Origin: Squalus acanthias
Taxonomy: Eukaryota
Direction: 5' to 3'
DNA: 64,000 nt
Assembly: GCA_030390025.1 (NCBI GenBank)
Contig: CM059432.1
Location: 31,870,001 to 31,934,000, forward strand
Position 1 is the first letter of the stretch. Every line of letters begins with the position of its first letter. The notes under the pieces were generated by a model. The model was not told where the DNA came from, did no database searches, and worked only from the letters and a program-made list of their open reading frames with translations. Of this stretch, positions 1 through 64,000 are shown one piece after another. The position numbers and the translations under genes were made by a program.

Positions 1-479
1 AAGAAGATGAAGAGCAGAAGTACCATGTTTTAACTGTGAAAGATTACTTGTATTGTTTGGATGTGGAATCAGAGCAAGAGTTGACAGATGAGTGAAGATG
101 GTTATGCATTTTTGTGTAGAAGAAATGAGTCCAAAACAAGAGCACTGGTTGGATTGTATTAAGATTGTTATTGGGGCCAGCCAAACTCAATTTAATGAAA
201 GAGCTACATCTTTCCTCTGACAGAAAGGGTTGGCTCAATTATGGCAAATGCATTGATCTGAGAGCAGTGTGCCAACTGCCTTAATTGGTGCGGAGCCATT
301 GAAAGAAGCTATATGCAGCAGTCGTTCACCCCTACAATGCTTGAACTATTTAAGTCAATTTTATTGACTTGATCACTTCCCAATCATTACTAGGGTTGTG
401 ATTTTCAATTTAACATTCTGAACTCCAAGGATTTCCAGGCAGTTGGTTTGACCCGGTGGAAATATTTTTTAATGACAAA

Positions 480-712
480 AGATAAATTTTGCAAGGCTCC
501 TGATAGTCTTGCTGGACAGGAGTACAGGTTGGATAGTTGGGTGCAAATAGCAGTGTGCTTGATTGCCATTTTCTAAAATATCCTGCCATAAATTTAATGA
601 CTGGGAAATCTGAACTGCTGCGAATTGGGCACATTGATTTCTACACCTGTCTACAATCCCGTTGCCATTGAGTGAAACTGTGCCGGAAGCCGAGCCTTAC
701 AGAATTTACCCT
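480..712. mobile_element. Degenerate palindromic MITE-like element
   Basis: gataaattttgcaaggctc (481-) matches the reverse complement of gagccttacagaatttacc (~692-710) at 16/19. Imperfect dyad symmetry continues inward to a centre near 590. Confidence 0.45.
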
Positions 713-1104
713 ATAGTTCCAGTGGGGTGTGTCCTTTGGAGATTGGCACAGGTTGCTCATCTACATTTTCAGTCTCCTCAGTAAACGATATATGACCACA
801 TAGATGCAAACTCTTGCAGGCTAAAACTAACTAGTATTTATTTACAATTAAGGAGTAAGAGAGTAATATGAGCTTGAATTAAGCTTGGGCCAATACAGAG
901 CTCAACGATTAATGAAAAATGACCATTACAGGAATGAAAAGAATCAGTTTATACATTCTATCAGCTCTGCCACTGCATCACTTTTTTTGTAGGTTTTAAA
1001 CACAATCCATCAAATGCCTAAACATTTCTAGTTTCTTGGTAGATACCTACTTTAGGAACTTTGCCAGGTCTCTCCAGTGACCTTCCTCTCTCAAACAGCA
1101 AGGT

Positions 1105-3130
1105 AGAATCATAGAATGATACAGCACAGAAGGAGGCCACTCGGCCCATCGTGCCTATGCTGGCTCTTTGGTAGAGCTATGCAATTAGTCCCACTCCCCT
1201 GCTCTTTCCCCATAGCCCTGTAAATTTTACCCTTCAAGTATTTATCCAATTTCTATTTGGAAGTTACTATTGAACCTGCTTCCACCACCCTTTCAGGCAT
1301 CCCAGATCACAACTTGCTGTGTAATTTTTAAAAAAAAGTTACCTCGTGTCTTCTCTGGTTCTTTTGCCAATCACCTTAAATCTGTGTCCTCTGGCTACTG
1401 GCCCTTCTGCCACTGGAAACAGTTTCTCCTTACCAACCGTTCATCATTTTGAACACCTCTATCAAATCTCCTCTTGATGCGGAGATGCCGGTGTTGGACT
1501 GGGGTGGACAAAAGTGAGAAGTCGCACACCAGGTTATAGTCCAAATCTCCTCTTAACCTTCTCTGCTCTAAGGAGAACAACGCCAGTTTCTCCAATCTCT
1601 CCACATAACTGAAGCCTTTCATCCCTGGTACCATTCTAGTAAATCTCTTCTGCACCCTCTTAAGGCCTTGACATTCTTCCTAAAGTGTGGTGCCAAAATT
1701 GAACACAATACTCCAGCTGAGGCTTAACCAGTGTTTTATACAGGCTTGGCATATCTTCCTTACTTTTATACTCTATGCCTCTATTTATAAAGCCCAGGAT
1801 CCCATATCTTTTTTAATAGCCTTCTCAACTTGTCCACCTTCAAAGATTTGTGTACCTACACCTCGGGTCACTCTGTTCCTACACACCCTTTAAAAAGGTA
1901 CCATTTAGTTTATATTGCCTCTTCACATTCTTCCTACCAAAATGTATCACTTCACACTTCTCTGCGTTAATTTTCATCTGCCTTGTGTCTGCCCATTTCA
2001 CCAGCCTGCCTATGTCCTTCTGAAGTCTGTTACTATCCTCCTCATTGCTTACTATGTTTCCGAGTTTTGTGGCCAGCTTGGAAAAACAACAGTTCACCAC
2101 TTCTCTCTGCTTTCTGTTCCTTAGACAATTTCATATCCACGCTGCCACTGTCCTTTTTAATCCTATGAGCTTAAATTTTGCTAACCAGTCTATTACGTGG
2201 TACTTTCTCAAATGCCATTTGAAAGTTCATATACATAACATCAACCCTCTCTATTACTTCATTAAAGAACTCAAATCAAGTTAGTCAAACACAATTTGCC
2301 GTAACACATCCATGCTGACTTTCATTTATGAGGCCATACTTTTCCAAATGCAATTAATTTTGTCCCGGATTATTGTCTTTAAAAGTTTCCCTACTACAAA
2401 TGTTAGGCTGACTGGCCTGTAATATCCAGTTTTATCCCTTTCCTCTTTTTTTGAACAGGGGTGTAACATTAGCAATCCTCCAATCCTGACACCAACCCCA
2501 TATCTAAGGAGGATTGGAAGATTGTGGCCAAAGCCTCTGTAATTTCCACCTTTACTTCCCTCAATAACCTAGGATACATCCAGGTGGCTTTTCTACTTTG
2601 AGTACTGCCAACCATACTGGGGATGGGCAATAAATGCTGGCCTTGCCAGCTATGCCCACATCCCATGAACAAATAAAAAAAAAAAACCTTGTAAGTACCT
2701 CCTCTATCTATTTTTATCCCATCCAATGTTGCTACTATCTCCTCCTTTACTGCTGCATTGACAGCATCCTTTTCTCTAGTGAAGACAGAGGGCAGAGTAC
2801 TCATTAGTACCTCAGCCATGCCCACTGCCTCCACAAGATGATCTCCTTTTTGGTTCCTAATCAGCCCCACCCTTGCTTTGACTACCCTTTTACTATTTGT
2901 ATGTTTATGTGTTCCTTTTTTATATTTGCTGCTAATCTATTCTGATACTCTCTCCTTAGCCCTCTTTCTCCCTTTTATAGATCTCTGTACTTTCTGTATT
3001 ATGAACCTTTCAATTGTCATAAGCCTCCTTTTTCTGTTTCATTTTAATCTTTATATTTTTGGACATCCAGGAGCTCTATCTTTGGATACCCTTCCTTTCC
3101 CCCTCATGGGAATGAGTCTACTCTATCTAT
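1105..3130 (-). mobile_element. CR1 LINE, 3' part, degenerate
   Basis: 3' tail aatcatagaat...ggccactcggccc. RT remnants: QKRFTRMVPG...LEQRRLRGDL and LVKWADTRQMKINAEKCEVIHFG. Interrupted at 1476-1541 and ~2612-2686. Confidence 0.85.
1476..1541 (-). mobile_element. 66-bp retro-insertion with 13-bp TSD
   Basis: Flanked by caaatctcctctt at 1463-1475 and 1542-1554. Shares 39/40 nt with the insert at 6077-6125 in the opposite orientation. Confidence 0.8.
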
Positions 3131-4289
3131 AGTATACACCCAGTAGTGTAATTCTTAATATTAACCAAGTAGGTTCTGTCTTTGACTCCTCAACTGTGCT
3201 CTGTGCGCCTTGTTTCTCCCCTCTAATGTTTTACCCTGGTGCCCATCCCCCTACCAAGTTAGTTTAAACTAAAATCTTCTAGTGTATGAAACATGTAGTT
3301 CCTCTCTGATTGCAACATATCCACTGACCTCAGATTAACAGAAGAAATCAGGCAGGATGTTACTGTGTGTGAGATTAATGACAAAGTTTAATTTGCTTGT
3401 GTCGTTCCTTTGGCTACTATTTTAACGCAGATGTTGACTTATTTAGAATAAAAGGGTTCCTACCTCCATTTAAATTGTGGACAGAGGAATTTCATAGGAA
3501 TGCATTAAATGTTCATGCATTAAGATCTCAGAACATAACTTTAGGCTATCATTTTAAACCCGCAATGACATTTGACCAGAGAGAAGCAGCTTTTGAATAC
3601 TTCCATATTGCACTAAACTCATGAAAGGGATATCATAAACCCCGAATGTTATGAGTATTTTAAAATACCATGATAGACTGATATTGCACCATAAAAAGTT
3701 TCATGGCATTACAGAAACATCCTGTTTTGAAAGGATAATAATGTTGGTTAATCTTGTAGCAACAAGCACTCTTAACAATGGTTGAAAGTTATGTGAGCTG
3801 TATGATCTGACAGCCCAACTCAAAGCCCCATGTCTAATTAACCTTTTAACTAGCCTCTACTCTCCATGCTCTTATAAGTGGATCTGTACAAATTCACAGT
3901 TGATGACAGTATGTAATATTAGACGATGCGTTTGGATGACAGTTTTTAAAAATCCCCTACTTTTCTTATAGTAAACTCAGGCCCATGGATTAGACTTCTT
4001 TAGGCATCTGCTGAGAGTTTGAGTGGGAGGTAAAGTGAGGGAATAATCTGATTGCATTTGAACCAGTGCAATGGAGTGGAGTGGCTTGATGTCACTGGCA
4101 CAGCACTATTGTTTGTTGAATAGAGAGGGTCATGCCTTGGAGGGGCTCTAAATATAAATACCTTTCTTAAAAAAAAAAATTATCTACATATGCAATTAAA
4201 GGGAGGGGCTTTAATAGTGCTGTCTTTTGTATTGCCTTTAATGGCGCTTTCCTGTAGTGTTGCTTTGATTGGTGCTTTCCTGTTCTGTT

Positions 4290-4460
4290 GCTCTGGTCAT
4301 CATCACATTGCTGTTTATGGGAGCTTGCTGAGTGCAAATTGGCTGCTGCGTTTCCTACATTACAACAGTGACTACACGTCAAAATTATTTCATTGGCTGT
4401 AAAGCACTTTGGGACGTGCGGTGGTCATGAAAGGCGCTATATAAATGCAAGTCTTTTCTT
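4290..4460 (+). mobile_element. SacSINE1/DeuSINE-like SINE, 3' fragment
   Basis: Matches the 3' half of the full copy at 60384-60833. Ends aaaggcgctatataaatgcaagtc (L2-type tail). Confidence 0.75.
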
Positions 4461-6076
4461 ACTTTAAAGGGAATGGCATCTTTTGGGATTGCCCAATTCT
4501 AAATATCTAAATGTTACAGTGGGGGATGTCTTTATGTTGACTGATGTGCCTCAGTCTTCTCTTATTCTAGCATTTTATATTTTTAACTGGCATGAGACAT
4601 ACTGCATACCAAACTCTGCTGCTGCCGCCACTGGAACAGAGCTTATTATCGGTGAAAGGCTGCTGAGTAAAGTGTCTTCCCTCAGCTGTTTTAAGGTGTA
4701 AAACAAGCAAAAGGGATCGAGAGACACTAGTCAGTGTCCAGATATTTACATTAAGAATTAATGTGATAATTCAGAATAATAACGTTTCTATTCAACCAGT
4801 CATTTTGGCAGGAGTTTCTTAAACCCAAGTTACTGAGGGAAGTTCCCAGAGATGTGTTTGATGAGGTTTTAAAAAAAAAAAAGTTCAATCTCTTACATTC
4901 TCGCCAGTGCAGTGCTATGTAAAAGCAAAACTATCAACGTTTATCCAAGTTACATGAGATTTCATTCACCTTTGTGGTGAATTTTCTGTTCATCAAATTG
5001 AGGGCTGGAGAAGGGGACACTTTCCATTTCAGGCACCCTGTGTTAACATGGAGCACCCCCAGTCGAGCACAGCATGGATAGATGCTCTACACTGCAGTCA
5101 AACACCCTCTACTCTGCCCCAACAATGCGCCTAAGCCACAGTCTCTCAAGGACACCCTGTCGTGCACCAGTGACGTTTTTTCATTTTCCGCACCAGCCAT
5201 CCTGAGAGGTCCTCCATGTGAGACTGTAAATGGAGGGTGATGTGTGGTGAAAAGAGTTCAGCTGAAGAAAGCTTTGCAATTGCGCAATTCTATGCAGAAG
5301 ATTGAGATTTCAATGTGGAATCTCTCATATCCTCGAAGAAATTTTGCTTAATGACTTGGAATTGATGGTATTCCACAGAACATCTCTAATCCGCTGCTCT
5401 CCTGGGTAATCGGCTGCCAATTTTCTATTTAAGATGGTTAAAGACCCAAGAAGTTGACCTTAAAAGAACTGTTAGCAATTTTATTTTTGTTTATTTCTCA
5501 GCATAACAGCTCTCTCTATTGTTCTCCCCACTGCAGGGTATTTTGTTCTGGAGAAATTCATTGAATTTTGCCACAATGGAGATTACTTTTTTCTCCACTT
5601 TGCCCTTTATTCTGCTGAATTTGAGTCAGTAGTGGGCAGGATCTCTTTTGCTGAAAAGTGCCACATGTGGTACATACTATTCTGAAAGATCAGGTGGAAA
5701 ATACGTCTGCTAATTGGAGGGCTGAACTAAGATCAGAAAATGCTAGAAATATACAGCAGACCTGTCAAAAAAAAAATATAGAAAAATCAAGATGAAAAAT
5801 GCTGGCAACTCTCACCAGGTCATTCAGCATCTGCAAGGGAGATGATCAGTCAAAATTGCAGATATTGACCTTTTGTCAGAACTGGAAATTGGGTTATCCA
5901 AGACAATCCTCTTTCTATTACATAGAGACAGTGAATATGAAAATCATTCTACTTATTTCCCTTTTGTAGGCTGCAAGATGTTATAAAGGAAAAAATTTGC
6001 CTTTAGGATGATTTTTAGGCGTGCTGGAGGTCAGCTACTTATATTGGGGTACACAGGGTTGTCTGTTCTATTCATG

Positions 6077-6125
6077 ACATGACCACTTTTGTCCACCCCA
6101 GTCCAACACCGGCATCTCCACATCA
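6077..6125 (+). mobile_element. 49-bp retro-insertion with 13-bp TSD
   Basis: Flanked by tgttctattcatg at 6064-6076 and 6126-6138. Core is acttttgtccaccccagtccaacaccggcatctccacatc. Confidence 0.8.
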
Positions 6126-6942
6126 TGTTCTATTCATGGATGAGAAAGGGCTTTCTAGTACACAGCAAGACTGATGTTTACAGGTGGAGAGCACTTCACT
6201 AAAATTATTTCACTTTTTGAGCTTGATTTTTATATATTAAAGACACAGTTAAGATTTAGAAACCTACCAGGGTAGTTATTTCTTCTATGTGGAATGCCAG
6301 GCTGGGTGAGTGTGTGACAGGCAAGGTGCAACATGCTTAGCATCAAAAATGCCATTGCAGCACCATCTACAGGCATAACCGGTACTACAGGCACTATAAT
6401 GGGTATATCCATAGGGGTAATGTGACCGTAAATTTTTCGTGAAACACACACCCCATGTCCTGAATTTAATATATGATCGATCGATACTCTCTCTTAGCCT
6501 TTCTAATCTTTTGTAGCTTTTCTATACTCTTTTAGATTGGTCCTTGTTTGTTAATCTAACCTGTAAATGTTTAATGCTGTTTTTAGTTTCAAAGATTATC
6601 TAATCTCCTTCATCCATGGAATCCCAACCTCTAACATACTCCTTTTTTTCTTGCATGATTTTTACCCTTTGAATATTCTATATTTTCCATTACTGATCGA
6701 TCTATTTAGGAATTTTCCCTTCCATTTAATCTAGGTAACGTCTCCCTTTATCTAGCTACAATTTACTCATCCCAGTCAAGGACCCTTTGCCTTGATTTTT
6801 CTTTTTCCTTATCTATTCTTGCACTGAGCCTAATTATACTGTGTCATTGTTTCCAAATATTCCCATATTTTTAAGATGTCAACTGCAATCTACCCTCTAA
6901 ATTTTTTTTGTACTGAGCGGGCCATGAACTCCTTGGAGCACG

Positions 6943-9900
6943 ACATAGAAACATAGAAGCATAGAAAAATAGGAGCAGCAGTAGGCCATTCGGCCCTTTG
7001 AGCCTGCTCCGTCATTCAATATGATCATGGCTGATCCTCTATCTCAATACCATATTCCCCCTCTCTCCCCATACCCCTTGGTGCCTTTTGTGTCTAGAAA
7101 TCTATCTATCTCCTTAAATATATTCAGTGACTTGGCCTCCACAGCCTTCTGTGGTAGAGAATTCCACAGGTTCACCATCCTCTGAGTGAAGAAATTTCTC
7201 CTCATCTCAGTCCTAAATGTCCTACCCCCTGAGACTGTGACCCCTGGTTCTTGACCCCCCAGCCAGGGGAAACATCCTACCTGCATCCAGTCTGTCTAGC
7301 CCTGTCAGAATTTTATACATTTCAGTGAGATCCCCCCTCATTCTTCTAAACTCTAGTGAATACAGGCTTAGTCGACCAAATCTCTTCTCATACGACAGTC
7401 CTGCCATCCCAGGAATCAGTCTGGTGAGCCTTCGCTGCATTCCCTCTATGGCAAGTATATCCTTTCTTAGGTAAGGAGACCAAAACTGCACACAGTACTC
7501 CAGGTGTGGTCTCACCAAGGCCCTGTATAACTGTAGTAAGACATCCTTGCTCCTGTACTCAAATCCTCTTGCAATGAAGGCCAACATACCATTTGCTTTC
7601 CTAACTGCTTGCTGCACCTGCATGTTTGCTTTCAGTGACTGGTGTACAAGGACACCAGGTCTCTTTTTATACATCAACATTTCCCAATCTATCACCATTT
7701 AAATGATGCTCTGCCTTTCTGTTTTTTCTACCGAAGTGGATAACTTCACATTTATCCACGTTATACTGCATTTACCATGTATTTGCCCACTCACTCAACT
7801 TGTCTAAATCGCCTTGAAGCCTCTTTGCTGCAACTCGCAATCTAACCTAGTTTCGTGTCGTCAGCAAACTTGGAAATATTATAGTTGGTTCCCTCATCCA
7901 AATCATTGATATATATTGTGAATAGCTGGGGCCCAAGCACTGATCCCTGCGGTACCCCACTAGTCACTGCCTGCCACCCCGAAAAAGACCTATTTATTCC
8001 TACTCTCTGTTTTCTGTCTGTTAACCAATTTTCAATCCATGCCAGTATATTACCCCCAATCCCATGTGCTTTCATTTTGCACACCAACCTCTTATGTGGG
8101 ACTTTATCAAAGGCCTTCTGAAAATCCAAATACACCACATCCACTGGTTGTCCCTTATCTATTCTACGAGTTACATCCTCAAAAAACTCCAGTAGGTTTA
8201 TCAAACACGATTTCCCTTTCATAAATCCACGTTGACTGTCTAATCCCATTGATATTTTCTAAATGTCCTGTTATCACATCCTTTATAATCGACTCTAGCG
8301 TTTTCCCTACTACAGATGTTAGGCTAACCAGTCTGTAGTTCTGTTTTCTCTCTTCCCTCCTTTTTTAAATAGTGGGGTTACATTTGCCACCCTCCAATCT
8401 GCAGGAACTGTTCCATAATCGATAGAATTTTGGAAGATGACAACCAATGCATCCACTATTTCCATGGCTACCTCTTTTAGTACTCTGGGATGCAGATTAT
8501 CAGGCCCTGGGGATTTATCAGCTTTCAGTCCCGTTAATTTCTCCAGCACTTTTTAAATTAATTTCCTTTAATTCCTCCTTCTCACTGGACCCTTGGTTCC
8601 CTAGCATTTCTGAGAAGTTATTTGTGTCCTCTTCTGTGAAGACAGAACCAAAGTATTTGTTTAATTGCTCCGCCATTTCCTTGTTCCCCATTATAAATTC
8701 TCCCGTTTCTGACTAAGGGACATGCATTTGTTTTCACTAATCTTTTTCTTTTTACATACTTGTAGAAGCTTTTACAGTCTGCTTTTATGTTCCTTGCAAG
8801 TTTACTCTCATACTCTATTTTTCCCCTCTTAATCAATCTCTTGGTTCTTTTTTGCTGAATTCTAAACTGCTCCCAATTCTCAGGCTTGCTACTTTTTCTG
8901 GCAACTTTATATGATGACTTTTTGGATCTAATACTATCCTTAATTTCTTTTGTTAGCCATGGTTGGGCCACTTTTCCTTGTGTTTTTGTGCCAGAAAGGA
9001 ATGTATAACTGTTGCAATTCATACATTTGTTCCTTAAATGTTAGCCATTGCCTATCCACCGTCATGCCTTTTAATGAAGCTCCCCAATCTATCATAGCCA
9101 CTCACTCCTCATACCTTTGTAGTTTCCTTTGTTTAGATTTAGGACCTTAGTTTTGGATTGAACTACTTCACTTTCCATCTTAATGAAGAATTCTACCATG
9201 TTATGGTCACTCTTCCCTAAAGAACCCCACACAACAAGATTATTAATTAACCCCTTCTCATTGCACAATACCCAATCTAGGATAGCCTGTTCCCTAGTTG
9301 GCTGCTCAGCGTACTGGTCTAAAAAACCATCTTGTACTTACTCCAGGAATTCATCCTCCACAGTATTATTGCTAATTTAGTTTGGCCAGTCGATGTAGAT
9401 TAAAGTCTCCCATGATTACTGTAGTACCCTTGTTACATGCATCCCTAATTTCCTGTTTTGATGCCGTCCCCTACATTTCCACTACTGCCTATAGACAATT
9501 CCCACCTATGTTTTCTGCCCCTTGGTGCTTCGTAGCTCCACCCGGACTGATTCTACATCTTGATTTTCTGAGCCAATATCCTTTCTCGCTATTGCTCTGA
9601 TTTAATCTTTTACTAACAACGCCACCCCACCTCCTTTTTTCTTTTTGCCTGTCCTTCCTAAATATCGAATATCCTTGGATATTCAGCTCCCAGCCTTGGT
9701 CACCCTGCAGTCATGTCTCCGTAATTGCAATTATATCGTATCCATTTACATCTGTTTGCGCTGTTAATTTGTCTACCTTATTACGAATGTTTCGTGCATT
9801 CAGATACAGTGCCTTTAGATTGTCTTTTTAACATTTTTAGACATCTTAACATTTTTTTGTACTATGGCCCTATTTATCTTATTACCATTTTTTCTTACCC

Positions 9901-10005
9901 GGACCCTATTTGTTAGTGCACTCTTGTTTATGCGCTCTGTCCCTTCCTGACACAATCAGGTTATCCTTACCCCAGTCACTTTCCTGCACTGCTTCCTTGT
10001 CTTTT
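6943..10005 (-). mobile_element. CR1 (HER1-like) LINE, ~3 kb of ORF2, frameshifted
   Basis: (CATAGAAA)n-type tail. ORF pieces with [34 protein letters not shown] and [15 protein letters not shown]. Endonuclease start (YLNARNIRNK) near 9775-9805. Confidence 0.92.
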
Positions 10006-11357
10006 CGTCCGTGGGCAAATTTTACAACAACAACAACTTTTACAATAGCAACCACTTAAAAGAATATATAGAGTAATGCCATATTGCCACTCCACTGTCT
10101 CAAATCATGAGACAATCATATAAGGTTCTATACAAGTTTAACATAACTTCTCTGCTTTTGTATTCTATTCCTCTAGAAATGAACCCCAATGCTTTATTTG
10201 CACATTTATGGCTTTTTTAACCTGCGTTGCTACTTTTAATGATTTGTGAATCTATACCTCTAGATCCCTTTGCACCTCTACCCCATTTAGAATCTTATTT
10301 TCCAAGGAGTAGGTCGCCTCCTTATTCCTCCTACCAAAATGCACCATCTCGCACGTATCTATATTGAAATTCATTTGTCATTTACATGCCCATTCTGCAA
10401 TTTTGTTTACGTTAGAATTAATTAAGTTTTTAGTTCATCATGTACAAACTCTTTTTTTTAATTACTTGTCAGAAATGACTGGGATATAAAAGAACTGCAT
10501 AATAATGCATTAACACTTCAGAAACGTCACTCCGTTACACGGTTATGCATTGACAAACAATCCAAAAGCCCAAGGTGAGCTGAAAGAGGCATATCTATTC
10601 ATGCAATTTTTATTAATTTTAAAGTTTTCAACATGTTAGCCCATCCCTCATGTCACTATAGCAATGGCTGCACAAGCAGCAGGAGGAGCAGCTTTCCTAT
10701 GGCGCTGACGTGCTGTCCGTCCAGATACGTAATTAGAATATTAATCACAATGCAACCAGACAACCAACAAATATAAAGTGCTGTAGTTCTTTAGTTCATA
10801 GTATTAAAAAGAATGAACAAAAACAGGTATCCATATTTTCAACTTCAATCACTTCCATTAATAAACGTGGTGGTCTTGAACCAGCACATCGCGCCCCCCC
10901 CCCCCCCCCCACCATGTAACATGTCAAAAATGCAGCACTTATTCACAAGTGCAGAAAAACACATACACAATTTGTGTCACCGAATTTAAAAACAAAAAGC
11001 AGGAAAAGCTATGACTTAACAGGAATAAACATTCATCTTTCTTCCTGGACAGGAGAACCAATCAGACTGACTTGGAAATGTTTACTAATATGTTGATGTA
11101 AAAATATTAATTTACAAATTTCGCTTCTAATGTTTTTCTCTCAAACATTCTCCACAATATTAATCCCTGCTCTTATCACACAAAATTGTTGAATTATTTT
11201 AGGTACTTCGCAATTAAATAGCGGGAAACAAACTTCATTGTGTATTCAATTTTTAATTTCATATTTCAAACATTTATACCAAATCGAAATTGTATATTAT
11301 CAGTTTAATCGAAGTATTTTCTGTCTTTCTCAATAAACAAATAGTAGTTTCTTCTAA

Positions 11358-11578
11358 TACGATAGCAAAATACTGCGGATGCTGGAAATCCGAAATAACA
11401 ACAGAAAATGCTGGAAAAACTCAGCAGGCCAGGCAGCATCCGTGGAGAGAGAAACAGAGTTAACGTTTCAGGTCAAAACCCTTCGTCGGAAGGGTTTCGA
11501 CCTGAAACGTTAACTCTGTTTCTCTCTCCACGAATGTTGCCTGGCCTGCTGAGTTTTTCCAACGTTTTCTGTTATTTT
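11358..11578. mobile_element. Fold-back mini-element made of two inverted Penelope-type ends, 14-bp TSD
   Basis: ~90-bp inverted arms centred near 11486. gtagtttcttctaa duplicated at 11344-11357 and 11579-11592. Confidence 0.8.
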
Positions 11579-11629
11579 GTAGTTTCTTCTAAAGTAATTT
11601 CTTGCCATTTTTATACATTATTACATAGG

Positions 11630-12378
11630 TCAGAGAATGCGGAGTCAGGGACAAGTAACAGAATGGATAGCTAGCTAGCTTCAAGACAGAAAACAGAGTG
11701 TAGGGGTAAAGGGTACTATTCACTGGCAGAAGGTGGGTAGTGGTGTTCTACAAGGATCAGTGCTGGGACCACTGTTCATAATTTATATTAACAATTTAGA
11801 CTTTGGAATCAAAACCTTAATTTCTAAATTTGCGGATGACACCAAATTGGGGGGGGATAGTCAATACTGAGAAGGACTGCAACAAATTACAGGAGGACAT
11901 TAATAAACTTGCAGAATGGGTATATAATTGGCAAGTGACATTCAACACAGATAAATGTGAGCTATTACATTTTGGCAGGAAGAATAGTGAGGTCACTTAT
12001 TACTTGGAGGGTGCGAGTCTCGGTGGATAGAGTAACAAAGGGATTTCGGAGTACACAAATCACTAAAAGTAGCGACACAGGTTAGCAAGGCCATAAAAAA
12101 GCAATTCAAGCACTCGGGTTTATTTCTAGAGGTATAGAATTGAAAAGTAGGGAAGTTATGCTAAACCTGTATCGAATCTTGGTTAAACCACACTTAAAAG
12201 TACTGCGTACAGTTCTGGTTGCCATATAAAAAGGATATAGAGGCACTGGAGAGGGTGCAGAGAAGATTTACAAGGATGATAACGGAAATGAGAGGGTATA
12301 CATATCAGCAAAGGATGAACAGGATGGGTCTCTTTTGAAAAGAGAAGGCTGAGGGGTGACCTAATAGAGGTCTTTCAT
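11630..12378 (+). mobile_element. CR1 RT fragment inside the hAT element
   Basis: [10 protein letters not shown] and FNTDKCELLHFGRKN remnants. A related minus-strand fragment lies at ~10085-10410. Confidence 0.75.
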
Positions 12379-12955
12379 AATTTTGAAACCTTTCATAATT
12401 TTAGTTTCTCTCTTTTCCCAAAGCCTGCTCCTGCGTGCCTAAAGAATGAGCCTGTGGGACAAGATTGAAAAGAGTGCCTGTGCGCTGGAGCTCGCTGCAG
12501 CAGGACTGCGCCGCCTGCAGTGCCTGGTGCGCGGTTGCCTTGAGGTGGCTGCGCACCCACACAGCTTAGGGGGAACAGTGGTCAACTTGCTCATCTTCCT
12601 TACCCAGAGCCAGATCAAATAGTGCTTCCTTCCTTGTAGAAGTAGCAATGTATCAATTGAGAAAACATTACTGAACACCCCGCAAAAAATTCTCCTCTTT
12701 CTCAGCACAGACATTTTTCCTGTCCCAGTCCATTTTTGGATAATTAAAAGCTCTTACAATTCTATTATTAAATCACCCCTTTCTTATTTGTGTATAAATT
12801 TCCATCTTCACTGTTCGGCAGTCTCTAATATACTGGCAATAGTGTGGCTATTCCTCAGTGCAATTAAAGGGAATTCTGTTTAGACCACTTCTCTGTTTTA
12901 ATCTTGACAGAGTTCATTCCTTTCATATGTGGTAGTGTCTAATCTCTGCTTGATT

Positions 12956-13841
12956 CTCTCTTCTCTTGTCTTAGGCAGTACCTCGGAACCGAGGATGACT
13001 TGCTTCCACATTAAAAATGAGTTCGCAGGTGACTGATGAGTCCAATGCGGGACCTACAGTCTCTGTCACAGGTGGGGCAGACGGTGGTTGAAGGAGCAGG
13101 TGGGTGGGGTGCTTGGGTTGACGTGCGCTCCTTGCGCTGCCTGCGCTTGGCTTCCACTTGCTCCCGGCGAAGAGACTCGAGGTGTTCGGCGCCTTCCCGG
13201 ATGCTTCTCCTCCACTTTGTGCGGTCTTGGGCCAGGGATTCCCAGGTGTCGGTGGGGATGTTACACTTTTTCAAGGAGGCTTTGAGGGTGTCCTTGAAGC
13301 GTTTCCTCTGCCCACCTGGGGCTCTCTTGTCGTGCCGGAGCTCCGAGTGGAGCGCTTGTTTTGGGAGTCTCGTATCGGGCATGCGGACAATGTGACCCGT
13401 CCATTGGAGCCGATCGAGCGTGGTCAAAGCTTTGATGCTGGGGATGTTGGCCTGAGCAAGAACACTGACGTTGGTGCGCCTATCCTGCCAATAGATTTGC
13501 AGGATCTTGCGGAGGCAGCGTTGGTGGTACCTCTCCAGTGCTTTGAGGTGCCTGCTGTACATGGTCCATGTCTCTGAGGCATACAGCAGGGCGGATATCA
13601 CTGCTGCTCTGTAGACCATGAGCTTAGTGCCGGGATTCCATCTGCTCCTGAGGCCTTGTTGTTCTTCAGTTGTCGGATGGCCTTTTCAACCTCATGCCGG
13701 GCTGGGGTTGTGCTGAGATGGTGCTGATGAGGTTGAAAAGGCCATCCGACAACTGAAGAACAACAAGGCTTCAGGAGCAGATGGAATCCCCGCCGAGGCA
13801 CTAAAGCATGGCGGAGAAGCACTACTGCGCGAATTCATGAA
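12956..13841 (-). mobile_element. RTE-clade LINE, truncated and rearranged, 12-bp TSD
   Basis: ORF 13011-13619: LLYASETWT...CLRKILQI.WQDR...WTGHIVRMPDTRLPK...GGQRKRFKD...CPTCDRDCRSRIGLISH (RTE C-terminus with zinc finger). ctctgcttgatt duplicated at 12944-12955 and 13842-13853. Confidence 0.88.
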
Positions 13842-14023
13842 CTCTGCTTGATTATCACCATGTGGGCTAGCTGTAATATTTGGAACCTGTTTGGAGGGGA
13901 GCAGGTGTGGTTGCAGGCATGACCCTTATTCCACCAATTTGTGGCACAGTGCGTTAAATGCACCAACACGGACCAAACCTCAGAGTTCATGTAGTTTGCT
14001 CTGTTGGCCTATGTTGAAATTGA

Positions 14024-14194
<171 letters not shown>

Positions 14195-14933
14195 TAAGCA
14201 TTCGCATCAGAACATTTCAAAATGCTTTAAAGACTCTCAATAGACCCTTGGAACTGAAAATAATGTGAGTAGTTTAAAGTCACTAAAATTGCTCATTAAT
14301 TTTTGGGATTTGCAAATATCACCGGGTCACTTATATTAAATTAACATTTTATAGCATCATATATGAAACCTAAATTTCAGTACACACCGTGACCGTTTGT
14401 TGCATCCTATCTTTTCCTGGTCAACTCCTGAAGATGCTGACTTAATCCAATCTTTCTTTCCCTCTCTTTACTTCTCTTTCTGCACCTGATTTGACTATAA
14501 TTTGCCCTCTTTCTCCATCGTTCCTGTGTTTTCTTTCTCAATCCTTAAATCTTATTGGTTAAGGAGATGCACTGTTGGTCCCGTCGTTAACTGAGGTCCC
14601 AGCTGTCCTGTTGCCCTTGCCACGCTGTTATAAGCTGGCACAAAAATTTTTGAGCTGAAGGGTGCAGAAAAGGTCTAACTAACAGCATACGCCACCAGAT
14701 GCCCTACTCCAACAAGAGCTGGGCCAAAATGTGATACTTCTGTCCAAATATTGCAATGTAACGAGTGAGTGCCACTGTTAGTAATCCTCAAATATCATAT
14801 CCTTTTATTGTTCACTTTTTAAAAAAAAAAAATCAATACTCCGAATCAAAAATGTCAACCAAACTACAGTATATCAAGTTGTGGAATTGAATTCAAGAAA
14901 TTTGCTGATTTGTAGCTTGCACTGGCAAAAGTT

Positions 14934-15937
14934 ACAACAACAACTTGTATTTATGTAGCACCTTTAACACAGTAAAACATCCCAATGCATTTCACAGGAG
15001 TGATATAAAACAAAATTTGACACTGAGCCACATAAGAAGAAATTAGGGCAGATGACCCAAAGCTTGGTCAAAAAGGTAGGTTTTAAGGAGCATCTTAAAG
15101 GAGGAGAGAGAGGTGGAGAGGTTTAGTAGGAAATTCCAGAGCTTAGGGCCTTGGTAGCTGAAGGCATGGCCACCAGTGATTGTGCATTCTGACAATTTAA
15201 AGACAGTGGAGAGGTCAAGAGAAGAGGTGGTGAGGTAGAGCTGGGTCTCATCAGAGTACATGTGGAAACTGACATAAAATGCTGGAAATGCTCAGCAGGT
15301 CAGGCAGCATCATGGAGAGAGAAACAGAGTTAACGTTTCAGGTCGATGACCCTTCATCAGAACTGGAAAAAGCTGGAGATGGAACAGGTTTTTAAGCAAG
15401 TGCAGGGGCAGGGAAAGGGGGGAGGGGAGGAAAGAACAAAAGGAAAGGTCTGTGATAGGATGGAAGGCAGGAGAGATTAAGAGACAAAAGGGATGATGGT
15501 GCAAGGCAAAAGGAGATGGTAACGACGCTGTGTTTTCGAATGATGTCGCCGAGGGGCAGCATGTAGGTGAGAAATAGGAGGGGGTGTAGGATAGACCTTT
15601 GCGGGGCACCAGAGGTAATGATGCGGGAGCGGGGAGAGAAGCCATTGCAGGTGATTCTCTGGCTACAATTCGATAGATAAGAATGGAACCAGGTGAGCGC
15701 AGTCCCACCCAGCTGGATGACGGTGGAGAGGCGTTAAAGGAGGAAGGAGTGGTTAACCATGTTAAAGGCTGCAGACCGGTCAAGAAGGACGAGGAGGGAT
15801 AGTTTACCTTTGTCACAGTCACATAGGATGTCATTTATGACTTTGATAAGGGCCGTTTTGGTGCTGTGGCAGGGGCATGGAACCTGATTGGAGAGATTCA
15901 AACATGGAGTTCCGGGAAAGATGGGCTCGGATTTGGG
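14934..15937 (-). mobile_element. L2 LINE 3' fragment, interrupted by a Penelope end at 15274-15523
   Basis: (ACA)n tail with ttgtatttatgtagcacc. MYSDETQLYL (YADD-like) and AFSYQGPKLWN remnants. Confidence 0.78.
15328..15364 (-). ncRNA. Minimal type-I hammerhead ribozyme motif in a Penelope end
   Basis: Minus strand reads AGTT CTGATGA A GGGTC ATC GACCT GAAA CGT T AACT: helix I, intact core, helix II, palindromic ACGT helix III, GUU site. Confidence 0.6.
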
Positions 15938-16059
15938 ATTACAATGAAAGCTGCCAGATTGTTGTAAAAATCCAACTGGTTCACTAATGTCCTTCAGGGA
16001 AGGGAATCTGTCACCCCTACTTGGTCTGGCCTACACTTGTCTCCAGCCCCAGGTTCCGT

Positions 16060-17106
16060 ATTACAACGTGTACGGTTGTTTTTCATACTGGAGGAAAGTA
16101 TACAGTGGTGTTCCCCAGGGGTCAGTTCTAGGACCACTGCTTTTCTTGATATATATTAATGACTTACACTTGGGTGTACAAGGCACAATTTCAAAATTTG
16201 AAGATGACACAAAACTTGGAAGTATAGTGAACAGTGAGGAGGTGAGTGATAGACTTCAAGAAGACATAGACAGGCTGGTGGAATGGGTGGACATGTGGCC
16301 GATGAATTTTAACACAGAAAAGTGCGAAGTGATACATTTTGGTAGAAAGAACGAGGCGAGGCAATATAAACTGAAGGGTACAATTCTAAACGGGTTGTAT
16401 GAACAGAGAGACCTGGGAGTATATGTGCACAGATTGTTGAAGGTGGCAGGGTAGATTGAGAAAGCGGTTAAAAAAACATACAGGATCCTGGGCTTCATAA
16501 ATGGAGGCATAAAGTACAAAAGCAAGGAAGTTATGGTGAACCTTTATAAAACACTGGTTCGGCCTCAACTGGAGTATTGTGTCCAATTCTGGGCACTGCA
16601 CTTTAGGAAGGATGTGAAGGCGGTGCAGAAAAGATTTACAAGAATGGTTCCAGGGATGAGGGACTTCAGTTATGTGAACTGACTGGAGAAGCTGGCGTTG
16701 TTCTACTTAGAGTTGAGAAGGTTTCGAGGAAATTTGATAGAGGCGTTTAAAATCATGAGGGGTCTAGCCAAAGTAGATGGAGAGGAACTGTTCCCATTGG
16801 TGGAAGGTTCGAGAACCAGAGGACACAGATTTAAGGTGATTGGCAGAAGAACCAAAGGCGACATGAGGAAAAACTTTTTTACGCAGCGAGTGGCTAGGAT
16901 CTGGAATTCGCTGCCTGAAGGGGTGGTGGAGGCAGATTCAATTGTGGCTTTCAAAAGGGAATTGGATAAGTACCTGAAGGAAAAAAATTGCAGGGCTACA
17001 GGGAAAGGGCGGGGAGTGGGATTAGCTGAAGTGCTCTTGCAGAGAGCCGGCATGGGCTCGTCGGGCCGAATGGCCGCCTCCTGTGCTGTAACCATTCTGT
17101 GATTCT
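16060..17106 (+). mobile_element. CR1 LINE 3' fragment
   Basis: [49 protein letters not shown]. attctgtgattct tail. Confidence 0.88.
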
Positions 17107-17129
17107 ATTCCATAACTTTTGCAGTATTG

Positions 17130-17495
17130 GTTCCTAGCTCAATGGGTAGATGCCCCAAGTGGTGTGTTACTGAGTCGCATAAACTGATGGTCGCAGGTTC
17201 AATCCTTGGTCTTTGCTCACTTAGCTGAGCTCAACCAAGGTGACAGTTGGGATGCTGCAATTTGCCACAGGAAGGCGAAAAGTGGCCAGAGTTTTTTCTC
17301 ATGGTTGCCATCCAGTGACCCCTGCTGGCAATTGGACATGTGGACATTGGGTGAGGATGGCAGCAGGCTTGCCATTGCTCTATCTAGCCTCACATGAAGT
17401 ATGGCTAACTTTGGGCAAGGTGCTAGAGGGATGCAGTCACCAGTAGGACCATACCCCAGCATAAGGCAGCATCTTGAGAGGAGGAGAGAAAACTA
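17130..17495 (+). mobile_element. Old tRNA-derived SINE, family undetermined
   Basis: A-box-like tagctcaatgg and B-box-like ggttcaatcc. Related decayed minus-strand pieces at ~24880-24990 and ~51600-51780. Confidence 0.45.
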
Positions 17496-18796
17496 GACCA
17501 AAAACACTTCTGACAGTTGGGATGCTGTCAGTTTTCTTTTACTCCGACACGCCATAGGCAAATTAAAACCTATGCTTTGAATTACGTATCCAGAGCTATG
17601 TACTTTTTTTTTAAAGAAAAAAAGTATGAGTAATTGTATTCTGGGTTCATTGTCACTTCAATGCCAGTCGGGAGCTGGAGCAGTTTTATTAGATATACCA
17701 TAAATTCTGTAGGCTTAAGCTTTATTTGATTGCAGGTGGTATTTATATTTCCCAACTAGTTTTTATTTTAGCAAAAGCATAAAAATTGCTGAGGCAGTGA
17801 TCATCATCTAGCTGCAGCTGTGCTCTGAAAACTTCATGCTGTTCTCTCCTCCTCCAACCCCAAAATAATTGCAACCGATAAAGGCATTTTGCATTAAAGA
17901 CTTTTAACAGTCACCTGAAAAAAATTAAAATAAAACCCATGAATACTGGAAATCTGGGGAAAAAAAAACAGAAAATGGTAAATTTACAGCAAATTATGGT
18001 CACTCTCTCTTTCTTAATCTTGCACATTTTGATTAAATTGCTGTGCATTTCTGGTATTTTCTGTGTTTTAACCTGTAAAATAAATCTTCCTCCTTTGTTT
18101 GATAGTCCATGGTGCTTCATTCCCAGTTTTTCTATTCCCTTTACCAAGGAAGTGCCCAGTGATCATTTACTGATTTCTTTTTAAAATTATTCCCTTCCCT
18201 CTCTAACCTAAAATCTTGATTGAAAATGGGAAGTAGTGGTTGCAAAGCTACACCTTTATCCTTCTCCTAAACTCTCTGTTCTGAGGCGCAATGTGCTAAC
18301 TTCTAAATTTTGAAACTAAATCGGTGATTATTTCAAGCTCACTCATAAAGAAAAAACTTGTTTGACATGTGAGCCTCTCACCTCTAGCTTCCACCTCCCG
18401 TGTTGCAATCTGTAATATCTTTATTTTATCAGTTATTACCATTCATCCTCCAATCTTTCCTCCTCACTATCGAAATCAAGACTTATCACACTGTCTCCTA
18501 CTCAACTCCTCTTTTCGCAGGACCTCAGAACTGGAACTGCTCACCTTCCTACTTTAGTTTTCTTTTACTCCGACACGCCATTGGCAAATTAAAACCTATG
18601 CTTTGAATTACGTATCCAGAGCTTCCTGATTTACCACTTTTTCCTCCCTTTTAGTGTTGTGCACTATTGTACTTTGTTCCTCACCTCAATTTCAATTTTT
18701 AAAATGGCTGTTACAGTTTAAAGAAGCGAAGATTAAGGAATATATGGTACAATTCTGGGTTAACTTGGGGTGAAAGATATGTAATATGAAACTTAA

Positions 18797-19081
<285 letters not shown>

Positions 19082-19280
19082 TAATAGAGCCATAGAAGTT
19101 TACAGCACAGAAGGAGGCCATTTGATCCATGGTTCTTTGTTGGAGAGCAATTCAAAACTAATCTCACTGCTGATCTCTCCCCATTGACCTGCTTCATATT
19201 CTGCTTCAAATATTTATTCACTTAAAAGAGGCAATGGTCTCTGCCTCAGCAGCTCCCTCTGGCAAAGCATTCTGTGGTTC

Positions 19281-21972
19281 AACAAACAAACTTGAATTTA
19301 TTTAACGACTTTCATGACGTTAGGACATCCCAAAGTGCTTCACAGCCTAGGAAGTACTTTTGAAGTGTAGTTACTATTGTAATGTAGGATATGCGGCAGC
19401 CAACTTACGCACAGCAGGGTCCCACAAACAGAAATGTGATCATGACCAGATTATGTGGGGTTTTTTGTGATGTTGGTTGAGAGATAAATGTTGTCCATTT
19501 TACATTAAGTTTGAAAGTGATTTAGTTAAATCCGAAACTAAGGTCTTCAATCTAAACAAAGCAAACTACGTAGGTATGAGGGGCGAGTTGGCTAAGGTAG
19601 ATTGGGAAACTACATTAAAAGGTATGACGGTCGGGAAGCAATGGCTAGCATTTAAAGAATTAATACATAATTTACAACAAATATACATTCCTTTTAAGAC
19701 ACAAAAACCCCACAGGAAAAGTGGTCCAACCATGGCTAACAAGAGAAGTTAAAGATAGTATTAGATCAAAGGAAGAGACTTATAATGTTGCCAAAAAGAG
19801 TAGTAAGCCTGAGGATTGGGAGGATTTTAGAATTCAGCAAAGGAGGACCAAGAAATTGATAAAGAAAGGGAAAACAGAATGAGAGTAAACTAGCGAGAGA
19901 CATAAAAACAGACTGTAAAAGCTTCTATAGGTATGTAAAAAAGAAAAGTTTAGCTTACGTAAATGTGGGTCCCTTACAGGCTGAGACAGGAGAAATTATA
20001 ATGGGGAATAAGGAAATGGCTGAGAAATTAAACAAATACTTTGTGTCTGTCTTCACGGAAGAAGATGCAAAAAAACCTCCCGGAAATAGTGGAGAACCAA
20101 GGGTCTAGCGAGAATGAGGAACTGAAAGAAATTAGTATTAGTAAAAAAAAATAGTACTGGAGAAATTAATGGGACTGAAAGCCGAGAAATCCCCTGGACC
20201 TGATGGCCTACATCCTAGGGTTTTGAAAGAGGTGGCTCTAGAGATAGTGGATGCTTTGGTTGTCATTTTCCAAAATTCCATGGATTCTAGAATGGTTCCC
20301 GCGGATTGGAAGGTAGCAAATGTGACCCCACTATTTAAGAAAGGCAGGAGAGAGCAAACTGGGAACTACAGACCAGTTAGCCTGACATCAGTAGAGGGAA
20401 AATGCTAGAATCTATTATTAAGGACGTGGTAACAGGGCACTTAGAAAATAATAATAGGATTGGGCAGTGTCAACACGGATTTATGAAAGGGAAATCATGT
20501 TTGACGAATCTGTTAGAGGTTTTTGAGGTTGTAACTTGCAGAATAGATGAGGGGAAACCAGTGGATGTGGTGTTTTTGGATTTTCAGAAGGCATTCGATA
20601 AAGTGCCACACAGGTTGTTAAACAAAATTAGGGCTCATGGGATTGGGGGTAATATACTAGCATGGATTGAGGATTGGTTAACGGACGGAAAACAGAGTAG
20701 GAATAAACAGGTCATTTTCGGCTTGGCAGGCTGTAACTAGTCGGGTACCGCAAGGATCAGTGCTTGGGCCTCAGCTATTCACAAACTGTATCAATGATTT
20801 GGATGAGGGGACCAAATGTAATATATCCAAGTTTGCTGATGATACAAAGCTAGGTGGGAATGTAAATTGCGATGAGGATGCCAAGAGGCTTCAAGGGGTT
20901 ATAGACGGGCTAAGTGAGTGGGCAAGAACATGGCAAATGGAATATAATGTGGAGAAATGTGAAATTATCCTCTTTGGTAGGAAAAATAGAAAAGCAGAGT
21001 ATTTTTTAAATGGTGAGAGATTGGGAAATGTTGGTTTTCAGAGGGACTTGAGTGACCTCGTACAGGAATCACTGAAAGTTAACATGCAGATACAGCAAGC
21101 AATTCGGAAAGTAAATGGTATGTTGGCCTTTATTATGAGACGATTTGAGTGTAAGAGTAAAGATGTCTTACTGCAATTATATAGGGCTCTGGTGAGACCA
21201 CACCTGGAGTATTGTGTACAGTTTTGGTCTCCTTACCTAAGGAAGGATGTACTTGCCATAGAGGGAGTGCAACAAAGGTTCAGCAGACTGATTCCTGGGA
21301 TGGGGGGATTGTCTCTTGAGGAGAGATTGAGTAGACTAGGCCTCTGTTCTCTGGAGTTTCGAAGAATGAGAGGTGATCTCATTGAAACATACAAAATCCT
21401 TACAGGGCTTGACAGGGTAGATGCAGGGAGGATGTTTGCCCTGGCTGGAGAGTCTAGAACCAGGGATCACAGTCTCAGAAGAAGGGGTCAGCCATTTAGG
21501 AATGAGATGAGGAGAAATTTCTTCACTCAAAGGGTGGTGAATCTTTGGAATTCTCTACCCGAGAGGGCTGTGGAGGCTCAGTCGTTGAGTATATTCAAGA
21601 CAGAGATCAATAGATTTTTGAATATCAAGGGATATTTCAGGAAAGTGGAGTTGAGGTAGAAGATCAGCCATGATCTTATTGAATTGCAGAGCAGACTCGA
21701 GGGGTCAAATGGCCTACTCCTCCTATTTCTTATGTTATGTCCTTATGATTCTGCTGCTCTTCGAAATAGTGCAATGGGATCTTTTACGTCCATCTGAGAG
21801 GGCAGACAGGGCCCTGGTTTCAGGTCTCATCCGAAGGACGGCACCTCCAGTACTCCCTCAGTGTTGCACTGGATTGTTGTCTCAGATTTTGTGCTCGAGT
21901 CTCTGGTGTGGGACTTGAATCCACAACCTTCTGACTCGGAGGCGAGAGTGCTACCACTGAGCCACAGCTGAT
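19281..21972 (-). mobile_element. SacSINE1/DeuSINE-like SINE split by a CR1 insertion (halves 19281-19497 and 21748-21972)
   Basis: The two halves are collinear with the reverse complement of the 60384-60833 copy. tRNA-like head at 21900-21972. Confidence 0.8.
19498..21747 (+). mobile_element. CR1 (HER1-like) LINE, 5'-truncated, 2.25 kb
   Basis: ORF pieces 20169-21659 with [54 protein letters not shown]. (TTATG)n-like tail. Confidence 0.93.
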
Positions 21973-23393
21973 ATCTTTCTATCCTCCTGAAGTCTTTTAC
22001 AGTCCTCTTTGCTGCTTGCCAAATCCCCTACTTTTGTGTCAAAGTAAACTTTAATATTGTGCTCCGTATGTCCATGTCCAAATAATCATATGCATGCAGA
22101 ATAGAGTGGGTGCAGCACTAACCCCTGGAGTACCCCACTTCCAACCCATCCCTAACTGATATCAGTGCCCATTAACCATAACCCTTTATATCTAACCATC
22201 TTTTTATCTATGCTGTTACGCTCCTCTTGTATCATACGCTTAAAGTTTTGTTAGAAGCCTCCTCTGAGACACCACCTGAAAATCCATATATACCTCATCT
22301 ACTGGATTCCCTTTATTCATTTTGGTAATTTCTTCAAAATACTTTTATTACATTCATCAAACACAATTTGTCTTTAACAAATCTACAGTGGCTACCTTGA
22401 TTAACCCACATGCTCTAAATACCCACTAATTTACTTCAAGTTCAGCTAATTATTTCTGAACCAATTCTTTTCTACAGTTATCTCTTCACCACATAGCATT
22501 CATAATCATGGATAGGATCTTCCCTCCGAGCTCAATCCTCTGGAAAGCTCTTCCTACCAGTAACATTAAATGTCTTTTCTCTTGCAGGTACCCATAAATC
22601 TATGTATTTCCAGCATTTTCTGTTATTTTATATTTCTAGCATTTGTGTCTTTCTCTTTTTGATCGCTATAATGACATCTCCCTAGGAAGACGATCGAAGC
22701 AGATAGTTTTGATTAATTCAAATGGAAATTAGAAGGATTTATTTCAGAAAATAACATTTTGGGATACAGTATATAAGTACTCTGAGATATGATGAGTTAA
22801 GTGTAGCATGCTTGGGAGGAAAAAGGTGACTTTGGATCTATGGTTCCCAAAGCTCTCAACAAAAGGGGTTTTTCTCATGTCATTTCTGGGTCTGTTGTAG
22901 TCTAATTGATAGAGATTGATTGCTATGATAGTGAACAACTTCATTATTGTTGTATCATGCAGCTACCAAGATGGTAGAATGTGAATTCGATGGACCCTGT
23001 TTTTTTTTCATCTGACAATTCCTATGTTCATATTCCTATCTCCATAGTCTGGGTACCACTGTTTATTTGGCCAATACTAGTTGCTTATAATTTTGTTCAG
23101 TTACACAGGATACACACACTGGTTCTTCTGTAGGTTTTCTGCCCCCATGCAGGCAGCTGAGTGCACCTGCGGTGCTGTTCCTCCATTAGTGATATTAGGA
23201 TTGATTGTTGGCGCAGTGCATCTTGGGGACAATCATAGAGCTCAGTATAAATATCTTTTGCAGAAAAATAAGTTGAATTTTTTTTTTAATTCTTTGATCC
23301 ATGTGTGTGCCCATGACCCCTGTTGCTCCATTAGTTTTATAAATTTGACAAATCAACCTCTTGTCATCTGTAATACTCTCTCTCTTTGTTTAG

Positions 23394-23527
23394 GTTTTAA
23401 TGCTAACTCTTCAGAACGATCCTCCCTCATTGGAAACAGGTGTACAGGATAAGGAAATGGTCAAAAAATACGGCAAGTCCTTTAGGAAGATGATTTCACA
23501 GTGTCTGCAGAAAGATCCAGAGAAAAG
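23394..23527 (+). CDS. OXSR1: OXSR1 coding exon (134 nt; subdomains X-XI)
   Basis: tttag/GTAAAA boundaries. Encodes [44 protein letters not shown](R). [15 protein letters not shown] and DPEKR are OXSR1-type. Confidence 0.96.
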
Positions 23528-23600
23528 GTAAAAATCAGAATTTTTCTCCTTGCTTGCTTCGGTTTCCATATTCTCAGAGTATATCCCAGATCATTGATCT

Positions 23601-23794
23601 CAAACATAAAAACAGAAAATGCTGGAAATACTCAGCAGGTCAGGCAGTATCTGTGGAGAGAGAAACAGAGTTAACGTTTCAGGTCGATGACCCTTTGTCA
23701 GAACTGGAAAAAGCTGGAGATGCTGCCTGACCTGAGTATTTCCAGCATTTTCTGTTTTTATTTCAGATTTCAAGCATCCACAGTACTTTGCTTT
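23601..23794. mobile_element. Fold-back mini-element of inverted Penelope-type ends
   Basis: taaaaacagaaaatgctggaaatactcag...caggcag pairs with ctgcctgacctgagtatttccagcattttctgttttta. Contains a core-mutated hammerhead (CTGACAA) on the minus strand at 23669-23705. Confidence 0.78.
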
Positions 23795-24481
23795 TGGGAT
23801 ATACTCTCGATCGATGAGTTAAGACAGTTTGAATGCTGGATAATGTCTGAGTGATCTGGATTGATTTCTAAGTGGGTTGCTATGTAAAAATCACCGATTA
23901 CAACATCCTGCTTATTCCACATATTAATTTGCTAATACTCTTAAAATTAATGTGGAAAAACCAACAACAATTTGCATTTATATAACACCTTTAACGTAGT
24001 AATACATCCCAAGGAGCATAATCAGACAAAAAATGATCTTTAGCTGTTTTAATCCTGGCTGTTTTAGAGGTTATAGTAAAAGGTTTTATAAAAAAAAATG
24101 TTTACTGTAGCATGTTTCTGCTTTATGTGCCAAATGTGGCCATTAAGAACATTTGAATGCCTACTGAGCTGTAGCAACTCTCTCCAGTTCTCCCTTCTTT
24201 ATGGAAAGAGCACCGAGCTTCTGCTTAGTGTTTCTCTGCAGTGACTCGGCTCAGATCTAAAACTTGTTTTGGGGTAAATGACCTGAAGAATCCCTTGGCC
24301 ACTGTACTTGCCATAAAGTTTCTTTTTCTCCTGGCATCATTACCTCCCTCACCAAGGTGTGGTTGCCAGGCACCCTTTGTTACAATTTTTGTAGCCATCA
24401 TTCATATTGGATACTTGACCGTGATTCTCTCATCTAACTATAGAAGACATCACAGCAGAGCCTGATCCTGTCCTGTCCAAA

Positions 24482-24868
24482 GTGTCAGCCGTGGCTCAGT
24501 GGTAGCACTCTCGCCTCTGAGTCAGAAGGTCGTGGGATTGAATCTCACTCCAAAGACTTGAGCACATAATCTAAGCTGATACTTCAGTGTAGTACTGAGG
24601 GAGTAAAATATCCCACAGCACTATTGGAAGAAGAGCAGGGGATTTCTCCTGTGGAGTCCTGTTCAATGTTTATCCCTCGACCATCATCACTAAAACAGAT
24701 TATCTGGTTATCTCATTGCTGTTTGTGGGACTTTGCTGTGCACAACTTGGCTACTGAGTTTCCTACATTACAACAGTGACTGTTTCAAAAGTACTTCATT
24801 GGATGCAAAGTGTTTTGAGATGTCTTGTGGTCGTGAAAGGCTCTATGTAAATGTGAGTTCTGTTTCTA
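24482..24868 (+). mobile_element. SacSINE1/DeuSINE-like SINE with internal deletion
   Basis: Head gtgtcagccgtggctcagtggtagcactctcgcctctgagtcagaagg, part of the Deu domain, and L2-type tail. Confidence 0.8.
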
Positions 24869-25017
24869 GTAGGGGTCATTTTATAAAGATTGAGTGGGAT
24901 CCTTGATCAATCTTTCCCTTCCTACCTCTAAGTTCCTGTGGCCAATAGTAGCACCCCTACTGTGGCCTCAACTGAGCCAACTCAGGACAACAACTTATAT
25001 TCATCTAGCACCTTTAA

Positions 25018-28000
25018 CATAACATAAGAACTAGGAGCAGGAGTAGGCCATTCGGCCCTTCGAGCCTGCTCCGCCATTCAGTGAGATCATGGCTGATCTT
25101 CTGCCTCAACTCCATTCACCGGCCCTATCACCATATCCCTTGATGCCCTTACTAGTCAGAAATCTATCGACTTCTGTTTTGAATATACCCAATGACTGAG
25201 CCTCCACAGCCCTCTGGGGTAGAGAATTCCAAAGATTCACCACCCTCTGTGAAGAAATTTCTCATTTCAGTCCTCAATGGCCTACCCTTTATCCTGAGGC
25301 TGTGGCCCCTGGTTCTAGACTCCCCAGCCAAGGGAAACATTCTCCCAGCATCCACCCTATCAAGCCCTGTAATAATTTTGTATGCTTCAATGAGATCCCC
25401 TCTCATTCTTCTGAATTCAAGAGAATACAGACCTAGTTTACTCAATCTCTTCTCATACGACAGTCCCGCCATCCCAGGGATCGATCTCGTGAACCTTCGT
25501 TGCACTCCCTCTATGGCAAGTATATCCTTCCTTAGGTAAGGAGACCAAAATTGTACACAGTACTCCAGGTGTGGTCTCACCAAGGCCCTACATAATTGGA
25601 GTAAGACTTCTTTACTCCTGTACTCAAATCCACTTGTAATGAAGGCCAGCATATCATTTGCTTCCTACTTGCTTGCTGCACCTGCACATTCACTTTCAGT
25701 GACTCATGTACAAGGACACCCAGGTCCCTTTGAGCATCTGCATTCCCCAATCTTTCACCATTTAGGAAATACTCTGCCTTTTTGTTTTTTCTACCAAAGT
25801 GGATAACTTCACATTTATCCACATTATATTCCATCTGCCATGTTCTCGCCCACTCACTGAGCCTGTCGAGATCCCCTTGAAGCCTCTTCACATCCTCTTT
25901 GCAACTGACACTGCCACCTAGCTTTGTATCATCAGCAAATTTGGAAATGTTACATTTACTCCCCTCATCCAAATCATTGATATAGATTGTGAATAGCTGG
26001 GGCCCAAGCACCGATCCTTGCGGTACCCCACTAGTCACAGCCTGCCATCCTGAAAAAGATCCATTTATCCCTACTCTTTGTTTTCTGTCTGTTAACCAAT
26101 CCTCAATCCATGCTAGTATATTACCCCCAATTCCATGTGCCCTAATTTTGTTCACCAACCTCTTGTGTGGGACCTTATCGAAGACCTTCTGAAAATCCAG
26201 ATACACCACATCTACCGGTTCCCCTTTGTCTACTCCACTAGTTACATCCTCAAAGAACTCCAATCGGTTTGTCAAACAGGATTTCCCTTTCATCAATCCA
26301 TGTTGACTCTGTCCAATCTTACTATTAGTTTCTAAGTGCCCAGTTATTGCATCCTTTAATAGATTCCAGCATTTTCCCAACTACTGATGTGAGGTTAACA
26401 GGTCTGTAGTTCCCCGTTTTCTCTCTCCCTCCTTTCTTAAATAGCGAGGTTACATTTGCTATCCTCCAATCTGTAGGAACTGTTCCAGAATCTATAGAAT
26501 TTTGGAAGATGACAACCAATGTGTCCATTATTCCAATGGCCACCTCTTTCAAAACCCCAGGGTGTAGGTCATCCGGTCCTTGGGATTTATCAACTTTTAG
26601 TCCCATTTAATTTTGCTAGTACTGGTTTTTTGCTAATTTCTTTAAGTTCCTCATTCTCGTCGCACCCTTGGTTTTCTCTTATTTCTGGGAGGTTTTTTGT
26701 GTCTTCCTCTGAAGACCGAAACAAAGTATTTATTTAATTTCTCCGCCATTTCCTCATTATAAATTCTCCCGTCTCTGACTGTAAAGGACCTACATTTACC
26801 TTTGCCTGTCTTTTCCTTTTCACATACCTATAGAAGCTTTTACAATCCGTTTTTATATTTTTCGCTAGTTTGTGCTCATATTCCATTTTCCCTTTCTTTA
26901 TCAATTTCTTGGTCCCCCTTTGCTGATTTCTAAAAAGATCCCAATCCTCAGGCTGACTGCTTTTTCTGGCAACTTTATAAGCTTCCTCCTTTGACTTAAT
27001 ACTAGCTTTAATTTCTTTTGTTAGCCATGGTTGGATCACTTTTCCTTTTGGGTTTTTATGCCCTAGAGGAATATATGTTTGTTGCAAATTATGCTTTATT
27101 TCCTTGAATGTTAGCCATTGTATGTCCACCTTCATACCTTTTAATGTAGTCTCCCAATCTACCATGGACAACTTGTCCCTCATACCCTTGTAGTTTCCTC
27201 TGTTTAGATTGAAGACCTTAGTTTCAGATTGGACTACATCACAAACTTAATGTAAAATTCAATCATATTATGGTTACTTGTCCCTAAAGGCCCCTTTACC
27301 ACAAGATTATTGATTAGCCCTTTCTCATTACACAGTATCAGATCCAGAATAGCCTGTTCCCTGGTTGGTTCCTCCACATACTGATCCAGGAAACCATCTC
27401 GCATGCATTCCAAGAATTCGTCCTCCATACCATTAGTGGTAATTTGATTTGCCCAGTCAATATGGAGATTAAAGTCTCCCATGATTACCGTATTGCCCTT
27501 GTTACATGCACTTCTAATCTCTTGATTGATACTGTGCCCTACATTACCATTGCTGTTTGGTGGCCTATACACAGCTCCCACCAATGTTTTCCGCCCTTTG
27601 CTGTTTCTTAGCTCCACCCAAACTGATTCCAGTTCTACATCACGATCTGCCAAGCCAAGATCTTTTATCTCTACCGTACCGATTTCATCCCTTATTAACA
27701 GCGCTACGCCACTTCCTTTTCCTTTTTGTCTGTCCTTCCTAAATGTTGAGTACCCTGGAACATTCAGTTCCCAGCTTTGGTTACCCTGCAACCGTGTCTC
27801 TGTAATGGCAATTACATCATACCCATTTACTTCTATTAGTGCCATTAATTCATCCACCTTGTTGCGAATGCTACGTGCATTTAGATAAAGTGCCTTCAAC
27901 TTTGCCTGTTTAATATTTTTCTGCACTTTGACCCTTTTTACTGTTGGCCTTTGTTTCTGCTCCCTACTAATTTTGCTGATTACTTTTCTAACTTGCACTT

Positions 28001-29253
28001 CAGCTTTGTTTCTCTCTGTTCTGGGCCCACACTTAGGTTCCCAGCCCCCTGACAAACTAGTTTAAATCCTTCCCAACAGCACTAGCAAGCCCCCCTGCGA
28101 GGATGTTGGTCCCGCTTCTGCCGAGGTGTAACCCATCCAGCTTGTACAGGTCCCACCTTCCCCAGAATCGGTCCCAATGCCTCAGGAATTTAAATCCCTC
28201 CCTCCTACACCATCTCTCCAGCCACGCATTCATCTGGTCTATTCTCCTATTTCTGCTCTCGCTAGCATGTGGCACTGGGAGTAATCCTGAGATTACTACC
28301 TTTGAGGTCCTGCTTTTTAATTTATTTCCTAGCTCCCTATATTCTGCTTGCAGGACCTTGTCCCTCTTTCTACCCATGTCGTTGGTACCGATATGGACCA
28401 CGACCTCTGGCTGTTCACCCTCCCCCTTCAGAATGTCCTGCAGCCGCTCAGTGACATCCTTGATCCTGGCACCAGGGAGGCAACATACCATCCTGGAGTC
28501 ACGTCTGCGGCCACAGAAACGTCTATCTGTTCCCCTTACGATAGAATCCCCTATCACTATTGCTCTCCGACTCTTTTTCCTCCCCTCCTGTGCAGCTGAG
28601 TCACTCATAGTGCCACGGATTTGGCTCTTGCTGCATTCCCCTGAGAAACCATCTCCCCCAGCAGTATCCAAAACGAAAAATCTGTTGGAGAGGGAGATTG
28701 ACCTGGGGACTCCTGCACTACCTTCCTAGTTCTTTTACTCTGGTGGTTACCCATTCCCTGTCTGCCTGTGCACTCTTTACCTGCGGTGTGATCACCTTGT
28801 TAAACGTCCTATCCACGAAGATCTCAGCCTCGTGGATGCTCCACAGTGACTCCAGCCGCAGCTCCAGCTACGAAACGTGGATTTCGAGTAGCTGCAGCTG
28901 GAGACACTTCCTGCACACGTGTTCGCCCTGGACACCGAAAGTGTCCCTGACTTCCCACATAGCACAGGAGGAGCATTCCACGCTGCCAAGCTGCCCTGCC
29001 ATGTCCTACCCTTAATTTACTCCCTTTACTTCCTTTAAATTAAAGAATATTAAATACACTAGGGACCTTACTTCACTTTAAACACTACTTACTCTAAACT
29101 AGAGACCTTACTTTTACTTTAACGACTGGACTGTAAAAATACTCACCAGGTCCTACTCACCAATCAGCTCCTTCCCTTGTGCCAACGTCATTTTTAATCT
29201 CTGACGTCACTTTTGAATGTTGCCTGTTGAGGTCTGCTCTCACTGCTGCTCCC
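25018..29253 (-). mobile_element. Near full-length CR1 LINE (5'UTR, ORF1 zinc finger + SGNH esterase, ORF2 endonuclease + RT), frameshifted
   Basis: ORF1: CSSC/CRKC finger near 28880-28990 and GDS...PGA...HIGTND...DGLHL (28057-28671). ORF2: YLNARSIRNK, ITET, VYRPPN, MGDFN, LDLIL, then RT motifs [18 protein letters not shown]. Inserted into an L2 tail (24988-25017 / 29254 onward). Confidence 0.95.
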
Positions 29254-31950
29254 AATGTAATCAAACATCCCACGGTGCTTTACAGGAGCGTTAACAAAAA
29301 TAAAAATTTGACACCGAGCCATATAAGATATTAGGCCAGGTGACCAAAAGCTTGATCAGAGGTAGGTTTTAAGGAGCAACTTAAAGGAGAAAAGAGAACT
29401 GGAAAGGCAGAGAGACCTAGTCAGCTGAAGGCACGGCCACCAATGGTGGAGCAATTAAAATTGGGAATGTTCAAAAGGCTAGAATAGGCAGAGTGCAGAG
29501 ATTTAGGGAGATTATAGGGCTAAAGGAGATTAGAGATAATAAGGGGCGAGGCCATGGAGGGACTTAAAAACAAGGATGAGAATTTTACAATCGAGGCGTT
29601 GCTTAACTGGGGGCCAATGTAGGTCAACGAGTACAGGGGAGATGGGTGAGCGGGACTTGCTGTGAGTTAGGACATGGGCGACAGAGTTTTGGATCACCAA
29701 GTTTATGGAGGCTAGAACTAGGGAGGCATGGATGAGGGTTTCGGCAACAGATAAGTTGAGGCAAGGGCGGAGACGGGCGATATTACGAAGATGGAAATGG
29801 GCGGTCTTAGTGATGGAATGGATATGAGGTAGGAAGCTCAATTTGTGATCCAATATGACACCAAGGTTGTGAACAGACTTGTCAGCCTCACAGTTGCCAG
29901 GGAGAGGGATCAAATCGATGGCAAGGGAATGGAGTTTCTGGCATGAACCAAAGACAATGGCTTCGGTTTTCCCGATATTTAACTGGAGGAGGTTTCTATT
30001 CATTCAGTGCTGAATGTCGGACAAGCAGTCTGACAGTATAGAGATAGTGAAGAGTTCGAGAGGTGGAGGAGAGGGAGAGCTGGGTATCCTCAGCGTACAT
30101 GTGAAAACTCACACTGTCACCGGATGAAAGGGCCAAGGATAGATCCTTGGGGGGCACCAGAGGTGATGGTGCGGGAGCGGGAAGAGAAGCCATTGCAGGT
30201 GATTCTATGGCTATGGCTGGAAAGATAGGAATGGAACCAGTCGAGTGCAGTTCCATCCAGCTGGACGATGGTGGGGAGGCTTTGGAGGACGATGGAGTGG
30301 TCAACCGTGTCTAAGGCAGCAGACCGGTCAAGAAGGACGAGAAGGTATAGGTTACCTTTGTCATGGTCAATTAGGATGTCATTTGTGACCTTGGTAAGAG
30401 CCGTTTCGATACTGTGGCGGGGAAGCCTGATTAGAGGGATTCAAATAAGGAGTTCTGGGAAAGATGGGCACGGATTTGAGAGGCGACAACACGTTCAAGA
30501 ACTTTGGAAAGGAAAGGGAGGTTGGAAATGGGGCAATAGTTTGCAAGGACAGAGGGGGTCAAGGGTTAGTTTTTTGAAGAGAAGGGTGATGACGGCAGAT
30601 TTGAAGGAGAGGGGGACAATACCCGAGGAGAAAGCTGTTAACAATACCCACTAACATGGAGCCAGGAAGAGAAGTTGGGTGGTCAGCAATTTAGTAGGAA
30701 TAGGGTCAAGAGAGCAGGAAGTCGGTCTCATAGACGAGATGAGCTTTGAAAGGGCAAGATGGGAGTAAGGAGAGAAGCTAGAGAAATATATGCAAATTTA
30801 GGGTTATAGCAGGGGGAAAAGAGAGAGGAAGCAAGGTCCGGTGGGCTAAGGGAAGAGAAGGAAGTAGCAGAGGCAGTTGAATGGATGTTCTCAATCCTTT
30901 TTAACAAGGTCCATGAGCTCCTCTCATTTACTGTTGGAGGTGAGGGAGGAGGAGGCAGGGGAGGGTGGTTTGAGAAGATGGTTAGTGGTGAAGGGAAGCC
31001 TGGTGTCATCTTTGCCTTCCTGGATGATCTTGGAGTAGTGGGCAGTTTTAGTGATGGAGTGTAAGTTTGGACAGGGGTGGATGGATGGTTAGACAAGTTG
31101 TCCACCAAAGATGTTCACGTGTGCATCCCTTGGACTTAAGGGAGCAGAGATGATGGCTATACCAGGGGGAACGACTAGAAGAGTGTTATGATTTTAGTGG
31201 AAACAAGGGCATCAAAGGTGGTGGCGAGGGTGCGATTTAGCAATTCAGTAGCTCGAAATGTCATGAAGAATTGTAGGCGAAAGGCTAGATATTTGGAGTG
31301 GTAAGGGACTTGGGGGAGAGTTTTTTCCAGGGCGGACACAAAGAAGTGAGGTTGGTAGGGGGAAGGGGAACATGGGTAGAGAGTGATATAAGGAAATGGT
31401 CAGAGATTGCCTTATCGGTGATAGTTATGGTGGGGATAGCGAGGTCATGTGAGATGATATCATCGCGGGTGTGACTATGTATATGGGTGGATGAGTTTAC
31501 ATGGAGGGAGAGATTAAGGGAGGAAAGGAGGGCAGTGAACTCTGAGGAGAGGGAACAAGAAGAGTTGAGGTGGAGGTTGAAATCACCGAGGATGGGAAGT
31601 CGCTCGGTGCAGAGGGAGGAAAGCAGAGGAAAATTGCCGTGGTATTTGGGTGGGTGGTACAGAACAAGGATTTTAAGAGACACGTGAGGGGTAGAACAAG
31701 GTGAGATGCTTGAAGGAGAAGAAATTGCTGGAGGAGTAGGGAGACAGATCAAGGTGTGATTTAGAGATAAGGGCTACACCATCACTGTGGCGGTTTGGGC
31801 GTGGCAAATGGTGGAAAGTATAACCAGGTGGGGAAGCTTCATTAAGCGGAAAGGTGTCATCACCCTCAGCCATGTCTTCGTCAATGCCATGATGTCAGTT
31901 TGATCGTCTACAATAAGGTCATCGATGGCAAGGCCCTTATTTACAAGTGA
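29254..31950 (-). mobile_element. L2 LINE, degenerate endonuclease + RT
   Basis: PPGYTFHHLPR...GVALI, LYHPPK, ILGDFNLH, SDHFLI, HMYAEDTQL, LQLNIGKTEAIVFG, LHWPPVKQRL...LHGLAPYYL. Confidence 0.85.
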
Positions 31951-31994
31951 CTACATTTTGACGGGAAATGCGGAGCGGGACGATGATGCCTCAT

Positions 31995-32315
31995 TTACAG
32001 ACCAAAGATCAAGTAAATAAGGAGAAATTGTTTCTTCTAGCTGCAGGATCAGTAACCAGAAGACACAGAATTAAGATAATTGATAAAAGAACCAGAGGGA
32101 AGATGAGGAGAATTGTGTTTACACAGCGAGTTATGAATGCCAGAAAGGGTGGTGGAAGCAGATTCATTAGTAACTTTCAAAACAGAATTGGATATATGCT
32201 TGAAAAGCAAAAATTTACTTGGCTATGGGGCAAGAGCAGGGAGTGGGACTAATTGGATTGCTCTTTCAAAGAGCCGGCACAGGCACGATGGACTGAATAG
32301 TTGTATGATTCTATA
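31995..32315 (+). mobile_element. CR1 3' end
   Basis: EKLFLLAAGSVTRRHRIK...FTQRV. tatgattctat tail. Confidence 0.75.
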
Positions 32316-34096
32316 AAACGTGGGATCTTTCTGATCTCTGTGGCTCAGTGGTGAGAAATGTGGGAATGGCTATAAATGATTGTTGATTATTGCATATTTT
32401 AATGCCTCAAACTCAGTGCCACTCAGATTCTCAATATTCTTTGCTATTTCAGTTCTCGTGAACCCATAAAAACCACTTCCACTTTTTTATACAAATATAA
32501 AAGTATTTTTTCATTGAATAGTAAACTGTAATCCACAGTTGTAAATGCAGTACACTTTCTACAGAGGTAAAGTGTTATTGAGCATTCTGGAACAATGCAT
32601 TAGTGCCCACTCAGTGTTCTACATTCGTCAAATGTGACCTTGGCGTAGGCAGTGTGATTATCAGCCCTGCCCAATGGATCAAAGTCGAGGTTCCACTTCA
32701 GTCTATTTATTGTCTTTTATTTATTAGTGAATGTGATGTGATGGTCTTTAATGCTCTTTCTAACCTCCTTTTGTAAACTAGTGTTTAGTGTAAAATGTAG
32801 CTCCCCATTTATACGGAAGTGCCACTCTCAGTATGCTGAAGCAAGGTATGAAAAACTAGGAACAAAGGCAATTTTAGAAGCAGGGGGAAAAATTTTTTTT
32901 TAACAAAGGCTACTTATTGGGCTTAGTTAATCTCAACCTCCACCCCCCACTATCCTGCCTTCTCTGCATATCCCTCAAACCTCTCTCGAATATCTTTACA
33001 CCCTTTGCATCAACAGCCTTCCCTGGTAAAAACTAAAGCACTTGCCTATATTAGAATCTGTTTACTAATCTAGTTCTGACCTAGTTACTCCTACTTGCTA
33101 AATTTTAATTTGCCCCCAGCTTTTGAACCCTTTGTTAGTGTGAACAATTTGCCTGAATCAACTTTATCAATCTTCTGTGTCCATTTAAGTACTACTCTGC
33201 ATCTGTGTGTTTTTAGAATGATTGCAATCCTCTGCGGCTTCAGTAAAAGGAATATCAAACATACAATCAGCTGCAGCAAACATTAGGAACACCTCCAAAG
33301 TTGTTGTATTTGATTGTGTTTCCAGAATATTAGCCCTACCATATTCGCATTACACTATCTCACTGTTTTAAATGTGTCCAGTGCCTTTGTCTCCTTCTTC
33401 ACAGTACATTTAGAGGAAGAAAATATATGTTGAGTGAGAGTATTTTCAACATGAAGTATTTCCATTGCTTAAGTCGGGTTGAAAGTGATCTCTTGTGGTA
33501 GAAGATATTCGTGTTTTGCAGGTTTGTTTAATGTGTGGAGATCTGCCATCCTCCTTTGCAGGGAGCTATCCTGCTGACTTCAGCTGCATATTCAGCCAGT
33601 ACTGCATTCTGCTGATTACAGTGCCTTGCAATTGATATTCAGGACCAGACAGGATGCTGATCTTTTAAAATTCCCTATGGAGCCACTCACTGATGGTTTC
33701 CAGAGCTGACAGCAGATTTTCTCTCTCTCGAATGGGAAAGAAAAATGCTGAAAGAAGATTGTTAGCCAAGTGTAATTTTTTTATTTCCCCCCCCCCCCCC
33801 CATTCTCAGCCCTTTTGTCCACTTCTCCTTTGAAGGTGCTGATTCATGCTGGAATTCACCTCCACAGGTGGCAGAAGGTCTCTATAATCACCCAAGTGGA
33901 CATTCTTTATGTATGAACCTCAGCAGGCTATCGATCACGGTGCAGGTTATCCTGTCAACACCAGCAGGCTACATTAATTGCCCATCTCTAGTTGCCCTGA
34001 GAAGATGGTGTTGAGTCTCCTCCTAGAAGCAATCATTTATTCGACTGAGTGGCTTGTTAGACCACTGCAGAGGGCATTAACAGTCAACAACATGAT

Positions 34097-34476
34097 GTAG
34101 GAACAGGAGTAGGCCATTCAGCCCCTGAAGCCTGTTCCACCATTCAATTAGATCATGGCTGCTGTGTCTTAACTCCATCTACCAGCCTTGGTTCTGTAAC
34201 CCTTAATACCTTGCCTAACAAAAATCTATCAGTTTTGACATTTTCAATTGACGTAGCCTCAACAACTTTTTGGGGGAGAGATCTAGATTTCCTCTACTTT
34301 GTGTGAAGAAGTGCTTCCTGACATCACCCTTGAATGGCCTAGCTCTAATTTTAAGATTATGCCCCCTTATTCTGGATTCCCCCACCAGAGAAAATAGTTT
34401 CTCTCTCTACCCTATAAGTCCTTTAATCAGCTTAAACACCTCAATTTAATCACCCCTTAATCTTCTATACTCAAGA
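34097..34476 (-). mobile_element. CR1 3' end inserted in a fragment of another LINE 3' region
   Basis: taggaacaggagtaggccattcagccc tail. The flanks resemble the LINE 3' UTR seen at 39880-40130. Confidence 0.7.
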
Positions 34477-35479
34477 GTAGGGTCGCCTGTAGACCAGACC
34501 CAATAGAGATTGTTGAGCCTGTTAGGTTTTTACAGCAATCCAGTAACTTTCATGGTCATGTTTTTCTGGTCTTAGTCGCAAATTACCAGATTTGTTGATT
34601 TCAGTTTCACAATTGATTTGAACACTCGACCTCTAGATATCCTGTCCGGCACCACAACCACAATGTTAACATACCTGATAGCCCTGTGTCATTTGTCTCT
34701 GTTCTGTCAACCTGTAGTCTTGTCTGTGTTCCATCTAGTTTTTTTCCAGCTAGAATTGATATGTCACTTGTGCAGTCTTCCACAACTTCTGGAGTCACTA
34801 ATGTGCCTGGTCATTGAACATGTAGACAATCTATCTGCAGCCATTCGTTGAGTGTGCTCATATTATACCCATTTTACCTCCGTTCTGTCAACCATATATT
34901 TTATGTTTAATTTGTCACCTGATGACCTCACTTGATTGATTTAAGCACACTGCTACAACAATGATCTCAAACATTAAGAACCTGCACGTCTTTCTCAATT
35001 CATGCCCACAATTCATTGCTGTAGAGGACAATGAGACATTGATAAATCTTTGACTGATACTTTTGCTTCTCGGATGTTATCCAGCCTTTTTAAATTGTCC
35101 TGGCTCAATTGATGTCTCCTGAGCTTCCATCAGTCTTTCGGAGCAGTGAAATAACCAAACAAAAGGACCTGTGAAAGCAGAAGTGTCATTTCAAAGTGGA
35201 AACTTTATTTTTCCAATCGCATTTCAGATCCTTAGAGTTAGCATTACAGATGATCACTGCTTGGCAGACCTCTAGCTTTTTCTGATTATCTGGCACAGAT
35301 GATCAAAAATAGACTGCATGTCTTCCCTTGTTCTATATCCCACCTGACTGTAGCAAAACTTTACCATGTTTGGCAAATTTCAGCCAGGCCTCATTTGTTA
35401 ATCAACCAGGTTCAGCAAATCAAGGACCACCCAGTTCTATTTTGCTCTCTCCTAATTGGATTTTTCTTTTTCATTTCAG

Positions 35480-35528
35480 GCCTACAGCGGCAGAATTTTT
35501 AAAACACAAGTTTTTCCAAAAAGCAAAG
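35480..35528 (+). CDS. OXSR1: OXSR1 coding exon (49 nt; end of kinase domain)
   Basis: tttcag/GTAAGC boundaries. Phase completes the split Arg codon AG|G. Encodes (R)PTAAEFLKHKFFQKAK. Confidence 0.93.
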
Positions 35529-36289
35529 GTAAGCTAGCACATCATACAATTCTTGTGTCTGTTCAGTAAACATTGCTTTTGGGGTACAAACATAGATCGG
35601 GTTTTTATTCATTTTTGTAGTTTTAATGGATTTCCTGAATAGATGTAGGAAATGGTATTGACTGTGTGTAATGTAAAGGGGATTATCACAACTAATAGAG
35701 GGGATGGTGGCAGTGTTGCGTTTTAGGCAGTAGTTATACCTACAGATGCTGATCTGACACTGGTTTGTGTTTCAAATAATGACACAGACTCCAGTTATGC
35801 CGACACTCAGATTTGTTGAATTTTTCAGTAATATCAAAGCCAGCACGTGCTCATATGTTGGATGTTGGTGTGTTGATGTGCACATGGTCAAGTGTGTATC
35901 ACAAAGTGGAAACCTAAAAGAAACGTTTGCTTCACCTATGGGACTATAGGTAGAAAAAGCCCCCAGGATTTTCCAAATACTTTGTTGCTGAGCTACAGTG
36001 TTCATGTTCATCTCACAAGCAGCTTAGCTAATGACGTAAATAACCAGAAAATGTGAGTGCTGCTCACCGTGTCACTTGTGAAGATCTCTTGGTACCTGCT
36101 GGTCTGCCTACCGAGGGAGCAAACCTGCAATGGTCAATTGTCCAATGAACAATTGGAGAGTAACTTCTTTACCAGTGTTTGGGGATGGCCTCTTTAGGAT
36201 CAAAGTGACTCCAAGGTAATATGTCTGGCAGTGGATGATTGAATCCTGTTTGCAGACTCAGTAATCCGATACCTAAGCCAGGCAAGTTT

Positions 36290-36595
36290 GCTGTACCCCC
36301 AGACACACGACCCCCACCACCTAGGACAAGGGCAACAGGCGAATAGGAACTCCATCATCTCCAAGTTCCCCTCCAAGTCACACACCATCCCGACTTGGAC
36401 ATATATTGTCGTTCCTTCATCGCCGCTGGGTCAAAATCTTGGAACTCCCTACCTAACGGCACGGTGGGAGTACCTTCACCACACTGGCTGCAGCGCTTCA
36501 AGAAGGCGGCTCACTACCAACAGGGAAACTAGGAACGAGCAATAAATCCTGGCCTTGCTAGCGACACCCATATCCAGAGAATGTATTTTTTTTTA
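36290..36595 (+). mobile_element. 3' end of an unclassified LINE (AATAAA-bearing tail family)
   Basis: ccaagtcacacaccatcc...gcaataaatcctggccttgctagcgacacccatatcc. Same family at ~2612-2686 (with poly-A), 39880-40130, 59110-59270 and 62348-62790. Confidence 0.6.
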
Positions 36596-36660
36596 AGTAC
36601 TCTCGAACTCTTGGACCAGCAAGCCACTAATGGGATCTAGAATAGTAGAAGACGATGAAG

Positions 36661-37142
36661 ACAACAACAGCTTGCATTTATATAGCTCCTTTAACATAGA
36701 GAAACATCCCAAGTCGCTTCCCAGAGGCGCAATCCGACAAAAATAGACGTCAGGACAAAGAAATGGATTTTGGGCGAGTTGACCAAAAGCTTGGCCAAAT
36801 AGATGGGTAGTAAGAAGGGCCTTAAAGGAGGAGAGGGAGGTGGAGGGATTTCAGGAGGCATTCCAGAGCTTAGACAGCTGAAGGCACGGCCGCCAATGGT
36901 GGGGTGGAGGGAGGGGGGATTGCACAAGAGGTCAGAGTGACCAGAACACAGTTCAACAGGGAGGCGTGTAGGGCTGGAGGAGGTTATAAAAATAGGGCGG
37001 GGCAAGGCCATGAAGGGATTAGAACACAAGGATTGGAATTTTCAATTTGAGGTGTTGAGACCCCAAAAACCAGTGTTGGTCGGTAAAGGCAGAGGTAATG
37101 GGTAAGCAGGACTTGGTGTGGGATAGAATATGGACAGCAGTA
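36661..37142 (-). mobile_element. L2 3' fragment
   Basis: acaacaacagcttgcatttatatagc tail. TIGGRAFS and ITSAFTDQHW remnants. Confidence 0.72.
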
Positions 37143-37514
37143 ATGTCTGGTTTAGCATGAGACAGTTTCCAGGGAGGGGGAGTGAAATTAGTGATGATAC
37201 CGATCACTAGAGGGAGGTTGGAATTCTTCCCACTTAGCTCCAGATAAGCCTACAGGCCAATGCACTGACGATTGCATGAACAAGCAACAGAAAATTAACC
37301 AGTGCTCTGTACTGTTGAGCTATGTAGTTTACATGGTTACACTCCTGTACAAGTGTGGATTTCCCAACAATTTGGTTTGGAGACACTAAGCATGGTTTCT
37401 TCACGTGACCAAAAAAGCAACTTCATCTAACATTGTGCTGTGCACTTGAACGTTGGGAGACAGAGTATACTGTTGCCTGAGAACTGGAAAACAGGTGCCT
37501 TTCAATGGCATATT

Positions 37515-37782
37515 GAACAGATTTAAGGTGATTGGCAAAAGAACCAAAGGCGACGTAAGAAAAAACTTTTTTACGCAGCGAGTGGTTGAGATCTGGAATG
37601 CACTGCCTGAAATGGTGGTGGAGGCAGACTCAATCTTATCTTTCAAAAGGGAGTTGGATAAGTATCTGAAGATAAAAAATTTGCAAGGTTACGGGAAAAG
37701 GGCAGGGGAATGGGACTAGCTGAGAGCCGGCACGGGCTTGACGGGACGAATGGCCTTCTGTGCTGTAATCATTCTGATTCTA
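37515..37782 (+). mobile_element. CR1 3' end
   Basis: RFKVIGKRTKGDVRKNFFTQRVVEIWNALP...FKRELDKYL. Confidence 0.8.
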
Positions 37783-38515
37783 ATTACAGGTTTCAGTCTC
37801 CCCACTTTAATGCATTATGAATTCAGATAATCTATTTTATTCTGGAATTTCTTGCCATGTCGACATTGCTGTGTGCTACTTGTATTTTGGGGCACTGGGG
37901 GAGGGGATGTGGTGGAGGCGGGGTGTACAGTATCTCCGATCACTCCTGTAAGTGTGCCCTTGCTTTCTCTGGCCCGGAATTTTTTTTTACTTGCCCAAAT
38001 ATCTAGGTAAATTTGTAACATGCCTAAGGATCAGAGAAACCTCCACATTATTTCTGCTTAGCTGATTTTGTATGTGCTCTCATGATCTTCCTTGACCTTG
38101 GAAGGTGGCTAATTAAACATTTCATTAGACTGCCAAATAGATTTATTAAACAGTAAAAGAATAAACAAACAGCAGTGACGCACTAAATTTTAGTAGGTTT
38201 TGAGTTCCATAATCTCAATGTAAATAGAAGATAACCTAGTCACAATTGCTGCGCTAAACTATAATGTCTTATAAATAAGAATATAGAGTACAATATGAAG
38301 AAGTCATGATAAATTAATATAAGGCAATCGTAAGACCATATTTAGAGTATTGTGTGCAATTTTGGGAACCTCATCATAGAAAGGATAGAAAAGCCAAAGA
38401 GCATATAGTGTAGAATCTCCAGGGTGATGCTAGGGATGAGGAAGTCAACTTATGAGGATAAATTCAAGTTCTGAGACTATTTCCATTGGGATAAAAAAAA
38501 GTTAAATAGAGATTG

Positions 38516-39800
38516 AAATAAAAACAGAAAATACTGGAAATGCTCAGCCGGTCAGGCAGCATCTGTGGCGAGAGAAACAGAGTTAACATTTCAGGTCTGT
38601 GACCTTTCGTCAGAACTGGAAAAAGTTAAAGATGTAACAGATTTTAACCAGGTGCAGAAGCGAGGAACGAACAAAGGGACGATCTGTGATAGGGTGGAAG
38701 GCAGGAGTGGTTAAATGCTGCAAATGGGAATGACAGAATCAACAACAGCTTCCGTCTGGGAAAAAATAGGGGCCGAGGTTATGGTCTGAAATTGTTGAAC
38801 GCTATGTTGAGTCCAGAAGGCGGTAAGGTGCCTAATCGAAAGATGAGGTGCTGTTCCTCGAGCTTACGTTGAGCTTCATTGGAACAGTGTAAGAGACAGA
38901 GGACAGAGGTGGGAGTGGAGCAGAGAATTAAAGTGACAGGCGACCGGAAGCTTGGGGTCACCCTTACGGACTGAACGGAGGTGTTCCGCAAAGCGGTCAC
39001 CTGCGCTTGGTCTCCCCAGTGTAGAGAAGATTGCATCGTTAGCAGCGACGACAGTAGACTAAATTGCAAGAAGTACAAGTAAATCGTTGTTTCACCTGGA
39101 GGGAGTGTTTGGGGCCCTGGACAGTGGGAAGGGAGGAGGTAAAAGGGCAGGTGTTGCATCTCCTGCGCTTGCACGGGAAGGTGCCGTGTGAAGGGGAGGG
39201 GCTGTTGGGGGTGATTGAGGAGTGGACCAGGGTGTTGCGGAGGGAGCAGTCCCTTTGGAATGCTGGGAGGGGAAAATGTGTTTGGTGGTGGGATCACGCT
39301 GGAAGTGGCGAAAATGGCGGAGGATGATCCGTTGAATGTGGAGGCTGGTGGGGTGAAAGATGAGAACAAGGGGAACCCCATCATGATTCTGGGAGGGAGG
39401 GGAAGGGGTGAGAGTAGAAGTGCAGGAAATAGAACGGACACAGTCGATGGCCATGTCAACCACGGTAGAGGGAAATCCTCAGTTGAGGAAAAAGGAAGAC
39501 ATATCAGAAGGACTAGTATGGAAGATGGCATCGTCCGAACAGATGTGGCGGAGACGGAGAAACTGGGAGAATGGAATAGAGTCCTTACAGGAAGCGGGGT
39601 GGGAGGAAGTGCAGTCCAGGTAGCTGTGGGAGTTAGTGAACTTATAATGGATGTTTGTCAATAGCCTATCCCCAGAAATGGAGACAGAGATGTTGAGGAA
39701 GGGAAGGGGAAGAGTCAGAGATGGACCATATGAAGGTGAGGGAAGGGTGGAAATTGGAAGCCGTGAATGAAATTTTCTAGTTCAGGGTGAGAGCAGGAAA
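38516..39800 (-). mobile_element. Penelope-like retroelement, 3' part (RT thumb, GIY-YIG endonuclease, terminal repeat)
   Basis: YKFTNSHSYLD..SSHPASCKDSIPFSQFLRLRHICS; VPLVLIFHPTSLHIQRIILRHF; FTC.S.NLVY...LYTGETKR (GIY-YIG); RKLEEQHLIFRLGTLPPSGLN. Hammerhead motif at 38581-38617. Confidence 0.87.
38581..38617 (-). ncRNA. Hammerhead ribozyme motif, helix III decayed
   Basis: AGTT CTGACGA A AGGTC ACA GACCT GAAA TGT T AACT. Core intact, but ACGT has become ATGT (CpG decay). Lies downstream of and co-oriented with the Penelope ORF. Confidence 0.5.
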
Positions 39801-40661
39801 AAAAATCTTTAAGGGAGATCTTTCTACTACTATATTGTGGATCAGATGAAAAGTAACCAGGAAGCTGTCTGGTTTTCACAGAAAACCTAACTGGTTCACT
39901 AATATCAGATGCCTGCCATGCTTTCCTACTCTGGCCTATATGTGACTCCAATCTCTCACCCATGTGCTTCACTCTTAACTGCCCTCTGAAGTGGCCTAGC
40001 AAGCCACTCCGTGCTGTCAAACACTGCAGTTCAAGAAGAAAGTACCACTTATTTGAGGCAACTAGGGATGGGCAATAAATTCTGGGCTTGCCAACGAGGC
40101 CTACATACTGAGATTGAATTTTTTTTTTTAAGTGACTTGTATTCTGAGTGGGTATGTGTCTTTTTTTTCCTCCTTTGCCCCACTGCACCGCTTGTTGGCT
40201 ACTATATTCTTAAGTTTGGCACTTGTTAATGCATAAGAAAATTTCAGGGTGACATTTTAATTCTCTTGTCCCACCCTCCCAAGCTCAATGTTTCCCTAGT
40301 AATCTGGCCAAAACTGAGAATTTGCTGTATGTGGGAATCAGTCACTCCCCAGTCAAATATAACTTCGGTCATTAATAAAATGATGTTTTTATTTTTGTTT
40401 CATGGCAGTTGCCATTTTGGGTCCTGCTTCCTTCTGTCAGCTACTGGGGAGAACTCCATGCTGTCCCAGTGTGCCTCTATTCATTTCATTTTTATAAGAA
40501 CTCCAGACCAGTCCTCGTCCTAACGTGGATCCTGCAGGTCTGGGGGGAAATATCTTCATCGGAGCAGATTATTAGCTACAAATTTAATTTACTACTTCTC
40601 AGCTACAACAAGTCAACTATTCAATGAAAAGTTTGCATCGAGCAGCTACAGAGGTGACATT

Positions 40662-41400
40662 GGCCCAAAAATTCGTGAGGAAGCCTTCGTGCGAGGGTAA
40701 GGCCTCCCCGCGATCTCTCACTGCGCGTTGGCTTTTTCAGTCCGAGCTCGCACGAACTTGATGTTCTGGACAGCTGCTGTGCTGGGCTTGCGTATCCCAC
40801 CGGCGTAGTTAATTCGTGCGAGCTGTGGGATCACGTGACTCAGTTAGAGCCAATGGCAGCACACCATCTTCCATTCATAACTTTCACATAAGTGCTGTGA
40901 AAGTTATGAATACTATAGCCCCCCAAAAGAACCGCTAAACCTCAATTAAATTTTTTTTAAAAACCATCACATTAATAAAATAAGTATAGTTAAATAAATT
41001 AACCATTTTAAATAAAAACTTAAATTTTTGAAAAAATTTAATCTTTTAAAAAGTTATAAAAATAAACTTACCTGTCTTTAAAGTCTCTAAAAAAGATATA
41101 CCTGTTAAAAAAAATTCAAAATAATACTTAATTCACTACTTACCTTGTTAAAAGTGGGTCTTACTCCTTTTTTTATGTGTAGAATCTTCCGTACTTATCT
41201 GCGCGTTGAAACCACTAAGTGCACAGCGTGCGCGCAGCCTGTAGCGCGCACGTGGTTCACCTAGGACCCGCCCCCTTTTCCATTCACCAAGTGCCGGTTT
41301 TCAGCGCATGCGCAGTGCATGCAGAAAACCGGCAATTGGACACAGAATACGCGAGAGTACACAGTGCGTACTCTCGCGTAGCGGGACTAATTTTTGGGCC
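40662..41400. mobile_element. PIF/Harbinger-type MITE, 739 bp
   Basis: Perfect 12-bp TIRs ggcccaaaaatt (40662-40673) / aatttttgggcc (41389-41400). 3-bp ATT flanks on both sides. CpG-rich ends with an AT-rich core. Confidence 0.78.
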
Positions 41401-41541
41401 ATTAACAAAGCAGGCTGGTTACCCCGTTTGTTTTAGAGCCAAGTTGCACCACAGTTCATTTGCTTGAGAGAGAAGTTCTTGAGTGTCAACTTGAATATAA
41501 AACCTATATATTAACTAGAATTTTTTTTAAACATTTTTCAG

Positions 41542-41607
41542 AACAAGGAATACCTTGAAGAAAAATTGCTAACTCGAGCACCTACGATAGCTGAAAGGTC
41601 AAAAAAG
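41542..41607 (+). CDS. OXSR1: OXSR1 coding exon (66 nt)
   Basis: tttttcag/GTAATT boundaries. Encodes NKEYLEEKLLTRAPTIAERSKK. Confidence 0.93.
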
Positions 41608-42961
41608 GTAATTTTTTTTTCAATCCCTTTGCTGCTAATTTCTCTTTCTCCTCTCAGGAAGGCTCTTTGCTAGGTTACAGTTCCACAGGGGATGGAATAG
41701 TGGGAGGCGGAATCCAGATGATGTGGGAAGATTTAGGAGCAGAATTTACACATTGTAATTTGCACTGTTTGGCTGAATGCTTATTTAGCATCCAATAGTG
41801 AGAGAATATAATTTATCCAACTAAAAGCGATTCCACTGTATTATAGTTCAAGTAGGTTGGTGAGAATGAGGTGTCTGAGGAGTGTAAATGCTGGAGGTGT
41901 TTCCTAAGATCTTTTCCTGTTGTAAAACATTTGCAGATATAGTTTCACGGGCCATCTTCACATCAATAACCCCATCTACTCATTAGCCAACCATACTTAC
42001 TCTTTTGCTGATGATTCCACTTTTAACTGTTTCAACCTCCTTCCGATCACAGACTGTCTCTGCCCACAGCCTCCAATCCCCTCAAGTGCACTGGCTAAAT
42101 CATTACATGATGCAATCTATTTCCATCAATTCTCCATGCTTCACTAGTTTAATCAATAGCTTCCATCTCTTACCGTTGGCTCCACCCTTCATATCTCAGT
42201 ATTCTTGATCCAATTATCCTCTTTGACCTCAAAACTCTTCCATTGTTAAAGCTGCCTTCAAAAAAAATTAGAATTCCTTTCTTGACAAAAACTTCTTAAG
42301 GACTCAACTCTCTCAAGCCCAAATCCATTCAAGACTTGAATTCTATTCTATATCTGTGGAAGCCCTTCTGATAGTTCCCTCAAGTCCAGGACAGGATGCA
42401 AGAAAAAGCTTGTTGCCATATTGGTAATCCCTCTCGCACCTCTGGACCTTATAGAAACATAGAAAATCTAGCCTGCCTTCCTCCTGTCTTAGTAGTTGTA
42501 ACCAATGACTTGTTTCTCTTCAAGATCCATTTGACCGTGAAGAGATTTCAGCTACTTGCCCCAACACTCTTCCTTGGCAAGCTATTTCAAAAATAAAAAA
42601 CGCCCTATTGGAGAGTAATGCTTTCTGATGTCCCACCCTTTTTAATTTATTCTCGTGTCCCCTTAATGTGGTATCTCATACCAATCAAATATCCTTGACT
42701 GATCTATGATATCCCTTAGCCTTATGAATTTGAATGATGCAATCATATCCCCCTCTCTTCTGTTTTCCAATAAGAAGAATCCCAGTTCTGTAAGTATATT
42801 CTCTGATCCCCTTAACATTCTAGTAGCTCTTCACGGCACTTCACCAGCCCAGCTATATGTTTCCTGGAATGAAAGTTACAGATCTGTACACAATACTCCA
42901 TGTGCATATTGACCTTTGTTTCATACAATTGCAGCATAAACTCTCTTAATCTGATATTCAC

Positions 42962-43590
42962 AGATTATAGAATAGTACAGCACAGCAGAAGGCCGTTCAA
43001 CCCATCGAATCTATGCCAGCTCTTTCGAAGAGCAATCCAGTTAGTCCCACTCCCTTGCTCTTCCCCCATATCCCTGCAATTTTTTCTCCTTCAAGTATTT
43101 ATCCAATTCCCTTTTGGAAAACTACTATTGAATCAGTTTCCACCACCCTATCAGGTAGTGCATTCCAAATCCTAACCACTCGTTGCGTTAAAAACATTTT
43201 TTTCCTTACGTTGCCTCTGGTTCTTTTGCCAATCACCTTAAATCTGTGTGCCATGTTTGTCGACCCTTCAGCCATTGGAAACAGTTTCTCTTTATTTATT
43301 CTATCTAAACCCTTCATGATTTTAAACACACCTATCAAATCTCCTCTTCGCCTTCTCTGCTCCAAGGAGAACAACCCCAGCTTCTCCAGTCTATCCATGC
43401 AACTGTAATCCCTCACCCCTGGAACCATTCTAGTAAATCTCTTCTGTACCCTCTCCAAAGCCTTCACATCATTCCTAGTGGTGCCCAGAATTGGACACAC
43501 TACTCCAGTTGGGGCCAAACTAGTGTTTTATATAGGTTTAGCATAACTTCCTGGCTTTTGTACTCTATGCCTCTATTTATAAATCTCATT
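42962..43590 (-). mobile_element. CR1 3' fragment
   Basis: LERVQKRFTRMVPG...RRRGDLIGVFKIMKG...TQRVVRIWNALP. Confidence 0.85.
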
Positions 43591-45135
43591 GATCTCATCC
43601 CCTTAACATTCTAGTAGCTCTTCTCTGCATTTTAGCCAGCTCAGCTATATTTTCCTCTTGAGAGCTACAGATCTGTATACAGTACTCCATATGCAGCTTG
43701 ATCTTTGCTTTATACAGCAATATTTGATTGGTATGAAATACCACGATTTATACAGATTTAAACTTTACCCCCCCCCCCCCCCCCCCAACAACACAATCTA
43801 TAATTAATTGCACCATTTGTTACTTTTCACATTGTTAACCATTCAAATAAGATACAACTGAGTGATCAGTCATCAAAGTGGTGACATGTTGACCAAACAG
43901 TTGGATTAAGAAATCCCTATAGGCATCAGTAGTTTGTCACCAGTTCATGCATTTATTACTCTGAGGCTCAATTTCTCTTCGTTCTCCTGGCCGGCCTCTA
44001 CACCTCAATCCTCCATAAGTTGCAACTTATTCAGAAAGCTACGGCCCACATCCTCACCTGTATAAAGTTATGCACAGCCACCACATCCAACATTTCAAGC
44101 ATCTGTTGCATCTCCGAGGTTCAGTGTATTGTCTTCAAGATCTGTGTTCTCATCCTCAGATCCCTCCCTGGTTTTTGCCCACCCTACCTCCATGATCTCC
44201 TCCAGTACATGTCCCTGTACACTTTCTCTGCTTCTCTGTCTCCAGGTTAGTCCTCATCTCTTTCAAGAATCTGTTGCATCTCCGAGCTTCAGTGCATTCT
44301 CTTCCAAAATCTCTGTTCGGCTGACGTGGCATTGGCCATGTCAATTTCTCTACTCCCCTCACTCACTCTAACCTACCCACTTCTGAACTTGCATCGCTCT
44401 GTTCTCTTGGGTCCAACCCTGACATTGTCATTAAACCTGCTGATAAGCGTGACACTGTTGCTTTTGACGAACAGACTTCTAACTTGCGTGGGCTGAACGC
44501 CAACTCTCCAGCACCACCACCTGCCTCACCCTGGACCATGACCCCACCAGTTTCCCAGACCGACACTGACCTCCTCTCCTCTGGAGATCTCCCAACCCCC
44601 ACGGCCTCTAACCTCATAGACCCCCAATCCCGCACAGCCCACTCTACCTCCTTCCCAAGATTCACAAACGGGTCTGCCCTGGTAGACCCATCATTTCAGC
44701 CTGTTCTTGCCATCAGAACGTTTTTCTTCCCATCTCGACTCCATACTTCTCCTTGTCCAGACTCTTCCAACCTATGTCTGCGACTCTTCCGATGTTCTCC
44801 ACCACTTAACAGTTTCCTGGCCCTAACAGCCTCCTTTTCACATCGACATCCAGTCCCTCTACATCTCGATTCCCCCACCAGGATGGCCTGAGGGCCCTCC
44901 GCTTCTTCCTTGAACGGACTCCAACCCATCCCCATCGATCACCACCCTCCTCCAATGCAAGAACATGTTCTTGCATGCGAACAACTTCTCCTTTGACTCC
45001 ACTCACTTCCTCCAAATAAGAGGTGTTGCTATAGGAACCCGTATGGGTCCGAGCTATGCCTGCCTTTTTGTGGGATGCGTGGAACATTCTTTGTTCCAGT
45101 CCTACTCTGGTCCCCTCCCTCGCCTCTTTTTTCCG

Positions 45136-47736
45136 TAAGAACATAAGAAATAGGAGCAGGAGTAGGCCATTCGGCCCCTCGAGCCTGCTCCGCTATTCAA
45201 TAAGATCATGGCTTCAACGCCACTTTCCTGCCCGCTCCCCATAACCCTTGACTACCCTGTTTTTCAAAAATCTGTCTTATCTCCGCCTTGAATATATTCA
45301 ATGACTCAGCCTCCACAGCTCTCTGGGGTAGAGAATTCCAAAAATTCACGACCCTCTGAGAGAAAAAATTCCTCCTCATCTCCATTTTAAATGGGCGACC
45401 CCTTATTCTGAAACTATGCCCCCTAGTTCTAGATTTCCCCCACGAGGGGAAACATCCTCTCCGCATCTACCTTGTCAAGCCCCCTCAATCTTTTATGTTT
45501 CAATAAGATCACCTCTCATTCTTCTAAACTCCAATGAGTATAGGCTCAACCTGCTCAACCTTTCCTCATAAGACAACCCCTTCAACTCAGGAATCAACCT
45601 AGTGATCCTTCTCGGAGCTGCCTCCAATATAAATATATCCCTCCTTTAAATAAGGAGACCAAAACTGTATGCAGTACTCCAGGTGTGGCCTCACCAACGC
45701 CCTGTACAGTTGTAGCAAGATTTCCCTACTTTTCTACTCCATCCCCCTTGCAATAAAGGCCAACATTCCATTTGCCTTCCTAATTAGTTGCTGTACATGC
45801 ATGCTAACTTTTTGTGTTTCATGTACGAGGACACCCAGATCCCTCTGTACTGCAGCATTCTGTAGTCTCTCTCCATTTAAATAATATTTTACTTTTTTAT
45901 TCTTCTGACCAAAATGGATAACCTCGCATTTTCCCACATTATACTCAATCTGCCAAATTTTTGCCCACTCACTTAACCTATCTATATGCCTTTGCAGACT
46001 CTTGTGTCCTCCTCACAACTTGCTTTCCCACCTATCTTTGTATCTTCAGCAAATTTGGCAACAGTAGACTCGGTCCCTTCATCCAAGTCATTAATAATTT
46101 GTAAATAGTTGAGGCCCCAGCACTGATCCCTGTGGCACCCCACTAGTTACAGTTTGCCAACCCGAAAATGACCCATTTATCCCGACTCTTTGTTTTCTGT
46201 TAGTTAGCCAATCCTCGATCCATGCTAATATATTACCCCCAACACCTTGAGCTCTTATCTTGTGCAGTAACCTTTTATGTGGCACCTTATCGAATGCCTT
46301 CTGGAAATCCAAATACAGTACATCTACTGGTTCCCCTTTATTCACCCTGCTCGTTAATCCTCAAAGAACTCTAGTAAATTTGTCAAACACTATTTCCCTT
46401 TCATAAAACCATATTGACTCTGCTTGATTGTATTATGATTTTCTAAATGTACTGCTACTACTTCCTTAATAATGGATTCCAGCATTTTCCCAATGACAGA
46501 TATTACATAGAATCTAGGAGCAGGAGTAGGCCATTTGGCCCGTCGAGCCTGCTCCACCATTCAATACGATCATGGATGATCATCCAAATCCAGTACCCTG
46601 TCCCTGCTTTAATCCCCACAGTACACATATCCCACCCTACCCCCGTAACCCCACGTATTTAATTCCCCCTAACATATCCCATCCTATCCCCATAACCCCA
46701 CATACTTAATCCCCCCCTAACACTAAGGGTCAATTTATCATAGCCAAATCAACCTACCTGGCTAACTATATTAGGCTAACTGGCCTCTAGTTTCCTGCTT
46801 TCTGTCTCCCTCCTTTCTTGAATAGGGGTGTTACATTTGCGGTTTTCCAATCCGCTGGGACCTTTCCAGAATCCATGGAATTTTGGTAGATTACAACATA
46901 CGCATCCACTATCTCTGCAGCCACTTCTTTTAAGACCCTAGTATGCAGGCCATCAGGTTCAGGGGACTTGTCAGCCTTTAGTCCCATTAGTTTGCCTAGT
47001 ACTTTTTCTCTAGTGATAGTGATTGTTTTAAGTTCCTCCCTCCCTTTTGCCCCTTGATTATCTACTATTATTGGGATGCTTTTAGTGTCTTCTACTGTGA
47101 AGACAAATACAAAATATTTGTTCAAAGTCTCTGCCATTTCCCTGTTTCCCATTATTAATTCCCCAGTCTCATCCTCTAAGGACCAATGTTTACTTTAGCT
47201 ACTCTTTTTTTACATACCTGTAGAAGCTCTTACTGTCTTTTTTTTATATTTCTTGCTAGTTTACTCTCTCAATCCATCTTCCCCCCATTTTTTTAGTCAT
47301 CCTTTGCTGGATTCTAAAAATTTCCCAATCCTCTAGCCTACCACTAATCTTCACAACATTGTATGCCTTTTCTTTCAATTTGATGCCATCCTTAACTTCA
47401 TTAGTTGGTCACGGATGGTTCATCCTTCTCGTAGAGTCTTTCCTTTTCACTGGAATATACCTTTGCTGAGAGTTATGAAATATCTCCTTAAATGTCTGCC
47501 ACTGCTTCTCTACCGTCTTACTGTTTAACCTATTTTCCCAGTCCACTTTAGCCATCTCTGTCTTCATACCTTTGTAATTGCCTTTATTTAAGTTTAAAAC
47601 ACTAGTTTCAGACCCAAGTTTCTCACCCTCAAACTGAAAGTGAATTCTATCATGCTATGATCACTCTTCCCTAGAGGATCCTTTACTATGAGATCATTAA
47701 TTAATCCTGCCTCATTACACATTACCAGATCTAAAA
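45136..47736 (-). mobile_element. CR1 LINE, 5'-truncated, nested in the Penelope RT
   Basis: taagaacataagaaataggagcagg tail. [42 protein letters not shown]. Carries its own insert at ~46506-46768. Confidence 0.9.
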
Positions 47737-47964
47737 TACATTGATGACTGTATCAGTGCCATTTCCTGCTCTTGCCCCGAACTGGAAAATTTCATCAACT
47801 TTGCTTCCAATTTCCACCCCTCCATCACCTTCATATGGTCAATCTCCTGTAAGGACTGTAGTCATTCTCCAAGTTTCTCCATATCCGTTGCATCTGTTAT
47901 GATGCCTCCTTCCATACCAGTGCTTCCAGTATGTCTTCCTTTTTTCTCATCCAAGGATTCCACT

Positions 47965-48117
47965 TCATGTTCCATCTAATTTTTTTTTGGTGCGTGGTTC
48001 CTTTGGCTGTGCAGCCCATTCAAATGTTCACGCATGCGCGGTTACTCCCATTTGGAAAAACTGGTGAGCGGCTTGCGTGGGACCTCCAGACGGCTGCGCA
48101 GCTTAACGGGAACATTG
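47965..48117. mobile_element. 153-bp hAT MITE with 8-bp TSD
   Basis: attccact duplicated at 47957-47964 and 48118-48125. Imperfect TIRs tcatgttccatctaa / ttaacgggaacattg. Confidence 0.8.
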
Positions 48118-48575
48118 ATTCCACTCCACCGTGGTTGACTGGGCCCTCAACCGTGTTTGTCCCATTTCCCGCACTTCTGTCCTCACCATGATAGGGTTCC
48201 TCTTGTCCTCACCTTCCACGCCACACGCCTCCACATTTAACGGATCATTTTCCGCCACTTCCAGCGCAATGCCACCACCAAACAAATCTTTCCCCTCCCC
48301 TTTCAGCATTCCGAAGGGGCCGTTCCCTCTGCGACACACTGGTCCACTCTTCAATCACCGCCAATGCCCTCTCTGTTCTCTGCCTCCTACACTGTTCAAT
48401 GAAGCTCGAGGAACAGCACCTCATCTTTCGATTAGGCGCTCTACAGCCTTCTGAACGCGACATTGTGTTCAACAATTTCAGATCATGACCACTGCTCCCA
48501 TTTTTTTCGGACAGCGGTGCCGGTATTGGTTCTGCTGTTGCCATTTACAGCTCCTCTAGACCCATCTTTTCATGG

Positions 48576-49090
48576 AATCATAGAAACTTACAGCACAGAA
48601 GGAGGCCATTCAACCCATCATGCCTGTGTTGGCTCTTTGAAGAGCTGTCGTGCTTAGTCCCACATCCCCACTTTTTGTCTGTAACCCTATAAGTTCCTCA
48701 TCCTTAAGTACCTGTCCAACACCCTTTTAAAATTATTTATGGAATCAGCTTCCACCACTTTTTCAGGTAGAGCGTTCCAGATCCTGCCAACTCTCTAAGT
48801 ATAAACATGTCTCCCCTCTAGATCTTTTGCCAATGATTTTAAATCTATGATCTCTGGTTATTGACCCACTCGCCAGAGGGAAGAGTTTTTCTCTATCTAC
48901 TCTATCAAAACCTCTCATCTTGGAAACCTCTATCACCTCTTAACCTTCTCTGTTCCAAAGAGAACAATCCTAACTTTTCCAACCTTCCTCATAACTGAAG
49001 TTCCTCATCCCTGGTAAAATCCTGGTAAATCTCCCCTGTGTCCTTTCTAAGGCCTTTACATCTTTTCTGAAGTGTGGTACCAAGAATTGT
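48576..49090 (-). mobile_element. CR1 3' fragment
   Basis: aatcatagaaacttacagcacagaaggaggccatt tail followed by decayed RT C-terminus. Confidence 0.8.
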
Positions 49091-49091
49091 C

Positions 49092-49382
49092 CACCGAGGC
49101 CTTGTCTGCTGTCTCAGGTGGACGTAAAACATCCACAGCACTATTCGAACAAGAGCAGGGGCGTTCTCCCCGGTGTCCTGGCCAACATTTATTCCCTCAA
49201 CCAACATCACTAAAGCAAATTATCTGGTTATTATCTCGTTGCTGTTTATGGCATTTTGCTGTGTGCAAATTGGCTGCTGCATTTCCTACATTACAACAGT
49301 GACTACACTTCAAAAGTACTTAATTGGCTGTAAAGCACTTTGGTCATCAAAGGCACTTTATAAATGCAAGTCTTTTCTTTCC
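49092..49382 (+). mobile_element. SacSINE1/DeuSINE-like SINE lacking its head
   Basis: ccgaggccttgtctg...ggtgtcctggccaacatttattcc (Deu domain) through to ttataaatgcaagtctt. Confidence 0.78.
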
Positions 49383-49762
49383 TTTCTTTGTACACTACTA
49401 TAAATGCTCTGGGTCCTCCCTTGTTTAGCGTACTTAGTTCCTTGTTAGTTCATCCGATAACACTAGGGATCAGCCTCATTGCTGTCATCATTGATAATGT
49501 GTCTGGCTGACAACCAGTGGGATCCTGATGAAATCTCTTAAACACGAGGGTAATTTATGGGTGTTTTTTTTTGGGGGGGTGTGGGGGAGGAGGGAAATCA
49601 AAAATTAAACGGTGCTGTTTTAAGAAGAGAAAAAAAATGCCTACCTTTTGCTATTAAAAGCAAAATAATCAAAGACACAACATGGGTCAACTTGGTCCCT
49701 AATTGAGAGGGTGAGATCTTAACTGTTGCTCTGAACTGACCCCCTTTGTTTGTGCTGATCAG

Positions 49763-49885
49763 GTGAGAAGGGTCCCAGGCTCCAGTGGTCGACTACACAA
49801 GACAGAAGATGGCGGCTGGGAATGGAGCGATGATGAATTGGATGAAGAGAGTGAAGAAGGGAAGGCCGCAGTGTCTCAGTTGCGG
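49763..49885 (+). CDS. OXSR1: OXSR1 coding exon (123 nt; S-motif and WEW motif)
   Basis: atcag/GTAGGA boundaries. Encodes [54 protein letters not shown] and SQLR are OXSR1-type. AGT at 49784-49786 corresponds to human S325. Confidence 0.96.
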
Positions 49886-50634
49886 GTAGGAAGACCAGTA
49901 ATATAAATGGTTCTGCTACTCACTTCATCCAGGGAAATGGGAGTACTCAATTGGAAAGGGTGGGGACTACAGGGAAAGAAAATCACACCAGACCTCTTAA
50001 GTGCATAAATTTCATGAGAAAGAGCAGACTAAGGAATTTTCCTGTTCTCTGAAATGTTTCTACTCAAGTACCTGTTTGCTAGCCATGTTATTAACACATC
50101 CCAGATCATTAATTGCAAGGATGAGTACCAGACAGTTCAGAAACAGCATATGTTTCAAATGTTTAAAAAAAAAATCAGAACCATGATCTTGGGATTACTG
50201 GTTCATTACCTTGACATCTAAAGCAGGATAAAACATTGGAATATTGCAGTTACCTCTGGAGACCCTCAATAATGGATCGATCCTTGCTCCTTCAGTGCTA
50301 TAGTCCCTAAGCTTTCAAATTCCCTCCCTGAACACCTCTCTCTTCCGGGACCTTTTCCTATGTTAAAGGTGCTACATAATTGCAAGTTGTTGATGTTAAA
50401 GGGAGTGATACAAGAGAAAGGGCAGTAATTTGAAGCCATCAAAAAATAAAGAAAGGAGCCTGTTTGCTAGTATTTCTTGGAAGATGTAACTGTACTATTC
50501 TAAGTTGCTACCTCTTGCATTCGACCCTTTTATTCTTCATTCATGTACATTTTTTGTAAGAGGGGGAAGAAATTTAATCTCATTTTTTGTGCACGCCATC
50601 TTTGGTCAAATAGGAAGGCAACTTACTCCTCAGT

Positions 50635-51158
50635 AATAACAACAGAAAACGCTGGAAAAACTCAGCAGGCCAGGCAGCATCCGTGGAGAGAGAAAGAGAG
50701 TTGACGTTTCAGGTCGATGACCTTTCATCAGAACTGGGAAGAGCTGGAAATCAAATAGATTTAAGGCCAGGGTAAAGCTGGGAAAAGGGGGAGGGGATAA
50801 AGGAACAAAAGAGGAGATGAAGAGACATTAAGAGACATTAAGAGATATGCAAGGCTAGAGGTGGTGTTAATGTGACAGATTAAGGCTGAATGAAGTGTGA
50901 AATCTACTGGCAGAATGAAGGACAGCTGCCAGCTTCTAGGAGGAAAAAAAAGGTGGGGGGGACAAATAAAAGGGTGGATAAAATAAAATATAAATGTGAT
51001 TGGAGCTGAGGTTATGATCTAAAATTGTTGAACTCGATATTGAGTCCAGAGGGCTGTAGCGTGCCTAAACGAAAGATGAGGTGCTGTTCCTCGAGCTTAC
51101 GCTGAGCTTCCGTGGAACAGTGTATTAGGCCGAGGACGGTGAGGTCAGAGTGGGAGTG
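50635..51158 (-). mobile_element. Penelope-like element 3' end
   Basis: Collinear with 38516-38940. Encodes AQRKLEEQHLIFRLGTLQPSGLNIEFNNF on the minus strand. Confidence 0.8.
50699..50735 (-). ncRNA. Minimal type-I hammerhead ribozyme motif with canonical GUC site
   Basis: Minus strand reads AGTT CTGATGA A AGGTC ATC GACCT GAAA CGT C AACT. Helix I AGTT/AACT, helix II AGGTC/GACCT, self-complementary ACGT, GUC triplet. Confidence 0.68.
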
Positions 51159-52672
51159 ATTGAACCCACAGCGAAGTGTGCAAGGGAATCGCTCTATTCC
51201 TTTTACTCTATTTCCTATTCACCTCGCTTCCCCAAATCCCATTGTTTGTTCATTATGTTCGTACTATGTAATGTTTACTTGCTAAGTCACCTGTGTGTTT
51301 TGCACTCCTATACAGTATTAATAACTGTTGATGGATTGGCATACAGCTGCAATAAATTTTGCATGTGGTATTATATATCCAACCAGGGCAAACATCGTAA
51401 ACTTTTGACAGCCTCTTTTTCAAGGAGGCTCTTAGTGATTTCTAAAGGTAATGGGAAACTCTTCTCTCGTGGTATATGTTATGTTGACAGCTAATGAGTG
51501 ATACATTTCATAGATGGGTTGCTCCACGCACGCACTGACGCTCATTCTCACATACACTTTCACTTCTACAGACATGCGCACACTTTCTTCCTTTGCATCA
51601 AGGATCACTGAATAGCAGCCAGAAGTGGAATACATGTTGCCGCTACCAAGGCTTGTTGTACTGTCCCCACTGTTGCCATGGTTGAGATTACCTAAATTGA
51701 CACAAACCATAGATCAAAACTGGGACTTTTTCTGGCCTCCATGGTTAAATGCCTCAATATGCTGTGCATTTACAACAGCAGCTGATATTTATATAGTAAG
51801 TTCACACAGCAAAACATGCTTGGGGGGTGGCAGTGAGCTCTGAACAGGAAGTCGGGGAGAAGTTAGAGAAGATGACCTTAAGCATGGGCAGATGTATATT
51901 TTGAGAAGGCTTTTGATGAAGGGAAGAGAGTTAGCAAAACAGAGCTTTAGAAAGAGAATTCCCCATTGTAGGGTTGTGATGACTAAAGATTTTATGGTGG
52001 GGCAAGGGGGGAAATGCACAGTAGCAGTCGGGATGAAGAAAATTTCAGAGCTGGAGAGGAATGAAACTATGGAGGAACGTCCCGACAAGGGTAAGCATTT
52101 TAAAGTCAGTGTGCTAGGTGGCACTAAGCCAGTGGAGGATGGCCAGGCCTAGGGTGATGGGGATTTGGTCTTTGTATCACCATCATAGTGATTTTATAAA
52201 GATAACTAGTCAGTAAAGGTAATGTTGCACATTGGAGCCTCAGTACATAGCTCCACAGGCAAGAAGACACTGTTTTATACATAGAGAGCTATCAACCTCA
52301 CCAGTACCATCATGGAAAGGTAGCAAGTAGAAGCTTACCATTTTGCACATAGAGGGAGAAAATAATTGTTTTAAGAGTCATCCCCAGTGCACACTCCTGC
52401 TCCTTGGGACTAATTTCAGAGCACCATTGTCAAGGTGCCTACCCTGCCTTTTGTCAGCATGGTGCACAGCATGGGTTAACAAGGAAGGGATTCTGAAAGG
52501 AGAGAGGATCCGACCGCACTTGCTGTCTTTTTACTAACATTAAAAATTTAGCCAGCATTTGTGCACCATTTGAATTGAGAGCAGACTGTATAATCCTACC
52601 CTTGCACTACAAGAACACTGGATGTCTACATTCCCAGAAAAAATGAACAAAATTGTGGGATTTAAACTCCAG

Positions 52673-53492
52673 AATCATAGAATGGTTACAGCACGGAAGA
52701 AGGCCATTCGGCCCGTCGAGTCCGCACCGGCTCTCTGCAAGAGCACTTTAGCTAGTCCCACTCCCCCACCCTTTCCCCGTAGCCCTGCAAATTTCTTGGT
52801 ACTTATCCAAATCCCTTTTGAAAGCCGTGATTGAGTCTGCCTCCACCACCCTTTCAGGCAGTGCATTCCAGATCCTAACCACTTGTTGCATAAAAAAAGT
52901 TTTTTCTTATGTCACCTTTGATTCTTTTGCCAATCATGTTAAATCTGTGTCCTCTGGTTCTCTACCCTTCTGCCAATGGGAACAGTTTCTCTCTCTCTAC
53001 TCTGTCCAGACCCCTCATGATTTTGAACACCTCTATCAAATTACCTCTCAATCTTCTTTGCTCTACGGAGAATTCCAGCTTCTCCAGTCTATCCACGTAA
53101 CTGAAGTCTCATCCCTGGAATCATTCTCGTAAATCTTTTCTGCACCCTCTCTAAGGCCTTCACATCCTTCATAAAGTGCAGTGCACAGAACTGGACACAC
53201 TACGGCAGTTGGGGCCGTTTTATACAGGTTCATCATAATTTATATGCTTTTGTACTCTATATCTCTATTCATGAAGCCCAGGATCCTGTAAGCTTTTTTA
53301 ACTGCTTCCTCAACCTGCCCTGCCACCTTCAACGATTTGTGCACATATACCTCTAGGTCTCTGTTCATGCACCCCCTTTAGGATTGTACCCTTTAGTTTA
53401 TATTTCCTCTCTTCATTCTTTCTACCAAAATGCATCATTTCGCATTGTTCTGCATTAAATTTGATCTGCCACGTGTCCACCCATTCCACCAG
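52673..53492 (-). mobile_element. CR1 3' fragment
   Basis: aatcatagaatggttacagcacggaagaaggccattcggccc tail. Reverse-complement homologue of 16300-17106. Confidence 0.85.
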
Positions 53493-55769
53493 TTTCTAGT
53501 CGCTGTAAACCAGTCCTGGGTTAAATTGACACAGCGCACCAGTGCCCAAACATTGATGCTTTTTGCTAACGTTAAGAATGCAACAAAGAGCAGCTGGTCA
53601 CGTTCTCCACCCCCCCCACCCCCCCCCCCCCCCACCCCCCCCCCCCCACTCATAGAATCCCTCCTTAGTTATACCATGCCGTGCACCAGCCAGACCTTGC
53701 GTGTGATGGGTACCCTGCATTCAGATCTTCACATGTAAAAGTCTTGCTTTTAAATCTGTTTGTATAAACATCGAAAAATTGAGAACAAACTTGCATTCAG
53801 ATTTAACGTTAAGGTCTCGTTTATGTCAGCTGCTTGTCATGTTTTCTGTATTGTGGGTACCATAACACAGCTGTACATATGAGACTGGCTGGCTGTAGTC
53901 TCCTGTCAAATGCATTTTCTACATTATTATAAATGGGCTTTACAAACTTGCCCACACATCACCTAAAAATAGGACAAGCATTTTGCATAGCCAGAGCTGT
54001 CTGGCAGTGAAATGTTAGGACTGAGATTTATGCTCAAAATGAGCCAAACCTATTTGACCGCATCAAGCTGCTTACTTTTTTTTTTAAGAGTTAGATGAAT
54101 CAAAATAAGTGACTTTTTTTAAAAAACCGCAATGAATGAGTTTCACTCCCAATTTGTGGTCAGCGTAGGGTTGCATCTAGTAGAAAAATCAGCCTTTGAT
54201 AATGTGAAGAAGGTTTGTATCCTGCATAGATGTGATTAAATGGGCTGAAGGGAATTCATCAGCCAAACCCCTCTTGTTTTAATTTGTTTTTTGTATTCAG
54301 TGGAACCATCCTGTTGCAGGCTATAGTGTTTCGAGAGGATTAGGAGACTACCATTCCTTTCATTCCACCTGTTGTTATGTTTCCGTTCTTCCCCTCCACT
54401 ATTTTTAACACACTATGACCGTTCTTATCTGCTGGTTACCATTGATATTGAATATGTGGTATCTGATTGCAAAATGCTTTGTGAAGTTAGTGGGTAAAAG
54501 TCTGCAGTCTCCAATGGGTCTATGTGACCACAAAATTGCCTCTTAACACCGCACTAAGTTGACTAACTCACTCTGGTCACAGTGTGAGCCGAGGCTGGTG
54601 AGAGAAATGAAAAAATGTTGCACTAGCTCTATAGGGGCCACTTTTCTGAAGTTAGGGAAGAATAGGGGCACTTTACTCTGCCTCTACGCATGTTGTATCT
54701 GCTCTGGCAGTACTTGATGCTGACGCTGGATGCCTCAAAGGGGAAAAGTGTTCTGTTGTCTCCCTCACAGTGATGAACACAAAAAAAAACATGGGGAAAA
54801 GGTCATTGGAAGTGCATGTGATGCTGGTCATTTGCCAACTTGTACGAAAATGGTTGTGGTGCAAAAAACTGCCAAGCACTGGAAATCTGAAATGTTAAAA
54901 TTGCCACATCAGGTCCCTCATCATCTGAAAGAGAAATGTTAACTCTACCAAGCAGCAAATAAAAATGAAGGTTCTGACAAAGAGCCTCTAGATGAAACAC
55001 CAATGGACCTGCTATGTATTTCCAGTATTTTCTGGTTGTACTGCAGCTTTTAGTACCCTCTGTAAAATGTTTAAACTTTTCTATGGCTGTCATCTTTTAC
55101 TATTTTCCGACATGTGACAAACAAATTACTTTGACTGCTAGATTTTGTGTGCTGTAAAACCTCCACACCTGGCTATTGGTATGTGCAAGTGGATTTGTTT
55201 CTAGTTACCTTCTTTAATGGGTTTTGTGCTCAAGGTCAGGCATATTAGTGGTAAGAAATTAGTTTCCTGGAAAGTGTGCGTTCTATATGGGCACAGACTT
55301 GCTACACAAAGCACTGGCAGATCACCTATAGCATGTGAGATGCAGAATAAAGCTCCCTCTGTTCTGCCCTAATTACCTGCCGAAGCCCCAACCTCGTGTG
55401 TGCCTCCACCACCAGTGTGACATTTTCCATGCCAGCCATCCTGCAGCCTCTGTTGTATGTGATTCTACATAACTTTGAATCAAGCTATAACTGGTTTTGT
55501 AGATCATTATTTTGTTTACAATTAACTTACCTTTTGCTTACGTCAATCTTTTAAATATTCCCTTTAGTTATGATTAGAGGAGGCGCGTGTAATTGGGGAA
55601 CTGCAACTACCTCTCCAATCCTGTATCCTTGATTGATGCAACCTGTTTTTGTTAAACTGTAGGCAGATGTTAGGACATGGGAAGGACACTCTCTTCTTCG
55701 AATAGAATCTTCTACGTCCTTCGGGCATTTTCTTACGTTAAAGGTGCTATATAAATGCAAGTTGTGGTC

Positions 55770-55942
55770 CACCCGAGCTGACAGATTGGGCTTTAGTTTA
55801 ATATTTCGTCTGAAAGACGGCACTTCTCGCAATGCAGCACTCCCTCATTACTGCACTGAAGTGTCAGCCTAGATTGTGTGCTCATGTCCTGGAGTGGGGC
55901 TTGAAACCACAATCTTCTGACTCCGAGGCAAGTGTGCTACAT
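55770..55942 (-). mobile_element. SacSINE1-like SINE head fragment
   Basis: ctggagtggggcttgaaaccacaatcttctgactccgaggcaagtgtgctac is the reverse of the SINE tRNA head. Confidence 0.65.
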
Positions 55943-56296
55943 ATTACAAATAAACACTGGGCTACAAATTCGTTATAGCCAAGGAATGGGCAGTGCTTAG
56001 ACTAAAAATGGTTAAGTAGCGCCAGGTGAAAATCGTCTAGACTGCACGCAAAATTCATCCTCACTCCTCATTAAAATGATTGCAGTCATGATTCTAGTCT
56101 AAAAATCCAAGCTCACTGGCGTTGCACTGAAAAGACAGACCAATATCGGGTGTAGTCTAAACTTTAGTGAAAAAAGCCTGTGGCAATTACTACTTAAGGG
56201 GAGGTTCATTGATACTGCAGCACCTCATTCTCAGCATTGTTCGGTGTGCAGCTGCCTCAAACAACAAGGATAAGGAGCAGTTATTTACAAACCCTG

Positions 56297-56535
56297 ATGG
56301 CAGATCGCCGCCCCAGGGAGAGAGCGCGGAGGTTTTCCGATGAAGCTTTGGAGGCATTGGTTTTAACGGTGGAGAGAAGGCGGGCGGTCCTGTACCAACT
56401 GGCAGGAGGCCCTCACCACAAGTCTGCCGGACTATGTGGAGGGAGGTGGCACACCACATCACGGGCAGCACTGTGCTCCCCAGGTCCCACACCCAGTGCA
56501 GGAGGAAGTTTAACGAGCTCACACGGGTGGTCCGG
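56297..56535 (+). pseudogene. Harbinger Myb/SANT-like (NAIF1/MSANTD-type) DNA-binding protein, first exon, frameshifted
   Basis: MADRRPRERARRFSDEALEALVLTVERRRAVLY, then after a frameshift WREVAHHIT...RSHTQCRRKFNELTRVVR, followed by a GTGAGT donor. Confidence 0.78.
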
Positions 56536-56899
56536 GTGAGTGAAGGCTTTAACAAATGCTACATACCACCATCTGTACCACAAGCTTCACACACTGCTCA
56601 ATGCACCACACCCCCAGCACTCACCCGCCAACAATCTCTACTTAGCAACACTCACGCCCACGTCTCACACCTTGCACACAATGACAGCTATTCAACTAAG
56701 GCAGGCACGAGGGTCATTAGTTATTAGAATTCATGTGATATGTTTATAGATAAATTTATTAATTGCGTTTGGAATATTTTGTGGTGTCTCTCATTTCAGC
56801 TTTGCGCCCAGGAGGACGCTGTGATATGGTGTGAGACAGGGATGGTATGATGGGGATGTGGTGAGCAACGGGGATCTAGGGTTTCATTCATTCGAATCG

Positions 56900-57450
56900 C
56901 AGTCTGATGGTCCGAAGGTCGAATGTCTCGCTGCCTCCCTCTTCCCTCCTGTTCCTCTTCCTCCTTGTTATCCTCATTGTCCTCATCCTCCTCTGCCTCG
57001 TCCTCCTCCTGAGGTGGTCCCGCAATCCCTTCTGGCAAGGGCTGCACCCTCATGGTGGCCAAGTTGTGGAGCATGTAGCAGACCACCACGAAATGGGATG
57101 CCTGCTCTGGCGAGTACTGGACAGCTCCTCCCGAACGGTCAAGGCAGCGGAACCGTTGCTTCAATAAGCCGATGGTCTGCTCGATGATGTTCCTGGTGGC
57201 AGCATAGCTCTCATTATGAGTGCTGGGCACGAAGGTTGGGGTTGCAGAGGGGAGTCATGAGCCAGGTGGAGAACGGATACCCCTGGTCTCCGAGCAGCCA
57301 CCCTCAAGCTTGACGTGGTGGCTTGAAGAGTTCTGGCACACCAGTCCGGCGCAGGTGTAAGGCATCGTGGCTGCTGCCAGGATAACGGGAATTGACATTG
57401 AGGATTCACTATCTGTGGTCGCACGCCAACTGCACATTAAGTGAGTGATT
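56900..57450 (-). pseudogene. Harbinger (HARBI1-like, DDE_Tnp_4) transposase remnant
   Basis: HSLNVQLACDH, WLLGDQGYPFSTWLMTP, HN...TRNIIEQTIGLLKQRFRCLD...CYMLHNLA and an acidic tail. N-terminus and first catalytic Asp are missing. Confidence 0.85.
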
Positions 57451-58454
57451 TTTAGCAAGTGTTGTACTTTGAAGCCTTTCAAAAATAATGAGGGAGTTTT
57501 GTACTTGCCAGAACACTCCCTGATACCAAAGAACCTTGAAATGACTAAGGAAAACTCTTTCAGGAGCAGGAACTAGCACACAGCCACTCAAACTTCAAAA
57601 ACCTGAGAGGTGCGAGTGATTAGTAAAGATCCCTTTAAATAGCGTCGCTGCAGCTGGCTTCCTGCTGCTGCACGCCACCTGAAGCTGTCATTGCTTTCTC
57701 CAGCTGGTAAGTACCTTGCTAAAACGAAGTTGGGCGATCGGGCGTCCAGTGAGCGTTGCACACTCACTGACTTCGCGATCTCTATCACGGCGAGCTCCCT
57801 GGCGATCGAGGTTACCGGCTGCGCTACAGGCACCACCGATATGGCGTGCGGCGCTGGAACCAGCATCAGCCGTCGTCACAGCTGTCAATGGCACTTTAGC
57901 ACCATCTCCTGGTGCGCCACATGAATTTCTTCCCCTATGAATCCTGGAAATATGAAATAAAAGCAGAAATTGTTAGAAATGGACAGCAGATCTATTACAT
58001 CTGAAAGAGAAGAGATATGTTCACCTTTTGGGTGTGATCTTTATCACTTGGATTGTTCTGATGGAAGGTCTCTCCCAAAATGTTAACCTTTTCTTTTTCA
58101 GATACTGATCTAGCTGCTGTGTATTTCCAGCACTTTCTCTAAAGGTGGGAAATGTACATATATTAAGCTTTTTCTTTGCAGGTCAAAATGGCAGGGAACA
58201 GATATTGTAACAAGCCACAGTGCAATCAAATTCGAGAGGGAACTGGATACTAGTTAGATAAGAAGGGGGTATGTGTAATGTATCCCCATGTTCTAAATAC
58301 ATTTTTCAATAAAACATTAGCAGTAGGAGCCAAAACAGTAAAACTATTTAATCTCTGCTCATTCGGCAGTAAAATAGTCGAACTGCAGAGCAAACCGAGC
58401 AATTGCATGAGGTTGTTTAGTTTAACGATGTGTTTTGTGCATTTTTTTCAAAAC

Positions 58455-58790
58455 AATAAGTTAAATTATGAGGACAGGTTACATAAACTTTGGTTGTATT
58501 CCCATGAGTTTAGATTGTTGAGGGGTGATCTAATTGAGGTGTTTAAAATAATAAATAGATTAGATAGAGTAAATACAGAGAAGCTATTTCCTCTGGTGGG
58601 GGAATCCAGCACAAGGGGGTGTAATCTTAAAATTAGAGCTAGGCCATTCAGAAGTGAAATCAGGAAGCACTTTTACACCAAGTGAAGTGGAAATGTGGAA
58701 CACTCTTCTCCCAAAAAGGCTATGGATTCCAGGGACAACTGAAACTTTCAGTGCGGAGTGATTTTTTTTATTATGTAAGGGTATCAAACA
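58455..58790 (+). mobile_element. CR1 3' fragment
   Basis: YEDRLHKLWLYSHEFRLLRGDLIEVFKII...EKLFPLVGESSTRG. Confidence 0.78.
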
Positions 58791-58791
58791 G

Positions 58792-59107
58792 CCAACTTGC
58801 GCACAGCAAGGTCTCACAAACAGCAATATGATAACCAGATAATCTGCTTTAGTGATGATGGAGGAATAAATATTGGCTGGGACACCAGGGAGAATTCCCC
58901 TGCTCTTCTAATCGTGCCATGGAATCTTTTACATCTACCTGAGGGGGCAGACAGGGACTCAACTTAACATCCGACAGCGCAGCAATCCCTCAATACTGCA
59001 CTGGAGTGTCAGCCTAGTTTTTGTGCTCCACTCTCTCTGGAGTGGAACTTGAACCCACGACCTTCTGACTCGGAGGCGAGAGTGCTACCAACTGAGCCAC
59101 GGCTCGC
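58792..59107 (-). mobile_element. SacSINE1/DeuSINE-like SINE
   Basis: Reverse complement of head and Deu domain. Ends gagtgctaccaactgagccacggct. Confidence 0.78.
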
Positions 59108-60383
59108 ACCCAAAGTGGTGGTGGGCCTTCTCCTTCAATGGCTGCAGTCTGTGTGATATTCTTTGTAGCAGGTTGATACAACTGAGTGGTTTGCTAGGCC
59201 ACTTCAGAGTGCAGTTAAGAGTTAACCATGTTGGTGTGAGACTGGAGTCACATATAGGCCAGACCAGGTAATTTAAAGTTTTATATTTAATTTGAAACAG
59301 ACTTGCGGAAAGCACGTGGTTAGAACATTTTGTTGTGTTTGGCCTTCTGTAACATAGAAACATAGAAAATAGGTACAGGAGTAGACCATTCGGTCCTTCG
59401 AGCCTGCACCGCCATTCAATGCGTTCATGGCTGAACATGCTACCTCAGTACCCCATTCCTGCTTTCTCGCCATACCCCTTGATCCCCTTAGTTGTGAGTG
59501 TTATATCTAACTGTAATTTTTGGTACTTCATCATCTGTGTTACCGAAATAAACACAGACTTCAAAAGGTTGTGTCTGATGGGGATTTTGTCAGTTAAACC
59601 TGAAACCAGGATCTCTATCAATAAAAATTAAAACACAATGAGTGGATGGGGAAATTTGGGGCTTCTGTGGTGCTTAGACTGAGCATCAGTTTCAGCTGAT
59701 CGGTCAGGTTTGTGCAGCAGAGAACCTCGTTTGGTCTGGTCCCAGGCAGTCTGGGTGCATGAGATGTTGAGAAGCTCTCGCCCCTTTCTCTCTGGAAACT
59801 GTGAAGAAAAACAATGAGGTGCAATGAGAGAGGGAGAAGGCACAGAGTGATACGATGAGAAGGCAGGTAGGAGGGGTTAAGAGAAATCGAAAAGGATGGG
59901 CCTGTTCAATCTTGCTGCTCTGTCTGGGATGTACCTGTTCAGCCTTTGTCCTGTTCGCAAAACTGCTTAGGATTTCTCCACCCCGGCCCAGTCACATCAG
60001 TTTCTGCATAGGAGTTAAAAGCACTTTGTTACATAACCTATTTTCTGCTCTGTTCTGACTCTGCCTTCATCCCTCTTTTGATTGACTGCCAACTCTGTTC
60101 CTTCCCCTAATTCTGTATCTCTATCTATTTCATGCTGAATTGATGTTTTCCCATTCTTTTTTCCTCTCTTTTGCCATATATTGTGATGAATCAATTCTCC
60201 ACTCCTCTCCTGGCAATCTGCCCTTGTCCCTCTCCTTGTGTAGGACTTGTTTCTCCCCTCCCATCTTGCTTCCAAAGCCTTGTCCCACTGAGCAATCTGG
60301 GCTGGGTCCCAGGCCTAGGCTGTGAATGGCATTGAGCAGTCATTGGGCCCTTTGATTAGAGTTACCCAATCTTCACTACTCTA

Positions 60384-60833
60384 GTGTCAGCTGTGGCTCA
60401 GTGGGTGGCACACTCGCCTCTGAGTCAGAAGGTCGTGGGTTCAAGTCCCACTCCAGGGACTTGAGCACATAAAGCTAGGCTGACACTCCAGTGCAGTGCT
60501 GAGGGAGTGCTGCTCTGTCGGAGGTGCCATTAAACCGAGGCCCTGTCTGCTCTCTCAGGTGGACGTAAAAGATCCTATGGCACTATTTTGAAGAAGAGTA
60601 GGGGAGTTATCCCCGGTGTCCTGGCCAATACTTATCCCTCAATCAACATAACAAAAACAGATTATCTGGTCATTATCACATTGTTGTTTGTGGGAGCTTG
60701 CTGTGTGCAAATTGGTTGCCACGTTTCCCACATTACAACAGTGACTACCTCCAAAAAAGTACTCATTGGCTGTAAAGCGCTTTGAGACGTCAGGTGGGCG
60801 TGAAAGGCGCTATATAAATGTAAGTCTTTCTTC
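60384..60833 (+). mobile_element. Essentially full-length SacSINE1/DeuSINE-like SINE
   Basis: Pol III A box tggctcagtgg and B box ggttcaagtcc. Deu domain aaaccgaggccc...gtaaaagatcctatggcact...ccccggtgtcctggccaa. L2-shared tail aaaggcgctatataaatgtaagtc. Confidence 0.85.
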
Positions 60834-60904
60834 TCCTCTGCATCCTAGCCTGACCATCAGGTGAATTGGCAGAGGCTTAAACCTAGGCACAAGAAATGAG
60901 TCCT

Positions 60905-61412
60905 GAGTGACTCCTGAGACATTGGAAAAGATGCAAAAAAGATTCACATGGATGATACCAGAACTGAGAGGATATACTTATCAGGAAAGGCTGAACTGGC
61001 TGGGGCTCTATTCTCCAGAAAAGAGAAGGCTGAGGGGTTAATAGGTCTTCAGAAGTCGGTAATAAAGCCAATAGGGAATTCAGGAGAAGCTTCTTTACTC
61101 AGAGTGGTGAAAATGTGGAACATGGAGTAGTTGAGGCAAATAGCATAGATGCATTTAAGGGGACGTTAGATAAGCACATGAGGGAGAAAGGAATAGAAGA
61201 TTATGCTGATAGGGTTAGATGAAGAGGGGTGGGTGGAGGCTCGTGTGGAGCATTAATGCCGGCATAGACCAGTTGGGTCGAATCGCCTGTTTCTGTGCTG
61301 TAGGCTTGATGTAAAGGCGGATAAATAGAGTTGAAGTACAGATCACCCATGATCTAATTGAATGGTGGAACAGGCTTCAGGGGCTGTATGGTCTTCCTAT
61401 GTTCCTATTCTT
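60905..61412 (+). mobile_element. Decayed CR1 3' fragments (two tails)
   Basis: LRVVKMWN remnant. gcatttaaggggacgttagataagcacatgagggag and cttcctatgttcctattct tails. Confidence 0.6.
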
Positions 61413-62301
61413 AAATACTGAGACTTTTTTTCGCTTCTGGAACATCATTACTGGTGGAAATTCATCTTTGTTTAAAGGAATTAAACATTTTTTAAAAAAA
61501 TCTTGGTAATTGGGCGTTGCTGGTAAGGCTGGCATTTGTTGCCCTTCAGAAGCTGGTGGTGGGCCGCCTTCTTGAACCGCTGCAGTCTGTGTGCATCCGA
61601 TTTTATACTCGTTCCTTTCTAGCAGAAATAAAAAGCTGGGTGTTTTTTTTGCAAGCACCTTTGGAAGCAGCAGTCTTTTACGCATACTTTCAACAACAAC
61701 ATGCAATTATAGAGCAACCCTCACATAGAAAACATCTTGGAGTACTTCACAGGGAGAGGCCAACCAGTAGGAAGGAGAAATCAATTGAACGCATGGTTGA
61801 AGGGAGAGGTTTATAAGTTGCTTAGAGGGGAGTGGGGTAGCAAGGTTCTGGGAGGAAAGAGCGGGGCAAAGTGTCTCAAAGATCTCTGGTGCGGTGGAAG
61901 GACCAGAAGCAATGCAGAACTGGAGGATCAGTGAGTGCAGGCTGGGGTATGATTGGTGAAGGTTGCTGTGAAGCGAGGAGGGATTTCCCTACCTCCCTCC
62001 TTTTTAAAAAAAAAAGTTAACTACTTTAAGCTGCCAAAAAGAACATAAAATGCTGGCAATGAACAGCATATGATAAAGATGTGTTAATATTTTGGGTATA
62101 AGCCTTTATAAGAGACCTGTGTCTCTTTAATCCCTTCTAAGATGTAAGGTTGGCACCACTTATTTAACCTAATACCAGTGGCTTTTTTTATTTTATGTTT
62201 GTATCTGTATAATCTTTTACAGTTATCTTGTTGATGTTGAATTTATAAATGTACTTGTGCATTTAATTCATTTACTTTTTTCCCCCCCTCTTTCTCAACA
62301 G

Positions 62302-62337
62302 TCCCCCCGAGTGAAAGAGTCTCCACAGGGTCCAGAT
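62302..62337 (+). CDS. OXSR1: OXSR1 36-nt in-frame microexon
   Basis: Long pyrimidine tract + caacag acceptor, GTGAGT donor. Encodes SPRVKESPQGPD, continuing ...SQLR|SPRVKES as in OXSR1. Confidence 0.9.
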
Positions 62338-62347
62338 GTGAGTCTGA

Positions 62348-62790
62348 GATTTTTTTTTTTCTACTTGTTCTTGGGATGTGGATAACGTTGGCAAGGCTGT
62401 GTTTATTGCCCATTCCTAGTTGACCTGAAAGATGGTGATGGGCCTTCTCCTTGATCTGTTCCAGTCCTTGTGGTGATGGACACTCTCAATGGTGTTAGGG
62501 AGGGAATGTCAGGGTTTTGAGCCAGTGATGAAAGAACGCTGATATGTCTAAATTATGTCAGTACGTCACTTGGAGGGGAATTTGGAGATGATGGTATCCC
62601 CACAACATTGCTGCTATTGCCCTTCTCTGATAGAGGTTACGGGATGGAAGTTCTGTTGAAGTAAACTTGGTGAGTTGCTGCAGTGCACCCTGTAGATTGT
62701 ACATACTGCAGCCACAGTGCACCAGTGGTGGAGGGAGTTCACATCAAGTCCAGTGGCAGGGATGTCGATCAAGCGAACTGCACTATCAGT
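62348..62790 (-). mobile_element. Unclassified LINE 3' end with poly-A, abutting the microexon donor
   Basis: T11 then tgggatgtggataacgttggcaaggctgtgtttattgccca. Reverse of the family at 36290-36595. Confidence 0.65.
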
Positions 62791-62976
62791 ATCTGTGTTT
62801 AATATTTGGAAGGAATTGTTAAAAACTAGTTAACTTTTTTCAGTGTGATAATTAAAAAAATTTATTAATGTAAAAAGATTACTGATGACATTGTTGAGGA
62901 AACTGGCTAGGAGAGAGGGTGTCTGAGTTCTACTTTTCATAAGAATGTCTATAGTGAGAAAAGACTGTTCGGCCCA

Positions 62977-63046
62977 TCAAACTTGCTCCATTCTGAGTCT
63001 CTGTATCTCAAACTTGCTCCATCCTGAGTCTCTGTATCTCAAACTT
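62977..63046 (+). repeat. 31-bp tandem duplication (2.3 copies)
   Basis: tcaaacttgctcca(tt/tc)ctgagtctctgtatc twice, plus tcaaactt. Confidence 0.85.
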
Positions 63047-63564
63047 CCCCCAAGATTAAACAGTGCTGTTAATATCTCTAAGCTTTGATTCCCTTTCTCA
63101 ACAGAAGTTTTGAAGTAGCTATCTTGACTTGTGTATTTGTTGTAATGACTAATCAGTAAGGAAGTATATAATCAGCTCTTTTATACTGTGGTGTTGAATT
63201 ATTCTTCCCAGCCAATTCTCTTCATGTTACAAACCCTCCCTGTTTAATGTCCCGTGTGTATTGCTTTATAAATCATGGTCTTGCTTAAAACCACGACCAA
63301 TCATTATGGAGCAGCAATGAACAAAGCAAACATAAAACACTCTGAGCTATATTGCTAAATCAATAGAGTGCAAGTTGGCGGATATTATGCTCAAACTGCA
63401 CAGTTCTCCGATCAGACTGTGCCTTGAGTACTGTGTTCATTTTTGGTCACTGGTGCACAAGAGAGCCATTCAAGCCAAGGAGATGGTACAGAGAAGAATC
63501 ACAAGGCTGATCCCCAGGGTCAGACTACTGTTTTATGAGGAAATATTACATAGGATTGCTTAGG

Positions 63565-64000
63565 GTATACGGCACAGAAACAGGCCATTCGGCCCAGCCA
63601 GTCCATGCCGGCGTTTATGCTCCACTCTAGCTTCCTCCTGTCTTTCCTCTACTAAATCTATCAGCGTAACCCTCTATTCCCTTCTCCCTCATATGCTTGT
63701 CTAGCCTCCCCTTAAATGCATCTATACTTTTCGCTTCAACCACTCCCTGTGGTAGCAAGTTCCACATTCTCGCCACTCTGGGTAAAGAATTCCCTATTGG
63801 ATTTCTTGGTGACTATCTTATATTGATGGCCTCTAGTTATGCTCTTCCCCACAAGTGGAAACATTCTCTCTGTATCCACTCTATCAAAACCTTTCATAAT
63901 TTAAAGACCTCTATTAGGTCACCGCTCAGTCCTTTTTCAAGAGAAAAGAGGACCAGCCTGTTCATCCTTTCCTGATATGTATACCTTTGCATTTCTGCTG
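63565..64000 (-). mobile_element. CR1 3' end (runs off the window)
   Basis: ggcacagaaacaggccattcggccc tail followed by RT C-terminal remnant. Confidence 0.78.

What the first reader, a model, noticed from the sequence alone, without database searches (positions are those of the whole stretch)
50699..50735. Intact minimal hammerhead ribozyme motif in a Penelope terminal repeat
Seen: the minus strand reads AGUU-CUGAUGA-A-AGGUC-AUC-GACCU-GAAA-CGU-C-AACU. This gives the complete CUGANGA/GAAA core, a 5-bp helix II, a 4-bp helix I, a self-complementary ACGU in place of helix III, and a GUC site (predicted cut between 50703 and 50702). Sister copies: 15328-15364 (GUU site, intact), 38581-38617 (ACGT>ATGT), 23669-23705 (G8>A) and 11458-11490 (U4>C). 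Established: Penelope-like elements carry minimal type-I hammerheads that cleave mainly as dimers through the palindromic helix III. At 38581 and 50699 the motif lies 3' of, and co-oriented with, the Penelope ORF remnant, as expected. Inference: this very abundant shark repeat end is a ribozyme family that gene and repeat annotation would miss.
Basis: partly seen in the sequence, partly recalled or inferred. Interest (0 to 1): 0.72.

Follow-up and report, generated by a model that had tools for sequence, protein, structure and literature searches.

The report
Penelope hammerhead relic in shark intron
This is a real minimal hammerhead-ribozyme motif in the tail of a broken Penelope-like jumping gene, an arrangement described in other animals in 2014; it lies backwards in an intron of the OXSR1 kinase gene and is most likely a silent relic.

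Summary
The motif is there as described, and is not chance: 2 strict and 3 relaxed loci, against means of 0.00 and 0.03 in 200 shuffles. It lies 276 nt after the stop of a GIY-YIG endonuclease remnant. A sister copy carries the Neptune/Nematis-type zinc-finger linker. It is a minimal hammerhead in the 3' pseudo-LTR of a 5'-truncated Penelope-like element, the class of Cervera & de la Peña 2014.

(1) GUC is a minority site; most family depth reads GUU (66-94%).
(2) Helix II closes A-U or G·U, not G-C.
(3) No two-sided covariation among 8 window copies.
(4) The monomer is predicted to fold into a hairpin that pairs the core with the cut site.
(5) The copy is solo and antisense in an OXSR1 intron, so the host pre-mRNA does not carry it.

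Cleavage is untested. No cartilaginous fish is among the 56 motifs listed in 2014; a 2026 preprint covers one such genome. This scan has noted the same thing on other DNA (29 findings). Ordinary.

The parts
50699..50735 (-). Minimal type-I hammerhead motif (4-bp helix I, CUGAUGA core, bulged A, 5-bp helix II closed by A10.1-U11.1, GAAA, palindromic ACGU, GUC site; predicted cut 50703/50702)
51012..51161 (-). Last ~50 codons and stop of the PLE GIY-YIG endonuclease; approximate 5' truncation point of this copy
   Evidence: (26 of 48 identical to P0003, E 2e-19); P0003 has RVT_1 and GIY-YIG hits
50736..51011 (-). Pyrimidine-rich 3' UTR / pseudo-LTR between the stop and the hammerhead; ends in a pyrimidine tract plus CAG whose AG is the start of helix I
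   Evidence: partly shared with the 15328 copy
50636..50698 (-). Conserved 3' end of the pseudo-LTR, ending about 67 nt after the cut site; no 30-40-nt tail and no target duplication of 7 nt or more found for this copy
38515..39798 (-). Longest co-oriented sister: broken RT-thumb, CX4CX2C linker and GIY-YIG endonuclease remnant, followed by a hammerhead (38581-38617, AUGU instead of ACGU, GUU site)
15272..15480 (-). Sister 3' end with intact hammerhead 15328-15364 (GUU site, G10.1·U11.1), inserted in a LINE remnant
23606..23793 (.). Head-to-head inverted insertion: minus arm with a G8>A hammerhead (23669-23705) starting 17 nt before helix I; plus arm 23718-23793 lacks the hammerhead and carries the tail
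11344..11592 (.). Fold-back inverted insertion with a 14-bp target duplication (11344-11357 / 11579-11592); the junction lies in helix I/core of the 11458-11490 motif; the minus arm carries the tail
5795..5889 (-). Decayed sister copy with broken core
57934..58138 (.). Decayed inverted pair; the plus arm 58055-58138 has a broken core
49763..49885 (+). OXSR1 (OSR1 kinase) coding exon upstream of the intron that holds the motif (approximate limits)
   Evidence: 41 of 41 identical to three shark OSR1 proteins
62293..62337 (+). OXSR1 coding exon downstream of that intron (approximate limits)
   Evidence: 80-88% over 16-20 columns, E 2e-6 to 8e-5

Best explanation
It is the minimal hammerhead of a Neptune/Nematis-type Penelope-like retrotransposon, carried in the 3' pseudo-LTR of a 5'-truncated, dead-on-arrival copy. 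SHOWN: the motif, its position after the endonuclease stop, the family, and the antisense intronic location in OXSR1. INFERRED for the active parent element: a tandem pLTR-ORF-pLTR transcript holds two motifs, which pair through the ACGU palindrome and swap helix I strands to form two cores. Cleavage is slow and needs help, probably from the element's own protein, because a lone motif prefers a hairpin in which U4-G8 pair with the cut site. Reverse transcription starts about 65 or 100 nt 3' of the cut site and reads through it, so inserted copies come from RNA that was uncut (or re-joined) there. This copy has no partner, is read backwards in the host pre-mRNA, and decays neutrally.
For: Motif above chance. 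Fits the published consensus CUGANGAH / GAAAN-palindrome-NUH. Endonuclease remnant upstream on the same strand. Sister ORF hits shark and ray PLE proteins at 56-74%, with the CX4CX2C linker that PMC8557442 gives for Neptune/Nematis. Inverted arms, one-sided tail and a 14-bp target duplication match PLE insertions in PMC3846280. [quoted passage not shown] Monomer hairpin -9.5 against open hammerhead -5.9 kcal/mol; active dimer -9.9 against -19.0 for two locked monomers. Host exons on + flank the site. CpG decay in run X17 hits the palindrome (30-35%) as hard as another CpG (27-35%).
Against: No cleavage was measured, and no Rfam hammerhead model matches. The conserved G10.1-C11.1 pair is absent: A-U in 4, G·U in 3, unpaired in 1 of 8 copies. 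There are 0 two-sided compensatory changes in 9 pairs over 8 copies. The folding energies ignore tertiary contacts and Mg2+. The 50699 copy keeps too little ORF for its own clade call; the clade comes from the 38581 sister, and no tree with labelled references was built. Contig data cannot show RNA ends, and no pile-up of ends was listed (table 6).
Confidence: 0.85

Rival explanations
1. The motif descends from a hammerhead, but in this family it no longer cuts. It is kept in parent elements as a protein-binding or priming structure (the locked hairpin) next to the reverse-transcription start sites.
For: The locked hairpin dominates in all 4 copies folded (P of G5-N17 pairing 0.70-0.99). The majority site is GUU and helix II does not close with G-C. 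In the anole element, core mutants did not affect insertion and no reads ended at the cut site. Naiad PLEs thrive without canonical hammerheads.
Against: The full CUGANGA/GAAA core and the palindrome are retained, which a mere hairpin would not need. A-U and G·U closing pairs and GUU sites occur among the 56 published motifs. The anole motif does cut once protein is added.
Confidence: 0.15
2. It is a host-co-opted intronic ribozyme acting on OXSR1 pre-mRNA, like the conserved intronic hammerheads of amniotes.
For: It lies about 810 nt into an OXSR1 intron and has the GUC triplet rather than the family's GUU. The surrounding 1.4 kb is held in part by runs of other coded organisms, though the shared words may be repeats.
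Against: OXSR1 is on + and the motif on -; the + strand lacks the core. It is one of very many family copies (12,289 contigs laid in X1) and lacks a stable helix III.
Confidence: 0.02
3. It is a unit of a non-autonomous, tandem, circRNA-producing retrozyme.
For: Hammerhead-bearing tandem retrozymes were reported in one chondrichthyan genome and are argued to derive from PLE pLTRs. 4 of 7 core-bearing copies here are short and start within 17 nt of the motif.
Against: This copy is fused to the endonuclease end and is not in a tandem array. Retrozymes in PMC7229834 are tied to canonical type I motifs with loop 1-loop 2 contacts.
Confidence: 0.04
4. A chance arrangement of bases in a pyrimidine-rich repeat tail.
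For: No Rfam hit; the fold z-score of the 37-mer is only -1.72; no two-sided covariation.
Against: 0 of 200 shuffles gave a strict motif. The repeat copies count as one event, but that event sits exactly where PLEs carry hammerheads.
Confidence: 0.01

Closest known systems
Minimal hammerheads (min-HHR) in pseudo-LTRs of metazoan Penelope-like elements (Cervera & de la Peña 2014, PMC4209133), e.g. the Acropora digitifera Neptune motif
   Same: Type-I topology, CUGANGA plus one bulged base, short helix I, no helix III but a palindromic 15.1-16.1 stretch, NUH site, position 3' of the EN in truncated copies, mostly solo dispersed copies.
   Different: Host is a cartilaginous fish, absent from the 56 motifs of their Fig. 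S3. Helix II closes A-U/G·U rather than the usual G-C (3 and 8 of their 56 rows have these, counted by eye). Helix II is 5 bp with a 3-nt loop.
Poseidon element of Anolis carolinensis (PAc; Frangieh et al. 2024, PMC11167929)
   Same: Hammerhead near the pLTR end, two 3' ends that differ by a 30-40-nt tail, insertion from uncut RNA.
   Different: PAc is Penelope/Poseidon clade, which lacks the zinc-finger linker present here, and its protein-assisted cleavage was shown in vitro; here nothing was assayed.
Non-LTR retrozymes (PMC7229834; bioRxiv 10.64898/2026.07.22.740005)
   Same: Type-I hammerhead, PLE-related, reported in one chondrichthyan genome.
   Different: Retrozymes are non-coding tandem arrays; this copy is solo and joined to an endonuclease remnant.
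Ultraconserved intronic hammerheads of amniotes (Rfam HH9/HH10; names recalled, the paper seen only as a reference)
   Same: Intronic location in a vertebrate gene.
   Different: This one is antisense to the host gene, high-copy and minimal, and no Rfam hammerhead model matches it.

Membership tests
min-HHR of metazoan PLEs | Core C3UGANGA9 and G12AAA15.1 with an NUH site | tested here: met
min-HHR of metazoan PLEs | Unpaired base between A9 and helix II | tested here: met
   A at 50724; feature listed
min-HHR of metazoan PLEs | Palindromic 15.2-16.2 in place of helix III | tested here: met
   ACGU at 50707-50704
min-HHR of metazoan PLEs | Short helix I (type-I topology) and helix II of 4-8 bp | tested here: met
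   4 bp and 5 bp; 95% of cells paired over 8 copies
min-HHR of metazoan PLEs | G10.1-C11.1 closing pair (consensus feature, not universal) | tested here: not met
   A-U 4, G·U 3, other 1 of 8; C11.1 only 0.3-4.5% of depth. Published members also have A-U (3 of 56) or G·U (8 of 56) (by eye), so this does not exclude membership.
min-HHR of metazoan PLEs | Located in the pLTR, 3' of and co-oriented with a PLE ORF | tested here: met
min-HHR of metazoan PLEs | Covariation of the stems across sequence families | tested here: inconclusive
   Only one family in the window; 0 two-sided changes in 9 pairs, one-sided changes in 4 pairs
min-HHR of metazoan PLEs | Self-cleavage as a dimer, or with protein | not testable with these tools
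   Needs in vitro transcription; contigs cannot show RNA ends
EN+ Penelope-like elements | RT followed by a C-terminal GIY-YIG endonuclease with CxxC inside the GIY-YIG motif | tested here: met
   38581 sister matches residues 108-451 of P0003, which has RVT_1 and GIY-YIG hits; the window pieces alone gave no Pfam hit
EN+ Penelope-like elements | 5' truncation, inverted pLTR arm, optional 30-40-nt tail, variable target duplication | tested here: met
   a target duplication was found in 1 of 5 insertions examined
Neptune/Nematis clades | CX2-5CxxC linker between RT and EN | tested here: met
   CX4CX2C in the 38581 sister (definition)
Neptune clade proper | RT phylogeny groups with Neptune references | not tested
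   No labelled reference sequences were at hand; Neptune and Poseidon are the groups reported for vertebrates
Non-LTR retrozymes | Head-to-tail tandem units, each with a hammerhead, non-coding | tested here: not met
   Solo copy joined to an EN remnant
Rfam hammerhead families | Covariance-model match | tested here: not met

The most novel reading that the evidence does not exclude
The shark PLE hammerhead is active in vivo and has shaped the genome. Copies in the sense direction of introns get cut (as trans-dimers or with PLE protein) and are purged, leaving core-bearing copies antisense. In addition, the 5' edge of the motif, where a pyrimidine tract plus CAG forms a splice-acceptor-like site inside helix I as in Drosophila virilis Penelope, marks the 5' end of the parent RNA. 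The very many short copies that start at the motif would then be strong-stop cDNAs primed at the tail sites. In this window 6 of 7 core-bearing copies are antisense (6 of 8 if a decayed plus-strand copy near 54970 is counted), against 3 of 7 coreless pieces and 10 of 18 CR1-type pieces. 4 of 7 start within 17 nt of helix I. None of this is significant, several pieces are arms of one insertion, and no conserved splice donor was seen. A genome-wide strand and 5'-end count could make in vivo activity of PLE hammerheads directly testable.
Probability: 0.1. Interest if true: 0.55.

Novelty: new member of a known kind. Interest (0 to 1): 0.15.

Why it matters
As a single locus it matters little: it is a relic of a known ribozyme class, on the wrong strand to touch its host gene. 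As a family it is useful material. The function of hammerheads in endonuclease-bearing Penelope elements is still open (PMC8557442, PMC11167929), and a vertebrate genome with this many copies would allow strand-bias, 5'-end and cleavage tests with great statistical power. It also shows a gap in Rfam, whose models miss this motif.

Tried and rejected
Rfam: no hammerhead hit. The miRNA-like hits at 11414-11558 are only the fold-back insertion.

Whole genome: none is held, so there is no direct copy count, strand count or full-length parent.

JGI metagenome contigs: 0 matches to a degenerate family pattern.

Pfam on window ORF pieces: no GIY-YIG or RT hit for the 6 PLE-region ORFs of 14 proteins, nor for the 3 window pieces. 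Identity rests on homologues.

In vivo cleavage: all 4 runs laid (of 24 listed) are contigs, and two are only guessed to be RNA. There is no step in depth at the cut site and no pile-up of ends, so the test is uninformative. Six X6 contigs leave the motif at 50704, but that is next to the majority mismatch at 50703 and probably reflects another repeat family; rejected as evidence of cleavage.

Conservation of the 5' core: rejected. The table shows no row for 50723-50736 although window copies differ at 50723 and 50727, and 19 rows were hidden. Summed depth was not used as copy number.

Target duplication: none of 7 nt or more for the 50699, 15328 and 23669 insertions; only A-runs for 38581.

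Splice donor for the acceptor-like site: none conserved, judged by eye in three copies.

A paper search for measured effects of the 10.1-11.1 pair and the GUU triplet gave nothing useful in the listing; no such paper was read.

Lünse et al. 2017 is not held; it is known here only from passages of PMC6765202.

Full report
OBSERVATION. My descriptor scan of both strands found 3 relaxed loci (50731, 38613, 15360) and 2 strict ones. 200 dinucleotide shuffles gave a mean of 0.03 relaxed (max 1) and no strict locus. The copies belong to one repeat family, so they are one evolutionary event, not five. The stated changes in the sisters are right. The 11458 copy has also lost most of its helix I 5' strand to an inversion junction. 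Rfam gave no hammerhead match at either scale.

THE ELEMENT. 276 nt upstream on the same strand ends a 50-codon remnant that is 26 of 48 identical to the C-terminus of P0003, a whale-shark protein with RT and GIY-YIG hits. The 38581 sister keeps about 1 kb of broken ORF matching residues 108-451 of P0003. Its thumb region found 34 proteins among 195 candidates; the named ones are from sharks and rays, at 56-74% identity. It has a CX4CX2C linker before the endonuclease, which PMC8557442 gives as the mark of the Neptune and Nematis clades (passages). No tree was built, so 'Neptune' is likely, not shown. A profile from seven of the arms gave 17 hits at E<=1 and 14 at E<=0.05; the seven match by construction. 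Head-to-head inverted pairs occur at 11358-11578 (with a 14-bp target duplication), 23606-23793 and 57934-58138, and the 30-40-nt tail sits on one arm only. All of this is the standard PLE insertion anatomy of PMC3846280 and PMC8557442 (passages).

Seven coding exons of OXSR1 (OSR1 kinase) lie on the + strand between 14075 and 62337. The exon at 23394-23528 is 100% identical to proteins of five shark genera, which supports a shark host. The motif lies in the intron between 49885 and about 62293, antisense to the gene, and the + strand lacks the core. The host pre-mRNA therefore does not contain the ribozyme, and the nearest same-strand copy is about 12 kb away.

THE FAMILY BEYOND THE WINDOW. 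No genome is held, so I laid 4 of 24 listed runs on 50625-50785 at 80% likeness. All are contigs. 12,289 contigs were laid from about 55% of DNA run X1, 3,567 from X17, and 1,271 and 1,637 from two runs guessed to be RNA. The family is very abundant and is present in three coded organisms, but these figures are not copy numbers. Position 17 reads U in 94, 94, 93 and 66% of depth, so GUU is the family site and this GUC copy is a minority form. U11.1 is the rule; C11.1 is 0.3-4.5%. In the most diverged run (X17) the palindrome's CpG has decayed in 30-35% of depth, like a second CpG (27-35%). G12>A at 6.7% lies within the 4.6-10.6% of six other non-CpG transitions tabulated. That is neutral decay, as expected for dead copies: it speaks against selection on inserted copies, not against the parent ribozyme. 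In X1 the palindrome CpG is more variable (5-8%) than the other CpG (<1%), which I cannot explain. The table has no rows for the 5' core although window copies differ there, so it says nothing on conservation of that part. Among 8 window copies 95% of stem cells pair, but no pair shows a two-sided change. The 10.1-11.1 pair is A-U in 4, G·U in 3 and unpaired in 1.

MECHANISM. Published: a lone minimal hammerhead did not cleave, and dimers and trimers cleaved weakly (PMC4209133). The anole PLE motif cleaved only when the element's protein was added, core mutants did not change insertion, and reverse transcription started at two internal sites that define the tail (PMC11167929). Computed here: the monomer's best fold pairs U4-G8 with the C15.2-to-A1.1 stretch, burying the cut site (-9.5 kcal/mol against -5.9 for the open form; G5-C17 pairing probability 0.99). 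The active dimer scores -9.9 against -19.0 for two locked monomers. These energies omit tertiary contacts and Mg2+. By inspection the lock follows from the consensus whenever N7 is a pyrimidine and the palindrome is CG, so it is not special to sharks. Seen in the sequence: all 7 core-bearing hits run through the cut site to ends about 67 or 100 nt beyond it, and none of the 14 hits starts at the cut. Inferred: insertion used RNA that was uncut or re-joined there; the parent element's motif is a slow, dimer- and protein-dependent ribozyme; this copy is inert. I put this at 0.85. The main rival, a motif kept for binding or priming without cutting, is at 0.15.

COMPARISON AND NOVELTY. It works like, and meets the tested sequence and context features of, the min-HHRs of metazoan PLEs. 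The G10.1-C11.1 consensus pair is not met, but by eye 3 of the 56 published rows have A-U and 8 have G·U there. None of those 56 is from a cartilaginous fish. The 2026 preprint reports hammerhead-bearing retrozymes in its one chondrichthyan genome. Searches for 'hammerhead ribozyme' + 'shark' (22 papers), 'hammerhead' + 'Penelope' (45 papers, 30 listed) and 'Penelope' + 'shark' + 'genome' + 'Chondrichthy' (6 papers) showed no title on this family. The library lacks most subscription papers and Lünse et al. 2017, and the preprint's supplements could not be read, so prior description is not excluded. What I saw of each paper: PMC4209133, parts 1-2 of 4 and supplement parts 1-2 of 3; PMC11167929, parts 1-2 of 4; the preprint, parts 1-2 of 5 and passages; PMC8557442, PMC6765202, PMC7229834 and PMC3846280, passages only. 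This scan has noted the same class 29 times in at least 2 genomes, including this one. Those notes are unchecked and were not used as support.

MOST NOVEL READING. 6 of 7 core-bearing copies are antisense to OXSR1 (6 of 8 with a decayed plus-strand copy near 54970), against 3 of 7 coreless pieces and 10 of 18 CR1-type pieces. 4 of 7 begin within 17 nt of helix I, two of them at sharp inversion junctions; the other two are decayed, so their starts are uncertain. A pyrimidine tract plus CAG ends inside helix I in the 5 copies that keep that region, recalling the intron end in D. virilis Penelope. The numbers are too small to mean anything yet, but they suggest genome-wide tests of in vivo activity. 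Probability 0.1.

VERDICT. Observation confirmed; interpretation partly supported; new member of a known kind; interest 0.15.

Noticed in passing
window 14075-62337 (+): Seven coding exons of OXSR1/OSR1 kinase (about residues 164-370); the rest of the window in this range is intron filled with repeats.
   Followed up: yes
window 44355-45132 and 47704-48551 (+): What appears to be one long sense-strand PLE remnant (RT to EN), split by a CR1-type insertion, that has lost its hammerhead-bearing 3' end where another repeat begins near 48577.
   Followed up: partly
window 11470-11510: The inversion junction is a small fold-back (TTC with GAA around a 4-nt loop) inside helix I/core, as expected if the cDNA end primed on itself; palindromic junctions are described for rotifer Penelopes.
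   Followed up: partly
window 23576-23590 and 23793-23810: The flanks of the inverted insertion share a stretch of about 12-13 bp in inverted rather than direct orientation.
   Followed up: no
window 56344-57254: Myb/SANT-like and DDE_Tnp_4 ORF remnants on opposite strands: a Harbinger-type DNA transposon.
   Followed up: no
window 25019-28725 (-), with relatives at 6957-9040, 19517-21659 and 45138-47441: Near-full-length CR1-type LINE with an esterase (SGNH/GDSL) ORF, endonuclease and RT, and several older relatives.
   Followed up: no
window 13011-13793: LINE 3' fragment with a C-terminal C2H2 finger (RTE-like, label recalled) whose 5' part is an inverted duplication (13630-13793 folds as a long hairpin).
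   Followed up: no
P0008 C-terminus (Stegostoma PLE-derived protein model): The predicted protein ends in a stretch that looks like a read-through of a related hammerhead; inferred from the peptide only, the DNA was not seen.
   Followed up: no
window 50705-50706, run X1: The palindrome CpG varies more (5-8% of depth) than the helix II CpG (<1%); an AUGU subfamily (as at 38581 and 58055) or a mapping bias could explain it.
   Followed up: partly
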